Shown here: in pieces, positions 1-64,000 of the stretch | Position numbering within the stretch: position 1 is the first letter of the stretch | Layout of the letters: every line of letters starts with the position of its first letter | IMG/VR virus record: IMGVR_UViG_3300016464_000385 | DNA from: an uncultured virus (IMG/VR IMGVR_UViG_3300016464_000385) | Taxonomy: Duplodnaviria > Heunggongvirae > Uroviricota > Caudoviricetes | Length of the DNA: 64,000 bases | Direction: 5' to 3' (one strand) | Notes under the pieces: model-generated | What the model saw: the letters and a program-made list of their open reading frames with translations, nothing else | Told to the model about the DNA's origin: nothing | The model's database searches: none | Position numbers and translations under genes: made by a program

Positions 1-111
1 ATATCTCTTGTTCTTTCTTAATGGGTCAAATTTAGTATCTTCTTTTGGCTTTTTTTGCCTTTTAGATTCAAAATCAATTTCTTTCTTTTGTTTTTTACGT
101 TTATCTGTCAT
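1..111 (-). CDS. Small basic hypothetical protein (runs off window edge)
   Basis: Manual translation from ATG at 111: MTDKRKKQKKEIDFESKRQKKPKEDTKFDPLRKNKRY, open to position 1; ATGA overlap with upstream stop. Confidence 0.6.
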   Translation of the reverse strand, partial: MTDKRKKQKKEIDFESKRQKKPKEDTKFDPLRKNKRY

Positions 112-533
112 GGTAGTAGATTTGGGAATGTTTCCTTTACTAAGTTATAAGTTAAATATTTTACCTGTAGATCTTTCTTCATCATATTAATAAAGACCTG
201 GGCTTCTCTTGGTTCAAAAGATTCCAGTAGTTGAACTAACAACTGATTTCTTTTATCTTCCGTCATAATATCAGCGGTAGGATTACCTTTCAGAAAAAGA
301 TATACTCTACGCATTTCAGATTCTAGTCCTGCATATCTAAGGCCAGGAAAAGTATCAGGTTCTACATAATTCTTTGGAAAAGAAGTTACATAGAATTGAT
401 ATTGGGGATCAAAAGCATATTTCAATACACCCAAAAAATGGTTAGATGCATTTTCAACTAAGACTTGTTGCCTTTCAGCTTTATTAGTTGCTGCATTAAA
501 TTTATCAAAAATCTCATATACATTTATAATCAT
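108..533 (-). CDS. Conserved T4-like phage hypothetical protein (follows RNase H)
   Basis: ORF track 108..551; likely start MIINVYE at 533 (TGATG overlap with rnh stop). Confidence 0.7.
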   Translation of the reverse strand: MIINVYEIFDKFNAATNKAERQQVLVENASNHFLGVLKYAFDPQYQFYVTSFPKNYVEPDTFPGLRYAGLESEMRRVYLFLKGNPTADIMTEDKRNQLLVQLLESFEPREAQVFINMMKKDLQVKYLTYNLVKETFPNLLP

Positions 534-1375
534 CAGAAATCCTCTATACAATCAATCAAGGTTATTAATTTATTTTCTACGAAATACTTATACAACTTTT
601 GTTTAGAAGAAGGAACAAAAGTTTCATATTCATTTACTATATCACTTTTGATATTTTCAGGAATATGATCAAAGTTAATCAACATATCATTCCTGACATA
701 GTTACGATATACTTCTTCAGTAAAACAAGATTTAGGATCTTGTTCTAGCCAATCAACCAATTTCTTACTAGATACTGGGGATTGTCTTTTCTTAATAACA
801 AATACATCATCAGAAGAAAATATATTAGGAATACCGTCTCCAGAATCACCACGAATAACTTTCTCTTTTAAATCTTTCAGAGGGTTTGGAGATTTAACAT
901 ATACACCAAGCATTGGGTTATATTGTTTTACATTATTATATTTGTGTAATTGTTTAAAGTCTGCATCAGAAGATAGAATAAGAACTTTTTCATGAGAACT
1001 TAATCTAGGAACCAGAGTTCCAATAATATCATCTGCTTCTGCTAAGTCAACTTCAATTACTTTATAAGGAAAATTTTCTTTTAAATCTTCTTTAAGTTTA
1101 TTTAGAACTTTAAAGATTAGATTCCAATCTAGATCAGATTTTTCTCTAGATTCTTTTCGACTTGCTTTATAGTGAGGGAACATTTGTTTACGCCAATATT
1201 GTCTACTGTCGCAACAAAGGATAACTTCTCCATATTCTTTAAACTTCTTAATGTGAGACCGAAGGGTATTTAGAACCACATGTCTAACAAAATCTTCATT
1301 AAGTTTTTCTTTAGGAGAAATTGAGGATAGTAAACCAGAGATTAAGACCTGATTCAAGTCAACTAAAATAGCCAT
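533..1375 (-). CDS. rnh: T4-like RNase H (5'-3' exo/flap nuclease)
   Basis: ILVDLNQ, YWRK..FPHYKASR, EADDIIG, SSDADF.QL, GDSGDGIPN motifs. Confidence 0.93.
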   Translation of the reverse strand: MAILVDLNQVLISGLLSSISPKEKLNEDFVRHVVLNTLRSHIKKFKEYGEVILCCDSRQYWRKQMFPHYKASRKESREKSDLDWNLIFKVLNKLKEDLKENFPYKVIEVDLAEADDIIGTLVPRLSSHEKVLILSSDADFKQLHKYNNVKQYNPMLGVYVKSPNPLKDLKEKVIRGDSGDGIPNIFSSDDVFVIKKRQSPVSSKKLVDWLEQDPKSCFTEEVYRNYVRNDMLINFDHIPENIKSDIVNEYETFVPSSKQKLYKYFVENKLITLIDCIEDF

Positions 1376-1383
1376 TATAATTC

Positions 1384-2070
1384 CTAAATAATATTTTTCA
1401 AATCTTCGTAATTAATTTGTACAGAATACCCTATGTTATTTTCTTGTATAAATTTAGCAAGAGGATAGTCATTCCCGTCTAATATTTGATTAGCGTAAAA
1501 TATTATAAACGGGTTTTTCGATAAAGTCAATACATCTTTAGCAACTAAAGACTTATTCATTCCTTTCTTAGTTATATCTATAGATATTTCTCCTCCAATA
1601 CAAATATCATAATCAGGAAATTCTTTTCGTAATGTTTCTGTTATCTCTTTTCTTTCGTTAAACATAGCATCAAACTTAGAATAATCTGCCCTAAGTTCAT
1701 CTGTAGCATTCCTACCAACAATAGAAAAGTTTATCATACCTTTTCTATAATTGATATGTTTACCTGTCTTATGAGCATATACTGATGAGTTTAGAAATAA
1801 TTCTAATCTATCAATCAACCTAGGATCTTCTATTTCATATTCCACATCAAAGGAAATCCCTTCAATACCTCCGCATGTATATAATTTAACAATATCTAGA
1901 ATCTTTTCTGGAATTTGTTCAATAATCATATTATAATCAGAACCAGAAACTAGTATTACCTTATGCTTTTTACAGAAAGAGTAAAACTTTTCTATAAACT
2001 CTTCCTCCATAGGTTTTCTAGGATGAGTAATAGTTCCGTCAATATCGAATACGTGATATGTAGTTACCAT
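1384..2070 (-). CDS. HAD-IIB eukaryotic-type phosphomannomutase-like protein
   Basis: FDIDGTIT.PR, VSGSD, RKGMINFSIVGRNA, IGGEISIDI..KG..K, GNDY. Confidence 0.8.
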   Translation of the reverse strand: MVTTYHVFDIDGTITHPRKPMEEEFIEKFYSFCKKHKVILVSGSDYNMIIEQIPEKILDIVKLYTCGGIEGISFDVEYEIEDPRLIDRLELFLNSSVYAHKTGKHINYRKGMINFSIVGRNATDELRADYSKFDAMFNERKEITETLRKEFPDYDICIGGEISIDITKKGMNKSLVAKDVLTLSKNPFIIFYANQILDGNDYPLAKFIQENNIGYSVQINYEDLKNII

Positions 2071-2267
2071 CTATAATGATCCGTAATATCAATTACTGTA
2101 TACACAGAAAGCCCATCATATTGATAACCAGATATTTTAACAAAAGTAGACGGCCCTATTCCATTATCATTTTCTTGATATATTTCAAACGTAGGACAAG
2201 TATTTTTATCCATAATTTTATGTAAGTTTTTTATTTCTTCTCGGCTTAATGTTATAGATTTATTCAC
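2064..2267 (-). CDS. Hypothetical protein
   Basis: 67 aa ORF overlapping both neighbours. Confidence 0.6.
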   Translation of the reverse strand: MNKSITLSREEIKNLHKIMDKNTCPTFEIYQENDNGIGPSTFVKISGYQYDGLSVYTVIDITDHYRW

Positions 2268-3361
2268 TTTAATACCTTCAATAGAATAATTTCTTCGTTT
2301 AATCTACCAGTTAGAGCTTGTTCTTTGGTAGAAATACTCTCCATCAATTTCTTCAATTCGCTTTTCTTTCCCTTTGTCACAATAGGAAGGAAATCGGCAG
2401 GTTTTCTGAGAGTTTTCTGAATAGAAGTAGTTTCATTAAATCCTGTTATAGTAGTACCTTTAACAGAAAACCCAGCGTCATCTTCAGAATTATAAACTCC
2501 TAAAGTTTTATATTTAGTATTAAATACCCATAATTGTTTAGCAGCTAAAATTTCAGCAGGATTAATAGAAACTATCTTAAATTCATTATCTTCTCTTTTA
2601 TATTTGACAGAAGATACTTTCTTTTCTAGAGGAATAGCTTTTTTCTTTCTAGTTTTTCTTACAACTTTAGTATTACTAGAATGATCATAACATCCGTTAA
2701 CAATATTTTTTATAAATTCACAAAAGTTAGATAATTCTTTTTTAGACCAATGAGAATATGCTTCAACTAATTGCTCATCCTTTTTATTATACGCTAGTTC
2801 TAATTCATCAAGCATAGGACGATAATGATTTTCTATTTGTTTAGCGTACACAGGTTTAATGTCAGAAGATTTTAACCATTCATAACATTTAAAATCAGAT
2901 TTTCTTTCTTTAATGTAAGCATCAACGAAACCTTCTACTTCATTTATATAAGCTGTAGCCTGATCAAAGATTCTTTCCTGAATATTTTTTTCGGGTTTGA
3001 TAGAAGGTTGAGAAACTATATTTTCTGACGGGACATATGTAATTATTTCTTCAATCTTATCATTAATCCAATCTTTTCTATCTAAATCAGCTCCCCTAAG
3101 AATCATTCTACAAACAAATCCTAGATTTTTGAAGATATAATCTTGAGCAGAAGAAAGTTTTTCTATAATGTCCTGAGAATAATTATACTTCTTAACATAA
3201 TCGAGGGTATATTTTTTGGATTCTTTTGGAGATAATTGATTAGAGTACCAGTTTAATGCCCTAATGAGAGGAAGTTCTTTTTTGGGGTCTCCCCAGACAG
3301 GTTCTTCTCCAACAAATAAACTTTCTATGTTTACGTTTACTTTAGTTTTTCCGACTTTCAT
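2264..3361 (-). CDS. Conserved T4-like phage hypothetical protein
   Basis: 365 aa ORF with C-terminal LWVFNTKY..LG.Y / VKGTTI.GF / KTLRKP / GRLN pattern typical of T4-like phage hypotheticals. Confidence 0.75.
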   Translation of the reverse strand: MKVGKTKVNVNIESLFVGEEPVWGDPKKELPLIRALNWYSNQLSPKESKKYTLDYVKKYNYSQDIIEKLSSAQDYIFKNLGFVCRMILRGADLDRKDWINDKIEEIITYVPSENIVSQPSIKPEKNIQERIFDQATAYINEVEGFVDAYIKERKSDFKCYEWLKSSDIKPVYAKQIENHYRPMLDELELAYNKKDEQLVEAYSHWSKKELSNFCEFIKNIVNGCYDHSSNTKVVRKTRKKKAIPLEKKVSSVKYKREDNEFKIVSINPAEILAAKQLWVFNTKYKTLGVYNSEDDAGFSVKGTTITGFNETTSIQKTLRKPADFLPIVTKGKKSELKKLMESISTKEQALTGRLNEEIILLKVLK

Positions 3362-3713
3362 ATATTTTCAATTTTTCAATAAGACTTTTAATAAATTTGG
3401 TAGAGTGTTTATTTTTAGTTTTTCTAACAACTATACCAAAAAATCCGGATTTGATGATATTATTAATATAAACATCAGGTCCAGTTAATATAGCCTCAAA
3501 ATTATCTATATCAAAAACTAAACCTTCTGGAGTACATTTATAAAGAAGAATATGAAAGTAATCGCCGATATCAGCAGATTCATATTTCGTCTTTTTTATA
3601 TATTTAAACCCTCGTATATCAAGGTCGCTGGAATTACCACCAGAAGGAATGAAGCTGACTCCATCAACATCATCATCAAAAATTTCGCTCAATATTTTTT
3701 TCACAGTTGGCAT
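3342..3713 (-). CDS. Hypothetical protein
   Basis: 123 aa ORF in operon. Confidence 0.65.
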   Translation of the reverse strand: MPTVKKILSEIFDDDVDGVSFIPSGGNSSDLDIRGFKYIKKTKYESADIGDYFHILLYKCTPEGLVFDIDNFEAILTGPDVYINNIIKSGFFGIVVRKTKNKHSTKFIKSLIEKLKIYESRKN

Positions 3714-3742
3714 ATTATATTATTTTTTCCTATAAAAGTCAA
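3714..3742 (-). promoter_or_regulatory. Sigma70-type promoter TTGACT-17-TATAAT
   Basis: AGTCAA 3737-3742 and ATTATA 3714-3719 on + strand, 17 bp spacer. Confidence 0.65.
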
Positions 3743-4140
3743 GTTTTTTTATATACATGTTTTCTAGTTACTTTAACAGAAATCCATTGATTATAATATT
3801 CTTCTGGTTTTAATAAAACATCAAACTCAAATTGATATTTTGCTTCCCAATAAGAACATTCGGATTTCGATGAACATAAACGAAGAATAGTTCTTTTAAA
3901 TTGATCGTTGCCTCTTGAAGAAACTTCTTCTTTTAAAGAATCATTAGAACCATAATAATCTTTCCAATCAGATTCTACTAAAAATCCTTTACGTTTACCT
4001 TTGACGGTTTTGTATTTTTTAAACCAAAATTGTTTTTTGCCGATATATTTTTTATTATTAAAGGTATCTTCTATTATATAAACGAATCCCCAATTATCAG
4101 CAGGTTCAACAAAAGGAATATCTTGGTATATCCAAGACAT
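3739..4140 (-). CDS. GIY-YIG family endonuclease
   Basis: GFVYII...KKYIGKK, YYGS, conserved E, YYN. Confidence 0.8.
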   Translation of the reverse strand: MSWIYQDIPFVEPADNWGFVYIIEDTFNNKKYIGKKQFWFKKYKTVKGKRKGFLVESDWKDYYGSNDSLKEEVSSRGNDQFKRTILRLCSSKSECSYWEAKYQFEFDVLLKPEEYYNQWISVKVTRKHVYKKT

Positions 4141-4144
4141 TAAT

Positions 4145-4330
4145 TTATTCTTCCCAAGCTTCTTCTAAAAATTCATCAAATTCTTCTTCAATATCTTCTT
4201 CTATTGTTTCTATTTTTTCGCCACAAAATGGACAAATTAACTGATCGTGTTCCAAAACTAGATTCTCGTTGAATGTTAATAAAAATTCTGAATCACAATT
4301 GTCGCATAATGTATTTACTATTTTACTCAT
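4145..4330 (-). CDS. Small Zn-ribbon protein with acidic tail
   Basis: CDNC...CPFCG, E/D-rich C-terminus. Confidence 0.7.
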   Translation of the reverse strand: MSKIVNTLCDNCDSEFLLTFNENLVLEHDQLICPFCGEKIETIEEDIEEEFDEFLEEAWEE

Positions 4331-4360
4331 TAAAAATTCCCTTTATCGTTTAAATAAAAG

Positions 4361-4368
4361 TATTTATA
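4361..4368 (-). promoter_or_regulatory. T4-type late promoter TATAAATA
   Basis: TATTTATA on + strand, intergenic, ~30 nt upstream of ATG at 4330. Confidence 0.65.
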
Positions 4369-4380
4369 ATGTTAATATTT

Positions 4381-5235
4381 TTAATCGTATCTTGTAATAT
4401 CATCTTCTCCCAAATAATCTCCTATTTGAACTTCAACAATTTGTAAAATATTATCGGTATTATTAGTTAATTTATGTTTAGCTCCAACAGGAACATAAAT
4501 TGATTCATTTCTCTCCACAACTTCTCTATGATGAAACTTTTCAGTCTCTATTAAAACGTTAGCGGTTCCTTCAACAACTACCCAATGTTCTGATCTATGG
4601 TCATGAGATTGTAGGCTTAAAGATTTTCTTGGCATAACTTCAATAATCTTTACCTTTTTATTAGAATCTTGATAAACAACTTTATAATTACCCCAGATTC
4701 TGTCAGTCATCTCAAAATGCCAATCTCTATATCTATTAAGAATCCAGGAACTAGAATTACATTTATCCCCGCCTAAATTCCAACAAAGAGCAATTCCATT
4801 ATCTTCACAATATTTTTGTTCTTGAGAAGGAGTAGATTTAGTATTTCTATCTCCTCCATTACCAAAAATAAATTCTACGGGAATAGCAGATTCTGAATAA
4901 ACTTCTCCAGGACTCAATAAAGTTACATCTTTATAATAATCTTTATACTTTTCTACTACCATTTTGATGCCATTTACTGCTGAACCAAATTCATCATCCG
5001 GAAAAGCAATAACATCATCAACGCATCTAAATGTTTTTATGATTTTTACTCTTTCTTCGAGCGGAAGAAAGTTAATTCCTTTCTTTTTCTTTAACCATTC
5101 GTCAGAATTTACGCAAACTACAACATAATCCGCTTCTTTCTTCGCGTTTTCAAACAATTCAATATGACCAGAGTGAATCGGATCAAACCCTCCGCTCAAT
5201 ATCATTACTTTTTTGGTTTTCATATGATTATCCAT
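4381..5235 (-). CDS. Cytidylyltransferase (HxGH) fused to type II mannose-6-phosphate isomerase-like cupin
   Basis: GGFDPIHSGH, NSDEWL..KKG; C-terminal R.WG.Y, LSLQSH.HRSEHWVVV.G, EVQ.G.YLGEDDI.RY. Confidence 0.85.
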   Translation of the reverse strand: MDNHMKTKKVMILSGGFDPIHSGHIELFENAKKEADYVVVCVNSDEWLKKKKGINFLPLEERVKIIKTFRCVDDVIAFPDDEFGSAVNGIKMVVEKYKDYYKDVTLLSPGEVYSESAIPVEFIFGNGGDRNTKSTPSQEQKYCEDNGIALCWNLGGDKCNSSSWILNRYRDWHFEMTDRIWGNYKVVYQDSNKKVKIIEVMPRKSLSLQSHDHRSEHWVVVEGTANVLIETEKFHHREVVERNESIYVPVGAKHKLTNNTDNILQIVEVQIGDYLGEDDITRYD

Positions 5236-5569
5236 ATTTTCTTATATAATCTCTACAAGACTCAACTTGAGCATCAATTCTAGCCCATCGCCATTCATCA
5301 GAAAGGAAAGCTGGACCGCGTTTTCTATCTTCTTCTATTTCTTTATCTATACGGATTCTTTCAGCTTCTTGATGAAGCATATATGCATGACGTTCTTCGT
5401 CTGTTGGAGGGTTCAATTTCTTTGCGTACGCTTTTATCCTAGGATCATTCTTAGATTGAACCCTATATTCACTAAAATGAACCCCAGGAGGATTGGGTAT
5501 AAAAGTTTTTTCCTCTTGTACACCCAAAATTCCATTAATATGATTTTCTAATTCTTCATTCACGCCCAA
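5228..5569 (-). CDS. Hypothetical protein
   Basis: 113 aa ORF with GAGG SD; start may be GTG at 5563. Confidence 0.6.
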   Translation of the reverse strand: MGVNEELENHINGILGVQEEKTFIPNPPGVHFSEYRVQSKNDPRIKAYAKKLNPPTDEERHAYMLHQEAERIRIDKEIEEDRKRGPAFLSDEWRWARIDAQVESCRDYIRKYG

Positions 5570-5588
5570 ACCTCGCCTTTAATAAAAT

Positions 5589-6569
5589 TTACCCTTGACA
5601 CCAAACTTCGCTCCAACTTCCTGTTAAGGCTCCTTTAGCATAAGCTGTAGCCCTATTTTCAAAGAAATTTGTATGCTGGGGAGCAGAAATAAGTTCATCA
5701 ACCCAAGGCAACGGGTTCTTTTTAACTTTAAAGATACCTTTTAGGCCCATAGAGATTAATCTACGGTCGCAAATATATCTAATATACTTCTTTAGATCAT
5801 CAATATCAAGACCTTCGCATTCTCCCATGGAATAACAAACATCAATGAAAGAATCTTCAAGTTCTACCATCTTTTCAGCAATAGTATATAACTCAGATTT
5901 TAATTCATCCTTCCAAATATCTCTATTTTCTTCAATAAACTTACGAAAAACTTTAATCATAGCCTCGCAATGTAATTGTTCATCTAGAATAGACCAAGAA
6001 ATGATCTGACCCATCCCTTTCATCTTTCCTCTACGAGGATAATTAAGGAGCATAACGAAAGAACTGAATAATTGCATACCTTCAGTAAAAGCCGAGAATA
6101 AAGCGATCTGTTGAGCAATATGTTTACGATCTAAACCTACGAAAGATTCAATATAATCGTGCTTATTCTTCATTTCTTCGTATTCCATGAATTCAGTGTA
6201 AGTGGATTCAGGCATTCCTAGGGTTTCTATCAAATGAGAATAAGCAGCGATATGAACTGCTTCTCTAGCGGCAAAGCCGAGAAGCATCATTCTTAATTCA
6301 GGCTGTTTTAGGACGGGTAGATAATTATTTACATACCCTCCAGCAACATCAATATCAGATTGAGTAAAGAAACGGAAGATATTAGTAAGAAAATACTTTT
6401 CTTCTTTTGTTAACGCATTTTGCCAATCTTTAATATCTTGAACTAGTTCTACTTCTGTATGTAGCCAATGCATCTTTTCATGCATTAACCAGTAATCGTA
6501 AAACTCTGGATAACTGAAAGGTTTAAATGTAGTCCTAGAATCTGTTAGTTTTAATTTATTTTTCGCCAT
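5589..6569 (-). CDS. nrdB: Ribonucleotide reductase class Ia beta subunit
   Basis: FFTQSD, EAVHIAAYS, EGMQLFSSF, DEQLH, NFFE.R...Y. Confidence 0.95.
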   Translation of the reverse strand: MAKNKLKLTDSRTTFKPFSYPEFYDYWLMHEKMHWLHTEVELVQDIKDWQNALTKEEKYFLTNIFRFFTQSDIDVAGGYVNNYLPVLKQPELRMMLLGFAAREAVHIAAYSHLIETLGMPESTYTEFMEYEEMKNKHDYIESFVGLDRKHIAQQIALFSAFTEGMQLFSSFVMLLNYPRRGKMKGMGQIISWSILDEQLHCEAMIKVFRKFIEENRDIWKDELKSELYTIAEKMVELEDSFIDVCYSMGECEGLDIDDLKKYIRYICDRRLISMGLKGIFKVKKNPLPWVDELISAPQHTNFFENRATAYAKGALTGSWSEVWCQG

Positions 6570-6735
6570 TTTCTTTAGCCTTATTAATAAGTTCGTTTAT
6601 TTTGTTCTGGGCGTATTTAATTTGTTCATTAATATCGCCCTCAATCTTTTCTTCTTTAGAGAAAGTTCCGTATTTATTTCTCAAATTACTAATGAATTCT
6701 CTTATTGCTTTACAACCTCTACATCCAGTTTCCAT
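6556..6735 (-). CDS. 59 aa CxxC protein between nrdA and nrdB (not in ORF track)
   Basis: Manual translation METGCRGCKAIREFISNLRNKYGTFSKEEKIEGDINEQIKYAQNKINELINKAKENGEK; GAGG SD upstream. Confidence 0.6.
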   Translation of the reverse strand: METGCRGCKAIREFISNLRNKYGTFSKEEKIEGDINEQIKYAQNKINELINKAKENGEK

Positions 6736-6742
6736 ATTAACC

Positions 6743-8551
6743 TCAAGAATGACAAGCTATACAATCATCACCATTAATCAAATCATTAAGGTTGATTTCC
6801 TCGATTATTTGCCTTTCGATTTGTTTCGATACTTTATCAGCTTTCTTTAAACTATCTGATCTACAATAATATAAAGTAGGAAGTTTGTGTTTCCAGGCCA
6901 TAAAATGAATAGCATGTAGATATTTAATATGAACATCCGGTCTAAAGAATAGATTTACTGATTGAGTTTGATCAATAAACTTTTGTCTATCAGCAGCAAG
7001 TTCTACGACCCAACGTTGATCAATTTCCATAGCAGTCTTGAATACTTCTTTTTCATCGTCAGAGAAAATATCCATATGTTGAATAGAACCATCGTTAGAA
7101 ATAATATCTAACCAGACTTCATCATAACTTAATTTAGGATTTTTTTCAAGTTTTTCTTTAATTAATCTATCCAATACATGATTCTTATTTAAATAAGAAC
7201 CCGACATAGTATCTTGACGATAAGCATTAGCTCTAATAGGTTCAATAGAAGGACTGATATTACCCATAATAATAGAAGTAGAAGCCGTCGGAGCAATAGC
7301 CATTACATGACTAAATCTCTGATAGCCCATGGTTTTGCCGCCTGAAATAAAGTCCATGCAGCTTCCTCTTTCTTTTCCAAGTTCGCTATTAGCAAAATCT
7401 AAATGATTTCTAATATTCTTGAATATTTGCATATTTCTAGATTTAGCTAATGCGGATTCAAAAGGAATATTATTTTGCTGTAGATATGTATGGAATCCTA
7501 ATACACCAACTCCAATAGCCCTTTCCATAGAAGCTGAATAAGCTGCCCTTGAAATAGCCTCCGGAGCTTTAGAAATAAATTTACTTAAAACATTATCAAG
7601 CATTTCTGCTATATCTCTAAAGAACTGATAATTATCTTTATACTCGTCATAATATCTTAGGTTAACAGAAGATAAACAACAAACAGCAGTTCTTTTTTCA
7701 TCCGTGGGAAGAAGGATTTCAGTACAGATATTACTTTGCGTAATCTTTAGTCCTAAATTCTTTTGGAAATCAGGAAGTTGTTCGTTAGCAGTATCAATAT
7801 AAAGGATATAAGGTTCTCCAGTTTGCATTCTCATATCAAGAATCTTTTGCCATAATTCTTTAGCGGATACTGTCTGCTTAACGTTTTCTGGGTTATGATG
7901 ATCAAATAAATCCCAAGAATCATCAAAATTAGGATCAATCATACATTGTTCAATAATATTCATAAACTTATCAGTTAGAATAATACCGTGATGTAGATTT
8001 AAACACTTTACGTTTTGATCTCCCGTAGGTTTCCTCATTTCTAGGAACATCAATACATCTGGATGATCTACTCTCAAATAAGCAGCATAAGAACCTCTAC
8101 GAGTCTTACCTTGGCGATAAGCTAGGCAAGAAGCATCGTAGATTTTTAGATGGGGCATTACTCCAACTGACTTTTCGTCAGCAGAACGAATATCAACGCC
8201 GATACCAACTCCACCACCTAACATTGATAGGGTATTTACTTCAGAAAGAGTATCAACTAACCCAGAAGAAGAATCTTGCATATAGGAAAGGAAACACGAT
8301 ATAGGAAGTCCCTTTTTAGATTTACCATAGGAAAGAATAGGAGTAGCGAAAGACAACCAATGTTTAGAAGAATAGTCATATAATCGCTGTGCATGATCTT
8401 TATCCGAAGCAAAAGCATTAGAAACAAAAGCAAATCTTTCCTGAGGCGATTGCTCCTCTTCTCTCATATATGATTCTTTTAACCGTTTGATTCCAAGCGA
8501 ATCAAATAAATTGTCTCTCTCTGGTTCTATGTTAATTCCTAGATATTCCAT
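6743..8551 (-). CDS. nrdA: Ribonucleotide reductase class Ia alpha subunit (short, no ATP-cone)
   Basis: PISCFL, GGGVG, QSNICTEI, CCLSS, AIAPTAS, TLYY, C-terminal CIAC. Confidence 0.95.
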   Translation of the reverse strand: MEYLGINIEPERDNLFDSLGIKRLKESYMREEEQSPQERFAFVSNAFASDKDHAQRLYDYSSKHWLSFATPILSYGKSKKGLPISCFLSYMQDSSSGLVDTLSEVNTLSMLGGGVGIGVDIRSADEKSVGVMPHLKIYDASCLAYRQGKTRRGSYAAYLRVDHPDVLMFLEMRKPTGDQNVKCLNLHHGIILTDKFMNIIEQCMIDPNFDDSWDLFDHHNPENVKQTVSAKELWQKILDMRMQTGEPYILYIDTANEQLPDFQKNLGLKITQSNICTEILLPTDEKRTAVCCLSSVNLRYYDEYKDNYQFFRDIAEMLDNVLSKFISKAPEAISRAAYSASMERAIGVGVLGFHTYLQQNNIPFESALAKSRNMQIFKNIRNHLDFANSELGKERGSCMDFISGGKTMGYQRFSHVMAIAPTASTSIIMGNISPSIEPIRANAYRQDTMSGSYLNKNHVLDRLIKEKLEKNPKLSYDEVWLDIISNDGSIQHMDIFSDDEKEVFKTAMEIDQRWVVELAADRQKFIDQTQSVNLFFRPDVHIKYLHAIHFMAWKHKLPTLYYCRSDSLKKADKVSKQIERQIIEEINLNDLINGDDCIACHS

Positions 8552-8693
8552 TTTGTTCTTCCTTCTCGATTTGTTTTTTATATTCTTCGTCTATAACTCT
8601 CTGAGCCCAAAATTCCTCATTTTCAATAAATAAGTCATCGTCCTCGAAAATTTCAGAGATCGTTTTCTTTTCTGTTTTCTGAATAGTGGACAT
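8532..8693 (-). CDS. 53 aa acidic hypothetical protein (not in ORF track)
   Basis: Manual translation MSTIQKTEKKTISEIFEDDDLFIENEEFWAQRVIDEEYKKQIEKEEQNGISRN fills the mazG-nrdA gap. Confidence 0.45.
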   Translation of the reverse strand: MSTIQKTEKKTISEIFEDDDLFIENEEFWAQRVIDEEYKKQIEKEEQNGISRN

Positions 8694-9069
8694 CAAATTT
8701 TCCTGCCGGATACCTATTTATTAATTTATTTACGTTTTCTTTAATTACTTCGTTTGGATCTAAGTTCAAAGCTCTGCAAGCATTAATCCAGTACCAAGCA
8801 ATATCTCCAAGCTCCCTGAATAAATGATATTTAGTATCTTCATCTAAAGGTTTTCCTTGGAAAACAATCTTCTTAACAATTTCCTGAAACTCTCCGCCCT
8901 CAGAACCTAATCCAATAGCAGCAGTCATTAATAGGGAAATATTACCTACTCCTTCGCTTTTAAGCGCATTTAACCTAGAAATCATAAACTCTAGATCATT
9001 TGAAGAATTTGAAGTAACAGATTCAACAAATTCCATATAACGATTCAAATCAACAGCATTCTTATTCAT
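8653..9069 (-). CDS. mazG: MazG-like NTP pyrophosphohydrolase
   Basis: GL.SEGGEF.EIVKK, ELGDI.WY, N..KL..RYP. Confidence 0.88.
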   Translation of the reverse strand: MNKNAVDLNRYMEFVESVTSNSSNDLEFMISRLNALKSEGVGNISLLMTAAIGLGSEGGEFQEIVKKIVFQGKPLDEDTKYHLFRELGDIAWYWINACRALNLDPNEVIKENVNKLINRYPAGKFDVHYSENRKENDL

Positions 9070-9071
9070 TA

Positions 9072-9782
9072 TTAACCCTCTTTATTTACTAAAATTTCAC
9101 ACAAACTATCAACATTTTCCGGCAATATTTCATTATGAACAAAAGTTCTAATCATTGGAAAAATTGGTTCAATCGCTTTAGCACAAGCAATAGCGATTTC
9201 ACGATGTTCTTTTTGAGTTTCAATCCCGCTTCGTATAATTATATAGTGTATCCAAGAACGAATACTTCCTTTCATATACATCCTAGAAACAGTTAATCCT
9301 TCCGGAAGAACTGCTCTGGCTTGTTCCTTCGCTATACCATTTTCAATCGCCCAATTATATGCTTCTTTTGCTTTTTCTAGAAGTTCATATTGGATACAAT
9401 ACCAATTTTCGCCCAACCAAACATCATCTGAATCAATACTATTTTGTCTATTTTTAGGATCTTGTAATCTAGCTTCTCTAGTAACAAAACCTAAATCTTT
9501 AGTTGGGTCCGCATACCTTTGACTAAATTCTTGAAATACGAAACTACGATGTCTTAAAATTTGCCTAGCAATATCCCTGGTAGTTTCTATTTCTAGAGTA
9601 GCATCTACCATTTCTAGAGGGGACCAATGCTTATGCTTAATAAGATAAGAAACGAGTTTTTCTGCAGTCTCGTTATTATTTTGATTTGATGGATTAGAAA
9701 CTCTAGCGACATACGCTATTTGTTCTAATAGATTCTTTTCTCCATCAACATCCTGACTAAAACTTTTCAGGGTAACTTTCAT
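9072..9782 (-). CDS. thyX: Flavin-dependent thymidylate synthase
   Basis: HWSPLE, QILRHRSF.FQEFSQRY, AKEQAR.VLP, TQ.EHR. Confidence 0.95.
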   Translation of the reverse strand: MKVTLKSFSQDVDGEKNLLEQIAYVARVSNPSNQNNNETAEKLVSYLIKHKHWSPLEMVDATLEIETTRDIARQILRHRSFVFQEFSQRYADPTKDLGFVTREARLQDPKNRQNSIDSDDVWLGENWYCIQYELLEKAKEAYNWAIENGIAKEQARAVLPEGLTVSRMYMKGSIRSWIHYIIIRSGIETQKEHREIAIACAKAIEPIFPMIRTFVHNEILPENVDSLCEILVNKEG

Positions 9783-9791
9783 TCACTTCTC

Positions 9792-10802
9792 CTAACATTT
9801 CTTCCAATTATTAAATTCAACGGATGCCCTTAATCCATTATATGTATTATTATCTATAATACGTCTAATTTCCGGCTTAGACATACCGTTTAATATAGCC
9901 TCATTAATATCTTTCCCTTTAAAAGAATTAGGAAAAAGGCAAACAGTAAATCCATTATCTATAGATTTTTTGATTTGTTTTACTATCTGAGGGTTTCTTG
10001 GTTCATTATCATAAACTAACACAAGATTAGTTTTCCCTAAAAATTCCGCAGAAGCTAAATTTGAATCTGCTGTAGCTACAGCATTTTCCAAAAATAAAGA
10101 ATCTATCGGTCCCTCGGTAACAAATATCTTTTCATTTTTATTTAGCTTATCCAGGCCAAATATTTTAGTAGCATCCTCGATCAATTTTACTGTAATATAT
10201 CTCAATTTACTATCTTTTAACGTTCTTCCTTGAAATGCTACTAGATTTCCATCGACATCATTAAACGGAATAATTAATCTTGGATCATTATCTACTAATT
10301 CTTTATCATAATCAGGTTTTATTTCTAAAACGAATTTCTTAAAATCTTCCGCATAAAAAAGGTCTTTAAATCGACCTTTGGGTATTTTTCTTTCAAGAAC
10401 ATATTTCTTGGCTATATTATCATCTTCAAGCTCTTTAATAGAAGGAAGATTTATTTCCTTCTTTTTAAACTTTGGAGTTTTAAATTCCAATTTTGGTTTT
10501 TTGTAATTATGGTTTTTATCTTCTCCTTCTCTGAATCTTTCCATCGCATATTCTTTTGCTAAAGAAGAGTCCAGGCGATCCAAAAAATTGTAGAAAGTAG
10601 TACCGCATCCCTCATCATTAAAACATTTATAAAAAAGATCATTTTTCTTCCTGTATACGAATCCCCTTTTACGGGATTTTTTCTTTTGAGAATCGCCGCA
10701 AAAAGGGCAGCGAAAGTTGTAAAGTTCTTGGTTCTTTTGAGTAAAACCCTCAAGCCGACAAGAAACGATTTTTAGATATTTGAGATCAATATAAAAGCTC
10801 AT
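9792..10802 (-). CDS. 61: DNA primase (T4 gp61-like)
   Basis: RCPFCGDS Zn finger, FQGR, TOPRIM EGPIDS, DNEPRN, KDINE. Confidence 0.93.
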   Translation of the reverse strand: MSFYIDLKYLKIVSCRLEGFTQKNQELYNFRCPFCGDSQKKKSRKRGFVYRKKNDLFYKCFNDEGCGTTFYNFLDRLDSSLAKEYAMERFREGEDKNHNYKKPKLEFKTPKFKKKEINLPSIKELEDDNIAKKYVLERKIPKGRFKDLFYAEDFKKFVLEIKPDYDKELVDNDPRLIIPFNDVDGNLVAFQGRTLKDSKLRYITVKLIEDATKIFGLDKLNKNEKIFVTEGPIDSLFLENAVATADSNLASAEFLGKTNLVLVYDNEPRNPQIVKQIKKSIDNGFTVCLFPNSFKGKDINEAILNGMSKPEIRRIIDNNTYNGLRASVEFNNWKKC

Positions 10803-10834
10803 ACTAAATTTTTACTTGGATAAAACGAAAGCGA

Positions 10835-10915
10835 ATTATACCCCTAAAATAAAAAAAGTCAAAATAAAAAGAATTTACTTGACTTTTTTGGAAAATAAAA
10901 TACAATAACTATGTA
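10835..10915. promoter_or_regulatory. Back-to-back sigma70-type promoters (minus toward primase; plus antisense to late genes)
   Basis: Minus: TTGACT(10862-10857)-16-TATAAT(10840-10835). Plus: TTGACT(10879-10884)-16-TACAAT(10901-10906) followed by AACTATGTA. Confidence 0.65.
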
Positions 10916-10926
10916 GTGGGTTGATG

Positions 10927-11460
10927 TTAATTCAACCGTTTAAATGCTCTGGTACATAGTTCTTCTATATTTACGCAATAAGAAACTCGTTTATCGAATG
11001 AAATTGTTATGGTTCTATCTATACCAAAAACTTTATTGATTTGTATTGGTAATGAATTTTCTTGATTACAAGGTTTGTTTTGATCACATATATTCAATTT
11101 AACTATTCCAAAAAAACCGTCTATAGTCTCGATATTAAATATCTTAAACTTTTTAGATACAGCTTGACTTCCATTTTGTTCTATTACTGTGAATAGACCT
11201 TCTACTTTTGATTCATCAATTGATATTATTAAATCTCCAATAGAAGAAGTCCAAGTACCTTCTATATAGTTCAATAATTTTTCGTTAGTATCTTCTTTGA
11301 GGATTTGTATTTGCTGTTCCCTATCCATTTTAGGGCTTATTTCTAATGGAGAGAATAGCTCTTGCCATATAAGTCCACCCAAACAGCCTATTATGATGCC
11401 TAACGAAAAAATCTTAGTTCTGCATCCAATATTTACAAACGGTTTATCTTTGGAAGTCAT
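10927..11460 (-). CDS. Membrane-anchored hypothetical protein
   Basis: Hydrophobic segment IFSLGIIIGCLGGLIW, then soluble domain with Cys pairs. Confidence 0.65.
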   Translation of the reverse strand: MTSKDKPFVNIGCRTKIFSLGIIIGCLGGLIWQELFSPLEISPKMDREQQIQILKEDTNEKLLNYIEGTWTSSIGDLIISIDESKVEGLFTVIEQNGSQAVSKKFKIFNIETIDGFFGIVKLNICDQNKPCNQENSLPIQINKVFGIDRTITISFDKRVSYCVNIEELCTRAFKRLN

Positions 11461-11879
11461 TTCTTATCGCCCTTGTTATATTCTTCTACGAATTTTTTTG
11501 CAATATCGTTTAAATTTTCTTGTGGATGTGTAGGTTCTTCCCTTGTGGGATTTAAAACAAGATTATTCCAAAGTAATCCTAAAAAGGCTGTCAGTACAAA
11601 TGCAACAAGACCCATAGTTAATTTCTTAACCAATCTTATTTCCGGGAATTCTAATTTAACTTCTTCTAAATCCTGTTCTATTTCTTTAACTCTAGATTCA
11701 AAAACAGCAGTATCTTTTTTATTCCTTAAATCGTCTTTTAAAATTTCTATTTTTCTATGAATTTCTTGGATAGCACTATCCATTTTATCGAAACGTTTTT
11801 CGTTTTCCGAAATTTTATTCTCTAAAATAGAAATCCTTAACCAAATATCGTTTTGATCTGGTCTTATTCTTTCTGACAT
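11457..11879 (-). CDS. Coiled-coil protein with one TM helix (holin-like candidate)
   Basis: Heptad-rich N-terminus, LTMGLVAFVLTAFLGLLW TM; next to endolysin. Confidence 0.6.
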   Translation of the reverse strand: MSERIRPDQNDIWLRISILENKISENEKRFDKMDSAIQEIHRKIEILKDDLRNKKDTAVFESRVKEIEQDLEEVKLEFPEIRLVKKLTMGLVAFVLTAFLGLLWNNLVLNPTREEPTHPQENLNDIAKKFVEEYNKGDKK

Positions 11880-11990
11880 TAATATTTCCTTTTATTTTGA
11901 TTCAACTATTTGTTGATTGATTACAGTTGACTTCAAAAAGGGAAAATAGCGTATTCTATTCCTTTTATATTCCCTATTTTATAATATAAT

Positions 11991-11998
11991 TATTTATA
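11991..11998 (-). promoter_or_regulatory. T4-type late promoter TATAAATA
   Basis: TATTTATA on + overlapping endolysin stop. Confidence 0.55.
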
Positions 11999-12755
11999 CT
12001 TTCAAAATATTCAGGGCTTTATTATATCTTACTTTTCTATCAGCCAAACCATTATCGCCGCCATTAATTTTCTTAGTCATCATAACGATATTATTTTTAT
12101 CACACCATTGATTTATATCGTTTACTTGCCAATACCAACAAGCTGATAATACACATACTCTTTTATTAACTTCAACTAGATCTGGATCTTTTAATAAACT
12201 TAAATCATTAAAAATGAATTTAGAGAAATTTGTATAATTAGTTTTTCCAGTTAATTGTATTAATCCTCTTCCTCTGAAATTCCAACCATCATTAGTTTCT
12301 GGAGATCCATTACCCATTCTATCAGAATATATTTTATTGGCGATTAATTGAGGTTTTCTATGAAAACTTTTTGCGGAAGCTAAAGTTGGGAATCTTCTGG
12401 GGAAAGTTTTATGTAATCCTTGAGCAGAATAGTTTAAATTTTCTACTGTAGTGGTATAATCCATACTTTCATGACCAGTTTGAGCTAAGAATCCAGCAAC
12501 TCTTTCTGGTGTGTTTATATTATAAAGAGGAAGAACGTCATACAAAACGTCATACCATTCTTTTGAATCTTTATTGATTATAATCTTTTTAAATTTATCG
12601 TAAGTGAACTCGAAAGTAAACGGATTTACTGGTTCTTCAACTACAATTAATTCTTCCTTAACTGGAGAATCGTTTTTTATTTTTTCTATTGGTATTGAAG
12701 AACTTAATGGTTCTGGTCTATTAAATACATCAAATAATTTTTTAAAAAAACTCAT
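11994..12755 (-). CDS. Glycoside hydrolase family 19 endolysin
   Basis: AGFLAQTGHES, ENLNYS, IANKIY..RMGN, FRGRGLIQLTG..NY, TK.INGG.NGL.DR. Confidence 0.92.
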   Translation of the reverse strand: MSFFKKLFDVFNRPEPLSSSIPIEKIKNDSPVKEELIVVEEPVNPFTFEFTYDKFKKIIINKDSKEWYDVLYDVLPLYNINTPERVAGFLAQTGHESMDYTTTVENLNYSAQGLHKTFPRRFPTLASAKSFHRKPQLIANKIYSDRMGNGSPETNDGWNFRGRGLIQLTGKTNYTNFSKFIFNDLSLLKDPDLVEVNKRVCVLSACWYWQVNDINQWCDKNNIVMMTKKINGGDNGLADRKVRYNKALNILKV

Positions 12756-12782
12756 AAAATTCCCTATAAAATATTGTACGTT

Positions 12783-14063
12783 TTATTTAACTTCTAACCA
12801 ACTCATACTGGCTCTAGCTTGGACATCCACGTTAGAAATTCTATATCCAAGTATTGCGAAAATTTGACTATTGTTTGAATGATAATTTTGGTAAATTGCG
12901 CTTGTTCTATTTTCTGTTAAATTTAATTCTACTGTTCCTGTTTTATTAGCAGCTCCTCCGGTCGCAAATCCGTCATATAAAACGGAAAAATTATTTGCAG
13001 CCATCCAATTTTCGGCCATAGTAAAATTCTTTATATATTCACACCAGCCATAACCAGGAACAGAAGTCCAAACTGTATTGGAATTATTTGCCAATAGCGT
13101 ATTGTTCGGAAGTATTACAATTTTAAATTGTGTGTCGTTATCTACAACCATACTATAATTTTTTAATCTAGCAAAAGATCTATTCGGTTTATTTGATAAA
13201 GAATTTTTTAATCGAACAGCTATTATACCAGCCCCTAAGATTGAATTACCAGCGGTTATTGTAGTATGTGTACCATCAGTACTGATAGATCTCAAAAATC
13301 CGGTTTCATAATCAGAACCTTCACAATATACCGCGCCACAAATTATTTTCATTGAAGAATTACTTGCAGTAGTCCCTGAATTATTAATTTCCCACCTACA
13401 GGGCAAACTCGGTTGATACATATAAACTTCATTGACTTCATTTACATGATCGAATTGATGAACGTAAATAATTTCTCCGTCTTGTATAAACCCTATTCTA
13501 ACTTTACCTAGACCTAGCCATTGATAATCCATAATCAATATTTGGCCTTTAGACCAATCTGCTAATTTTCCACTTTGATTGAATTCGTTCATTGAACCAT
13601 CCAATCTATCCTTATTCCAATTACTTTGACTAACTATTTCAGCGTCAACCCCGCCTTTTCTTATTACTACTTCAGCAACAAGTCCATTAAGCCTGAAAAT
13701 TATTCCATTATCATCATCAAATAAACCAACCGATTGTACTAGATTAGTTTTAGCTTGATCAAATACAAACGTTATCATTCCTATATTAGAAGTCCCTGGT
13801 ATATATGGATGATATTGTTTTGTTTGCCTTACTACTCTATCTCCGGAAGCCGTTCCTGTATTAGCTAAAAATTCGTTTCTAGGAAGATCTGCGGTTAATG
13901 TACCATTACCGACGATTAGATCGTTCATTTCAGTCTCTGCGGCAGAACCGTACATATATCTATATTCGCCTAGAATTCTGGTTTGCGAAGTTCTTAACCT
14001 GCCGAACGCGGATAAATCTGGGCTGTCATCGTATCTAATTTTATCGTCGAATATAAAAGTCAT
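12783..14063 (-). CDS. Putative virion structural protein
   Basis: AFGRLRTS and DYQWLGLG.VR.GF motifs seen in T4-like virion proteins; in late block. Confidence 0.6.
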   Translation of the reverse strand: MTFIFDDKIRYDDSPDLSAFGRLRTSQTRILGEYRYMYGSAAETEMNDLIVGNGTLTADLPRNEFLANTGTASGDRVVRQTKQYHPYIPGTSNIGMITFVFDQAKTNLVQSVGLFDDDNGIIFRLNGLVAEVVIRKGGVDAEIVSQSNWNKDRLDGSMNEFNQSGKLADWSKGQILIMDYQWLGLGKVRIGFIQDGEIIYVHQFDHVNEVNEVYMYQPSLPCRWEINNSGTTASNSSMKIICGAVYCEGSDYETGFLRSISTDGTHTTITAGNSILGAGIIAVRLKNSLSNKPNRSFARLKNYSMVVDNDTQFKIVILPNNTLLANNSNTVWTSVPGYGWCEYIKNFTMAENWMAANNFSVLYDGFATGGAANKTGTVELNLTENRTSAIYQNYHSNNSQIFAILGYRISNVDVQARASMSWLEVK

Positions 14064-14900
14064 TTAAATTATCCACCATGAATTATTGTAATATATTAAT
14101 TGAAGAGCTGCATAATTTACTCTTATTTCTGCTCCATTAGGATCTCCATCTATAGTTCCGTTTATTCTAATTGGAGTTAATTGAGCATGTCCAGATATAT
14201 CTTTGATTATTACTTTTCTTTCGTCATATGCCGGAGGTAAATTTATATAAGTTTTTACAGAAGGATTAACTAATAAACAATAATCCTTTCTGTTCATAGT
14301 ATAATCGGTATTGACTGAAATTACAGGGGTATCTAAATCTAATATAGATCCAGATCCTCCCCCTGGCCCAGCCATAGATATCTTACTGATCCACTCCTCT
14401 AAAAACTTCATTTTAGTTTGTAGGGATTTTACTGTAGGGTCTGTTTTGGTTACTTCCGGATTTGAAAATAAATTAGTATAATCTTCTGGGATAGGTTCCT
14501 TGGATTTTAATTCTTCTTCTTTAGAAATAGATTTAACTGCAGCTGAAATTAAATCTGGTGTTATTACTGTAGGTTCTTCTGTAATAATTTGTTGAGGTTT
14601 TTGTTCTTCTGTTTCATAAAAATCAAAAACGTTTTCATGAATTATTTCTGAAGATTCAAAAGGTTCTGTATTTTCTGATAAGGCTGAAAAGAATGAAGAT
14701 AAATCAGCTTTTGGTTTTGTTTCAACTAATTTACGAGATTCAGATAAGTTTTTTTTGAATTTTAAAATTTTATTATTTTCTATTTCAGAATCCATTTCCT
14801 CTGAAATTGATTTAAATAAAGATAAAGGGCTAGATTCTAATTCTAACCCTTCTTTTTTTCTTTTTAATCTTTCTTTAAAATCTTCGCTTAGATCATTCAT
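14064..14900 (-). CDS. Hypothetical late protein with C-terminal fibre-like domain
   Basis: Acidic N-terminus, GPGGGSG linker, then INLP..IIKD..G..I.I.GTIDG domain. Confidence 0.6.
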   Translation of the reverse strand: MNDLSEDFKERLKRKKEGLELESSPLSLFKSISEEMDSEIENNKILKFKKNLSESRKLVETKPKADLSSFFSALSENTEPFESSEIIHENVFDFYETEEQKPQQIITEEPTVITPDLISAAVKSISKEEELKSKEPIPEDYTNLFSNPEVTKTDPTVKSLQTKMKFLEEWISKISMAGPGGGSGSILDLDTPVISVNTDYTMNRKDYCLLVNPSVKTYINLPPAYDERKVIIKDISGHAQLTPIRINGTIDGDPNGAEIRVNYAALQLIYYNNSWWII

Positions 14901-14907
14901 CTATTAT

Positions 14908-15327
14908 TTATTTTAATTCTCTTAGTTTATACGCAGTAGAATTACATAGAGAAAGAATAGAATCAATATCATTTTGGATTTCTGAATTTTCTGCAATCAA
15001 TCCTCTATTAGAATCTATCCATTTAGTCAAATTACCAACGATAGTTAGACCATCTGTAGAAGCTTCTCTTACATTAGGGAAAGCTTCAAACTTACCATAC
15101 CTTCCAATGATTCCTTCAGCAACTGCATCAGCTAATCCAATAATTTCATCATAGAAAGTATTTAGAGCCATATGTTGTGCAAAACTAGGAGTCATTAGAT
15201 GAGCAAAATGTGCTGCAGTTGAAGCTGCTCTACAACGAGCAAATAATTCAGCCCCTTTAGCTCTGGCAATATTTGGGTCTACCATATCTTCTGATAGTTC
15301 TTCTTTTATTTCTTTAAACGTTATCAT
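14908..15327 (-). CDS. Ferritin/Dps-like four-helix protein (DUF5856-like) with capsid-targeting-like N-terminus
   Basis: H..H..T.SFAQH.AL..FYD....LAD...E, YKL..L; N-terminus MITFKEIKEELSE. Confidence 0.7.
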   Translation of the reverse strand: MITFKEIKEELSEDMVDPNIARAKGAELFARCRAASTAAHFAHLMTPSFAQHMALNTFYDEIIGLADAVAEGIIGRYGKFEAFPNVREASTDGLTIVGNLTKWIDSNRGLIAENSEIQNDIDSILSLCNSTAYKLRELK

Positions 15328-15337
15328 TGCATTCCTC

Positions 15338-15568
15338 TTAAATTTTTGGCGGATTTCTTCTAAAATTACTCATTACCGGAGATTTTGGAACGGATTTCTT
15401 TTTAAATTTAGGTTGATCTTTTGGAAGAACTCCTGGTTCAGCTTGAGACTTATCTCCACCGACAGCAACACCTATACCAGCAACTCCTCCTACTCCACTT
15501 CCAGCAAATCCTTCTTCTTTTATGGATTTAAATTCTTTTATTAATTTTCTTAATTTTTTTAGTTTCAT
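15338..15568 (-). CDS. Small late/internal head protein
   Basis: IKEE followed by Gly-rich and basic tail with EPGV. Confidence 0.55.
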   Translation of the reverse strand: MKLKKLRKLIKEFKSIKEEGFAGSGVGGVAGIGVAVGGDKSQAEPGVLPKDQPKFKKKSVPKSPVMSNFRRNPPKI

Positions 15569-15954
15569 ATTTCGTTTAAAACCTTTTCTATATAAGGATC
15601 TATTTCTATATCTTTTGATATAATATTTTTACCATTAATACCTCTGACTATTTCTGGCATATACCTTAAATAAATCAGAAAAGTTTTCAAAGAAGAATAA
15701 TCTTCCGGTTTCATTTTAAAAAATAATATTCTTGTACAAGCTTCAGTTTCAAATACATTATAAACCAAAATTATATGATTTAATATTAAACGTTCCTTAA
15801 GATCTTTCGATGATCTATATTTTTGAAGTAATCGTTTAGTATATTTAATTCTCTTTAAATCATGAAAAAATTCCTGTTCAATATAATGCGGCGAAATGTA
15901 ATATTTCGCCGCGAATATCAAAAAATTATCATCATTTAAATTATCAATCATCAA
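15565..15954 (-). CDS. Conserved T4-like phage hypothetical protein
   Basis: EF..DLKRIKY.KRL, ERLILNHII..YNVF, LKTFL.YL.YMP. Confidence 0.75.
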   Translation of the reverse strand: MMIDNLNDDNFLIFAAKYYISPHYIEQEFFHDLKRIKYTKRLLQKYRSSKDLKERLILNHIILVYNVFETEACTRILFFKMKPEDYSSLKTFLIYLRYMPEIVRGINGKNIISKDIEIDPYIEKVLNEI

Positions 15955-15957
15955 AAA

Positions 15958-16356
15958 TTACAGTTCAGAAACCTCAGCAGAAACGTCATATTTTCCATCT
16001 TTCAAACTATAATTGAAAGTGAATTTATGCTTTTCGTTCTTTTCCGTAAAAGGAGCAGTCACGTTAAAATGACTTTCTCCGGAACTTTTATACTGAGAAA
16101 TAGGAATAGAAACACTACCTTCCTTTTTATTCTTAAAATCTATTTCAGGAAGTTCAATTCCATACATAGTTAAAATCTTTTTCGCTGCATTCAATCCTTC
16201 TCCTGAATTGGAAAAATCTTTTGAAAGAGCAATAGATAGATTTTTATTTAATTCATTAACTGTATTTTCGTCATCTATATCTACTTGATTTTTGTCAATA
16301 GAAACAACAGGAACGTTGTAGCTTATCTCTGAAATAAATTCCCTAAATGTTTTCAT
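15958..16356 (-). CDS. Putative internal head protein
   Basis: N-terminus MKTFREFISE resembles the T4 IP capsid-targeting sequence. Confidence 0.6.
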   Translation of the reverse strand: MKTFREFISEISYNVPVVSIDKNQVDIDDENTVNELNKNLSIALSKDFSNSGEGLNAAKKILTMYGIELPEIDFKNKKEGSVSIPISQYKSSGESHFNVTAPFTEKNEKHKFTFNYSLKDGKYDVSAEVSEL

Positions 16357-16359
16357 TTA

Positions 16360-16872
16360 TTATAATCCAGTAAAATATGGTAATCCAGAGTTTGCATCGG
16401 TTACGGTTGGTTGTGATAGAGCAACTAGAGTTTCAGCTTGAACTCTACCCATTCTACCGCCTGGAGTTACTGTAAATACTAAAGTGTTGTTATTAGCGCC
16501 AGCTGCTGTGATAGTTGGTACAGAGCTAAATCCAGCTCCGCCATTATTTAATATAACAGTAACGTTATTTCCTGCGGCCCCTGTTACTAATATTTGAGCA
16601 TTAGCTGGAGAAGTGTTAGCTCCAACAATAGTAAGATAAGTATTTGTATACACTCTAGTAGGACTTACATTAGAAACTTGAATACTTTGAATAAATCCAG
16701 TTCCTTGGTTTATTTTAACCCAACCTTGATGAGCTACGGCTTTACCACCACCAAAACTTGCATTAGCTAATCTAGAAGAATTTACTAAATATACATTAGT
16801 ATTACCAGGATGGTTTGTATTTAAATATTTCGGAATATTATTTGCGTAATCTTTATTGCCCCATTGTGACAT
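16360..16872 (-). CDS. Putative virion structural protein
   Basis: MSQWG.KD, H.GWV, GGR.GRVQ.ETLVA; N/T/G-rich; late promoter upstream. Confidence 0.65.
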   Translation of the reverse strand: MSQWGNKDYANNIPKYLNTNHPGNTNVYLVNSSRLANASFGGGKAVAHQGWVKINQGTGFIQSIQVSNVSPTRVYTNTYLTIVGANTSPANAQILVTGAAGNNVTVILNNGGAGFSSVPTITAAGANNNTLVFTVTPGGRMGRVQAETLVALSQPTVTDANSGLPYFTGL

Positions 16873-16914
16873 ATCGGTTTTTCCTATAAAAAGTTAAAAG
16901 AAAGTATTATCATA

Positions 16915-16922
16915 TATTTATA
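16915..16922 (-). promoter_or_regulatory. T4-type late promoter TATAAATA
   Basis: TATTTATA on + in intergenic gap. Confidence 0.7.
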
Positions 16923-16933
16923 TATTATACATT

Positions 16934-17098
16934 TTATAGTTTTTGGGAATGGGTATTTGATACTGGAGACTCATCTTTTACATTATTTCTGGAATAAATT
17001 TCAACCTCATCAGCAGGTTCCCCCGTCATAGTTTTCCCTTTCATAATTTTAGATTTATCCAATATTTTTTGTACTTTTGGATTTATTTTATTTTCCAT
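16934..17098 (-). CDS. 54 aa late protein (not in ORF track)
   Basis: Manual translation MENKINPKVQKILDKSKIMKGKTMTGEPADEVEIYSRNNVKDESPVSNTHSQKL; AGGA SD. Confidence 0.6.
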   Translation of the reverse strand: MENKINPKVQKILDKSKIMKGKTMTGEPADEVEIYSRNNVKDESPVSNTHSQKL

Positions 17099-17104
17099 TT
17101 AATC

Positions 17105-17755
17105 CTACCTCGGTAAATCAATTACATTTCTATGCAATTTAAAACCATATTTAGAACTATATGGCCTTTTAGATCTAAGAGCAATCTGATTTGCTCCTAA
17201 TGCTTTTGTTGAATGTATTGTATGTTTAGATTTTCCTGCATACAAAGGACCGCTTGCTCCATAAGAAACTGTACCGCCTCTATTAATTATCTGAGTGGCT
17301 GCACTCTGTACTGCGGATCTTCTTTGAGCTAAACTTTTATATTTTCCTCTTGAACGACGAGGTGTTATTACAGTAGACCTTGGCCTAGCCAATTTTATTC
17401 TAGCTTCTTCTAGCTTATCAAGCGCAACTAAAAAACTAATTACCTCTTCTTCTGATATAATATCAGAATAAATATCTTCTGAATAAAATTCAGATATAAA
17501 ATGGTATTGATTGTTGGATATTATATTTTCCTTAACATTAGCTTCGTCAGCTATTCTTTTTATTTTTCTTAATGCTAAGAAATTTTTATATCTTTTTGTT
17601 GAGGACCATTTCCTCATTTGTTTTCTGGTTAATTTAGTATGATCGATTCCTAGAGAATCGACGAATCTTCTCAGCGGAGTATATCTTTGTTCTTCTTCTA
17701 TGTAATCATCTTCTATATAATTCAAAAGTAATTTTTCTTTCAAAGAATATGTCAT
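17105..17755 (-). CDS. Basic prohead-core/internal protein-like
   Basis: Acidic segments ending IEE/LEE followed by R/K-rich segments; likely start MTYSLKEK. Confidence 0.5.
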   Translation of the reverse strand: MTYSLKEKLLLNYIEDDYIEEEQRYTPLRRFVDSLGIDHTKLTRKQMRKWSSTKRYKNFLALRKIKRIADEANVKENIISNNQYHFISEFYSEDIYSDIISEEEVISFLVALDKLEEARIKLARPRSTVITPRRSRGKYKSLAQRRSAVQSAATQIINRGGTVSYGASGPLYAGKSKHTIHSTKALGANQIALRSKRPYSSKYGFKLHRNVIDLPR

Positions 17756-18570
17756 TTCTTTTTTCTCCAAGAACTTTTGGCTATTTTTTTTATTGTATTT
17801 ATGGATTTTATCTGATTCGGCGTAGGATATATTTCCGTAGGAACAGTAGATCTTGAGAAAGAACTAAATGAAGAATAATTAGGCTCGTATTCAACTCCTT
17901 CCGATCTAGTTATATCTCCGATTCCTCCTGTAGGAGTTGGAAACCCTGGATCTCTTACAGGATAATCTTGATAGCTTATATTATCAGCTGTCATTGGGCT
18001 TAATTTACCTTGACTATCGGCCATATTTTTCTTCAATTTACCTTTCGGAGAATGTTTTTTTATTAATTTTGTGGATAATTCCTCCGCTTCAAATAAATTA
18101 TAATCAAAATTAATAAAAAATTCGCAAAATATATCAATATCGACTAATCTGGAAGAGTTCACATCAGAATAATTGTTTTCGTAAATAATAAAATTATCAA
18201 AAAGGTTGTAAAATTTTTTGATATTAAATTTAGATTCTTTTAATTTTTTAATTCTAACCGATTCTGATATATTCTGTCTATTAGATAATCTTTCCTTACT
18301 GGTAGAATTATTAACATCTACAAAAATCATACAAGTTTTATAATTATTATTTTCAAATAATTTTTTTGCATATTCTATTGAATCAAAATCGTAAGCGTTT
18401 GTAGATATTACTATAGAAGAATTATTTAAATCATAACTTTTGCTACCCTCAAGAATAGGTATTATTTGTTCTAATTTAAATTCTACTAAATTAAATTTAT
18501 GTAGAGTATTTTTTAATAGAATATCTTTTCCTGATCCAGGACCACCTACTAAAAAAACGGCTTTATTCAT
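17752..18570 (-). CDS. P-loop kinase-like protein (zeta toxin/AAA_33-like)
   Basis: AVFLVGGPGSGKD Walker A; MIFV......S.ER..NR lid. Confidence 0.7.
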   Translation of the reverse strand: MNKAVFLVGGPGSGKDILLKNTLHKFNLVEFKLEQIIPILEGSKSYDLNNSSIVISTNAYDFDSIEYAKKLFENNNYKTCMIFVDVNNSTSKERLSNRQNISESVRIKKLKESKFNIKKFYNLFDNFIIYENNYSDVNSSRLVDIDIFCEFFINFDYNLFEAEELSTKLIKKHSPKGKLKKNMADSQGKLSPMTADNISYQDYPVRDPGFPTPTGGIGDITRSEGVEYEPNYSSFSSFSRSTVPTEIYPTPNQIKSINTIKKIAKSSWRKKK

Positions 18571-18602
18571 AATTGAGTTTTATTTACAGAGTTTATATGT
18601 AG

Positions 18603-18618
18603 TATTTATATATTTATA
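18603..18618 (-). promoter_or_regulatory. Tandem T4-type late promoters TATAAATA
   Basis: TATTTATA at 18603-18610 and 18611-18618. Confidence 0.65.
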
Positions 18619-19064
18619 TAATCTAAACAAAGGCCAAATATTTTAGTATTTTGATATTGTTCCAATTTATCTTTTGATATATTATCGAAATCTAATATTA
18701 CTTGATTTTGATAAGTTTCTGTATAATTTTGAGTAGGATAAGTCCATATATAACCTTTGCTGGTTATTGTATACTTGTCGTTTTCGTGCCAAAAATAATT
18801 TCCTTGAAATTTTCTATTAAAAAAATATTCCATAGTTTTAGCATTTTTACAATGAATCCATAGATTATCTTTCCTTTCCTCCAGAAATTCAAAATTTATT
18901 TTCCTTTGAGGATAATCATGTCCCAGAAACCATTGTCCATTTAAATCCCAAACATCGACTTCTACATCTAAACCTAGACTTATACAATAGTCAATTCTAT
19001 CAGGATTATTTTCGTATTGTTCTTCTGGGCCAGTTAAATTACCCCTATGCGATATTATTTTCAT
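18606..19064 (-). CDS. Glycerophosphodiester phosphodiesterase-like protein
   Basis: ISHRGN, EN, DVEVDVW, LGHD, WIHCKN. Confidence 0.78.
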   Translation of the reverse strand: MKIISHRGNLTGPEEQYENNPDRIDYCISLGLDVEVDVWDLNGQWFLGHDYPQRKINFEFLEERKDNLWIHCKNAKTMEYFFNRKFQGNYFWHENDKYTITSKGYIWTYPTQNYTETYQNQVILDFDNISKDKLEQYQNTKIFGLCLDYINI

Positions 19065-19672
19065 ACTTTTACGGCAATTTTATTGAAAGGAGGGTCTGTT
19101 TCGCAGAAAGAAATTTGATAACCTTTACTGATCAAAAAATTATCGGTTTCTTCTTTATTTGGAATATGTGCATATTCATATCTAATAACTTTAGGCGAAA
19201 TTTCATCGAAATTAATTTCCTGTAGTATATTAAATTCAAACCCTTCACAATCCATGATAATAAGGTCAATATTTTTAATATTATTATCTGCAATAAAAGA
19301 TTTCCAAGATTTACTTTGGACTGTTATACCTATTCCGTTTATGATTTGAGAACATCCTCCCAAATCTATCATTTGTAATAAACCATCTTCTGAAGTTATT
19401 GCATGATTACAATAAGTTATTTTTTTAGTGCTGCTTGTATATTTTGAATACACGCTGCCTAAATTATCATAATACTTTTTCAGGGGTTCAATTAAAAATA
19501 GATTATAACTATCTAATTCTGATAAAAATTCATGAAACCCGTATTCTTCTCCAACAATCCCATCATTAGCTCCAATTTGAACTATAGTTGGATTTGTTCT
19601 ATCAATATAATCAAAACATTGAGACGGAACGTCGTTTGGAACGAATGGTTTAAATCTTGTTGTTACTTTCAT
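19061..19672 (-). CDS. FkbM-family methyltransferase
   Basis: VQIGANDG, LIEP, IDL..MDCEGFE..IL; start after GGAG SD. Confidence 0.8.
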   Translation of the reverse strand: MKVTTRFKPFVPNDVPSQCFDYIDRTNPTIVQIGANDGIVGEEYGFHEFLSELDSYNLFLIEPLKKYYDNLGSVYSKYTSSTKKITYCNHAITSEDGLLQMIDLGGCSQIINGIGITVQSKSWKSFIADNNIKNIDLIIMDCEGFEFNILQEINFDEISPKVIRYEYAHIPNKEETDNFLISKGYQISFCETDPPFNKIAVKV

Positions 19673-19692
19673 AATCAAATCTCCAATATGGG

Positions 19693-20421
19693 TTACCACT
19701 GACCAACAAAATCATCTCTAGCTCTAAGTAACCTTGCGTGTAATTCGTCTATATGTGAAAACGAATCTCTACTTCTATTCAGGAGAAAACTATGTTTTTT
19801 ATATTCTTCGGAAGTAAAAGCTGGTACAATTGAAGTTAGTTTTTCGAAATTGGTGTAAGGTTTAAAATAGTTTAAAAAATTAAAATCGAATAAAAGAATA
19901 GCGTCGGTAAAGTTATAATTGCATCTAGAATCTATATAAACTTTTTCTTTATGTAATTCTTCTAATTTGGGGAAAAATTCTATTTTATTATCGTACCTAG
20001 AAGATACGATATAATCGTAACTTTCTCCTGTTTCCAAAACATAAGATTCTAATAAAGATAATGATTTTTCAAAAGAATATAAATGAGATCTTAGGTTATA
20101 AAAATTATTTTCACTAAAAAACGATAATCTGGAACATGTTTCTCTTAATTCTTCATAATCAAATTTTTCTTTTGGTTTTTCTTCTAGATATACTTTTGGT
20201 ATATAAAATTTTTGAATTAATTCGTCTGATTTTGGGTGAACGTAATTGTTATGATGCGTTGACCAATCTGAGGAATTAAATACTGTTGACTCTTTATCGA
20301 ACCAATAATGCGCGAATACATCTACCTCTGATTGTTTATATATATGATGTTTGTGAGATTCTTGACCGAATTCATTATCAATAAAACGAGGTTGTCCAAA
20401 AAGACATAATGCAACTTTCAT
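19693..20421 (-). CDS. Putative glycosyltransferase-like protein (paralog of 28160-28831)
   Basis: MKVALCLFGQPR, DVF.H.W, YDYIV.SRYD. Confidence 0.55.
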   Translation of the reverse strand: MKVALCLFGQPRFIDNEFGQESHKHHIYKQSEVDVFAHYWFDKESTVFNSSDWSTHHNNYVHPKSDELIQKFYIPKVYLEEKPKEKFDYEELRETCSRLSFFSENNFYNLRSHLYSFEKSLSLLESYVLETGESYDYIVSSRYDNKIEFFPKLEELHKEKVYIDSRCNYNFTDAILLFDFNFLNYFKPYTNFEKLTSIVPAFTSEEYKKHSFLLNRSRDSFSHIDELHARLLRARDDFVGQW

Positions 20422-21791
20422 TAGTTATAATGCTCTAGGAAATAATTTAAATCTTCTGGTGTACCGATCCCCCACATTTTATCAATTTGTTTGGCTCTAA
20501 TTTTCTTTCCATCTTGAATAGCTTCATTAAATACTGGGCAAACGTAGAACTCGTTATTGGTTCTAATATTCTTTTCTATCATTTGTTCAGCGTATTTAAC
20601 GTAGTCTGAGCCTTTTTTCCAGAAATATATCCCAACGGTAGCGTCGGTACTTATTTGTTTCTTTTCCGCGACTTCCGAGATAAATCCGTCGGTTCCAATC
20701 TTAGCATAAGACCATTTTGGATGCGTTGCTTCAAAAGTAACGATACCTCCATCAATTTCTTCGGCATTAAATGCATATAAACATTCATTACTATTCCATT
20801 CTACAAATTGATCAGAATTAGCCATTAATAAAGGTTCGTCGTTATTGATAAACTCTTTTGCTAATAGAGTAGTGCAAGCGGCTCCTTCCGTCAATCCATC
20901 TACTTGTACTATTTTACAATTAGGAGAAATTAAATTTAGTAAATATTGCAGATTATATTTCTCGTAATGTTCTTTCTGTACAATAAAGATATAATTTGCT
21001 TCAATATTCAAGTTTTCTACAACCACTTGAATCATTGGTTTTCCATTTACTTCAATCAAAGGTTTTGGAAAAGTATATCCAGCCGAAGCAAATCTACTTC
21101 CAGAACCGGCCATAGGTATAAGTACATTCATTTTTTCCGATCTCCATGGAACATTTGTTTTTTCTATTTTATTCAGTAATCGAATAGCCTCATTTATTTT
21201 AGATTCGTTTACATCATATCTATTTTCTACGGGAATTAAAATTGAGCCGCTATCTATGGCTCCTTGCCTACCTATATGACTATCTTCAAAAATGACTGTG
21301 TTTTTAGGAATTGCATTTAAAGCTGTCATACATTTCCAATACATTTCTGGAAAAGGTTTGTTCCTAAGAACATCCTCGTTACTAACAAAATAATCAATAT
21401 ATTCTAATATACCGAGTTTTAGTAAAATTATTTTTACTGTATTTCTAATGCTATTAGAAGCAACGGCAATTTTAATATCCTCGCTTTGTATTTTCCTGAA
21501 ATATTTAATTAATTCTTGATCCGGATTTAATTCAGAAAAAATATCAATAGTTGATTTCTGTTTATCTTCCCATATTTGTTGATATTTATCTACAGGTAAT
21601 CCTTTCTTTTCTGTTAATAATGCAAGTTTTTTTGATGTTGGTAATCCGTCATATAGACTCAGATGTTCTTCCCAACTAATAACATATTTTTTGTCTACAT
21701 TAGATATAGATCTATTTAATGCCTCGTAGTGCTTATCTCTACTATCAATCAAAACGCCATCAAGATCAAATATTATTAATTTATTGCTCAT
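20421..21791 (-). CDS. HAD phosphatase fused to sugar-nucleotidyltransferase
   Basis: FDLDGVLID, KPFPE, FEDS; then LIPMAG.GSRF...GY..PKPLI, NSDQ, EK, GTPEDL. Confidence 0.85.
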   Translation of the reverse strand: MSNKLIIFDLDGVLIDSRDKHYEALNRSISNVDKKYVISWEEHLSLYDGLPTSKKLALLTEKKGLPVDKYQQIWEDKQKSTIDIFSELNPDQELIKYFRKIQSEDIKIAVASNSIRNTVKIILLKLGILEYIDYFVSNEDVLRNKPFPEMYWKCMTALNAIPKNTVIFEDSHIGRQGAIDSGSILIPVENRYDVNESKINEAIRLLNKIEKTNVPWRSEKMNVLIPMAGSGSRFASAGYTFPKPLIEVNGKPMIQVVVENLNIEANYIFIVQKEHYEKYNLQYLLNLISPNCKIVQVDGLTEGAACTTLLAKEFINNDEPLLMANSDQFVEWNSNECLYAFNAEEIDGGIVTFEATHPKWSYAKIGTDGFISEVAEKKQISTDATVGIYFWKKGSDYVKYAEQMIEKNIRTNNEFYVCPVFNEAIQDGKKIRAKQIDKMWGIGTPEDLNYFLEHYN

Positions 21792-22903
21792 AGAAAAATT
21801 GCTGTTGAGTTAACTTCTAGAATAGATTCTTTAATTTCATTCGTATATATACCTCCCCTTAAAATAATTTTTGGAGAAGAGATTCCTCTTAAAATTTCAA
21901 CAGGCTTTACGATTAAATTAGTTCCATATAAACGTTTTTCGTGTTTAGTTGGATCGTTATCTAAAATATTAATAATTTGATTTTCTGATACTCCTAGATT
22001 CAATATTATCTGAGAAAATATATGAGCGCCAAATAAAAATACTTGTTCTTCGCCAATATTATTTTTCATTAATAAGCAATCTGATTTTATAACGCTAACG
22101 TACTCATCAAACAACTTTTCAATATAAGAAAAATCTATATTCTTCATTTTTATATTTTTTGATTTTTCTGCTCTAAAGAAAATAGAATGACCATCAATTT
22201 CTTTTTCTGTCACCACAAATCCGGATTTATTTAAAAGAGCCTCGAGAACAAATTCATCAACATAAAACGTGTGTTCAAAAAATAGAGTGTTGGTAAACCC
22301 ATAATGTAACCAATGTCTCATATTAGGGATAGATATGTAATGATTGTCTCCATAATCCAAAATAGATTCTATCTTATTCAAGAAATTAATTGGATTATAA
22401 ACGTGTTCAAATACATGAGAATGGATTATTGTATCAAAACGATCTTTTTCAATATCACAAGTTTCGAAGAATCCTTCTATGAAATTTACTCTAGGATCAA
22501 TTTTTTCTTTATTAGGAGAAGGCTCAATTATAGTCCATGAAAAATTTTTATCTTCATCAATAAAATTCTTAACCAGAGAACCGCTAGAACCTCCAACTTC
22601 AAGTATCTTTTTATAGTATTTCTTTTTGATGAAAGAAGAAAACTTTTTATGATGATCTTTCCATATCTTTCCAACAGATCCTGGGTTATGATAATCTGAA
22701 TATAAAATATTTAATGGTATTAGATTCATCAATTGAATGATACCATCATCAGATACACCGAAATTCATATCAACAAAAATGTCGTCTTTATTATCTTTGG
22801 ACGGTTCGCATCCTGATCTAATCGGAAAATTAATTAAACTGAATTTTTCTTTTAATTCTAATTCTTCATTAAATACGCTATGGGTTCTTTTTATTATATT
22901 CAT
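21788..22903 (-). CDS. Class I SAM methyltransferase (sugar C-methyltransferase-like)
   Basis: LEVGGSSG, HSHVFEH, FEHTFY, FGA, DND..K. Confidence 0.75.
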   Translation of the reverse strand: MNIIKRTHSVFNEELELKEKFSLINFPIRSGCEPSKDNKDDIFVDMNFGVSDDGIIQLMNLIPLNILYSDYHNPGSVGKIWKDHHKKFSSFIKKKYYKKILEVGGSSGSLVKNFIDEDKNFSWTIIEPSPNKEKIDPRVNFIEGFFETCDIEKDRFDTIIHSHVFEHVYNPINFLNKIESILDYGDNHYISIPNMRHWLHYGFTNTLFFEHTFYVDEFVLEALLNKSGFVVTEKEIDGHSIFFRAEKSKNIKMKNIDFSYIEKLFDEYVSVIKSDCLLMKNNIGEEQVFLFGAHIFSQIILNLGVSENQIINILDNDPTKHEKRLYGTNLIVKPVEILRGISSPKIILRGGIYTNEIKESILEVNSTAIFL

Positions 22904-22904
22904 A

Positions 22905-23885
22905 TTATTTCAAAAACACTTCATTAAATTTATTCATGACGTTTACTGGAGAAAATTGTTCGACTATAGATTTATAATCTATATCGCTTCCGTTTTTTAA
23001 TTCCATTAACTTTTGATATAGTTCATTCGGATTATTATATATCAAATTATATTTTTCTGTTAATTCTACGTTATGTTTATCTGGCCCTCCCCCAAAAGAA
23101 AGAACTGGTTTATTATGGAATAATCCTTCGCATATAGACAAACCAAAAGATTCGCCTAACGATCTAGCCTGAAGCATAATATCGCAAGCTAAAATGAAAT
23201 TAGTTTTATCTTGAGGATCAAAAACAGAATCCAAATATATTACATTAGGATGATAGATAAAAGGGTTTGTATTTAAAAATAAAAATACAAAAGAGTTATC
23301 TGTAGATAGTATATACTTAACTACTTCTTGAGCAAAAATAATATCAAATTCATGAAATCCTCCATGTCTACCAATTACAGTTTTACTTTTATCTATTCCC
23401 AAACGTTCTCTAAGATCTTCAGTTTGATTTTCTGGTAAAGTAACTATATGAGGAACATAGTTGAAAGTTGGATCGTTAGCAGTTGCGTGATTTTTAAGCC
23501 AATTAGATATATAAGCGTATCTATGTCCATGAGGCTGATAATGATTAAAGACGCAATGGATTAAGTTTATCTTTCCTTCTAGATAATCGTTATCCATCAT
23601 TCCAGCTTTTAGGTAGTGAACGTATTCACAACCTCTATTATCTAGCTCAGACTTCAGTTCTTCTTTATTTTCGTATTCAATTGTATCGAAGTTGTTTCTG
23701 AAAAATTCTGCAATTTCAAACCTTCTTGTTGAATTAATTTCATCATTAGGGCCAAGAAGGTTTTTGGGATATGATATAATACTTTTATTATTTAATATGG
23801 ATTGATTATATGTTGCATAATCTATAACAGCGGTTGTTGTACCTCTGAAAGTCAGATTATTTAAATGGAACATTATACTTTTCAT
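22905..23885 (-). CDS. GT-B (GT4-like) glycosyltransferase
   Basis: RGT..A..DYA, HCVF, GRHGG, GESFGLSICE. Confidence 0.75.
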   Translation of the reverse strand: MKSIMFHLNNLTFRGTTTAVIDYATYNQSILNNKSIISYPKNLLGPNDEINSTRRFEIAEFFRNNFDTIEYENKEELKSELDNRGCEYVHYLKAGMMDNDYLEGKINLIHCVFNHYQPHGHRYAYISNWLKNHATANDPTFNYVPHIVTLPENQTEDLRERLGIDKSKTVIGRHGGFHEFDIIFAQEVVKYILSTDNSFVFLFLNTNPFIYHPNVIYLDSVFDPQDKTNFILACDIMLQARSLGESFGLSICEGLFHNKPVLSFGGGPDKHNVELTEKYNLIYNNPNELYQKLMELKNGSDIDYKSIVEQFSPVNVMNKFNEVFLK

Positions 23886-24736
23886 AATATAAACTCTAAT
23901 ATTTCTTTTTTCAAATTTTGTTCATTATCATCAATAACATATTTATAATCACACTTCACTTCCATCTCGAATGGAATAACATTAACTGGATTATTACCAA
24001 AACATAAAATACGTTTATTTTTATCATTTAAGTTGTCTTTATGCATACAAAAAGTAAATGGACCAGAACTTCTGCCAATTATTTTAGAACAAAATTTTGA
24101 AAGATATCCTATTTCATTTACATCAGGGAAACATCCAGTCATATATTCTGTAAATAATATATTTGATTCTTTCGTATAGAATTTTTCTGTTACGATGAAT
24201 AATTTCTCAGGATTGGCTTTAGCAGATTCTATTATAATTTCTTGTAAATTGCTATTATTAAAATTTTGATCGGATAAAGCTGGTCCATTTGAAAATAATA
24301 TTTTTTCCTGAGGATTTTCTGACAAGAAAGCATCTATTCCTTTTATGTAGTAATTATTATATTCAATAAAAGGGAAGTATTCTTCTGGAGCAGGATTAAG
24401 TTTTACGTCCGTCTTGTATATTACGTTCAATTTTCCTACTAAATCTGTAAACATTTCATACAATAATTTAAGATTACAACCAGAATAATAAAAATGTCCA
24501 AGATAATTACCAATCCAAGAATTGATATAAATTTCGTCGTTAATTTCTAATAATTTATCCGGAAGATTTATATTACCGGAAATAACATTCAATTTGATAT
24601 CTTGGAGTATGTAAGGATGCCTTCCATGAATATAAAAGTATTCAGCGGGGAAATTGTCCATTATAAATTTTATAAAAGATTTACAAATAAACAAATCCCC
24701 GTTATGAAAGTTATTGAAGAATATTATTTTCCTCAT
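23882..24736 (-). CDS. Hypothetical protein, possible GT-B glycosyltransferase
   Basis: HNGDLF, IIGRSSGP (GT9-like pattern); in glycan island. Confidence 0.5.
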   Translation of the reverse strand: MRKIIFFNNFHNGDLFICKSFIKFIMDNFPAEYFYIHGRHPYILQDIKLNVISGNINLPDKLLEINDEIYINSWIGNYLGHFYYSGCNLKLLYEMFTDLVGKLNVIYKTDVKLNPAPEEYFPFIEYNNYYIKGIDAFLSENPQEKILFSNGPALSDQNFNNSNLQEIIIESAKANPEKLFIVTEKFYTKESNILFTEYMTGCFPDVNEIGYLSKFCSKIIGRSSGPFTFCMHKDNLNDKNKRILCFGNNPVNVIPFEMEVKCDYKYVIDDNEQNLKKEILEFIL

Positions 24737-25956
24737 ACATTTTCAATTATTTTAAATTTCGGACAGGGCACAATAAATTTACCTCCGGAATTTAAATAAT
24801 CTTGTTCTCTTTCTGTAAATTCGTTAATAAAATGCCAAGGTAAAACTAATAGATAATCAGGTTTTTGTTCCCTCATATAATCTTCAGAATAAATTGGGAT
24901 ATTAGTACCAACAGTCTTTAATCCGAATTTATAAGGACTTCTTTCGGCAATTCCATCTATTAACGTATTATCTAAATCAAAATATTGAAGCAGAGTGTTG
25001 CCTTTTGTGGATGCTCCATATCCCCAAACACTTTTACCTTCGGATTTTGCGTTTACAATAAATTCTCTTACTTGATCTTTTAATTCAAGTAATCTTTTAT
25101 AAAAATCTTCCCAGATTTCAGGAGTATTATATCCTTTAGCCGTTTCATATTCTAATAGAGAATTTACTCTAAAAGAACAAACGTCTCTATATGGCTGAGT
25201 TGAAAACATAGTATCATCACAAACTTCTTTGACAGCATATACTCTAAAAGAACCTCCATTGATGTCATTTAATTGACAATCCATTATTCTAAATCCATTT
25301 TTTTCGAATAAAAGTTTAATATTAGTTAGATTATAATAATATAGATGTTCATGACAAATATTATCGAAAGCCATTTGTTCAATCATCAAAGGAGTATAAC
25401 TCATTTGAACCACAAATAATCCATTATCATCCATAATTTCATAAACATCTTGTAAAAATGTATCTGGATCTTCTAAATCATAGAACATTGCTATAGTAGT
25501 TACTACAGAAGCTTTTTCTTCTCCATATAAAGAATTTAGATAAGACTTCTTATTGAAATAATCCTGAATGATTAAATCTGCATGATTTCTGGATTCTTTG
25601 ACGAAAGAATCTTCTACAGGATCTATACCGACTCGAATTAAATCTTCGTTGACATAACTTAATAGGGTTCCATCATTACAAGCTATATCTAACCACAAAG
25701 AACCTTTTTTCAATTTTTTAATAGAATTGACTGATTCTACTATAGATTTAAGTTCCTTCTTCATGGTCTCATTAATACCAGAACGATACCAATACTTTCC
25801 GTACATTGCTTCTGGTGGAGCACTTTCGCTCAATCTAGTAGCTAATCTAGCTTCATCGAACATCATCTTCATTTCAACGGGATCGCATCTTGGAGCTTCG
25901 TTTTCTTCTAGAAAATCAGAAACATACATTTTACCAATAGTAAATAATTCTTTCAT
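24733..25956 (-). CDS. NDP-hexose C-methyltransferase
   Basis: YWYRSG, DIACNDGTLL, FDNICHEH..YY, NGGS, YGASTKGNTLLQ, LPWHF. Confidence 0.85.
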   Translation of the reverse strand: MKELFTIGKMYVSDFLEENEAPRCDPVEMKMMFDEARLATRLSESAPPEAMYGKYWYRSGINETMKKELKSIVESVNSIKKLKKGSLWLDIACNDGTLLSYVNEDLIRVGIDPVEDSFVKESRNHADLIIQDYFNKKSYLNSLYGEEKASVVTTIAMFYDLEDPDTFLQDVYEIMDDNGLFVVQMSYTPLMIEQMAFDNICHEHLYYYNLTNIKLLFEKNGFRIMDCQLNDINGGSFRVYAVKEVCDDTMFSTQPYRDVCSFRVNSLLEYETAKGYNTPEIWEDFYKRLLELKDQVREFIVNAKSEGKSVWGYGASTKGNTLLQYFDLDNTLIDGIAERSPYKFGLKTVGTNIPIYSEDYMREQKPDYLLVLPWHFINEFTEREQDYLNSGGKFIVPCPKFKIIENV

Positions 25957-25961
25957 AATAA

Positions 25962-26216
25962 TCAATCCTTTCCATACATTTTTGTACTACCTTGTTTGTA
26001 TAATTTTTGGGTAGTATTATTTTTAACCAAATAATTAATTTTCTCATCAATTTCTTGAATAAGGTCATTTCTTTGTTGATTACAGATATTAGTTAATCTA
26101 GTTGCGTCAGCAATTTGTTTATCCGATGCATCAGGAATTCTTTTAATATCTTCAGCCATCCATATTCTAAGGTTAACCACGCTCAACTTATCAATCAAAT
26201 TTCCAATAGTTTCCAT
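25962..26216 (-). CDS. Small helical protein (DUF4254-like)
   Basis: ETIG.LIDKLS..NL.IW..ED, N.QRN.LI.EID. Confidence 0.6.
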   Translation of the reverse strand: METIGNLIDKLSVVNLRIWMAEDIKRIPDASDKQIADATRLTNICNQQRNDLIQEIDEKINYLVKNNTTQKLYKQGSTKMYGKD

Positions 26217-27148
26217 TACATCCTCACATCATTCTGTTTAAACCATTCATAAGTTTTTTCTAAACCTTCTTTCAAAGAATATTTAGGCGTCCATCCTAAA
26301 GATTTAATTTTAGAAAAATCTAAAGGTCTTTTTTGGGTTCCATTAGGTTTAGAAGTATCCCATACTATTTCTCCTTTAAATCCTACTATATCAGAAATAG
26401 TATGAGCTAATTCTTTAATAGAGACATCATAACCAGAACCGACATTTATCAACTCAGCATTTTCCAATTCTGAATTCATAAGGAATATACAAGAATCTGC
26501 CATATCATCTGCATACAAAAATTCTCTCATAGCAGTTCCATCTCCCCAAAATTCAACTTTATCCCTGGCCCCGAATAAACTAAATTTAGTAAACATTGCC
26601 GGAATAACATGACCGTTCATTGGATGAAAATTATCATTTGGTCCGTACAAATTAGCTGGCATTATAGAAACGGATTTAAATCCATATTGCTTATTATATG
26701 CCTCGCACATTTTAATTCCTGAAATTTTAGCAATGGCATAAGCATCGTTGGTTGGTTCTAATTTACCAGTCAATAGACTTTCTTCTTTTACTGGAGTTTC
26801 TGCGAATTTAGGATAAATACAAACGCTTCCAAGAAAAAGGAATTTCTTCGCTCCGAATACATGAGAATTATGAATCAAGTTTGTTTGAATCATAATATTG
26901 TCGTAAATAAATTCTGCAGAATATGTATCATTAGCATATATTCCACCGACCTTTGCAGCAGCATCAAAAACATAATCTGGTCTATGCCAATGAAAGAATT
27001 TCCTCACTTCGTCTTGATTTCTCAGATCAAGTTCTTTGCTAGTTCTGGTTATAATATTTGTATAGCCCAGTTCAGTTAATCTCCTTATTATAGCTGAACC
27101 GACCAACCCTTTATGTCCAGCAACATAAATTTTATCTTGATAATTCAT
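26216..27148 (-). CDS. fcl: GDP-L-fucose synthase
   Basis: [44 protein letters not shown]...REF. Confidence 0.93.
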
Positions 27149-28145
27149 TTATACACATCTCCACAACTAAATCTTCAAATGAATATTCTGGTTTCCAATT
27201 TAAATTTGTTCTTGCTTTAGTAGAATCTCCTAATAACGTAGCAACTTCAGTTGGTCTGAAATATTTAGAATCTACAGCCACCACAACGTTTCCGGTATTT
27301 TTATCAATTCCAACTTCATCTAATCCAGTCCCTTCCCATACAATATTCATTCCAAAATACGAAGAACAAAAATTTACAAACTGCCTGACTGAATATTGTT
27401 TACCCGTTGCTATTACATAATCGTCAGGTTTATCGTGTTGTAACATTAAATACATTGCTCTACAATAATCTTTAGCATGACCCCAGTCCCTCAAAGCATC
27501 TAAATTACCAAGATATAAACAAGAAGATTGCTTCTTACGGATTTGATTTAATCCCATAACAATTTTCTGAGTAACAAAGGTTTCTCCTCTTCTTGAAGAT
27601 TCATGGTTGAAAAGAATACCATTACAAGCGAAAATATTATACGCTTCTCTATAGTTCTTAAGAATCCAAAATCCATATAGTTTAGCAACACCGTATGGAC
27701 TTCTTGGATAAAAGGGAGTAGTTTCTGATTGAGGAGTTTCTTGAACTAAACCGTATAGTTCTGAGGTAGAAGCTTGGTAAAACTTTACTGAGTTTTCCAT
27801 TCCTAATAGACGAATAGATTCCAGAATCCTTAGAGTACCCAAGGCATCAACGTTACCTGTATACTCTGGAATTTCAAAAGAAACCATTACATGAGATTGA
27901 GCAGCAAGATTATAAATTTCGTCTGGTTTAATTGTTTGTATCAAACGAGTTACATTCAGAGAATCTGTTACATCTCCATAATGTAATTTAAAATTTTTAT
28001 TTTTATAGATATGATCGACTCTAGAGGTATTATAAGAAGAAGATCTTCTTTTTACTCCATGAACTTCATATCCCTTTTCTAATAAAATTTCTGATAGGTA
28101 TGAACCGTCTTGTCCAGTCACTCCAAAAATCAAAGCCTTTTTCAT
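27132..28145 (-). CDS. gmd: GDP-mannose 4,6-dehydratase
   Basis: [47 protein letters not shown]. Confidence 0.96.
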
Positions 28146-28159
28146 AATATACCTCTAAA

Positions 28160-28831
28160 TTATTTATTAACCCAAAAATCAAAATCATCCCTAATCAAGC
28201 TATGAGGCATAATGCCATATTTGTCAGGGGGAAATGGATCATTCATATCTATATATTCGACTCTATTCCAAACGTTATATAATTTCAAATTTCTGGCTAG
28301 TAAATCTTCTCCGGCAAAACTACAACCAGAATCTATAAAATGGAATATATTATTTAATGTAAAAGAATATAACTCAGCATTGTTCGAAGAGGATATTGAA
28401 ATTTGATCGTTACAAATATCATCCCTCAAAGATTTAGGTACATATAATTTCTTTTGATCTAATTTAGAAAAGTCCGGAGAAAAATTCAAAGCATAATCGT
28501 ATCTGCTCCTTACTACCCAATCATACTTAAAATCTTCGTCGTTTTCTGTTTCTTGAAGCAAAGAATATGATTGTTTAATTCCATAAAATAACGAAAATAT
28601 GTTATAATTGCAATATTGAGAAAATCTTTCCAGATTAATATTCAAGGGTTTTTGTACCTTGATACTTTTTGGTTTATATAAATCTATCAGTTTACTATAA
28701 TCAAAGAAATCATAGTACCAAGTATGGAGAAAAACATCAACATCATAAACGTCCAACAAATTCTTTTTGTAATATTCAAATCCTTTTTCAAAACTTCTGG
28801 GTTGGCCAGACAAACATAATGCAACTTTCAT
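28160..28831 (-). CDS. Putative glycosyltransferase-like protein (paralog of 19693-20421)
   Basis: MKVALCLSGQPR, DVFLHTW, YDWVVRSRYD. Confidence 0.55.
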   Translation of the reverse strand: MKVALCLSGQPRSFEKGFEYYKKNLLDVYDVDVFLHTWYYDFFDYSKLIDLYKPKSIKVQKPLNINLERFSQYCNYNIFSLFYGIKQSYSLLQETENDEDFKYDWVVRSRYDYALNFSPDFSKLDQKKLYVPKSLRDDICNDQISISSSNNAELYSFTLNNIFHFIDSGCSFAGEDLLARNLKLYNVWNRVEYIDMNDPFPPDKYGIMPHSLIRDDFDFWVNK

Positions 28832-28838
28832 AATAACC

Positions 28839-29660
28839 TCAAATTAATTTTTCTATAATTTCTTCCATATTTTTATATTTTCTCTGGAATTGTAAAGCGT
28901 TTAATTTCTCTACATCAAGCAACATATCTTTAGATTGAACTTTAGTATGAAATTCTGATGGAAATGTATTGATGATTTCGCTTTTGCTATTTAATTTAGC
29001 TTTAGCTAAATTTATCATTTCTAAAAATTCCACTTTATCTCCAGAACCTACGTTATATATTTGGTTTGGAGCAGAAGTATTGATTATAATATTTATTGCA
29101 GAAACGACATCTTCAACATGCATATAATCTCTGTAAAAATGTCCACCATTATATAAACTAACAGGTTCTCCAGATTTTAATTGATTCAGTATATATTGAA
29201 AAGCGTTTTTCTTTTTTGATACTTTATTATCAGATTTACCTAGAACATTACATAATCTAAGAATCCTGTAATCAATTTCAAATGTTTCGCAATACGATAT
29301 GAGCAGATCTTCCGCAGCTTTTTTAGTTATTGAATAAAACCCTTTTGGAGAACACGAATAACTTTCTTTTGCTGGTAATTCGCAGTCTCCATAAACAAAC
29401 CAACTACTGATAAAATTGAATGTAAAATCTTTTCCGTATTTGATTTTACATTCGTTTAACGTTTTCATCAAAATTATTAGATTAGTTTCTATATCTATCA
29501 AAGGATCTTCGAATACATTGTAATTATCTACAGTAGAAATAAAATATAATATATTATTACTTTTTGGAATTAAATCCCCTTTTTCGTTTATTAATCCTGA
29601 ATAATTTTTATGATATTCTTTTCCAATAAATCCACATCCGTAGATATTTACTTCATTCAT
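28839..29660 (-). CDS. NAD-dependent NDP-sugar epimerase/reductase
   Basis: G.GFIG, SSWFVYG, YSITK, RDYMHV.D, YNVGSG. Confidence 0.85.
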   Translation of the reverse strand: MNEVNIYGCGFIGKEYHKNYSGLINEKGDLIPKSNNILYFISTVDNYNVFEDPLIDIETNLIILMKTLNECKIKYGKDFTFNFISSWFVYGDCELPAKESYSCSPKGFYSITKKAAEDLLISYCETFEIDYRILRLCNVLGKSDNKVSKKKNAFQYILNQLKSGEPVSLYNGGHFYRDYMHVEDVVSAINIIINTSAPNQIYNVGSGDKVEFLEMINLAKAKLNSKSEIINTFPSEFHTKVQSKDMLLDVEKLNALQFQRKYKNMEEIIEKLI

Positions 29661-30574
29661 ATAATTTCTTTTAGTAGTCTATTACAAAGGTTATGTACAA
29701 TTTCTGGATAGTTGCCATAATTTTTATCCACAGAACCTTGTTTACCCAAAACAATTGGTTCTCTTGGAACGTAATAATTTATTCTATCTTTAACAGTTTC
29801 ATAAAAAACGTGTTCTAGATAATTGTTTTCATAATCGTTGACTTGTTTGTATGCATGAAACAATTCTTCTTTATAATAAGATGTATTAACACAATAAAAT
29901 CTAGTATCAATAGCTAGTTTATTTGCTATATAATGCAGATTAAAATATTCAAAAGACCCCTTACTATTCATAAATAGATACTCATAAAACGGCACGTATT
30001 GTTTGCCATTCATTTTTACAAATTTATCGAATTTAGTTTCGTTTAATATTTTACTATTATCGAAAGCATATTCAAGGTTTTCACCTTCTCCATATCCCTT
30101 TCCAAATTTACTTACGTTATCAGAACCTTGGAAAGATATAAATTCAATATTCTTACCGAATTCTTTACCAATATCAAATAATTTATCCGTATTTAATTTA
30201 AATTCAGAACTTTCTACTATTAGGATATTCTTAAAACTTTTATCCAATATCCAAGCGCAAAGCCCTAAAAGATTTTCCCTCAATCTTACTTGAGGGTCTG
30301 TCATATGAAGAAATGGTACGTTCTTAGGAGAAATAGTCCAAGTTATAACCATAGGAGTATTTTCATCTGCTGATTCTTTCCTATTTTCCGATAGGTATTT
30401 TATAAGAGTATCATAATAAATATCGTTTATATTTTCGTAATAATACCCTAAATTGTTTAAATAACTAAAAGATTCGTAGAATTTTTTATTGTTATTATAA
30501 TAGTTTATTATATCAATAACGTTATTTTTATTGGAAAGATCGTATTTACCAGTTAAAAACTTAAATCCATCCAT
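29657..30574 (-). CDS. Hypothetical protein, GT-A-like domain
   Basis: R...N, ESS, GKGYGE, K.NG pattern seen in polysaccharide-locus proteins. Confidence 0.5.
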   Translation of the reverse strand: MDGFKFLTGKYDLSNKNNVIDIINYYNNNKKFYESFSYLNNLGYYYENINDIYYDTLIKYLSENRKESADENTPMVITWTISPKNVPFLHMTDPQVRLRENLLGLCAWILDKSFKNILIVESSEFKLNTDKLFDIGKEFGKNIEFISFQGSDNVSKFGKGYGEGENLEYAFDNSKILNETKFDKFVKMNGKQYVPFYEYLFMNSKGSFEYFNLHYIANKLAIDTRFYCVNTSYYKEELFHAYKQVNDYENNYLEHVFYETVKDRINYYVPREPIVLGKQGSVDKNYGNYPEIVHNLCNRLLKEII

Positions 30575-30577
30575 AAA

Positions 30578-31471
30578 TCACCAATAAGCTTTTTCAAATC
30601 TATCGAATACATTTTTATTTTTAGGTAAATCTGATTCTAATGTATAAATCCAATTATTGTTAAACAATTTAAGCCAATCTTTATAGTATTCCTGAGTCGT
30701 CCATCTAGAACCTAGAATACCAAAATACAACTGAATAGCTCCGCATAAAGTAATTCCTATCTTACCGTTTTCTTTCGCATGATTTGCCAATCCAGGAGAA
30801 TACGCTGCTGCGCCAACTAAAAGAACATCATAATCATATTGATCTATTTGATTTTTCATATATTGCAGACTTTGGTCCCAACTATAACAATTTTCAAATT
30901 GTCTATCATCCATCTGCGGATGGAAAGGAGAACGAATAACATCAACCAAATCGAAAGGAGCAATTTCTTCCAAATAATCTCCCCAAATATCTTTCATCTT
31001 ATCCCATTGTAATTTAATACTATCATAATGAGAAGATACTACAAGAACTTTTTTACCTTTCAAATTTTTTGTCCATGGATTTGAAATGATTTCCCTGTTT
31101 AATATAACACCAGGATCTAATATTTCAATTTTTTTAACTCCATAAACGCTAAATTTATCTTTACAGTGGGCTTCTACAAAAACAGTATTTCTTTCTACTT
31201 CACCAGAAACATCGACAAACCCTAGTACATCAGCATTATCAATAGCTTTTATATTTTCATTCAACCAAATCGTGGTTAGGTATCTAGGATCCATTGGATA
31301 CACTCCGGAAGTCAGAGATAACCAATAATGAAATTCTTCCAGAGGAACCGTTTGTCTGAAGAAACAGTCGATGAAATAACCCTCCATATTACCTATTCTA
31401 ATTATAGAAAAAGGATTTCCTGCGTCAAATAGACCAGAAATTTTGTCGTTTATAACTTGCAATTCATTCAT
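30578..31471 (-). CDS. Hypothetical protein, possible GT-D-like glycosyltransferase
   Basis: RIG..E, PW...L.GKKVLVV, DV.LVGA.AY, GA.QL.FGI.G.RW; likely start MNELQ. Confidence 0.55.
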   Translation of the reverse strand: MNELQVINDKISGLFDAGNPFSIIRIGNMEGYFIDCFFRQTVPLEEFHYWLSLTSGVYPMDPRYLTTIWLNENIKAIDNADVLGFVDVSGEVERNTVFVEAHCKDKFSVYGVKKIEILDPGVILNREIISNPWTKNLKGKKVLVVSSHYDSIKLQWDKMKDIWGDYLEEIAPFDLVDVIRSPFHPQMDDRQFENCYSWDQSLQYMKNQIDQYDYDVLLVGAAAYSPGLANHAKENGKIGITLCGAIQLYFGILGSRWTTQEYYKDWLKLFNNNWIYTLESDLPKNKNVFDRFEKAYW

Positions 31472-31475
31472 AAAT

Positions 31476-32423
31476 TCACCAAATAAAATTATTCTTTTCA
31501 AATAAAACAATATCTTTCAGATTTTCATCAAAATCGGCTTGAGGAGTCCAACCAAGGGATTTTAATTTAGAATCATCTATAGAATACCTAACGTCTTGTC
31601 CTGGTCTACTGTAATCAAAATCCACATATTTTTCAATATCTTCGTTTTCATTATTATAATATAATTTTATCAATTTTTCAAGTACGTTTATATTTTTATC
31701 TTCGTAATTTCCTCCGATATTAAATATTTCGTTGACTTGTTCAGATTCAATTATTGTTATAATAGCTGATGCGGTATCCGAAGCATGTAACCAAGTTCTT
31801 CTGGGTTGTCCACCTTCATGGACTGGTATTTTTCTACCTAGCTTCAAATGTTTGCACGTTTTCGGAATTAATTTTTCTACATATTGACCGATTCCGTAAT
31901 TATTACTTGGTCTTACTATTACATAAGGAACATTAAACGTTCTTCCCCAAGCAAGAATCAGCATATCTGCAGAAGCTTTTGTTGCAGAATATGGATTAGA
32001 AGGTTTTAATAAATCAGTTTCTTTGTGAGCACCTTTAACAATATCTCCATACACTTCATCTGTACTGAAATGGAGTAAGACAGGCATTTTGAATTTGTGT
32101 TTTTGTTTTATTAATTCGAGTAAATGATGAACGCCGTTTATATTGCTATGTAAAAATTCAGTAGAACTGATTATTGAATTATCTACATGAGATTCAGCTG
32201 CTGTATTAATTATATAATCGCAATCATATAATCTATCTAAATCATTAATGTCCGAGTGTATAAACTTAAAATTTTTGAATAACTTTAAAGATTTAAGTAA
32301 ATTTGGATTAGCTGCATAAGTTATTTTATCAACACCTATAACATACCACCCTTTTTGTAAACAGGAAAGGGTTACATAATAACCAATAAAACCCAAACAA
32401 CCAGTAACATAAACGACTTTCAT
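31476..32423 (-). CDS. rmlB: dTDP-glucose 4,6-dehydratase-like
   Basis: VTG.LGFIG, DK.TYA, AAESHVDNS, STDEVYG, PYSATKA, NNYG..Q..EKLIP, RPGQD.RY. Confidence 0.85.
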   Translation of the reverse strand: MKVVYVTGCLGFIGYYVTLSCLQKGWYVIGVDKITYAANPNLLKSLKLFKNFKFIHSDINDLDRLYDCDYIINTAAESHVDNSIISSTEFLHSNINGVHHLLELIKQKHKFKMPVLLHFSTDEVYGDIVKGAHKETDLLKPSNPYSATKASADMLILAWGRTFNVPYVIVRPSNNYGIGQYVEKLIPKTCKHLKLGRKIPVHEGGQPRRTWLHASDTASAIITIIESEQVNEIFNIGGNYEDKNINVLEKLIKLYYNNENEDIEKYVDFDYSRPGQDVRYSIDDSKLKSLGWTPQADFDENLKDIVLFEKNNFIW

Positions 32424-33211
32424 AATATATAATCCCTCAATCCAGCTTCTACGCCTTTCAATTTAAAATTTAAACTATCCAATTTCTCAGAAGAACCAGT
32501 ATAGTTTTTGTTTACTTTGTTATATATAACGTCAATTTTTATGTTATGAAAGTTTGTAAATTTAGAAACCAGATCACTCAAAAGGAATTTTTCTTTATAA
32601 ACTAAATTAATATCTTTATAAAACGGATCTGTATCTATATAATGATTCATTACCGGAATTAAATCTTCCAAATTAAAAAAGTCAAAATATCTATCTTCTA
32701 TAGTAATTTCTTTGGAATTTGCTATTTTATTAAAAATTCCTTTCTTAATACTATGATGTAAACATCCAAACAACCTCAAAGTATAGAAATTTTCTGTATT
32801 TAAACAAACATTAGATATATGATTTTTACTGAGGCCATAATGATCGAAAGGTTTTATATTAAGGATATCTTCTTCATTATTATTATCTATTGATACAGAT
32901 CTATCGAATTCAGCTCCAGAACCAAAATTAATCAGTTTACCAAAATTCTCTTTAGCATAATAAAGGTTATAGAAGATATTCAAATTCTCGAAATACGATT
33001 CAACGGAAAACTTCTCCATGGATAAATCCATGTTAGCTGCGCAATTTATAATTACATCAGGGGTTTCTTTTTTTAATAATTTGAATACCGATTCTCTATT
33101 AGTTAAATCGCACTGTTTCCTAGTTATTGATTTTATTTTATAATCAAGAGATTTTTTTAAAAAATTTCCTACGCATCCATTAGATCCTAGCAGTAATATT
33201 TTATTTGCCAT
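32420..33211 (-). CDS. NAD-dependent NDP-sugar epimerase/reductase
   Basis: LLGSNG.VG, NCAA, GSGAEF, YGLSK. Confidence 0.8.
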   Translation of the reverse strand: MANKILLLGSNGCVGNFLKKSLDYKIKSITRKQCDLTNRESVFKLLKKETPDVIINCAANMDLSMEKFSVESYFENLNIFYNLYYAKENFGKLINFGSGAEFDRSVSIDNNNEEDILNIKPFDHYGLSKNHISNVCLNTENFYTLRLFGCLHHSIKKGIFNKIANSKEITIEDRYFDFFNLEDLIPVMNHYIDTDPFYKDINLVYKEKFLLSDLVSKFTNFHNIKIDVIYNKVNKNYTGSSEKLDSLNFKLKGVEAGLRDYIL

Positions 33212-33734
33212 AGTCAGAAGATTCCACGATTATACTGCTTTTGTTATTATTGTATGCATACTTATATGCTTCGAATACTTTTTCCGGAGTAAAAGCTTCT
33301 ATAACATCAATATTCTTACACATCAAAGAAAACGCATCAGAAAAATTTCCTTTATGTTGATCTTGAGGATCAACAGGAATAACAGAACCAACTGCAACTC
33401 TTATAATAACCTTTGGGTTATATTGACCATCGCTCATAAAAAAGAGTTTATCCAAATGATTCACAACTTGATCTGTTGCACTTAATAGAAAATTCCATCT
33501 AGGATATACAGAAATAGGAACAAAACCATTAAGGGCCATTCCAATACTAAAACCCATTTGAAAATTTTCAGCAACTGGAAATTCTATTCGTTTTTCCTTT
33601 GGTAGATGTGATAATGTGTCATATAATCCGGTTCCTTCATATAATACAGATTGACCTAAAAATATAGTATCAGATTGATCTGATAGCCAACTCATAGCCC
33701 GTTTTAATTGTTCTTTATAAATTGCTTGACTCAA
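33201..33734 (-). CDS. TPP enzyme pyrimidine-binding subunit (short PDH E1-beta/transketolase-like)
   Basis: FLGQ, EFPVAEN.QMG..IG.A, DQ.VNH, QH. Confidence 0.85.
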   Translation of the reverse strand: MSQAIYKEQLKRAMSWLSDQSDTIFLGQSVLYEGTGLYDTLSHLPKEKRIEFPVAENFQMGFSIGMALNGFVPISVYPRWNFLLSATDQVVNHLDKLFFMSDGQYNPKVIIRVAVGSVIPVDPQDQHKGNFSDAFSLMCKNIDVIEAFTPEKVFEAYKYAYNNNKSSIIVESSDYGK

Positions 33735-34360
33735 AATTGCACCCTAATTCCAGCTCCGGCATGCGGATATTTTTCATTCTTATATGTATAGGCTATTAAA
33801 TTTTCGCCCTCGTACCAATTAATATCTTGATGGTAGAAAGGGATGTACCAAGGAGAAGAACTCCCCCAAACTTCATCCGTTGGAGAAGTTACGCTCAATC
33901 CATTGTTTTCTATGATGAACGTTATTGGAAGGTTATGGTTTACAGAATACTTATATGCCTCATGAAAAGCTCCCGTTTCCGCACTCATATCTCCAACCCA
34001 ACACCAAACTTTAGATTTTTGTCGATTGAGTTTAATTGATTCAGCAATACCGACGGCGATACTTGGAATACCGCCGACAATACTAGAACAAACTATTTTA
34101 TATTCAGATAAATTCATCACCATACTCTTACCAGCAACGATCCTTTCCATCAAAAGATCTTCTGGTACACCTTTAAGTAAACATTGGTAATGATTCCTCC
34201 AAGTACAACAAACCCAATCATTAACAACGTCAATATTTTCAAAGATTTTCATCATTTTATCTTCATTTCCATGATATAAATGAATAGGCGCTTTTATCTC
34301 GGCGTTATTGAATTTTGTTGCGACTTTATTTTCAAACTCAATTAATTGTTCTTTATTCAT
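33731..34360 (-). CDS. TPP enzyme diphosphate-binding subunit (short PDH E1-alpha-like)
   Basis: PIHL..GNE, WRNH, SIVGG, GDM.AETG.F.E...ENN TPP motif. Confidence 0.85.
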   Translation of the reverse strand: MNKEQLIEFENKVATKFNNAEIKAPIHLYHGNEDKMMKIFENIDVVNDWVCCTWRNHYQCLLKGVPEDLLMERIVAGKSMVMNLSEYKIVCSSIVGGIPSIAVGIAESIKLNRQKSKVWCWVGDMSAETGAFHEAYKYSVNHNLPITFIIENNGLSVTSPTDEVWGSSSPWYIPFYHQDINWYEGENLIAYTYKNEKYPHAGAGIRVQF

Positions 34361-35036
34361 AAATAACTTTATCAAAATATTCTTTTGCTAGATTTATTCT
34401 ATTATCCCAACCAGTCCCAGGGAAATGAATTAGCCAATCACCACTTTCCCATAATCCTCTATCACCATTGACGTCCTTCGCAGCTAAACTTACTCCATTT
34501 TCATCATCTCCGTAATGCTTGAAGTCGTAGCTGTTCATAAAATTCTGAGGCATTAATTTAATAATATCAGAAAATTTATCAAAAGAATCTAACATATATT
34601 GTTGCTCAGCAAACATATGATTTCCATATATTGGCAAACTATCAAGAATACTTTTCAGCCAATTTTTAGTTTCTTCTGAATTCTTTAATAGAATAGAATC
34701 ACAATTGATTTTATAATTAAAATCGCCCGTCATTATAATATGTTTATTTGGATCGTCTCTTAATGCTTCTTCGATTTTATCTTCGATCTTGGTGTTAAAG
34801 TTCATAACAAGACTATCGGCTCCTGTCCACCAAATCCAACTACAATCAGGGATATTATTCAAAATATCTAATAGAAATGCAATTTTCTCGAATCCAATAG
34901 GAACCCCATAAAATCCTCCAATTTTAGATAAAGGGAGGTAATCATGTTTTTCGCAATATTTAAGTTTATTAGATTCCCATGTAATATCAGATAGGAGTTT
35001 AAAATTTTCAGTATGTATTGATGCTAATATAATCAT
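34353..35036 (-). CDS. GT34 (GMA12/MNN10)-like glycosyltransferase
   Basis: NK.KYC.KH.Y, WIWW.GADS, EQ, MNSY, GDWLIHFPG. Confidence 0.7.
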   Translation of the reverse strand: MIILASIHTENFKLLSDITWESNKLKYCEKHDYLPLSKIGGFYGVPIGFEKIAFLLDILNNIPDCSWIWWTGADSLVMNFNTKIEDKIEEALRDDPNKHIIMTGDFNYKINCDSILLKNSEETKNWLKSILDSLPIYGNHMFAEQQYMLDSFDKFSDIIKLMPQNFMNSYDFKHYGDDENGVSLAAKDVNGDRGLWESGDWLIHFPGTGWDNRINLAKEYFDKVIYE

Positions 35037-35047
35037 TTGTATTACCT

Positions 35048-36373
35048 TTAATATTGTTTCATAAAATTATCCAGAACATTTCCGATATAAGAAATTTGCT
35101 CTGTTGTAACTACTGGACTTGTTCCATGGAAAAAAGTATTCATAGTTGAATATGTAGCTTTAGGATAATTATTCTTAGCTTCATTCAAATCCATTAAATG
35201 ATTATATCCTGGCTGTAATATAATATTACCAGCAAAATATGGCCTGGTCTGAATCAGATTATCCTCAAAATAATTCACGATATCGCTTCTTGTGAAAGGA
35301 GAATTTTCCTTAATAGTCAGAGGAAAAGCAAACCAACTAGGGTCGCTTAAATCGGTTGCTCTAGGAATATAAAAAAATTCTTCATATTTTTCGTAGATAT
35401 CAAATAAAGACTTATAATTATTTTTTCTGATATTAGTAATTTCAGGAATTTTCTTGATCTGTTCAATACCAATAGCAGCTTGCAACTCTAAAGGTTTTAA
35501 GTTATATCCAATCTCATCATAAACATACTTATGATCAAAAGTTTCGTCTGGTAATGCAGGTAGCCAATTATTAAAACGAACTTTACAAGTTCCGCATTTC
35601 AGCTTATTAGCTTTTGGACCAGCGCAATAACAACCCCTACCCCATTCTCTAAAGCTTCTTAGGATAATTTCTTGTTCTTTGGTATTACAAGATACAAACC
35701 CTCCTTCTCCCATAGTAATATGATGGGCAGGATAAAAACTACATGAAGACATTTCACCAAAACTTCCTAGTTCTTTTCCGTCGTAACTAGAACCTAACGC
35801 ATCACAACAATCTTCAAGAAGGATCAGTTTATATCTATCAACAAGTTCCATCAATCTATTCATATTAGGAGGATTTCCTAATACATGAGCAAAAGTTATA
35901 ACCTTAATATCAGGGTTTTCAGATAATACTTGTTCGACTTTGTCTAGATCAAGGTTTAAGGTATTTAATTCAATATCGACAAATACAGGCTCAAAACCAA
36001 TCTGAATTATTGGATTAAGAGTGGTAGGAAATCCTGCAATAGGAACTAATACCTTAGTACCCTTCGGCAAATTATGGCCTCTACGACTCGTCAGAGCAGT
36101 CATCATAAGAAGGTTTGAACTTGATCCACTGTTCGTTAAAATTCCATATTCCTTTCCAAAAAACTTAGGAAACTTTCTTTCGAATTTTAATCCAACTTCT
36201 CCCATTGCTAACCAGCCGCCGAGTAAACTATCTACAGCAGCAACGAATTCAGAAGAATCGAAATAAGGGCCAGCATACCCAATAAAATCTTTTCCAGCTT
36301 CCCACTTTTTATTGAGTAGATTTTCGTTAACATATTCTTCTATTAACTTCAAAATATTTTCTTTCTTATTCAT
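35048..36373 (-). CDS. rfbH: NDP-4-keto-6-deoxyglucose 3-dehydrase (RfbH/DdhC/E1 family)
   Basis: NSGSSSNL, FPTT.NP, EDCCDALGS, SFYPAHHITMGEGG (His for Lys), WGR.CYC Fe-S motif, DHKY, GYNLKP. Confidence 0.9.
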   Translation of the reverse strand: MNKKENILKLIEEYVNENLLNKKWEAGKDFIGYAGPYFDSSEFVAAVDSLLGGWLAMGEVGLKFERKFPKFFGKEYGILTNSGSSSNLLMMTALTSRRGHNLPKGTKVLVPIAGFPTTLNPIIQIGFEPVFVDIELNTLNLDLDKVEQVLSENPDIKVITFAHVLGNPPNMNRLMELVDRYKLILLEDCCDALGSSYDGKELGSFGEMSSCSFYPAHHITMGEGGFVSCNTKEQEIILRSFREWGRGCYCAGPKANKLKCGTCKVRFNNWLPALPDETFDHKYVYDEIGYNLKPLELQAAIGIEQIKKIPEITNIRKNNYKSLFDIYEKYEEFFYIPRATDLSDPSWFAFPLTIKENSPFTRSDIVNYFEDNLIQTRPYFAGNIILQPGYNHLMDLNEAKNNYPKATYSTMNTFFHGTSPVVTTEQISYIGNVLDNFMKQY

Positions 36374-36374
36374 T

Positions 36375-37232
36375 TCACTTCCTAATAATATTAGATAAAA
36401 AATTATATAACGAATCCATAGTAGGCATCTGGTTAAATAAAGGTTCTGATGCCTTTTTAATAAACTTTTCCTTATCGTTCTCCAGATCAGAAACGAATTC
36501 TAAGATAGAATCTGGTAAACGGTTTCGATTTAATTCATTAGCATTTAATATACAATTTGAATTGAAATCCGAGGAAACTTCTGGACCATAATATAGAGGT
36601 ATACATCCAGCAACTTTTGCTTGTAATAGCTTTTCAGTTATATATCCATCATAAATTGAATTCTCGAAGCAAATATTCCATCTATAATTTTCCAACAATT
36701 TTACTTTATCGCCATCATAAGGATTTCCGAAAACCTTTCCATATCCATGAACTGGTTTATATGAATTGAGTTTTTCAGCAACTTCAATTCTATTCTGTAC
36801 CGGATTTCCTATCATAATAGAACAAAAACCATTTCTATTATAAATTTCCTCAGGATCCCATTTATAATTTAATTGTTCTAAAGATATAGTAGCATGAGGG
36901 AAATTGGGTTCATTCCACCAGTTAATATAAAGATACCAATGAGAAAGTCTAAAGTTTCTTCCTCCGTAAGTATCATAATCAAAACTCAATGAATAATCCG
37001 CAAAATTTAAATCAGGTCTTTCGTTTTCTCCAGTATAGAAAATTCTAACAGCTTTTAGATTTTTTACTCGGCTTCTTTCATTTCCAAACCCAGAAGCAAA
37101 TATAATGTCAGCTTCTTCTGGAGGAGAATTAAAATTTATTTCTTTATCGTTTAAGATTTCTCTGAATACTAAATTAAACCAATTTGAGTTTGAATCAAAT
37201 CCAGGCCAAAAGTCGATATAACAAATATTCAT
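36375..37232 (-). CDS. GT10 alpha-1,3-fucosyltransferase-like
   Basis: DFW, FYTGEN.RP, ICFENS..GYITEKL......GCIPLYYG. Confidence 0.85.
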   Translation of the reverse strand: MNICYIDFWPGFDSNSNWFNLVFREILNDKEINFNSPPEEADIIFASGFGNERSRVKNLKAVRIFYTGENERPDLNFADYSLSFDYDTYGGRNFRLSHWYLYINWWNEPNFPHATISLEQLNYKWDPEEIYNRNGFCSIMIGNPVQNRIEVAEKLNSYKPVHGYGKVFGNPYDGDKVKLLENYRWNICFENSIYDGYITEKLLQAKVAGCIPLYYGPEVSSDFNSNCILNANELNRNRLPDSILEFVSDLENDKEKFIKKASEPLFNQMPTMDSLYNFLSNIIRK

Positions 37233-38011
37233 CTAATAACAGCCTCTGTATCATAAATCAAAATTTGACCCTTTGGGACATTTCCTACCTGTTTAACATT
37301 ATACAATTGAGATAAAAAAGGAGGATTAACTTTAATATGATAAATGACTCGTTTCAAATCATCATTACATTTATAGAACATAACTTGCATTTCATTTTCC
37401 GCTTGTTCTTTTTTATATCCAGTAGAAGCAGGATGAGAAATTGTAAAGTTATAGTCTCGAATAACCATTCTTCCTTTTAGATGGGAGAAAGCGCAAATCA
37501 ATAAATCCCAACCCCAACCTAATTGATTTTCTTTCATCAGATCCAAATTAGCAAGCATACTATCAGCCATATCTCTATGGAAAATCCAGCAAGTATTGTC
37601 TGTAGTTGCCACGACCTTTAAATTATTTTCTAAAGGAAATACATCAGTTTTCTCCGGTATATAAAAAGTATCATCAACGTTAGGGGCATATACTCCAAAA
37701 TTATAATCCTGATACGCTTTACCAGCAGATTCAGCAATATGTTGGAAATTATCATATGAAGCATCAGCTTGAATATGCCAGAGAAATTTAAAATCCCCTT
37801 GATTAAAAATTTCCAGAGCTTTTCTAAATTGGTCTGAAAAATAACATTGATTCCCTATATTGATCCAATTATCAGGAGTATTGTCATCGTCCGAATTAAT
37901 CACGATAACATTATCAAAAATTTCAGATAATTGCATTTCTAATCTTTTTGCGTTTTCATATTGACCTTTCCAGGAAAAAATGAAAGGTTGAATTTCTTTC
38001 ATAATACTCAT
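37229..38011 (-). CDS. Putative GT-A glycosyltransferase
   Basis: QAD, YAP, GWGWD, H motifs; in island. Confidence 0.55.
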   Translation of the reverse strand: MSIMKEIQPFIFSWKGQYENAKRLEMQLSEIFDNVIVINSDDDNTPDNWINIGNQCYFSDQFRKALEIFNQGDFKFLWHIQADASYDNFQHIAESAGKAYQDYNFGVYAPNVDDTFYIPEKTDVFPLENNLKVVATTDNTCWIFHRDMADSMLANLDLMKENQLGWGWDLLICAFSHLKGRMVIRDYNFTISHPASTGYKKEQAENEMQVMFYKCNDDLKRVIYHIKVNPPFLSQLYNVKQVGNVPKGQILIYDTEAVIR

Positions 38012-38349
38012 ATAGTCATCCCCCAATTATTTAATCTTCTAATTACATCTTCGCTAGTATGCCCGTCCCATTCAGGAGACTTTTCCAAAGTTTGTATTGA
38101 ATCAAGCATTCCCCAAAATTGATCAGCAATGTGATATGTTATAGTTCCTGTCGGTAAATTCATACCAGCAATAAACCAACCTTCATAAGAAGATCCGTCG
38201 TTATGAATTCTTGATCTCCAAGAAATATTTTTATTACACTTCATCAAGCACATAAACAACATAATCCTATGTGCATATAATTCATCAAACGTGTGAAAAC
38301 CGTCTGAAATTTTTCCAGGGTTTTCGCATTCAATTACAACTTTAGCCAT
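38008..38349 (-). CDS. WDGH-domain phage hypothetical protein
   Basis: SDG.HTF.ELY.HR, W.S..H.DG, G.ITYH, WDGHT. Confidence 0.7.
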   Translation of the reverse strand: MAKVVIECENPGKISDGFHTFDELYAHRIMLFMCLMKCNKNISWRSRIHNDGSSYEGWFIAGMNLPTGTITYHIADQFWGMLDSIQTLEKSPEWDGHTSEDVIRRLNNWGMTI

Positions 38350-39058
38350 TATTCCTCCAAGGATATTTACCATTATAATGATTTTCTGATTCTTTATTCC
38401 AAAATTCCCAAAATTCGCCAGTCAAATTATTATCTCCGCCTAATCTATAATTTAAAGTATATTCTCCGGAGCAATCGAACTTTTTAAAATTATCGGATAA
38501 TACTTGAAAATACCTTCTATCATGACCCCATCCACCAACGAAGTACGGAGCAACCATCATAGCTACTTCCCTTTTAATGCAATATGTGCTTGTATCACAA
38601 AGTTTATAATTAAACACGGTAGAATATTTGCCAAGACTTTCGCAATCGTCGTTACAAATATATTCTCCTTCTTTTGATACTATTTTTCTAAGAGAATACG
38701 ACCAATCTAGATCATCCGATTCTATTTTATTAATACAAGATTCAACATGATTTTTATCAAACCAACAATCTTGATCTAGATAAAGAATGTAATCGGCGTT
38801 AACTAAAAACGAAAAAGCAGAATAAATTCTATGACCATTTTGACCGTTTGCTCCGGTATTTTCCGGTAAATAATATTCAACTAAATTTTTACCGAAGTTC
38901 TTGAATATAGTTTTACTAACTACCTTTTTAGAATGCTCAATTCCATCACTAACGAGATATACTTTTGTATTTTCATAGGTCTGAGAGATAGCAGAATCTA
39001 CAGCTTGCCATACTGTATCTGCTCCAGTGGTAGGGATAATAATAGCCGCTTGTTTCAT
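38342..39058 (-). CDS. GT2 glycosyltransferase
   Basis: IIIPT, QTY, DG, YLDQDCW (DxD), DTS, DR. Confidence 0.85.
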   Translation of the reverse strand: MKQAAIIIPTTGADTVWQAVDSAISQTYENTKVYLVSDGIEHSKKVVSKTIFKNFGKNLVEYYLPENTGANGQNGHRIYSAFSFLVNADYILYLDQDCWFDKNHVESCINKIESDDLDWSYSLRKIVSKEGEYICNDDCESLGKYSTVFNYKLCDTSTYCIKREVAMMVAPYFVGGWGHDRRYFQVLSDNFKKFDCSGEYTLNYRLGGDNNLTGEFWEFWNKESENHYNGKYPWRNNG

Positions 39059-39483
39059 AATATTATGACTCCAAAATTTTCATTACAACCTTCAATATAA
39101 TCTAATGTATATATAACGGTTTTTATACCATAATCCGTAATACAACGCAAACAACCTTCACATGGAGCAGCCAATCCAGAAACAAAATTAGTTTTTTCTG
39201 TGGAATTATATTTTACCCTAGCAATATACAGAATAGAACTTTCGAATTTATCAAAATTCAGTTTCTTATCGGCTGTATGTATTGCAGAAGTTTCTGCATG
39301 CCAATATATTGATTCTTCGTTTTTTGCGTATCTTCTTTGGTAAGGATGGGTTTTCATTTGATTGACGCCATAAGAAATTGATTTATTCCTATGAACAAGA
39401 GAGGACGCAATCCAGACTTTAGGATGAGTTCCGGAATGCGCCAAAGTTTTTAGATTGTTTAAAATTTTCAAGTGAGTTTTCAT
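39055..39483 (-). CDS. Zn-dependent CMP/dCMP-deaminase-fold protein
   Basis: HAE...PCEGC; start set at MKTHLK (39483) from promoter position. Confidence 0.75.
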   Translation of the reverse strand: MKTHLKILNNLKTLAHSGTHPKVWIASSLVHRNKSISYGVNQMKTHPYQRRYAKNEESIYWHAETSAIHTADKKLNFDKFESSILYIARVKYNSTEKTNFVSGLAAPCEGCLRCITDYGIKTVIYTLDYIEGCNENFGVIIL

Positions 39484-39489
39484 CAACAT

Positions 39490-39519
39490 ATTATAAATGA
39501 AACTCACAGAAAAGTAAAC
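39490..39519 (-). promoter_or_regulatory. Sigma70/T4-early-like promoter GTTTACT-17-TATAAT heading the glycan island
   Basis: AGTAAAC 39513-39519 and ATTATA 39490-39495 on +; 17 bp spacer. Confidence 0.7.
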
Positions 39520-40907
39520 TACATTTTGAATCCTTCGAACTTACTTTTATCGAATTTTTGTGGAGAATTAAAAGCCTTTTCGATTTTAGGTTGACCAGAA
39601 TCTACTATTCCATCTTGAGCAGAATTTTCCACATCATATAATCTCATTTTAGCTCTATCAATACCTACAACAAACCGTTTATTGACGCTTTTATCTGAAT
39701 ACCTACTCTTTATTTGTTTTATCATAATTTGATTCATTGAATCTAGATCTTCAGTTGAAATAAGAGCAACAATCCAATCTGCGGTCATACTAGTTCCATG
39801 AGACTCAGAAACATCTTCCATATTAGGGTCTGAACTTGCTCCACCGCTTCTGTTAAACTGAGAAGAACTTAAAATGGGTATCTTAAATTCAACAGCCAAC
39901 CCTCTTAATTCTTCAGCAATACTTTTAACTAGAGTATATGAATTTGCATTAGAATTAGATTTTATTCTGGACGAAGAACAAATATTCATATAATCCACAA
40001 TAACTATATCAGGAATAAAATTCCTCTTTAAATTTAATTCATTTAATAAATTTCTGAAATGAACAACGCTTGCAGAAGCCGTTGGATATTGTTTAATTAT
40101 CAATTTACCCGCAGTATTACCCCTTAGTTTGTTTATTTTCTTATCAAATAAATCTTTAGACATGGACATAAGATCATCCATAGTCACATTCATCAAATTT
40201 GCATCTATTCTTTTACCGATTTCTTCCTCAGACATTTCCAAAGTTATGTACAAAACGTTTTTTCCGATTTGTAAATAATGAGAAGCGAAATGACATTTAG
40301 TCAAAGTTTTACCTACGTTAGTTCCTGAAATAAGTAAATTAAGAGTCCCTTTAGGTAATCCTCCATTAGTGATCTTATTGAAATATTCTAAATCAAAAGG
40401 AATTCTATCCTCTTTTCTGTGATAATATTCATAACGAGATTCAAAATCTTCTATAAAATCATGACCTATATTTTGATCGAAGGATACTCCTAAAGCATCA
40501 GATAATATCTTAGGAATAGCTCCCTTATCGAGAGATTTATTCTTACCATCTAAAATAGCAATTGATTCAACTACGCCATTATATATTGCTTGATCTTGAC
40601 AAAATTTTTCCGTTTTATCAATTAACCAATCATGTTTAGATAAATCTTCTTTAGTTGAGTTAAGTTCCTCAAGGATAGAAACGCAATTTTTAAAGTCATC
40701 ATCAAATAATTGTTTATCGCTTATTTGAATTATTAACGACTCGTAAGTAGGAGTAGTATTATATTTGGAAATAAAATCATTAATTTCTTCATATATAAGC
40801 CTTTCATTTCTATCAGAAAAATATTCCGCTTTGATAAATGGAATTACTTTTCTTGTATAATCTTCATCATAAATTAAATGCTTTAGTATAGCATGTTCAA
40901 TTCTCAT
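39519..40907 (-). CDS. 41: Replicative DNA helicase (gp41)
   Basis: GTNVGKT Walker A, YITLEM, VDY, AEELRGLA, Q.NR, SES.G, KSRY, FVVGIDR.KM.LYD. Confidence 0.95.
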   Translation of the reverse strand: MRIEHAILKHLIYDEDYTRKVIPFIKAEYFSDRNERLIYEEINDFISKYNTTPTYESLIIQISDKQLFDDDFKNCVSILEELNSTKEDLSKHDWLIDKTEKFCQDQAIYNGVVESIAILDGKNKSLDKGAIPKILSDALGVSFDQNIGHDFIEDFESRYEYYHRKEDRIPFDLEYFNKITNGGLPKGTLNLLISGTNVGKTLTKCHFASHYLQIGKNVLYITLEMSEEEIGKRIDANLMNVTMDDLMSMSKDLFDKKINKLRGNTAGKLIIKQYPTASASVVHFRNLLNELNLKRNFIPDIVIVDYMNICSSSRIKSNSNANSYTLVKSIAEELRGLAVEFKIPILSSSQFNRSGGASSDPNMEDVSESHGTSMTADWIVALISTEDLDSMNQIMIKQIKSRYSDKSVNKRFVVGIDRAKMRLYDVENSAQDGIVDSGQPKIEKAFNSPQKFDKSKFEGFKM

Positions 40908-41194
40908 TATTCTTCCTCAGGAAGATTCTGCATAATAATAGAAACTAATATATTGCCGATATGATTTTTAAACTCTGTATCGGATTCTAAATCTTCTTTA
41001 CCGTTAGAATCAATTAAATCATATTCAAAAGTAAGATATGCTTCATCTTTACTTTCTTTTTCTTCGGTTAAAACCTTTCCGTAATTATAAATAACTCCAG
41101 CATAAGGGCCGGAAGTCAATTCTATATTGACGTACTGGCTATCTCCATCCGGAATCAATAATTTAAAATCAATACCTTCTTTATAATCAAACAT
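40907..41194 (-). CDS. Head vertex assembly chaperone (gp40-like)
   Basis: Position between uvsX and 41 as in T4; G.Y.GVIY.YGKV motif; start at MFDY after GGAG/AGGA SD. Confidence 0.55.
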   Translation of the reverse strand: MFDYKEGIDFKLLIPDGDSQYVNIELTSGPYAGVIYNYGKVLTEEKESKDEAYLTFEYDLIDSNGKEDLESDTEFKNHIGNILVSIIMQNLPEEE

Positions 41195-42284
41195 ATCCTT
41201 CTCCTTCATATTCTTCTTCAATCTCCGCGTCTTTAGAAAATTCTTCAGCAATATCATCATCAGAAATAATAGAGCGAGAAGAAATGCCGTAATTGTTGTA
41301 TACGTCATCCTGAAATACCTTACTATTTAAAATTGGTTCCCAAAAATCTTTATTATTTGTATCTTTCAACCGATACAGTTTATCTTCTACCTCTCCAGTT
41401 TCTTTATTAACTTTAGAATACCACCCCATCTTAGGTTTAATGCAATGTCCAAGTTCGATAGCAATATCCATTAATCCGGACCATTTACTAACTCCGTTTT
41501 CAAAAGAAATATTAATAGGAATCTTAGATTTTTCTCTAACATATCTAGATTTCTCTACATTAATAATAAAGTTATATCCTGAAAGTTCAGTACCTTCCTT
41601 TTCTTGTTGGCGACCAAGAATATAGATATTATCTGCAGAATAATAACTTCCAGTTCCGCCACCAACAACATCTTTAGCATAAAGTTCCATAGTTTTATAT
41701 GTATGATTAATAACAACCATAGGAATATCTTTCAAAGTTAGATGAGGGGTGATCATTCTAAACAAACTTTTAATTTGTTTTGCTCTTGTCATATCAACCG
41801 CAGATTTTCCATCCATAGCATCATCAACTTCTTTCTTTGAAGCCAAATTTCCTATTGAATCAATTAAAATAATAACTTTATCATTTCTTTCGATATTATT
41901 AATCTGTTGCATAATATCAAACTTTAATTGTTCAATATTTACAATAGGAACGTGAAAAACTCTATCCAAATCAATACCAAAAGATTTAAAATAACTCTGA
42001 GGGGAACCGAACTCAGAATCATAAAACATCAATACAGAATCTGGATGCTTATCCATATAAGCCTTTGCCATCAGCAAAGAAAATCCAGTCTTGAACATTT
42101 TAGAAACGCCAGCCCACATAGTTAAGCCGGAAGTAAATCCTCCATCCACTTTACCGGACAAAGCAATATTTAACACAGGAATTGAAGTTGAAACAAATTC
42201 TTTGTCATTAAAGAACTTGGACCTCGCCAACACAGAAGATTCTTTAACAGTAGTATTCTTCTTCAATTTTTCCAATAAACTCAT
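41187..42284 (-). CDS. uvsX: RecA-like recombinase UvsX
   Basis: LNIALSG, G.SK.FKT, FYDSEFG, DSIGNLASKKE, DMTRAK..KSLFR, GGGTG.YYSAD. Confidence 0.95.
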   Translation of the reverse strand: MSLLEKLKKNTTVKESSVLARSKFFNDKEFVSTSIPVLNIALSGKVDGGFTSGLTMWAGVSKMFKTGFSLLMAKAYMDKHPDSVLMFYDSEFGSPQSYFKSFGIDLDRVFHVPIVNIEQLKFDIMQQINNIERNDKVIILIDSIGNLASKKEVDDAMDGKSAVDMTRAKQIKSLFRMITPHLTLKDIPMVVINHTYKTMELYAKDVVGGGTGSYYSADNIYILGRQQEKEGTELSGYNFIINVEKSRYVREKSKIPINISFENGVSKWSGLMDIAIELGHCIKPKMGWYSKVNKETGEVEDKLYRLKDTNNKDFWEPILNSKVFQDDVYNNYGISSRSIISDDDIAEEFSKDAEIEEEYEGEGYV

Positions 42285-42300
42285 AAATTAACCTCTAATT

Positions 42301-44868
42301 TTAAAAAAAGTCCTCAAGATAATTCTTTTTCTCTAAATCCCAATGAATAATTTCTGTAATTGATTTCAACGGCTCAAGAAAAACTTTATCCCACATCATA
42401 TCATAATCTATATATTTACCTAAGTAAAGTTCTTTGGGTAATTTTTCGGGGAAAGAAATAACATTCTCTTTTATAGGATTTGGCATCTTTAAATAACAAA
42501 ATTTAATTTTATCTCCATCTTTAATATATTCATAATTATAATTCAATCTTTTATCTTTAACTACCTCGTTGAATACAATCGAACCTCTAACATGAATAGG
42601 AGTACCTTTTTTATATATTAAAGCGGAATCATAATATTTGTTTAGTCCATTAACTCCTCTTGGAAATGATATTTCTTCTACTGAGTAATTATCAAATTTA
42701 TTTCTAAATTCGCTAACAAATTGTTGTAGTTTTTCTTTATCTTCATCCAGTATCATTTTTACACAATCCTTCAGAGCTTTCCTGACTACCGCTGGACTAG
42801 AAGATTTTACAATTTCTAGTCCAGTTACTTTAATCTTAGGTTCGTTATATACAACCCCTTCGTTAGAATAAACATTAAGAGCATATCGCTTTTTAGCAAC
42901 GAATACTGAATTAGAACAAATCTTCTCCAACTTATACTTTAGCTTATTATCATAAGAATTAACATATTCAGTTAATTCATTACAGAAATTATCAATCTCA
43001 GGTTGAATTTTATCCGTAGCAGATTTAAGTAAAAATTGAACGATCTTATCAGCTGTCATATTAGGAGGACAAACCTTTTTAACTAAGCCATGTAAAGATA
43101 GAAACAAAGAATCTGTATCTCCACCAATAACATAATCTTTATCTGTATTAAGTATTCTATTCAGATATTCGTTGATCTTATTAGCTACCCAACGATTAGA
43201 TAATTGGCCTTCAAGGGTAATAGCTTCTGCCTGTCTGACATCAAAGAATCTAAAATACTTTGTACCAAGACAACCATAAAGAGAATTTAGACAAAGTTTC
43301 ATAGCATTCTGTAGATTATTAAACTTAGCAATATCGAAAGAAATTTGATTTAAATTAGGGTCTTTTGGATCATCCTTACTTATTCTTTCATAATCCTTCT
43401 GAAGTTCAATCATTTTCTTCTTGTATGCTTGACGCTTCGCGAACATAACTTCAACCATCTCAGGAAGAAACCCCTTTTTATCGGTTCGAAAGAACTGACC
43501 ATTAGGAGTTAAGGTTACATTATTTTCTTTTAATCTAGAAAGATCCAATTTCTTCTGAAGAAGGTTATCTACGCAAACTGATTGAGAAAGTATTGCGCGC
43601 ATTTCAGTAGTATAGTCTGCAGGATCAACTATAGTCTCTGGACTGATGTTTTTGCCCATAATGATACTAGGGTATAGACTAGTCGCATCGAGAGTAACGA
43701 CCCACTTATGCATTCCTGGTTTAGTAGGTTTTACATATGCCCCTTCATAGTCTTCATCTTGTCCAATAACTTTTTGAGGAAGTTGAATATCTTTTTTCTT
43801 TAGATAATCATAAACCAAAGCGTCCCACATCTTAGTTTGCTGGAAAATATCATCTGGATTAGTTTTTGAGTTATAAGAAAGAGTCAAAGCCAAAGAAAAT
43901 AATTTACATTTCTCGTCAAGTTTCTCAATCAAAGCAACGTCCTGAATGTTATATTCATAGAACTTTTGTTTATTTTCTTGATATAACCGATGAAGAGAAC
44001 CGTCATAACTGACCTTCTTTTCTCCAATCTCAGCTTCCGCAATGTTATCCAGTTTATAAGATTCTTGAGAATTACCACCAGGCTGATACTTCTTGTACAG
44101 ATCAATATAATCTAAAGTAGCAACTCCTAGAATCTTGAAAGAATAATCTTCCTCATAACGATTAAACTTAGGATTAAACTTCCTGCTCTTAAATTCTTGA
44201 ATAATATTCCAGGGAGAAAGTTTACGGGTTTCTTGTTCAGAAATAATCTTATTGAAACGATTAACGATATACGGAATATCGAAACCATCAACGTTCCAAC
44301 CAGAAACAATATCAGGATAATTGGACGACCAAACATCAATAAACTTTTTCATTAAAGTATATTCGTCCTGACACTTAATGTAATGTACATTAGTTGGAGC
44401 ATCAAAATCATAATATCCAAAAACATAATACTTATCTTCTCCAAAAAATTTTAGAGCGATGGAAGTAATAGGCTGGAATGGATTTTCTGTACTGGCAAAA
44501 CCGCCTGATTCCGGATTAGAATCTACTTCGATATCTATAATAGCTATTCTTATTTTATTAAGATCCCAATCTATTTCTTCTGGAAACAAATCGGAAATTG
44601 CGCAATATTCATATTTAGTATTACCATAAACCCTGAAATTACCAACGCCTTCGTATTGTTTGATAAATTCTTTTGCTTTGTTTATAGAACCAGGCTTTAT
44701 TTTTTTTAGGTTTTCTCCGTATATGGTTTTATACGGAGAATTTTCGTTCGTAGGAACAAATAAAGAAGGGGAATAAGGTATTTTCGTCCTTATCTTTTTT
44801 CCATTCTTGTAACCAATATAAAGAATGTTATCTCCATATTGTTTAACATTTGTATAAAAATCACTCAT
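42301..44868 (-). CDS. 43: Family B DNA polymerase (gp43)
   Basis: DIE, GWN..GFD.PY, YN..DV, D.TSLYPS, K..LNSLYG, DTDS, KKRY. Confidence 0.97.
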   Translation of the reverse strand: MSDFYTNVKQYGDNILYIGYKNGKKIRTKIPYSPSLFVPTNENSPYKTIYGENLKKIKPGSINKAKEFIKQYEGVGNFRVYGNTKYEYCAISDLFPEEIDWDLNKIRIAIIDIEVDSNPESGGFASTENPFQPITSIALKFFGEDKYYVFGYYDFDAPTNVHYIKCQDEYTLMKKFIDVWSSNYPDIVSGWNVDGFDIPYIVNRFNKIISEQETRKLSPWNIIQEFKSRKFNPKFNRYEEDYSFKILGVATLDYIDLYKKYQPGGNSQESYKLDNIAEAEIGEKKVSYDGSLHRLYQENKQKFYEYNIQDVALIEKLDEKCKLFSLALTLSYNSKTNPDDIFQQTKMWDALVYDYLKKKDIQLPQKVIGQDEDYEGAYVKPTKPGMHKWVVTLDATSLYPSIIMGKNISPETIVDPADYTTEMRAILSQSVCVDNLLQKKLDLSRLKENNVTLTPNGQFFRTDKKGFLPEMVEVMFAKRQAYKKKMIELQKDYERISKDDPKDPNLNQISFDIAKFNNLQNAMKLCLNSLYGCLGTKYFRFFDVRQAEAITLEGQLSNRWVANKINEYLNRILNTDKDYVIGGDTDSLFLSLHGLVKKVCPPNMTADKIVQFLLKSATDKIQPEIDNFCNELTEYVNSYDNKLKYKLEKICSNSVFVAKKRYALNVYSNEGVVYNEPKIKVTGLEIVKSSSPAVVRKALKDCVKMILDEDKEKLQQFVSEFRNKFDNYSVEEISFPRGVNGLNKYYDSALIYKKGTPIHVRGSIVFNEVVKDKRLNYNYEYIKDGDKIKFCYLKMPNPIKENVISFPEKLPKELYLGKYIDYDMMWDKVFLEPLKSITEIIHWDLEKKNYLEDFF

Positions 44869-44887
44869 TAATCCCCCTGATTATTGT

Positions 44888-45184
44888 TTATAGAATTATA
44901 CCTTTTGGTGGAGTTACGATACCAGAACCGAAGATAGAATTGTATTGAATCACAAATTCTTCAGCGGGTTCGCAAACAAATAAAATATGTTTCTCGTTAA
45001 TTTTAATCTCTTTGTCGTTAGAAGTCAATGGAAATGGGGCAAACCCAAAGTTAGGTTGATTTGATGTTCTGCTATGGACCAAAGTGGCCTGCACAGGGTT
45101 TTTCATCGTTACGATACCCTCAGACAAAGAATATTCGCAAATAATATCTTCTCCAGTAATTAATTTCAAACTTTTAATATTCAT
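44888..45184 (-). CDS. Conserved T4-like small (Sm-like) hypothetical protein
   Basis: KLITGEDII, Y...FGSGIV.P. Confidence 0.7.
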   Translation of the reverse strand: MNIKSLKLITGEDIICEYSLSEGIVTMKNPVQATLVHSRTSNQPNFGFAPFPLTSNDKEIKINEKHILFVCEPAEEFVIQYNSIFGSGIVTPPKGIIL

Positions 45185-45723
45185 ATTTTTCTCTCTACTT
45201 TATATACATTAATTCCACACTCTTTTAAAAATTTTATACCATCAGAACTTCTATATTCTTCCGCGTAATAAAAATCTTTTATTTTAGCTCCATATATTAA
45301 TTTAGCACAACTCATACAACAAGAATGTGTGCAAAATAAAGAAGCTCCATCTGAAGATTGGTCTGAAGAAGCAACCTTCATTAGCATAGCTTCTTCTGCA
45401 TGAGTAACGCAAGATTTAGTCTTTAAGTGATATCTACCAATGATAGTAGGCTCAGATTCATTGGAAAATTTGACATCACTATATTCAACATAAGGCCAAT
45501 TCTTTTCTATATATTCTGGATCTAGAAAAGGACCGCCATCCTTATCAAACCAAACTTTATCCTCGCAATTATTGTCCCATCCTCTAGGAGTACCGTTCCA
45601 AGAAAAAGAAATTATATTATCATTCTTAACTAGAACAGCACCGACTTTTAACTTTTTGGCGTAAGATAATTGAGCAGTCCTATGGGCAACATCGATATAA
45701 TAATCAATTAACCTCGGCTTCAT
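45181..45723 (-). CDS. cd: dCMP deaminase
   Basis: A.LS.A..LKVGAV.V, NGTP.G.DN.CE, HAE, C..CAK. Confidence 0.88.
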   Translation of the reverse strand: MKPRLIDYYIDVAHRTAQLSYAKKLKVGAVLVKNDNIISFSWNGTPRGWDNNCEDKVWFDKDGGPFLDPEYIEKNWPYVEYSDVKFSNESEPTIIGRYHLKTKSCVTHAEEAMLMKVASSDQSSDGASLFCTHSCCMSCAKLIYGAKIKDFYYAEEYRSSDGIKFLKECGINVYKVERKI

Positions 45724-46087
45724 CAGCTACCTTTTTCGATGAGATATTAGCGTTCATAATACAATACTGTATTTCCCAAGAAATGTCATTCAAGTATTTT
45801 CTGGGAGTAAATCTGCTGTTATAGATATGACTTAGAATTACCAAAGCTATATCATAATAGCTTCTTTTTCCTATTTCCAGTACTTCGCTGTACTTTTCAT
45901 CAGAAGAATTCATTCTTTCTAGTGCAAGAGCTCTCCCTTCTTTCTTAACAAACTTATCGTGATTAGACCTAAACGCCCAACCAATTTTTATAAATTCTTT
46001 TCCTTCTAATTCTACTATATCAGAAACGATAGTAATGTGCCGCTTTTTCCAATCGTTTCTGACGTACATAAATTTCATGTTGCTCAT
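45704..46087 (-). CDS. Hypothetical protein
   Basis: 127 aa ORF with GAGG SD; D.F.KK.GR.LA motif. Confidence 0.65.
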   Translation of the reverse strand: MSNMKFMYVRNDWKKRHITIVSDIVELEGKEFIKIGWAFRSNHDKFVKKEGRALALERMNSSDEKYSEVLEIGKRSYYDIALVILSHIYNSRFTPRKYLNDISWEIQYCIMNANISSKKVADEAEVN

Positions 46088-46140
46088 AAAATACCTCTGA
46101 ATTTAACTAGAACGATTATTATATAATAAATCGCAAGAAA

Positions 46141-46166
46141 AATAAAGGGGGTTTCCCCCCTTTATT
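46141..46166 (-). terminator. Rho-independent terminator after hsp20
   Basis: AATAAAGGGGG-GAAA-CCCCCTTTATT hairpin followed by T-run on minus strand. Confidence 0.85.
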
Positions 46167-46170
46167 ACGT

Positions 46171-46623
46171 TTACTCTACTAAGAGCGTTTGTTCTGATTT
46201 TCCTATAGGAATTTTTCTGGGTTTTTTCTCTTCTGGAATTACGTTTTCAAGACTAATCTTCAAAACACCATTTACGATGTCTGCAGAGTTTACGACTACA
46301 GTATCCGATAATCTAAATGTGTGTCTAAAATCTCTCGCAGCTAGACCATGATGTAGATAATTAACTTCAGTTTCTGTTTTTTGAGAAACTCCATTAACAG
46401 TAAGAACGTCTCTATTTGTTTCTATTACAATATCATTTTTATCAAATCCAGCTACAGCTATTTGGATTTCATAATTATCATCGTCAAATTTAACGATATT
46501 GTATGGAGGATATGTTGGTGTTTTTACATTGCCAAACATTCTATCAAATTCGTCGATAGTAGTAAGTAAACGATCAAATCCAACAGTTGATGGTAGAAGG
46601 CTTTTGCCGTATGCGTGTGTCAT
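46171..46623 (-). CDS. hsp20: Small heat shock protein (Hsp20/IbpA-like)
   Basis: VGFDR, YPPYNI, AVAGF, YLH.GLA.R.F...F.L, NGVL.I.L..IPEEKKPRKI.I. Confidence 0.93.
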   Translation of the reverse strand: MTHAYGKSLLPSTVGFDRLLTTIDEFDRMFGNVKTPTYPPYNIVKFDDDNYEIQIAVAGFDKNDIVIETNRDVLTVNGVSQKTETEVNYLHHGLAARDFRHTFRLSDTVVVNSADIVNGVLKISLENVIPEEKKPRKIPIGKSEQTLLVE

Positions 46624-46749
46624 ATTATTTCTCCTTATTAAGCGAGTTATATTAAAGTTCTTCTCCCGAAGGCAGAAGTAAACCGGAGGAATATTTTACT
46701 TGCCTTTCCTCCGACTGCAAGCCCATCCCGATGGGTATAACTATTTATA
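46624..46749 (-). promoter_or_regulatory. Structured hsp20 leader (ROSE-like RNA thermometer) downstream of a late promoter
   Basis: TATAAATA at 46749-46742, four hairpins; last one CUCGCUU-AAU-AAGGAG pairs UCGCU with the SD. Confidence 0.7.
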
Positions 46750-46753
46750 TAAA

Positions 46754-47164
46754 TCAGTTATTTTTCTTGTTACCAATAGAATATTTGTGTTTAATTTCGT
46801 ATTCTGATTTTTCTTTATATGTTAATATTTTAATTTGACTTAAATCAACCAAATTATTTTTTATTACATTTTCATCTACAATCTTTAATAATTCCCAATC
46901 TTGTAAAAGTTTTGTAATTGTATTCCTTCGAGCTAAATCGTTTTCTGAAATATCAGAGGGTCTTCCATCAATAGCAAAAAGTTCTTTGAAATGAACAATT
47001 CTATATAAACCTCTCTTATGTAAAATATAGCAACTAGGGAATAAAGTTTTTTCTTTTCTAGAAGCAACGCCTATTCTGGTCAAAGTTTCCTTTATTTTCA
47101 AAAACGCTTCTTCATTATCTAATTTTACTTCTACTCCATATCCGCCAAAAATATCGTCCTTCAT
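46754..47164 (-). CDS. regA: Translational repressor RegA
   Basis: FLKIKETLTRIGVAS, C.ILHK.G.Y.IVHFKELF, RRN.I..LL.DW. Confidence 0.93.
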   Translation of the reverse strand: MKDDIFGGYGVEVKLDNEEAFLKIKETLTRIGVASRKEKTLFPSCYILHKRGLYRIVHFKELFAIDGRPSDISENDLARRNTITKLLQDWELLKIVDENVIKNNLVDLSQIKILTYKEKSEYEIKHKYSIGNKKNN

Positions 47165-47195
47165 AAAAATTATCTCCAAATAATAAATATTATAA

Positions 47196-47591
47196 TTATT
47201 TATTATTTATAGGTTTTCCACCCTTGTCTAATTTAGATTGGATAATTTTTAATTGTTCCGGAGTTAATACAGACAATATCCCTTTAGCTTTTACAGATGA
47301 ACAATTGTAATATTCTTTTATCTGTTCGATTTCTTTACTTTCTTTGTATTTAAACCATTTTTCATAATTTCTTTTATAAGGTTTAACTGAATGAAAATAA
47401 AAATCGTATTGAAGTTTATTATCTAAATGATGATTCCTATTCATTTCGTTAGATAGAAAAATACAATCAATATGTTGAGATAAAGATTTATTAACAACAA
47501 AAGGGGTGTATTCTTTTTCATTATCTTCTGAATTTAATAGGTATTCTTTATTCTTAAGAATAGATGGAAGCAAATCTTTAAATAAATCCAT
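47196..47591 (-). CDS. 62: Clamp loader small subunit (gp62)
   Basis: Y.PF.VN..LS, NEMN, LQYDF, EYY..S..KA, KGG; between 44 and regA. Confidence 0.88.
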   Translation of the reverse strand: MDLFKDLLPSILKNKEYLLNSEDNEKEYTPFVVNKSLSQHIDCIFLSNEMNRNHHLDNKLQYDFYFHSVKPYKRNYEKWFKYKESKEIEQIKEYYNCSSVKAKGILSVLTPEQLKIIQSKLDKGGKPINNK

Positions 47592-48532
47592 TATTTCCAC
47601 TCCGCATCAATCATAATTTCAGTCAAAAAAGCCAATAATTGAATTTCTGGGTCAGCAACAAAAGCGGTTTGATATTGATATTTTGCAATAATCAAAACTA
47701 CCTGTGGAATAGAAGAAGGTTTCAAAAATTCATATAAACCATCATAAATTTTACGATAAATTGTATTAGGATCGTTATCAAGATTATTAACGACCCATTC
47801 TCTAGTTCCTGAATAATTCTTTTCTTTTAAATGCTTGATAAGATCTTTGAGTTGAATATCTCCGACTTTAGAAAGAATACCAACATCAATCTTACCGTTA
47901 AGAGAATATCTTTGAAGTTCTACTAGAGTCTTTCTATTATCCGGATAATATTTGTTTACTAATACTGCAAGAGTTTCCTTGTCATATTCAACATTTTCTT
48001 GTTCTAGAATATTACATACCCTCTTGAAAAACTGAGTAATGATAGACTTTTTCTGAGTTTTATTTATAGTAAAATCTACTTCAGTAAATCTAGAAAACAT
48101 TGGAGCAGGAATCTTATTTTTGTAATTTCCAGTAAGAATAAAAGTACAATTTTTATGAAATGATTCTACTCCAGCCCTCAGAGCATCAAATAGATTTTTA
48201 GTCAGTCCATCTGATTCATCTATGATAATTACCTTTTTCCCTCCAGATAAAGAAACTGAAGAAGCATAATTCGTGATTTTGTTCCGAAAGGTATCAATAC
48301 CGTTTTCAGAACTTCCATTAAGAAATAAATAATCGCATCCTATTTCTTCGCACATTGCCTTGGCTACAGTAGTTTTACCAACTCCGGCTCTACCAAAAAG
48401 GAATAAGTTTGGAATATTTTTATTATCTACATAAGCCTGAAAAGTATTTTTGATATCATCCGGCAAAATACATTCAGAAACGCTCTTTGGTCGATACTTT
48501 TCTTCCCATGCAAACTTATCATCATCTAGCAT
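47591..48532 (-). CDS. 44: Clamp loader large subunit (gp44)
   Basis: W.EKYRP, G.AGVGKTT, IIDE.D, SR. Confidence 0.93.
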   Translation of the reverse strand: MLDDDKFAWEEKYRPKSVSECILPDDIKNTFQAYVDNKNIPNLFLFGRAGVGKTTVAKAMCEEIGCDYLFLNGSSENGIDTFRNKITNYASSVSLSGGKKVIIIDESDGLTKNLFDALRAGVESFHKNCTFILTGNYKNKIPAPMFSRFTEVDFTINKTQKKSIITQFFKRVCNILEQENVEYDKETLAVLVNKYYPDNRKTLVELQRYSLNGKIDVGILSKVGDIQLKDLIKHLKEKNYSGTREWVVNNLDNDPNTIYRKIYDGLYEFLKPSSIPQVVLIIAKYQYQTAFVADPEIQLLAFLTEIMIDAEWK

Positions 48533-48599
48533 AAAAACCTCATAATATAGAAATAATCAAAATAGCCATCCTTGGCCAACAGAAAATTAAAAAATTTCC

Positions 48600-48869
48600 C
48601 TACACTATTCCTTCATATAACAACTCAAATTCTTCTTGCTCAGCTACAACTTCGTTATAATTTTTCTTATGGTAAGTTACTGCCATCTTACGAATTATTT
48701 TCTTTGGGATTTTTAATTCGTCGTGAACTGAATTAATAATATCCTTTAGAACTTCTTTTTGACTATCCATCATAGTCATGATATCAGACAGTTCTTTAAG
48801 TCCCTTCTTAAGTACATCAAGTTCTTCTTGATTAAAATTTCCAAAAGTAGAAGCTACGGTTTTGCTCAT
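48600..48869 (-). CDS. dsbA: dsDNA-binding protein DsbA
   Basis: 89 aa; KE.SD, KDI, DEL, YHK.N, E.EE...LY pattern matches T4 DsbA. Confidence 0.75.
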   Translation of the reverse strand: MSKTVASTFGNFNQEELDVLKKGLKELSDIMTMMDSQKEVLKDIINSVHDELKIPKKIIRKMAVTYHKKNYNEVVAEQEEFELLYEGIV

Positions 48870-48879
48870 TATTATCTCC

Positions 48880-49557
48880 TTAGTATGTAGAGGAAGTTTC
48901 TAGGGTAACAAAATACACCAAATTATTAGTTTCTCCAATAAACTTAGCAATACCCTTCGAAGAAATTTCTACTTTATAGTTTCCAGGAAGCATCTTCAAA
49001 TTTTCTGTTTTAAATACCAACTTATATGGATTTCCTGTTGCAGTAACTGACGACAGAGAGACTGAATTTGTATGTGCAGAATCATCATTAGAATCAAAAG
49101 TTGAAATATTCACTTCAACTCCATCGCTCTCAACTGCAATATTAGGAGAACCAAGAACATTAGCTGAACGCAAAATCCAGTTAAAATCTTCTTCAGTAAG
49201 ATTAAATTCTACATCAACAGAAGGAAGATTTGGACGCTTATCCGGAGCAGCAACAATCATTGATGGATCAGTAAAGCGATACTTAATCTTGGAACGACCA
49301 CCCAACCCCTTGATATAAACGTGCTTAGAATCGAATTCTAATTCAGCCCCTTCCTTGAACAAAGAGATTACTGATAGAAAATTATTGAGATCATAAATCC
49401 CAAAAGTTTGGGGAATATTTTCAGCCACTTGCGCATCGGCGAGAATATTCTTTTGCGGAGATACCGTAGAAATTACGTTACCAGCCTTAAACAAAATTCC
49501 AGAATTAATCGTAGAAAAATTCTTAAGGACGGTCAAAGTTTCATTAGACAATTTCAT
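48880..49557 (-). CDS. 45: Sliding clamp (gp45)
   Basis: MKLS.ETL..LKNFS.IN, FGIYDLN.FL, ENLK..PG.Y.V. Confidence 0.93.
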   Translation of the reverse strand: MKLSNETLTVLKNFSTINSGILFKAGNVISTVSPQKNILADAQVAENIPQTFGIYDLNNFLSVISLFKEGAELEFDSKHVYIKGLGGRSKIKYRFTDPSMIVAAPDKRPNLPSVDVEFNLTEEDFNWILRSANVLGSPNIAVESDGVEVNISTFDSNDDSAHTNSVSLSSVTATGNPYKLVFKTENLKMLPGNYKVEISSKGIAKFIGETNNLVYFVTLETSSTY

Positions 49558-49586
49558 TTATTTCACCTCATTTATAACGAAAAAAT

Positions 49587-49615
49587 ATTATAACTCAAAA
49601 CAGAAAAATAGTAAA
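49587..49615 (-). promoter_or_regulatory. Sigma70-type promoter TTTACT-17-TATAAT for gene 45
   Basis: AGTAAA 49610-49615 and ATTATA 49587-49592 on +. Confidence 0.7.
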
Positions 49616-49617
49616 GC

Positions 49618-49887
49618 TCAATATTCAATAAAAACTGCAGCTTCTATATCATCATTTTCTTCTTCTGTTCTCATTTCTTGCCATCGAGTCAAAGAGTCAA
49701 TGGCTTCTTGAACATCTTTATCAAGACCTTTAACTCCCCGTTTCCCAGCAACCAATAATTTTTTTACTGCATGCTGTATACAAGGATCTGTTACCTCAAA
49801 CAAATCAAGAACCCGATAAACATCAATATATTTACCAGGAACTTTCTTATAGTAATGAGAATGCTTATGATTCATTTTATAGTTCAC
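49618..49887 (-). CDS. Small phage hypothetical protein
   Basis: HY, IDVYRV..LF.V.D, HAVKKLL.AG.RG.K pattern. Confidence 0.7.
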   Translation of the reverse strand: MNYKMNHKHSHYYKKVPGKYIDVYRVLDLFEVTDPCIQHAVKKLLVAGKRGVKGLDKDVQEAIDSLTRWQEMRTEEENDDIEAAVFIEY

Positions 49888-50674
49888 CTAAATGTTGAGC
49901 GATTGCTGGTAGATTACCGCTGAAGATATAAGTACCTGTATGAGATAGTTGCATCCAAGGGCATAACCAAGAATCAATTCCAATTTCTCTACATTTTTGA
50001 GTAAAAAAATAATCTTCTGATAGATATCTCTTAGATTTTTCATCAATGACGCAATCAAAAAACGCGCAAATTTCTCTATCTCCACCGAAATGGGCAGTAC
50101 CAACATGATCAGGTTTGTACATTTGCTTAGGATTAGCTTCTTGGAATTTCTTAAATACTTCTCTATTGATGAGCATAAACCCTGTACCTAAATCCATAAC
50201 AGGCAAAGGTTCTGTAATAGAGAATTTTTCAGTGCCTCCAACTGGATTGAAAACCATACTACCAGCAACTTTTTCATATTCTTGTGCAGGGAGGTTTGGA
50301 TTCTTTTGTACTGCTCTATGTATTTGATTCCATTCAATACTTTTCTTTGGATATGGTCCCCCAATAATTCCTTTATCTAAAGCTAATAGCGCAACAACAT
50401 CTTGAGGATTAAATGCAACATCAGCATCAATAAACATCAAGTGAGTACAATCAGTTCTATTAAGGAACTCATCTGCAATATAGTTTCTTGCTCTTTGAAT
50501 AAGAGATTCATTGAACAGGAAACTAAACCTAACTTCAACTCCGTATTGCGATAATACGCTTTGTAAATCTAATAGGCTTTTCGCAGTCATTCCTGTCATC
50601 ATACCGCCATAACAAGGCATTCCCACAAAAAGACTTTTCTTTCTCATTTCATCAGTAGAAATCTGAATTTTCAT
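49877..50674 (-). CDS. Conserved T4-like GT-A-fold protein
   Basis: PCYGG, NESLI.RARN, HLMFIDAD, YPKK, GTGFMLI, YLSEDY.F, H.G. Confidence 0.75.
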   Translation of the reverse strand: MKIQISTDEMRKKSLFVGMPCYGGMMTGMTAKSLLDLQSVLSQYGVEVRFSFLFNESLIQRARNYIADEFLNRTDCTHLMFIDADVAFNPQDVVALLALDKGIIGGPYPKKSIEWNQIHRAVQKNPNLPAQEYEKVAGSMVFNPVGGTEKFSITEPLPVMDLGTGFMLINREVFKKFQEANPKQMYKPDHVGTAHFGGDREICAFFDCVIDEKSKRYLSEDYFFTQKCREIGIDSWLCPWMQLSHTGTYIFSGNLPAIAQHLGEL

Positions 50675-50710
50675 TAACCAATCCTCTTTATAAAATATTA
50701 TATAGTAAAA

Positions 50711-51313
50711 TTACGACGTTGATTTTCCTATTCTTTGCTTAATCGCCGTATTTATAGCAAATCTTTTCACATACTTTTCCCTCTTTTTCAATCCACTTTT
50801 CAAAGCCAAAGGTTTCGCCAATGTATTAAAAGTGATTCCGTTTAAATGATCTATTTCGTGTTGAGCAATTCTAGCAGAAATTCCATCTAAAAACATTTCT
50901 TGGATTTCTCCGGTCATATCATGAAACCTAACTTTTATTTCTTTTGGTCTAGTTATAGATAAGATCATAAAAGGGAAACTTAAACAACCTTCTTCTAGGT
51001 GAACGGTTTCTTTTGAAGTATATATTATTTCTGGATTAAACATAGCGATATAATCCTCACCAGTCCCCATAACAAAAACTTTATATGGAATTCCGCATTG
51101 AGGAGCAGCTAATCCATAAGCTCTATTTTGCTTCAATGTTTCAATTAACCTGTCAGATAATTCTTTTGCATTAATATTCGCATCAGAATCAAATGGTATA
51201 GCTTTTTGTTTTAAAATAGGATCATCTTCAGAAACCAACGAATATGGTTCAAACTTCATTCCAACAGTTTTGTTATACAAAACTTCATTCGTGTCGATCG
51301 TTATCATGCTCAT
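50711..51313 (-). CDS. def: Peptide deformylase
   Basis: GLAAPQ, EGCLS, QHEIDHLNG. Confidence 0.92.
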   Translation of the reverse strand: MSMITIDTNEVLYNKTVGMKFEPYSLVSEDDPILKQKAIPFDSDANINAKELSDRLIETLKQNRAYGLAAPQCGIPYKVFVMGTGEDYIAMFNPEIIYTSKETVHLEEGCLSFPFMILSITRPKEIKVRFHDMTGEIQEMFLDGISARIAQHEIDHLNGITFNTLAKPLALKSGLKKREKYVKRFAINTAIKQRIGKSTS

Positions 51314-51318
51314 GTATT

Positions 51319-53043
51319 TTACCCTAATTCAATCATTTTAGTAAAGTTTTTCTTTTTTTCAAATTTCAAAGTTCGGTCAAATTTATCTCCAATTTGATCT
51401 CCCCTGTGAGAAATTACAATTATATTAGTTTTTTGATCTAAAGTATCTATAAGATCAAAAAACTGATCTGCTCCTTCCAAATCTAAAGAACCATCCAATA
51501 TCTCGTCCATAATGAGAAGGTTTGTATTTACTGAATTTTTCATTTTAGCTATTTGTCTGAATGCAAATAGTATAGAAAGATCTATTCTCAATTTTTCTCC
51601 TTCGGAAAAATTTTCATATTTAAATTCATCTCTATGTCTACTTTTAATAACTTCCTCGAAATTTTCATTTATATTAAAATTAACGAAAAAATTCATCTTA
51701 GACAAATATGTATTAATCAATTTATTCATTATAGGAAGATATTGTTTAACTATACGAGTTTTTATTCCACCGTCTTTTAGAAGAACGGAAGAAAAATCAT
51801 AATACTTTTTAACGTTAGATAATTCTTCTTTATCCGACGATAGAGATTTTAATTCTTCAACCAAAGAATTTAATTTATCATTATTAATTTCCATATTAGA
51901 AAAATTTTCAGTAAGTTCTAGTATAGAACTCATTTCTTTCTTTATGTATTTTTGTATAGCTATTATAGAAGCATTAATTTTAACTATTTCTGATTGATGA
52001 TTTAAAATATTATTGTTTATTAATTCTATTTCATTTAATCTTAGTTGTATTTTATTAACTTCTTCATCCAATTTTTCTAAACCACGCTTTATTTCTTGTT
52101 GTTTAGATTCTCCTAAAGCTATTTGATTATTTTTAAAATTATGATCAATAGATTGCTTACAAGTGGGACAATTATCATGATCGTTATAAAACTCTTTTTC
52201 TTTTTTTATCCTTTTCAAATTAGACTCTAATTTAGTTTCTATCGAAATCAATTTTTGTTTTTTGCTTTCTGTAGAATTTTTATCAGCAATCTTCGATTTT
52301 AATATATCTATATGTTTTTGTATAAGGACTATATCATTTTCCAGAGATTTTATTTGGAGTTTGGACTTATCTATTTCCGATTTTTTTTCTAAAATCTGTT
52401 CTTTTTTGTTTTGTTTATATTCTTCTATGTTTTGTTTTTGTAATTCTATTTTTTCCTTAGTCAAATCAATAGAATATTTTAATTGATTACTTTCTTCTTT
52501 TATTTTCGATAGTTTGTCTTTAACCAAAACATTCATGGAAGAAAATATTTGAATATCTAATAATTCTTCTATTATTGTCCTTCTATCAGAAGCTGGCATC
52601 TGCATAAAAGGATTATATCTAGCAGAACCAAGAATTACAACATTTATGAACGATTTATAGTTTACTTTAAGAATATATTTTTCCAAATATTCTTGATAAT
52701 CTTTACTTTTTGCGTCTTGATTTACCAGAACATTATTACAATATATCTCAAATATATTAGGTTTAATTCCACGAACTACTTTATATTCTCTATTACCTAT
52801 TGAAAAATATAATTCAACCAACAATTCCCCTTTATTGATTGAATTGACTATATTGGGTTTAGTAGTTTTTCTGAACGGTTTTCCATACAAAGCAAAAACT
52901 ATTGAATCTAAAATACAAGAACTTTTTGATGCTCCGTTTTTACCTATAACCAGAGTTTTTCTATGACTATCCAAGTTAATCTCGATAGGAGAATTTCCTA
53001 CCGAGAAAAAATTTTTCATTCGAACTTTAGAAAATAAAATCAT
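51319..53043 (-). CDS. 46: Recombination endonuclease ATPase subunit (gp46, Rad50-like)
   Basis: KNF.S.GN, G.NGA.KS, CPTC hook, FSEGEK.RID, DEILD, ISH. Confidence 0.95.
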   Translation of the reverse strand: MILFSKVRMKNFFSVGNSPIEINLDSHRKTLVIGKNGASKSSCILDSIVFALYGKPFRKTTKPNIVNSINKGELLVELYFSIGNREYKVVRGIKPNIFEIYCNNVLVNQDAKSKDYQEYLEKYILKVNYKSFINVVILGSARYNPFMQMPASDRRTIIEELLDIQIFSSMNVLVKDKLSKIKEESNQLKYSIDLTKEKIELQKQNIEEYKQNKKEQILEKKSEIDKSKLQIKSLENDIVLIQKHIDILKSKIADKNSTESKKQKLISIETKLESNLKRIKKEKEFYNDHDNCPTCKQSIDHNFKNNQIALGESKQQEIKRGLEKLDEEVNKIQLRLNEIELINNNILNHQSEIVKINASIIAIQKYIKKEMSSILELTENFSNMEINNDKLNSLVEELKSLSSDKEELSNVKKYYDFSSVLLKDGGIKTRIVKQYLPIMNKLINTYLSKMNFFVNFNINENFEEVIKSRHRDEFKYENFSEGEKLRIDLSILFAFRQIAKMKNSVNTNLLIMDEILDGSLDLEGADQFFDLIDTLDQKTNIIVISHRGDQIGDKFDRTLKFEKKKNFTKMIELG

Positions 53044-54119
53044 ACTGAATCTAAATTTATTGCTTCATTATATAAGGAACTTAATATACTTTTAAGTTTG
53101 TTTGAATCTATATCGTTAGTTTTGATATTATCTATGTACTTATTCAATATAGTCAACGTATCTTCAGTTTCATCAACATCATTCAATTCTTCGCTCAACA
53201 CGTCAGAAACATCTTCTATGATAACTAAATCTATTGGATTTATTTTATATATAGAATCTATAAACAGATCAAACAAATAAGGATTATTCTTATTCTGAAC
53301 TATAACTTTTATGTAAGAATTTGAATATTTTTCCAGTTCAAAATTTTCTATTTGATTTTTTATTTCTACTTCGTTGATAGAATCATCATAATACACCTTA
53401 TTAAACATCTTATAAGGATTTTTAATAAACTCTAATTTTCTATTATATAAATCAAATATATGAAACCCTTTAGGGTCGGAATCGTCTTGCCAAGTTAATT
53501 CATACGGGGTTCCGAGATAATATATATTATTCTTATTCGATCTGTGATGATAATGTCCTGTAAAAACATATTCAAACCTATCGAAAATATTAGCATCCAT
53601 ACCTTCTTCGCAGATAATCCCTTTATACATAGCGAAATCTTTAAGTTCTAAATGAGCAAAACAAATATCACTTTTACTATTTTTTATTTTATCCATGGAA
53701 GAATAATAATTTTCTTTACAAATCCATGGAAGAATTAAAGTTTCTATATTAGGGACTATCTCAACGAAAGAAGGATCTTCAATAATTTTAATATTAGAAT
53801 ATTCCTTCAACAATAAATTAGGAGAATTGACCGATATAGTATCTTTAAAAAAAGAATCATGATTGCCTATAAGAATAAGTAATTCTATATCATATTCTTC
53901 GAATTTATCAAAAAAGTATTTTTTACACTCAAACAAGCCTTGTAAATGAGTTTGTTTTCTATTATCAAAAATATCTCCTAATTGTATTACTTGTTTGATA
54001 TCGTTTTCTAATAGGTAAGGAAAAAATACTTTACTATAAAATTTTTCAAAATATTCATTAAAAGACCTTGACCCATTTCTTACTCCAAAATGGGTGTCTC
54101 CAAGTATTGCACATTTCAT
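53040..54119 (-). CDS. 47: Recombination endonuclease nuclease subunit (gp47, Mre11-like)
   Basis: GDTHFG, LGD.FD, GNHD, HLE, GHYH. Confidence 0.95.
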   Translation of the reverse strand: MKCAILGDTHFGVRNGSRSFNEYFEKFYSKVFFPYLLENDIKQVIQLGDIFDNRKQTHLQGLFECKKYFFDKFEEYDIELLILIGNHDSFFKDTISVNSPNLLLKEYSNIKIIEDPSFVEIVPNIETLILPWICKENYYSSMDKIKNSKSDICFAHLELKDFAMYKGIICEEGMDANIFDRFEYVFTGHYHHRSNKNNIYYLGTPYELTWQDDSDPKGFHIFDLYNRKLEFIKNPYKMFNKVYYDDSINEVEIKNQIENFELEKYSNSYIKVIVQNKNNPYLFDLFIDSIYKINPIDLVIIEDVSDVLSEELNDVDETEDTLTILNKYIDNIKTNDIDSNKLKSILSSLYNEAINLDSV

Positions 54120-54120
54120 A

Positions 54121-55920
54121 TTAAGCTTTCATAATTTCTTCAATTTCACTGAAATCAATAGTTTCTTTCTCCATCAATAAATCAGCAATATTTAAAACTT
54201 TATCCCAATTTTTCTTCAAAAGTTTTTCAGCTGCAGAATAATTTTTATTGATCAAAGATTCAATTTCTTTCTGAACTAATCCAGCAGAATCTTCCATACC
54301 AGATTTAAATTGAACTCCACCGCCCATAAAACCGCTACCATCTTCGACGTATTTGATTGGAGGAAGTTTCTTGCTCATTCCCCATTCAGTTATCATCCTT
54401 GAAGCAAGTTCAGTAGCTCGTTCAATATCATTACTAGCTCCAGTGGTAATAGAATCAAATCCAGCAAATAATTCTTCTGCTATTCTACCTCCGTATAAAG
54501 AAGCAATTTGACCTTCTAGTTTTTTTCTAGAAACAGAAACGGTATCTTTCTCAGGTAAAAACATAGTAATACCTAAAGCTCTTCCGCGAGGAATAATAGA
54601 AACTTTGTAGATAGTATCATGTTCAGGCATAAAATAACCAACAACAGCATGCCCAGCTTCATGAATAGCTGTCATCTTCTTCTCTTCTTCAGACATTAAA
54701 AACGATTTTCTCTCTACGCCCATTAATAACTTATCTTTAGCCTTTTCAAAATGCTTCATTTCAACAAATTCAAGACCTTCCCTTGAAGCCAGAATAGAAG
54801 CTTCATTTACTATATTAGATAATTCCGCTCCAGAAAACCCTGAAGTTCCTCTAGCAATAAAAGAAAAGTCTACATCTTCGCTTAGTGGAATATCTTTAGA
54901 ATGTACTTCTAGGATCTGTTTTCTACCAACAACATCAGGCAGAGATACTGTAACTTCTCTATCAAACCTTCCTGGTCTTAATAATGCTTGATCTAGAATT
55001 TCTGGTCTATTGGTAGCAGCAATTATAATAACTCCGGTTTTTGTATCAAAACCATCCATCTCTACTAATAAGGCATTAAGGGTTTGATCCCGTTCATCGT
55101 TACCTAAAACAGCATTACTTCTAGATTTTCCAATAGCATCAATTTCATCAATAAAAATGATACAAGGAGAATTCTTTTTAGCTTCCTCGAACATATTTCT
55201 AACTCGAGAAGCTCCAACACCAACAAACATTTCAACGAAGTCTGAGCCAGAAATGGAATAGAAAGGAACTCCTGCTTCATGAGCGATAGCTTTAGCTAAT
55301 AAAGTTTTACCGCAACCTGGTTCTCCTGTTAATAAAATACCTCTAGGGATTTTTCCGCCAAGCCTATTAAATTTTTCGGGATCTTTTAAGAAATCAACGA
55401 TCTCTTTAACTTCTTCCTTTGCTTCATCACATCCAGCAACGTCATCGAATTTAGTTGTATTATTTGGATCAGCAACTAACAATTTAGCATTAGATTTTCC
55501 TGCGCCGAACCTATTTGGATTTTGTCTATTCATAAAATAAATCCAAACGCCTATTAGTAATAATACAGGAATAGAATTTATTAAAATTTCAACAAATATA
55601 TTTCTTTGTTCCGGTAAGGGAACAGAGACATCAACTTTATGTTTCAATAAATCATTAATTAGTTGAGGGTCATTTGATGGAGCATTTACCATATACTCTT
55701 CGCCAGTTTTAGCCACTACTCGAATTTGAGTAATTCCTCCATTAAGGTTTTTTAAAACTACTTTAAGTATTCCATCATTATTAACTGTCGATACAAATCT
55801 GGTATAAGAAGGATTATACCCTTGCATACCAGTTTCATTATTCGTTAAATTATTGTATATACTCACGACCAAAAAAACAGTCACGAATATAATAAGAGCT
55901 CTTTTTACAATTATATTCAT
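54121..55920 (-). CDS. ftsH: ATP-dependent zinc metalloprotease FtsH
   Basis: Two TM helices, [50 protein letters not shown]. Confidence 0.95.
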
Positions 55921-55933
55921 TCAAGATTTCTCC

Positions 55934-56458
55934 TTATATAAAATTTTCAATTCCTTTACGTTTTTTAACAATTCCTTTTTTTTCTTTAACCGCTATTTCA
56001 TACTTTTCAATAAATTCATATAAATTATCATATATCTGAATTTGATTTATAGTACCGTCCCCGAGTTCTAACAATTCTTCTTCATCCAGAGTTCCGAAAT
56101 TTTCAGCAGCTTTATATTTTACATACTGCTGTTTTTTCTCTTTATCAATTCTTCTAACAAAGGCCCACCAACAAACAGTGGTGAAGTAAGCAAATGGATT
56201 AGAAGATTTATCTGGATCGAAATTTTCGAAATACATTATACAATTTTCAATAGCATCCGAAACCATTTCGTCTTTGTACGTGTACATACAAAAATTAGGT
56301 TTTTTCGATAAATTATTTGCCAGTTTCAAAAAGCACTCACCAATATAATCTGGAATTTTTGGTTTCGGTGAATTTTTCAGTTTAGATTCTTCTGACAATT
56401 TTTTATATTCAACTAAAGCAGCTAAGAAATCCGAATTATTAATATAATGATTTTTCAT
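55934..56458 (-). CDS. 55: Late transcription sigma factor (gp55)
   Basis: HYINN..F, YIGECF.K.A..LS.KPNF..Y, M.SD.IENC, NPFAYFT, F.RRI.KEK. Confidence 0.93.
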   Translation of the reverse strand: MKNHYINNSDFLAALVEYKKLSEESKLKNSPKPKIPDYIGECFLKLANNLSKKPNFCMYTYKDEMVSDAIENCIMYFENFDPDKSSNPFAYFTTVCWWAFVRRIDKEKKQQYVKYKAAENFGTLDEEELLELGDGTINQIQIYDNLYEFIEKYEIAVKEKKGIVKKRKGIENFI

Positions 56459-56489
56459 ATTTTATTCCATCAAAATTGTACAATTTATA

Positions 56490-56571
56490 ATTATACCTTA
56501 AAAACAAGAAAAAGTAAATTTTTTACAAAAAGCTTGACTTTTTTTTGAAATTAATACATAATGACTATGTA
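56490..56571. promoter_or_regulatory. Back-to-back sigma70-type promoters (minus toward gene 55; plus antisense)
   Basis: Minus: TTTACT(56518-56513)-17-TATAAT(56495-56490). Plus: TTGACT(56534-56539)-17-CATAAT(56557-56562) followed by GACTATGTA. Confidence 0.65.
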
Positions 56572-56583
56572 CCCCCTTTGGAG

Positions 56584-56943
56584 TTAGTGTAATTTATTAT
56601 GTTTATTGTCTAATTGTTCTAACATCAGTTTAAATTCATCATTATCTTCGTTTTCTTTATCATAATCTTCTAGAAAATTAAGATAATACTCTTTAAATTC
56701 TTCTTTTACTTCTAAAATCAAAAGGATTTCACTCATAGGCAATATTGCAGTATTTTCTTCAACAATATTAATAGGCAACCAATAATTCATAATCAATTCT
56801 TGACTCATCGTTTTTGTATTAAAATTTATATAAACATTCAAAGGATGTTTGATTTTTATTTTAGTTATATCTTTTTCGATAAAACAGATAATATCCTCAC
56901 CACTTTTTAATCTAATCATTTTTATAGAATTCATGTTTATCAT
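56584..56943 (-). CDS. Conserved T4-like hypothetical protein downstream of uvsW
   Basis: IRLKSGEDII, W.P, YY, C-terminal LH. Confidence 0.7.
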   Translation of the reverse strand: MINMNSIKMIRLKSGEDIICFIEKDITKIKIKHPLNVYINFNTKTMSQELIMNYWLPINIVEENTAILPMSEILLILEVKEEFKEYYLNFLEDYDKENEDNDEFKLMLEQLDNKHNKLH

Positions 56944-58448
56944 CCTTGAGTAAAATCCACGTTTATTAATTTATAATCAAATTGTTCTTGATTGTATGTT
57001 TTTATCCTTTCTAAGAAATGTATCAAAGAAAAATTTTGATGTTTTCCTATTGATAAATTATCTGCTATATCATATAATGTAGCAGAATCTTTATTTTCAT
57101 GTAACCTTAAAACCCTTCCTATAGATTGAAGGTTCCTTATTCGACTTTTTCCGGAAATTGCGAAAATTATGTTGTGTAAATTTTTTATTGAAACTCCTGT
57201 ACTCATAGTACCGCTAGATGCCACAACAATAGCATTAGATTCAGTTTCCATTATTTTACGAATTCTTTCTCGTTCTTCCCCATCGACCCCTCCATGTATA
57301 AAGTATATATTACGCCCGTTACGGTGTTTTGAATTTAATAATAATTCGTATATAACTTTTCCATGAGTCTCTACAAAATTAAATAAGATTATAGTGTTTT
57401 TCTCCATAGAAAAAGCTAAATTTTTTATAAAATTATTTCTTTTCGTATTAGTAATAAGATATTTTATTTCGTCTTGATATTTGTATTTTTTTAAAATTTT
57501 ACAAGTTTCTTTATCATATTTTAAAACCAAACATTTTATATTAAACGATGCGACTTGTTTACGATCCATTAACTCTTTTGTCGTTATCAATTTATTGATC
57601 GGCCCAAATAAACCGATTAAAGTTTTTTCGTTGACTTTTAATCCGTCCAAAGTTCCTGTAAAACCTATTCTATAAGAAGCGTTGGTACACTTTTCTAAAA
57701 TGCTGGTTAGAGAAAGAGCTTTTGCTGTATGTACTTCATCAACAATAACATAATCATATTGTTGAAAAAAATTTTGATTCTTTATGGTGTGTAAAGATTG
57801 CCAAGTAGAAATTGTAATTAATTTATTGGTATTTTTTTCTTGGCCGGTATAAATGTTATGAATATTATCTTCAGCAATCCAACCATTATGTTCAGAATAT
57901 TCTCTAAAATTATCAGTAATTTGATGAACAAGAGATACAGTAGGCACTACTATCAAACCTTTCATCCCTTTATCAGAAAAATATTTACATATCAAATATA
58001 TGTTTAAAGATTTTCCAGAAGATGTAGGACTTAATACTAATTGACGTTTTTTTAAAATCGAAGAAGTGTATCCTATGTATTGATAATCTCTAATCTCGAT
58101 ATCCGTATTTTTAAACCCTTCTTTTATATGATCTAAATAATCTTCTAGATCTTTTTCAGTTGTATTATTTTTTACTTTTAAAGATTCATCAAATTCTATT
58201 GTGTATTCTCTAGATTTACAGAAAGATATTATTTGATTAATTAAACCAAAATATATTTCCCCTTTATTTCTATGAGTTATTTTTAATAACCTAATTTTAC
58301 CGTCCCAAATTTTAGATTTATATTTTGGGTTAAATTTATATCCTTCTGCAAAAAACGTAAAAGAATCTTGAAGTTCTTGTAGAGTTGATTGTTCTGCTGA
58401 TACAGTGATATAAGATTCGTTTTTCTTTTGTATTAATATATCAGCCAT
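56940..58448 (-). CDS. uvsW: SF2 helicase UvsW
   Basis: WDGKIRL, PTSSGKS, STWQS, DEVH, TGT, STGVSI, QSIGR.LR. Confidence 0.95.
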   Translation of the reverse strand: MADILIQKKNESYITVSAEQSTLQELQDSFTFFAEGYKFNPKYKSKIWDGKIRLLKITHRNKGEIYFGLINQIISFCKSREYTIEFDESLKVKNNTTEKDLEDYLDHIKEGFKNTDIEIRDYQYIGYTSSILKKRQLVLSPTSSGKSLNIYLICKYFSDKGMKGLIVVPTVSLVHQITDNFREYSEHNGWIAEDNIHNIYTGQEKNTNKLITISTWQSLHTIKNQNFFQQYDYVIVDEVHTAKALSLTSILEKCTNASYRIGFTGTLDGLKVNEKTLIGLFGPINKLITTKELMDRKQVASFNIKCLVLKYDKETCKILKKYKYQDEIKYLITNTKRNNFIKNLAFSMEKNTIILFNFVETHGKVIYELLLNSKHRNGRNIYFIHGGVDGEERERIRKIMETESNAIVVASSGTMSTGVSIKNLHNIIFAISGKSRIRNLQSIGRVLRLHENKDSATLYDIADNLSIGKHQNFSLIHFLERIKTYNQEQFDYKLINVDFTQG

Positions 58449-58888
58449 TATGCACCAGATAAGAATTTTTGATAGTCAACGAAAGTTTTTAATTGCCAAG
58501 ACCTATTTTTTAATTCGGTTAAAATCTGTTCGCAAGTATAAACGATTTGTTCATGATAAGATTTTTTTTGTATTATTTTTATTAATTGATCGTCGGAAGC
58601 AATATATCTTTCGACATTATTTTTTGTACCGACTCTAATATCAAATTGTTCCCAACCATATTCATCTAGAGTTTCTTTATCTAAATGGCCTAGATAATAT
58701 TCCGTTTTGATATTTTTCATCTTATCGTATTCAAATTTGCAACGAATTGATGCTAATTTATGTTCGTTTAATACCTTTAAATATTTTGAATGTAATTGAG
58801 GTATTCTTAGCAATTCTCCCCCGATGTTCGATTCATCGACGTTAGAATCTTGATTCCATAATTCCAAAAGCTCTTCCAATTTAACCAT
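58448..58888 (-). CDS. uvsY: Recombination mediator UvsY
   Basis: W..DS.VD, IP.LHSKYL, EYY.G, YI..D, R.WQ.K; adjacent to uvsW. Confidence 0.88.
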   Translation of the reverse strand: MVKLEELLELWNQDSNVDESNIGGELLRIPQLHSKYLKVLNEHKLASIRCKFEYDKMKNIKTEYYLGHLDKETLDEYGWEQFDIRVGTKNNVERYIASDDQLIKIIQKKSYHEQIVYTCEQILTELKNRSWQLKTFVDYQKFLSGA

Positions 58889-58904
58889 AATATAAACTCC
58901 ACTA

Positions 58905-59438
58905 TTAAATTCTCTGTATATTATATAGTTGGTATTTAAACTCTGCTATTGCTGTCATAGGTTTGTCTGCACTTGCCGTTGTGCTGAATTTAACTGAAGA
59001 TAAAGATACAGGGAACATATCTATAAATTTTATTTTGAATTTTGGATTATTAAGGGCGGATAATATAGTCAACTCTCCTTGAGAATACTGAGGTTTTGTA
59101 TTTAATCCTGGCAAACTCATTTCAGATAATTTATTTAAATTTCTATATTCATCAAAATCATGAGGAAAAGAATATCCCCTCATCCAGTCATGAATAATTT
59201 CCCATGCCCACAATTCTTCATCTACTATAAATTCCATGCTAAACGAGCTATACTCCAATTTATCTCCAGGTTTATACAAATCAACAAAAGGAGTATTTTG
59301 TCTTACCGGACTCGAAGATATTCCAGGAATAGATATGTCTTGGCAAAAGTATGTTGCAGAAGAAACTCTTGGAAAAATAACTTGAAATTTTGTAGGCTGC
59401 AAATAATTAGTATTTTGCGGATTTCTTGTTGATGCCAT
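58905..59438 (-). CDS. 3: Tail completion/sheath stabiliser (gp3-like)
   Basis: N.N.L.P.KF, FCQ...IPG, PGDKL.Y, F.VDE, F.D.FP.SLS; position before uvsY. Confidence 0.8.
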   Translation of the reverse strand: MASTRNPQNTNYLQPTKFQVIFPRVSSATYFCQDISIPGISSSPVRQNTPFVDLYKPGDKLEYSSFSMEFIVDEELWAWEIIHDWMRGYSFPHDFDEYRNLNKLSEMSLPGLNTKPQYSQGELTILSALNNPKFKIKFIDMFPVSLSSVKFSTTASADKPMTAIAEFKYQLYNIQRI

Positions 59439-59469
59439 AAAAAATTCTCTAAATAAGAGTATTTAGTAG

Positions 59470-59498
59470 TTGACAAAAAATAATTTTTAAGTTACAAT
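59470..59498 (+). promoter_or_regulatory. Sigma70 promoter TTGACA-17-TACAAT for the modification operon
   Basis: TTGACA 59470-59475, TACAAT 59493-59498, GAGG SD before ATG 59525; a divergent CTAAATA late-like motif at 59466-59460 faces gene 3. Confidence 0.75.
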
Positions 59499-59524
59499 AT
59501 TTTTGTAATTTTATAGAGGTAAAT

Positions 59525-60886
59525 ATGAGAACTATAGTAGCGAAAGAACAAATAAATTGCGAACATTTACTGGGACAATTTTTAGACGAATCCCATTATG
59601 ATGAACTTATTGACGAAGATTGTGATTTTTTTGCTCCACCTTCGTGCGGTATAGAAGAAAGAACTGAATGCGGCGATCTAAATTGCTCATCTTGTCCGAA
59701 AGGTATTGACGAAGATAAAGTTATTTTTATTTTAAGGAAAAATTTCTTTACCGAAGAAGAACAATTAAATGCTCTAGAAGGTTTAAAAGGAGCTGCCTGT
59801 CAATCTCAAAATAGGGGAATGGCTGCTGGTCCAAGAGGAGAAAAACTTCAAGGGAGAGATTGGGTTACTGAATATCAATTGGAAGTTTTGGATCATTTTC
59901 TTAACCCCGTTCAAAATTTATTCGGCGAAGACGTTCTTGAAGAAATAAAATCAAAATTTTCAAAAGGCGAACAAGACCCTTCCGTAAGAGGGTTTGTTTG
60001 GTTGACTTCTAAGGTAAAAGAAGATGGATTTATTTTTGATGATTGGGTTGATTATATCAAAACTTGCTCTCCGGAAGAACAGAAAAAGAGCGCTCTTTTG
60101 GTTAAATCGTATATTTCCGATACAAACTACGCTGTTCCGGTTTTTTCTGGCGTAGCTGGTTGGTTTGATAGATATCCTAGAATTCCATATGGAAGAGCGA
60201 CTTCTTACACAGAAAAGAATCCAGAAAAATTTGCGAAGGCTTATCCATTTTTTCAAAAATTATCAAAAGCGTTTTCCGACCTTCTTCCGCGAAGATGGGG
60301 ATTTCAAAAATCTTGCGTGGATAAATTGGATCCTGCATTTCATGTTCCTGAAACCGTTTTCACTACTATTACAGTAAATAAATCATTCAGAACAGCAGCA
60401 CATAGAGATGCTGGCGACCTACACGAAGGGTTTAGTAATTTATCAGTTCTGACTAACGGAAAAAATTATTCCGGAGGATACTTGGTTCTTCCTGAGTTCA
60501 GGGTTGCTGTGAACGTCAGACCAGGGGATTTATTGTTGATCAATAATCATTTTGGGATTCATGGCAACACCCCAATCATATTAGAAGAAGAAGGCGCAGA
60601 AAGATATTCGGTCGTTTGTTATTTTAGAGAAAAAATGCTTGAATTAGGATCGAAAAAATATGAAGATTGCAGATACAATTTCATAGAATTTAGAAGATTG
60701 AATAAAGAACATAAAGAATGGAGGCCATTATGGAACGGTATTTCTGCATCTATGTGGGAAAGTGAAGAATGGTTGGATTATTTGTTATCAGCTGATGATG
60801 GGGAAGAAATGGCCAAAAAATACCAAAAATCTTTATATGACAATAGATTCTCCAAAAATACTTTCATAGAAGATTTATTTAATTGA
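59525..60886 (+). CDS. TET/JBP-family 2-oxoglutarate/Fe(II) dioxygenase
   Basis: FTTITVN..FRTAAHRDAGD (HxD), GG.L..PE, GDLLL, HGNT, R.S.VCYFRE. Confidence 0.85.
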   Translation: MRTIVAKEQINCEHLLGQFLDESHYDELIDEDCDFFAPPSCGIEERTECGDLNCSSCPKGIDEDKVIFILRKNFFTEEEQLNALEGLKGAACQSQNRGMAAGPRGEKLQGRDWVTEYQLEVLDHFLNPVQNLFGEDVLEEIKSKFSKGEQDPSVRGFVWLTSKVKEDGFIFDDWVDYIKTCSPEEQKKSALLVKSYISDTNYAVPVFSGVAGWFDRYPRIPYGRATSYTEKNPEKFAKAYPFFQKLSKAFSDLLPRRWGFQKSCVDKLDPAFHVPETVFTTITVNKSFRTAAHRDAGDLHEGFSNLSVLTNGKNYSGGYLVLPEFRVAVNVRPGDLLLINNHFGIHGNTPIILEEEGAERYSVVCYFREKMLELGSKKYEDCRYNFIEFRRLNKEHKEWRPLWNGISASMWESEEWLDYLLSADDGEEMAKKYQKSLYDNRFSKNTFIEDLFN

Positions 60887-60887
60887 T

Positions 60888-61577
60888 ATGTGCGGAGTTA
60901 TTGGAGCGTTTTTGATACACCCTACTGAAGAAGATTTGCTTTCGGTAAGTAGGGTTTTTATACAAACTAAAATTAGGGGATTGCATGCAACCGGAGTTTC
61001 ATTTATAAAAAATGAAAAAATTCATACAATAAAAGAACCCATCCCTTCGGATATATTTTTTGAAAAATATAAAATATATGATTTTCTTAATGAAGATGGA
61101 AATTTGTATTTGATCGGTCATTGTAGATATAGTACAAGTAATTTAATATATAACCAACCAATTTCCGACGATAATATTTCAATAGTACATAATGGGGTAA
61201 TAACTCAAGAAAATTATGAAAATTGGGAATCTATGTACGGATATACTTGTATTACTGCAAATGATTCAGAATTGGTATTGCGTTCTATATTAGACGAAAA
61301 ACCTCCATTGTTACGTTGGTTTGATTCTTCTATGGCTGTTTGTGAATTGCGCAAGAATAAAACAATTGGGTTTTATAGAAACGGAAAAAGACCACTTTAC
61401 TATACTAAATTGATAAATGGGTTTATAATAACCTCCACGGAAAATATAGCAAAACGGTCGAATTTAAACGGAAAAATTTCAAAAACTGAATTATCCGTAC
61501 ATTATTTTTATGATGGAAAAACATTCAGTTTAAATTCTTTTAATGAAAATAATATCTTTCAGGAATTACAAATATGA
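60888..61577 (+). CDS. Class II (Ntn) glutamine amidotransferase
   Basis: N-terminal MCGVIG, RG.HATG, GHCRYST, NQP, HNGVI, NDSE, RN..RPL. Confidence 0.88.
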   Translation: MCGVIGAFLIHPTEEDLLSVSRVFIQTKIRGLHATGVSFIKNEKIHTIKEPIPSDIFFEKYKIYDFLNEDGNLYLIGHCRYSTSNLIYNQPISDDNISIVHNGVITQENYENWESMYGYTCITANDSELVLRSILDEKPPLLRWFDSSMAVCELRKNKTIGFYRNGKRPLYYTKLINGFIITSTENIAKRSNLNGKISKTELSVHYFYDGKTFSLNSFNENNIFQELQI

Positions 61578-62542
61578 AATATCCAATCAAAGAATGGTCA
61601 TATGGAGTGGAATTGGAATATGGGAATTGTTATAGATTTTGCGAATTACCTGAAGGGGCCAAATGGAACGATAAAGATAATACTTGCGTTAGCTCTACTG
61701 GTATTGCAAACGATCCAGAAGGAATTTTATACAAATATGGCGGAGAAATAAACACAAACCCGACGTTTGATATAGAAGAACAAGTTCGTCATATTCAAAA
61801 GATAAACGAATGTCTTTATCCAGCCCCTATTGTTAATTATAGAAGTAATTTACATATACATATTAGAGTTCCCGGATTACATGAATCTTTAGATGATTGT
61901 AAAAAATTATTAAGATACATTGATACATACCAACAACAAGCGTTTGATATTGTGGAATATATTCCAGTACCAAATAAATCTGTTTTGTTTCCAGAAGTTT
62001 ATGAATGGGAATTAAAAAGGATGAAAAGAAGATTAAAATCACATCAATATAAACTTCCAAAAAATAGAGTTCAAGCTATGCTCAATGCTGATTCAACAAC
62101 AGAATTTTACGAAGAACATGCTCCACTGACTGAAAAAGGTAGAATGTGGTATTTTAGCCCAAGAGCTGGTATAAATTTGAGGCAAATGTGGGAAGAAAGT
62201 AATACGATTGAATTCAGACATTTCCCAGGAACTTTAGATGCAACAGAGATGCGGTCTTGTATTACTTGGTGTCAACAATTTCTTGATTCTATTTTAAATT
62301 CGCAAGAAGAATTAACCCCCCGCGAAATTTATATGAATGGTTCGTATAAATTCCCTAAATTCCAACCTTATGAATTTGAAACGGAACAAGTATATCAATG
62401 GACCAATTTTGACACAAATACAAAAAAACAAATAAAATTCAGGTTGGATGAGTTACGCAGTTTTATAGATATAGATGACGTAAATAATGTTACATCAAAA
62501 CAAGTTTATGATATAATTTGTAAATTGAAAGAGGAGGGTTAG
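61574..62542 (+). CDS. Amidoligase (COOH-NH2 ligase, glutamine synthetase/GCS-like fold)
   Basis: YGVELE, D, GGEINT.P, HIHI, TIEFRH. Confidence 0.8.
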   Translation: MKYPIKEWSYGVELEYGNCYRFCELPEGAKWNDKDNTCVSSTGIANDPEGILYKYGGEINTNPTFDIEEQVRHIQKINECLYPAPIVNYRSNLHIHIRVPGLHESLDDCKKLLRYIDTYQQQAFDIVEYIPVPNKSVLFPEVYEWELKRMKRRLKSHQYKLPKNRVQAMLNADSTTEFYEEHAPLTEKGRMWYFSPRAGINLRQMWEESNTIEFRHFPGTLDATEMRSCITWCQQFLDSILNSQEELTPREIYMNGSYKFPKFQPYEFETEQVYQWTNFDTNTKKQIKFRLDELRSFIDIDDVNNVTSKQVYDIICKLKEEG

Positions 62543-62545
62543 ATA

Positions 62546-62977
62546 GTGAAAGTTTTATTTGTTTGTCATGGAAATATTAACAGAAGTGCTGCTGGAGAAA
62601 TTATTCTTAAGTCAATTAAACCCGAATGGGAAATTAAAAGCGCAGCACTAAAAGAAACAAAGGGGGGAGAGATCACAGCAAAAAAGATGAGAGATGCTTT
62701 ATGTGAACTTGGATATAAAACCGAGGGAATCAGATCAACCCCAATAAATCAGCAACTAGTCGATTGGGCCGATATTATATTTTACATGGATGATTCAAAT
62801 AAAAACAAACTGGAAGAGAAATTTGGACAACAAATTTTCAAAAAATCAATAAGAATTAGTAGCCTAATTGGTGTACCAAAAATACCAGATCCAAATTTCG
62901 CTAAAGATAATGAATTACATAAACAAGTTATTTCTATGTTGGAAAAAGCTTTGATTAATTACATAAATGTTGTATAA
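62546..62977 (+). CDS. Low-molecular-weight phosphatase (LMW-PTP/ArsC fold)
   Basis: VLFVCHGNINRS (CX5R), SA, WAD.I..MD, IPDP. Confidence 0.88.
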   Translation: MKVLFVCHGNINRSAAGEIILKSIKPEWEIKSAALKETKGGEITAKKMRDALCELGYKTEGIRSTPINQQLVDWADIIFYMDDSNKNKLEEKFGQQIFKKSIRISSLIGVPKIPDPNFAKDNELHKQVISMLEKALINYINVV

Positions 62978-63983
62978 TAAAAATAATAGAAGAGAATTAT
63001 TTATAAGGTGGTATGCTTGGTCTTTGAAGTATAAAGATTGCGATCCAGCTATTTGGTTAGCAAATTATCTTAACGAACGATTTGAACATAACATAGAACA
63101 AAAATATTGGTTTTCTTGGTTGTATGGAAATACATATAATTTACCAACAGCTTGGGTTATGTTCAATGAATTTCCAGATTACGAGTTAGTTACTCAAGAT
63201 AGAATATCTTGGTGGAATGAATCTAATTATAAAAGATTGAGATATCAAACTGATATGAAATACGAGAAAGGAAAATTGCCTGAAAAATTCAATTCGTATA
63301 AAAATTCTTTAGGTAATTCGCAACAAAAAGAATTTTTTTGTAATTTATATTTAGATAATGAAAAGCAAAATTTTGATAATATTTGGAAACATATAATAAA
63401 AAAATTTCACAGATTTGGTAGGTATTCAACTTGGTTTTATATGCAACAATTAAAGTCAACTTGCGGGTTGTTAATTGAACCTACGTCAATGATGTTAAAC
63501 GATTATTCTGGTTCCAAAAGTCATAGAAATGGTTTGTTGCTGGCTCTTGGAATGGATGAAAAATATAACGAGAAATTAACCATTTCTGAATATCTGTATT
63601 TAGAATCAGTTTGTGGAGAAATTTTAAAGGAAACAAGAGAAAGATTCCCTGAGTTGTCGGATGATATCAATCATTTTACTTTAGAGACTGTTTTGTGCTC
63701 TTTCAAAAAAATTTTCAGAAAGAAACACGGGAGATATCTTGGTTATTATTTAGATAGACAATCTGAAGAAATAATACAAATAGAAAAAGACGGATGGTTT
63801 GGTATTGATTGGGATGTTTTATGGCAAGCAAGAAACGAATGTCTTGATTTTAGAATTGCAGGGAAAAATTTAATAGAAGATTATAAATTTTCAGAATTCA
63901 TTGACAATGGATTTTTATCTAGAATGAACTGGATGTTTGACGACGAAAAAGAACTTAAGAATATTTTGGAGTATTTTGTATGA
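62967..63983 (+). CDS. Alpha-glutamyl/putrescinyl-thymine pyrophosphorylase clade 2 (amino acid:DNA transferase)
   Basis: DCDP, W..WLYG.TY, FGR.S.WFY.Q.L, SHRNGL, LET.LCSFKK, RY.GYY.DRQ (HhH-derived AADT pattern). Confidence 0.75.
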   Translation: MLYNKNNRRELFIRWYAWSLKYKDCDPAIWLANYLNERFEHNIEQKYWFSWLYGNTYNLPTAWVMFNEFPDYELVTQDRISWWNESNYKRLRYQTDMKYEKGKLPEKFNSYKNSLGNSQQKEFFCNLYLDNEKQNFDNIWKHIIKKFHRFGRYSTWFYMQQLKSTCGLLIEPTSMMLNDYSGSKSHRNGLLLALGMDEKYNEKLTISEYLYLESVCGEILKETRERFPELSDDINHFTLETVLCSFKKIFRKKHGRYLGYYLDRQSEEIIQIEKDGWFGIDWDVLWQARNECLDFRIAGKNLIEDYKFSEFIDNGFLSRMNWMFDDEKELKNILEYFV

Positions 63984-64000
63984 GAAAAATCATGGCTATT
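63980..64000 (+). CDS. Start of next operon gene (truncated at window edge)
   Basis: ATGA overlap with upstream stop; MRKIMAI... Confidence 0.6.

Follow-up and report, generated by a model that had tools for sequence, protein, structure and literature searches.

A candidate post-replicative thymidine hypermodification operon with two putative accessory modules in a distant T4-like phage

The window analysed here, which is the whole 64,000-nt stretch of DNA, carries a plus-strand operon of five translationally coupled ORFs and the start of a sixth (ORF calls; Table 1). A T4-like marine phage most likely uses this operon to build a bulky modified base from the thymines of its completed DNA. Our preferred overall explanation, at a probability of roughly 45%, is that a distant T4-like phage hypermodifies thymidine after replication by means of this operon, which is equipped with two accessory modules. 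Clusters of this type have been described from viral metagenomes before, so the pathway type itself is not new; what is new here is the module structure.

Table 1. Features of the operon and its immediate surroundings.
Feature	Position	Strand	Evidence
Neighbouring 177-aa ORF	58905-59438	minus	PHROG 45 'tail tube' match
Sigma-70-like promoter candidate, TTGACA-17-TACAAT	59470..59498	+	11/12 consensus matches; in 86-nt gap 5' of operon
TET/JBP-family Fe(II)/2OG DNA 5-methylpyrimidine dioxygenase (TET), long form, 453 aa	59525..60886	+	PF12851
Stand-alone class-II (Ntn) glutamine amidotransferase (GATase), 229 aa	60888..61577	+	PF13522, E 2.6e-9
Amidoligase_2, GS/GCL-fold ATP-dependent carboxylate-amine ligase, 322 aa	61574..62542	+	Amidoligase_2 match
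Low-molecular-weight Cys phosphatase (LMWPc; LMW-PTP family), 143 aa	62546..62977	+	PF01451, E 1.8e-17
Amino acid:DNA transferase (AADT/ADDT), 338 aa	62967..63983	+	PF18724, E 2.6e-20
Sixth gene, first 7 codons (MRKIMAI); putative P-loop DNA-base kinase	63980..64000	+	start overlaps AADT stop

Results

Operon architecture

The junctions between genes 1 to 6 measure +1, -4, +3, -11 and -4 nt and the sixth gene opens with an ATG at 63980, in agreement with the tight coupling described in a first-pass annotation of this DNA. The same annotation had called this the sole plus-strand block in the window, and all other ORFs of at least 60 aa (77/77) indeed lie on the minus strand. It had also placed the block behind a sigma70 promoter. 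A near-consensus sequence is present, but promoter-like sites are no commoner in the region (27) than in shuffled sequence (25.0 +/- 4.7), so support for this plausible sigma-70-like promoter comes from its position only. A megablast of 59470-64000 against phages returned no match. All five complete ORFs scored above their Pfam cut-offs, which bears out the five family assignments, and they retain their catalytic residues; both observations argue for the general pathway set out below.

The TET/JBP dioxygenase and its substrate

The TET scored 82.6 bits against Tet_JBP (PF12851; cut-off 34.9, E 2.3e-23), and its iron triad (H293-x-D295 and H346) and 2OG-binding arginine (R360) are invariant in 62 homologues. 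The AF2 model (pLDDT 90.8) indicates the fold of DNA-base TET enzymes, with NgTET1, CcTet, TET2 and CMD1 as the top Foldseek matches (E 2e-10 to 2e-8). The enzyme is predicted to oxidise thymine to 5-hmU. We found no dUMP hydroxymethylase in the window and, among its 77 other ORFs, no ParB_N and no C5-methyltransferase (E <= 1e-4 for the latter); ThyX is encoded, so normal dTTP would be made. The missing hydroxymethylase and methyltransferase and the presence of ThyX argue indirectly for oxidation of thymine in finished DNA, as does the report that phage clade-C1/C2 TETs are T-dioxygenases whose neighbourhoods carry PF18751, PF18724 and PF13522 (O'Toole 2026, PMC13229309).

The TET/JBP family also contains phage 5-methylcytosine dioxygenases (PMC8256090), and certain phage enzymes are reported to oxidise T and 5mC alike (PMC13229309), so the TET could conceivably target 5-methylcytosine and the operon hypermodify cytosine rather than thymine. 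We consider this highly improbable, given the lack of a DNA C5-methyltransferase match among the 77 other ORFs (E <= 1e-4), the presence in the cluster of an AADT and a kinase from families of the 5-hmdU route, and the demonstration that homologous ParB-linked TETs are T-dioxygenases (PMC13229309).

Characterised clade-C1 TETs are reported to be ~300 aa long and to need an adjacent ParB, whereas the window TET is longer and ParB-less. Among 107 related IMG/VR contigs, which formed our comparison set, a ParB partner accompanied 21/21 short TETs and 0/54 long TETs. With no adjacent ParB, the window TET appears to fall outside the ParB-dependent T-dioxygenase subclass (O'Toole 2026).

The AADT and the truncated sixth gene

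The first-pass annotation had made its proposal depend on the ORF at 62967 belonging to the AADT family, which it does (ADDT, PF18724; 73.6 bits, cut-off 26.2). Its closest characterised relative is gp247 of Salmonella phage ViI (30% identity over 263 aa, E 1e-25), likewise a PF18724 protein and listed as a serine:DNA transferase (Lee 2021, PMC8989533). All 72 homologues share residues E240 and C244, which lie in a motif, LETVLC, that aligns with VETILC of Pseudomonas phage PaMx11 gp46 (E243/C247), in which Cys247 is the proposed nucleophile (PMC11472151); overall pairwise similarity to gp46 is weak (E 0.048). Against the PDB, the single sequence gave chance-level matches only and the profile gave 0 matches.

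We infer that the cut sixth gene encodes a P-loop kinase, as the first-pass annotation had suggested; the Walker A motif would lie past the window end. A P-loop kinase follows the AADT in 33/33 AADT-seeded relatives. This conservation, together with the homology of the AADT to the ViI serine:DNA transferase, argues for the general pathway. In the closest relatives, where the AADT is 72-73% identical, the gene in sixth position is a P-loop kinase of PF18751 (matches of 4.2e-10 in L008 and 3.9e-13 in L004). The start of the window gene resembles MRKIICVIGEPGVGKT of the syntenic L008 gene, and its L003 counterpart begins MRKVICVIGEPGVGKT; both of these syntenic genes match PF18751. The last 62 bases of the window had no exact match in either viral_contigs or metagenome_contigs (0 hits each). 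The relatives' PF18751 differs from PF18747, the family of the characterised ViI kinase gp243, and this difference, along with the fact that only the first 7 codons of the sixth gene lie in the window, counts against our preferred explanation. The L008 kinase matches ViI gp243 at the P-loop only and has no significant similarity to PaMx11 gp49; the L096 kinase belongs to PF18748 (HMUDK_HMUD1). The order proposed in the first-pass annotation, in which the TET acts first, a kinase next and the AADT last, holds.

The GATase, amidoligase and phosphatase

Class-II glutaminases use an N-terminal cysteine nucleophile, glutamine-binding arginine and aspartate residues and an Asn-Gly oxyanion hole. The window GATase (GATase_6, PF13522; 37.6 bits, cut-off 27) has Cys2, R80, N102-G103 and D126, all of them unchanged across 69 homologues. 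Its family profile matched the glutaminase domains of PurF, GlmS and AsnB in the PDB, the best being PurF (2.5e-8), and the single sequence gave 0 matches there.

The amidoligase scored 31.1 bits against Amidoligase_2 (cut-off 22) and shows the GS/GCL fold with conserved metal and ATP ligands expected of that family; its profile gave 0 PDB matches. The phosphatase scored 64.3 bits against LMWPc (PF01451; cut-off 23.2). Its CHGNINRS P-loop and D115-P116 align to solved LMW-PTPs (3jvi/3ido), and all 33 homologues keep D115-P116, while conservation of C7 and R13 is at least 90%. The best relatives, Wzb among them, are protein tyrosine phosphatases, and a match to ArsC is marginal (E 0.0044).

Related loci and the two modules

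Co-occurrence of these genes in other phage genomes, on which the first-pass annotation had also relied, is massive. The amidoligase-LMWPc pair is present in 56 of the 107 contigs, most of them with the full gene set, which argues for a real and widespread post-replicative thymidine hypermodification cluster. Caulobacter phage Cr30 carries a long TET and an AADT.

The distribution of the accessory genes argues that they form two modules. The GATase belongs to the universal core of the cluster: it is present in 30/33 AADT-seeded loci, the 3 misses falling at contig ends, and in 19/107 contigs it occurs without any amidoligase, as in the minimal cluster L016 (ParB-TET-GATase-AADT-kinase). This phyletic pattern points to the AADT as the candidate ammonia-accepting partner of the GATase. 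In the rearranged, TET-less loci L094-L096, the GATase lies beside the AADT and the amidoligase beside the LMWPc. The amidoligase is always paired, with LMWPc in 56 contigs and with a GNAT in 26, never with both (0), and GNAT and LMWPc interchange at one slot across sister clusters. The amidoligase-LMWPc pair lies directly 5' of the kinase gene, the slot in which PaMx11 carries its tailoring genes, for an FAD lyase and an acetyltransferase. In the unrelated phage Simon (62.6% GC), an amidoligase of 41% identity followed by an LMWPc sits directly 5' of a 5-hmdU-kinase-type gene, which is accompanied by Nmad5 and a homologue of thymidylate synthase. The whole 60.9-kb Simon record yielded no GATase, and the pair occurs there without a TET as well. 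A 456-aa ORF upstream in Simon was considered as an AADT and rejected, since hhalign showed no AADT likeness. Two further points favour the two-module reading: among solved structures, the GATase is closest to PurF glutaminase domains, and formation of 5-NmdU followed by N-acylation is real DNA chemistry in PaMx11 (PMC8989533).

In the model of the first-pass annotation, the AADT would add a free amino acid that still has an unused carboxylate (e.g., Glu or Gly). The GATase and amidoligase, acting as the two subunits of an amidotransferase in the manner of AsnB or MurT/GatD, would amidate this carboxylate to a carboxamide, and the phosphatase would recycle phosphorylated sites. We regard this as a live rival, albeit a doubtful one. 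The GATase and amidoligase genes overlap by 4 nt in the window, and GS/GCL-fold relatives activate a carboxylate, mostly the glutamate gamma-carboxylate, GS itself using ammonia. Two points that favour amidation also count against our preferred explanation: glycine, serine or putrescine is what the AADTs listed as characterised by Lee 2021 transfer, and ammonia use is undescribed there (PMC8989533); and one natural GATase-amidoligase fusion (P0003, 527 aa; n=1) has the classic amidotransferase architecture. Our explanation is also countered by gene order, as the GATase adjoins the TET and amidoligase, not the AADT, in the window and most relatives, and, weakly, by the absence of any GATase-AADT fusion among 1450 longer candidates (0 at E <= 1e-5). 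However, two GATase-GNAT fusions (P0004 and P0005) were also found, so fusion may simply track gene adjacency. The GATase-AADT neighbourhood in L094-L096 speaks against amidation. So do the contigs with a GATase but no amidoligase and the GATase-free pair of Simon, and these last two also weaken the earlier view of GATase and amidoligase as one obligatory pair.

It is also conceivable, although improbable, that only the TET, AADT and kinase act on DNA and that the GATase, amidoligase and LMWPc are host-directed auxiliaries sharing the transcript, with targets in the cell envelope or metabolites or in a Wzb-like tyrosine phosphatase role. GATase-amidoligase pairs are reported in phages without known DNA modification, where a cell wall or metabolite role has been proposed (PMC10580990, citing Iyer 2009), and the kinship of the LMWPc to protein tyrosine phosphatases such as Wzb fits that role. 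Yet in 56 contigs these three genes lie strictly between the TET and the AADT-kinase, the amidoligase-LMWPc pair recurs by a 5-hmdU kinase in Simon, and the LMWPc slot is shared with a GNAT.

Discussion

Proposed pathway and significance

Homology and residue conservation suggest that the long-form, ParB-less TET would oxidise thymine in polymerised phage DNA to 5-hmdU, which the kinase, judging from relatives, would convert to 5-phosphomethyl-dU (5-PmdU). At the AADT, with its conserved Cys244, an amine would displace the activated 5-hydroxymethyl phosphate. Comparative anatomy suggests that the first module joins the GATase to this AADT, with glutamine-derived ammonia as the nucleophile; the outcome would be a split PurF-like reaction, in which ammonia displaces phosphate to give 5-aminomethyl-dU. 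In the second module, amidoligase plus LMWPc, the ligase would acylate the amine in an ATP-dependent step, e.g., with a glutamyl group or other carboxylate. The LMWPc may take phosphate off an intermediate, be it a phosphorylated substituent or residual 5-PmdU, a role that is a guess; sister clusters have a GNAT acyltransferase in its slot. The pathway would end in an N-acylated aminomethyl-uracil, as yet undescribed, which would probably shield phage DNA from host nucleases. The entire sequence, from a ParB-independent long-form T-dioxygenase through PurF-like amination on DNA, with ammonia from an Ntn glutaminase, to tailoring of an undescribed thymine derivative by a GS-fold ligase and a Cys phosphatase, is put forward tentatively.

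Hypermodified thymines guard phage DNA against host defences such as restriction enzymes and have been a source of new enzyme chemistry on DNA. The present cluster type is abundant in marine viromes, judging by the 56 contigs with the amidoligase-phosphatase pair, and the module analysis yields concrete hypotheses within reach of mass spectrometry, with phages Cr30 and Simon as cultured or sequenced handles. If true, GATase-AADT amination or ligase-phosphatase tailoring would widen the set of enzymes acting on DNA bases; amidotransferase, carboxylate-amine ligase and LMW phosphatase would be three added enzyme classes acting on bases within DNA.

Comparison with known systems

The first-pass annotation knew of no precedent for this enzyme set. 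This does not stand: virome clusters with TET_JBP, 5-hmdU kinase, AADT and GATase are reported, with the same inference, by Lee 2021 in NAR (PMC8989533), which also mentions amidoligase, and by O'Toole 2026 in PNAS (PMC13229309). Lee 2021 Fig. 2 sequences 22-25 and O'Toole 2026 Fig. 3B clade C1 carry PF12851, PF13522, PF18724 and PF18751, as here, under the logic that T oxidised in DNA to 5-hmU feeds the adjacent enzymes. Neither 'phosphatase' nor 'amidoligase' occurs in the O'Toole 2026 main text or SI appendix, and 'phosphatase' appears once in the main text of Lee 2021, in a methods remark. A paper on diaminopropane-thymine (PMC13458397) makes no mention of amidotransferase, amidoligase, GATase, dioxygenase or phosphatase.

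The PaMx11 5-AcNmdU pathway comprises gp46 (Gly:DNA transferase), gp47 (FAD lyase), gp48 (acetyltransferase) and gp49 (kinase). It shares with the proposed route kinase activation of 5-hmdU, a Cys-dependent transferase with an ET-x-LC motif, an amine that would then be N-acylated, and tailoring genes between transferase and kinase. It differs in that a dUMP hydroxymethylase supplies its 5-hmdU ahead of replication, and glycine and the FAD lyase supply its amine, roles that would fall here to the TET, GATase, amidoligase and LMWPc. The L019 GNAT showed no significant similarity to gp48. The ViI 5-NeOmdU pathway, although it supplies the closest characterised AADT, makes 5-hmdU before replication, employs HMUD2-type kinases (gp243/gp67; PF18747) and a PLP decarboxylase (gp226), and involves neither a TET nor a GATase, amidoligase or LMWPc. 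Base J of trypanosomes, made by JBP1/2 and a glucosyltransferase, resembles the proposed route in post-replicative TET/JBP oxidation of T followed by 5-hmU decoration, whereas the window operon has no glycosyltransferase and decoration would proceed via the kinase and AADT. Many relatives of the cluster do carry a glycosyltransferase, either TAGT or Glycos_transf_1.

Architecture of the plus-strand operon

Five plus-strand ORFs fill the final 4.5 kb of the window, with successive junctions of +1, −4, +3 and −11 nt. The ATG of a sixth gene, at position 63980, overlaps the stop codon of the fifth ORF, and seven codons of this gene lie inside the window. Each of the five ORFs matched its Pfam family above the curated cut-off, in agreement with the first-pass annotation, which had named a TET/JBP enzyme, a glutamine amidotransferase (GATase), an amidoligase, a low-molecular-weight Cys phosphatase (LMWPc) and an amino acid:DNA transferase (AADT). 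It had also described these coupled genes as the only plus-strand block, and all 77 remaining window ORFs of at least 60 aa are indeed on the minus strand. A promoter-like site occupies the gap upstream of the operon; such sites are not enriched in this region (27 versus 25.0 ± 4.7 in shuffled sequence). In our assessment (probability about 0.9), these genes form a genuine and widely distributed cluster that is very probably an operon for thymidine hypermodification.

Coordinates of the operon features and of the comparison loci in other phages
Feature	Source	Coordinates	Strand	Description
Promoter-like site	Window	59470–59498		TTGACA-17-TACAAT
Tet_JBP ORF	Window	59525–60886	+	Pfam, above curated cut-off
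GATase_6 ORF	Window	60888–61577	+	Pfam, above curated cut-off
Amidoligase_2 ORF	Window	61574–62542	+	Pfam, above curated cut-off
LMWPc ORF	Window	62546–62977	+	Pfam, above curated cut-off
ADDT (AADT) ORF	Window	62967–63983	+	Pfam, above curated cut-off
Amidoligase–LMWPc locus	Phage Simon (L039, PQ683277, unannotated GenBank record)	7968–12528		Amidoligase, LMWPc, kinase/HMUDK_hel, Nmad5, thymidylate-synthase homologue
Locus with amidoligase homologue	Vibrio phage 2.275.O (L040)	7890–13098		Homologue beside QueF-like, YhhQ-like, QueC, Ntn-hydrolase and FolE genes
Locus with long TET	Caulobacter phage Cr30 (L001; cultured, T4-like)	6998–12161		TET at 48% identity, annotated "SNF2 DNA repair protein"

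Conservation of catalytic residues

Conservation was read from alignments of 33 to 72 homologues out of related loci. The invariant residues of the TET enzyme are H293-x-D295, H346 and R360. In the GATase they are Cys2, R80, N102-G103 and D126, which correspond to a PurF-type glutamine site, and the best matches of its profile against the PDB were PurF, GlmS and AsnB. The amidoligase retains E13, E15, E58, H96, E213 and R215 throughout, and in LMWPc the D115-P116 pair is invariant and the CX5R loop at least 90% conserved. The invariant E240 and C244 of the AADT align to the VETILC motif of gp46 from the Pseudomonas phage PaMx11, in which Cys247 has been proposed as the covalent nucleophile (PMC11472151).

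Conservation of the cluster in related loci

An IMG/VR scan seeded with the AADT returned 33 loci at 50–73% identity. A P-loop kinase follows the AADT in every one of them. TET was found in 30 of these loci and GATase likewise in 30, with all three misses at contig ends. The kinases of two related loci, L008 and L004, match PF18751, and the N-terminus of the former reads MRKIICVIGEPGVGKT versus MRKIMAI in the sixth gene of the window. Based on these relatives, the truncated gene is probably the activating P-loop kinase, as had been suggested. L008, the closest relative (AADT 72% identical), carries an amoC/pmoC gene directly 3′ of its kinase (9624–10388; PF04896, E 1.8e-119).

A second scan, seeded with the amidoligase, added 74 contigs for a total of 107 distinct contigs. 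The amidoligase and LMWPc occur together as in the window in 56 of these, which bears out the expectation that the gene set would recur in other phage genomes. These 56 contigs also encode GATase (54), AADT (52), kinase (48) and TET (47). All four AADT misses are at contig ends, and the nine contigs that miss TET include L053 and L094–L096, which lack it within the fetched flank. An amidoligase is accompanied by a GNAT in 26 of the 107 contigs and GNAT alone is found in 19, whereas LMWPc and GNAT never occur together (0/107). ParB accompanies all 21 short TETs versus none of the 54 long ones. In many relatives a TAGT or Glycos_transf_1 glycosyltransferase gene is inserted between GATase and amidoligase; the window has none there. 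One sister cluster, L079, has a flavin-dependent tryptophan-halogenase-family gene between AADT and kinase (9419–10891; PF04820, E 7.9e-93), which may be a further tailoring enzyme.

Relation to published clusters

Conversion of T to 5-hmU in DNA was concluded by Lee et al (2021; PMC8989533), and thymine dioxygenase activity was demonstrated for phage clade-C1 and C2 TETs by O'Toole et al (2026; PMC13229309). In the latter study the ParB-dependent TET subclass is called "consistently linked" to GATases, P-loop kinases and AADTs, and the SI names PF18751, PF18724 and PF13522/PF13537; neither "phosphatase" nor "amidoligase" appears as a word in the main text or SI appendix. This type of pathway is therefore already known, and the earlier claim of novelty was overstated. 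The operon belongs to a cluster type described in print but biochemically uncharacterised. Our literature search, which covered article text and the O'Toole et al SI appendix, turned up no product characterised for this set of enzymes.

Proposed pathway and grouping of the accessory genes

By homology, the TET enzyme would hydroxylate T in already replicated DNA to 5-hmdU, as had been predicted. The window encodes ThyX, and neither a hydroxymethylase nor a C5-methyltransferase was found in it. Homology likewise points to the AADT as the enzyme that exchanges an activated phosphate at the C5 methylene. In the scheme that we favour, the GATase would deliver ammonia to the AADT, giving 5-aminomethyl-dU. 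This amine would be N-acylated by a tailoring enzyme, the GS-fold ligase in the window or a GNAT in sister clusters, and LMWPc would remove phosphate from an intermediate. The resulting base may well be new.

The comparative pattern of the three accessory genes suggests two modules, GATase with AADT and amidoligase with LMWPc, although we propose this detailed mechanism only tentatively. GATase appears to be a core component because it occurs without any amidoligase in 19 of the 107 contigs, directly precedes the AADT in the minimal cluster L016 (ParB-TET-GATase-AADT-kinase), and still adjoins the AADT in the rearranged, TET-less L094–L096, in which the amidoligase likewise still adjoins LMWPc. 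The second pair seems separable, since phage Simon encodes an amidoligase 41% identical to that of the window, followed by LMWPc, and no GATase was found in its whole record. The first-pass annotation had instead joined GATase and amidoligase as a pair that would build or amidate the DNA-bound substituent. A natural GATase–amidoligase fusion (P0003) speaks for this arrangement; however, two GATase–GNAT fusions were also found, so fusion may reflect gene adjacency only. We regard the amidating pair as the somewhat less probable alternative. The absence of a GATase–AADT fusion among 1450 longer candidates is weak evidence against the two-module scheme. The amidoligase homologue of Vibrio phage 2.275.O (29% identity) belongs to a 7-deazaguanine cluster in which an Ntn hydrolase is encoded as well. 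Ligases of this family thus occur in DNA-base pathways of other kinds too, and the locus favours neither proposed partner of the ligase over the other.

Comparison with other phages

The slot just 5′ of the kinase that the amidoligase–LMWPc pair occupies is the one in which PaMx11 has an FAD lyase and an acetyltransferase. PaMx11 reaches 5-aminomethyl-dU via glycine and the FAD lyase, whereas the scheme proposed here would use GATase-derived ammonia. In phage Simon, from a sewage sample (62.6% GC), the pair is directly 5′ of kinase/HMUDK_hel, Nmad5, thymidylate-synthase homologue, HD protein and PolA genes, a run without GATase or TET. Here the amidoligase–phosphatase pair seems to sit in a second type of context, a pre-replicative one. 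In Cr30, the 3 kb after the TET gene encode a dGTP_diPhyd_N protein, an ADDT (PF18724, E 1.3e-52) and a weak TAGT-like match.

Remainder of the window

Outside the operon, the window consists of a T4-like module for replication and recombination that encodes gp43, UvsX, gp41, gp45, gp44/62, RegA, RNase H, RNR, a gp55-like sigma factor, gp46/47-like nuclease subunits, UvsW and UvsY. The DNA polymerase is ~43% identical to cyanomyophage gp43, and megablast identified no close phage. Two separate dCMP-deaminase-family genes (39055–39507 and 45181–45723, minus strand), together with ThyX (9072–9782) and MazG (8653–9069), constitute a nucleotide-pool set favouring dTTP supply, relevant to a thymine-modifying phage.

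A sugar-nucleotide/glycosyltransferase cluster of ~20 kb (17105–39058, minus strand) encodes GDP-mannose 4,6-dehydratase, several epimerases, a DegT aminotransferase, C- and FkbM-type methyltransferases, split E1/transketolase-like proteins and GT2, GT10 (FucT), GT34 and GT-D-like transferases. Between the gp55-like sigma factor and SbcCD-like (gp46/47) genes lies a gene for a full-length FtsH-like AAA+/M41 protease (54121–55920, minus strand), and a SegE-type GIY-YIG homing endonuclease gene is present at 3739–4140 on the minus strand (PF19835, E 1.3e-33).
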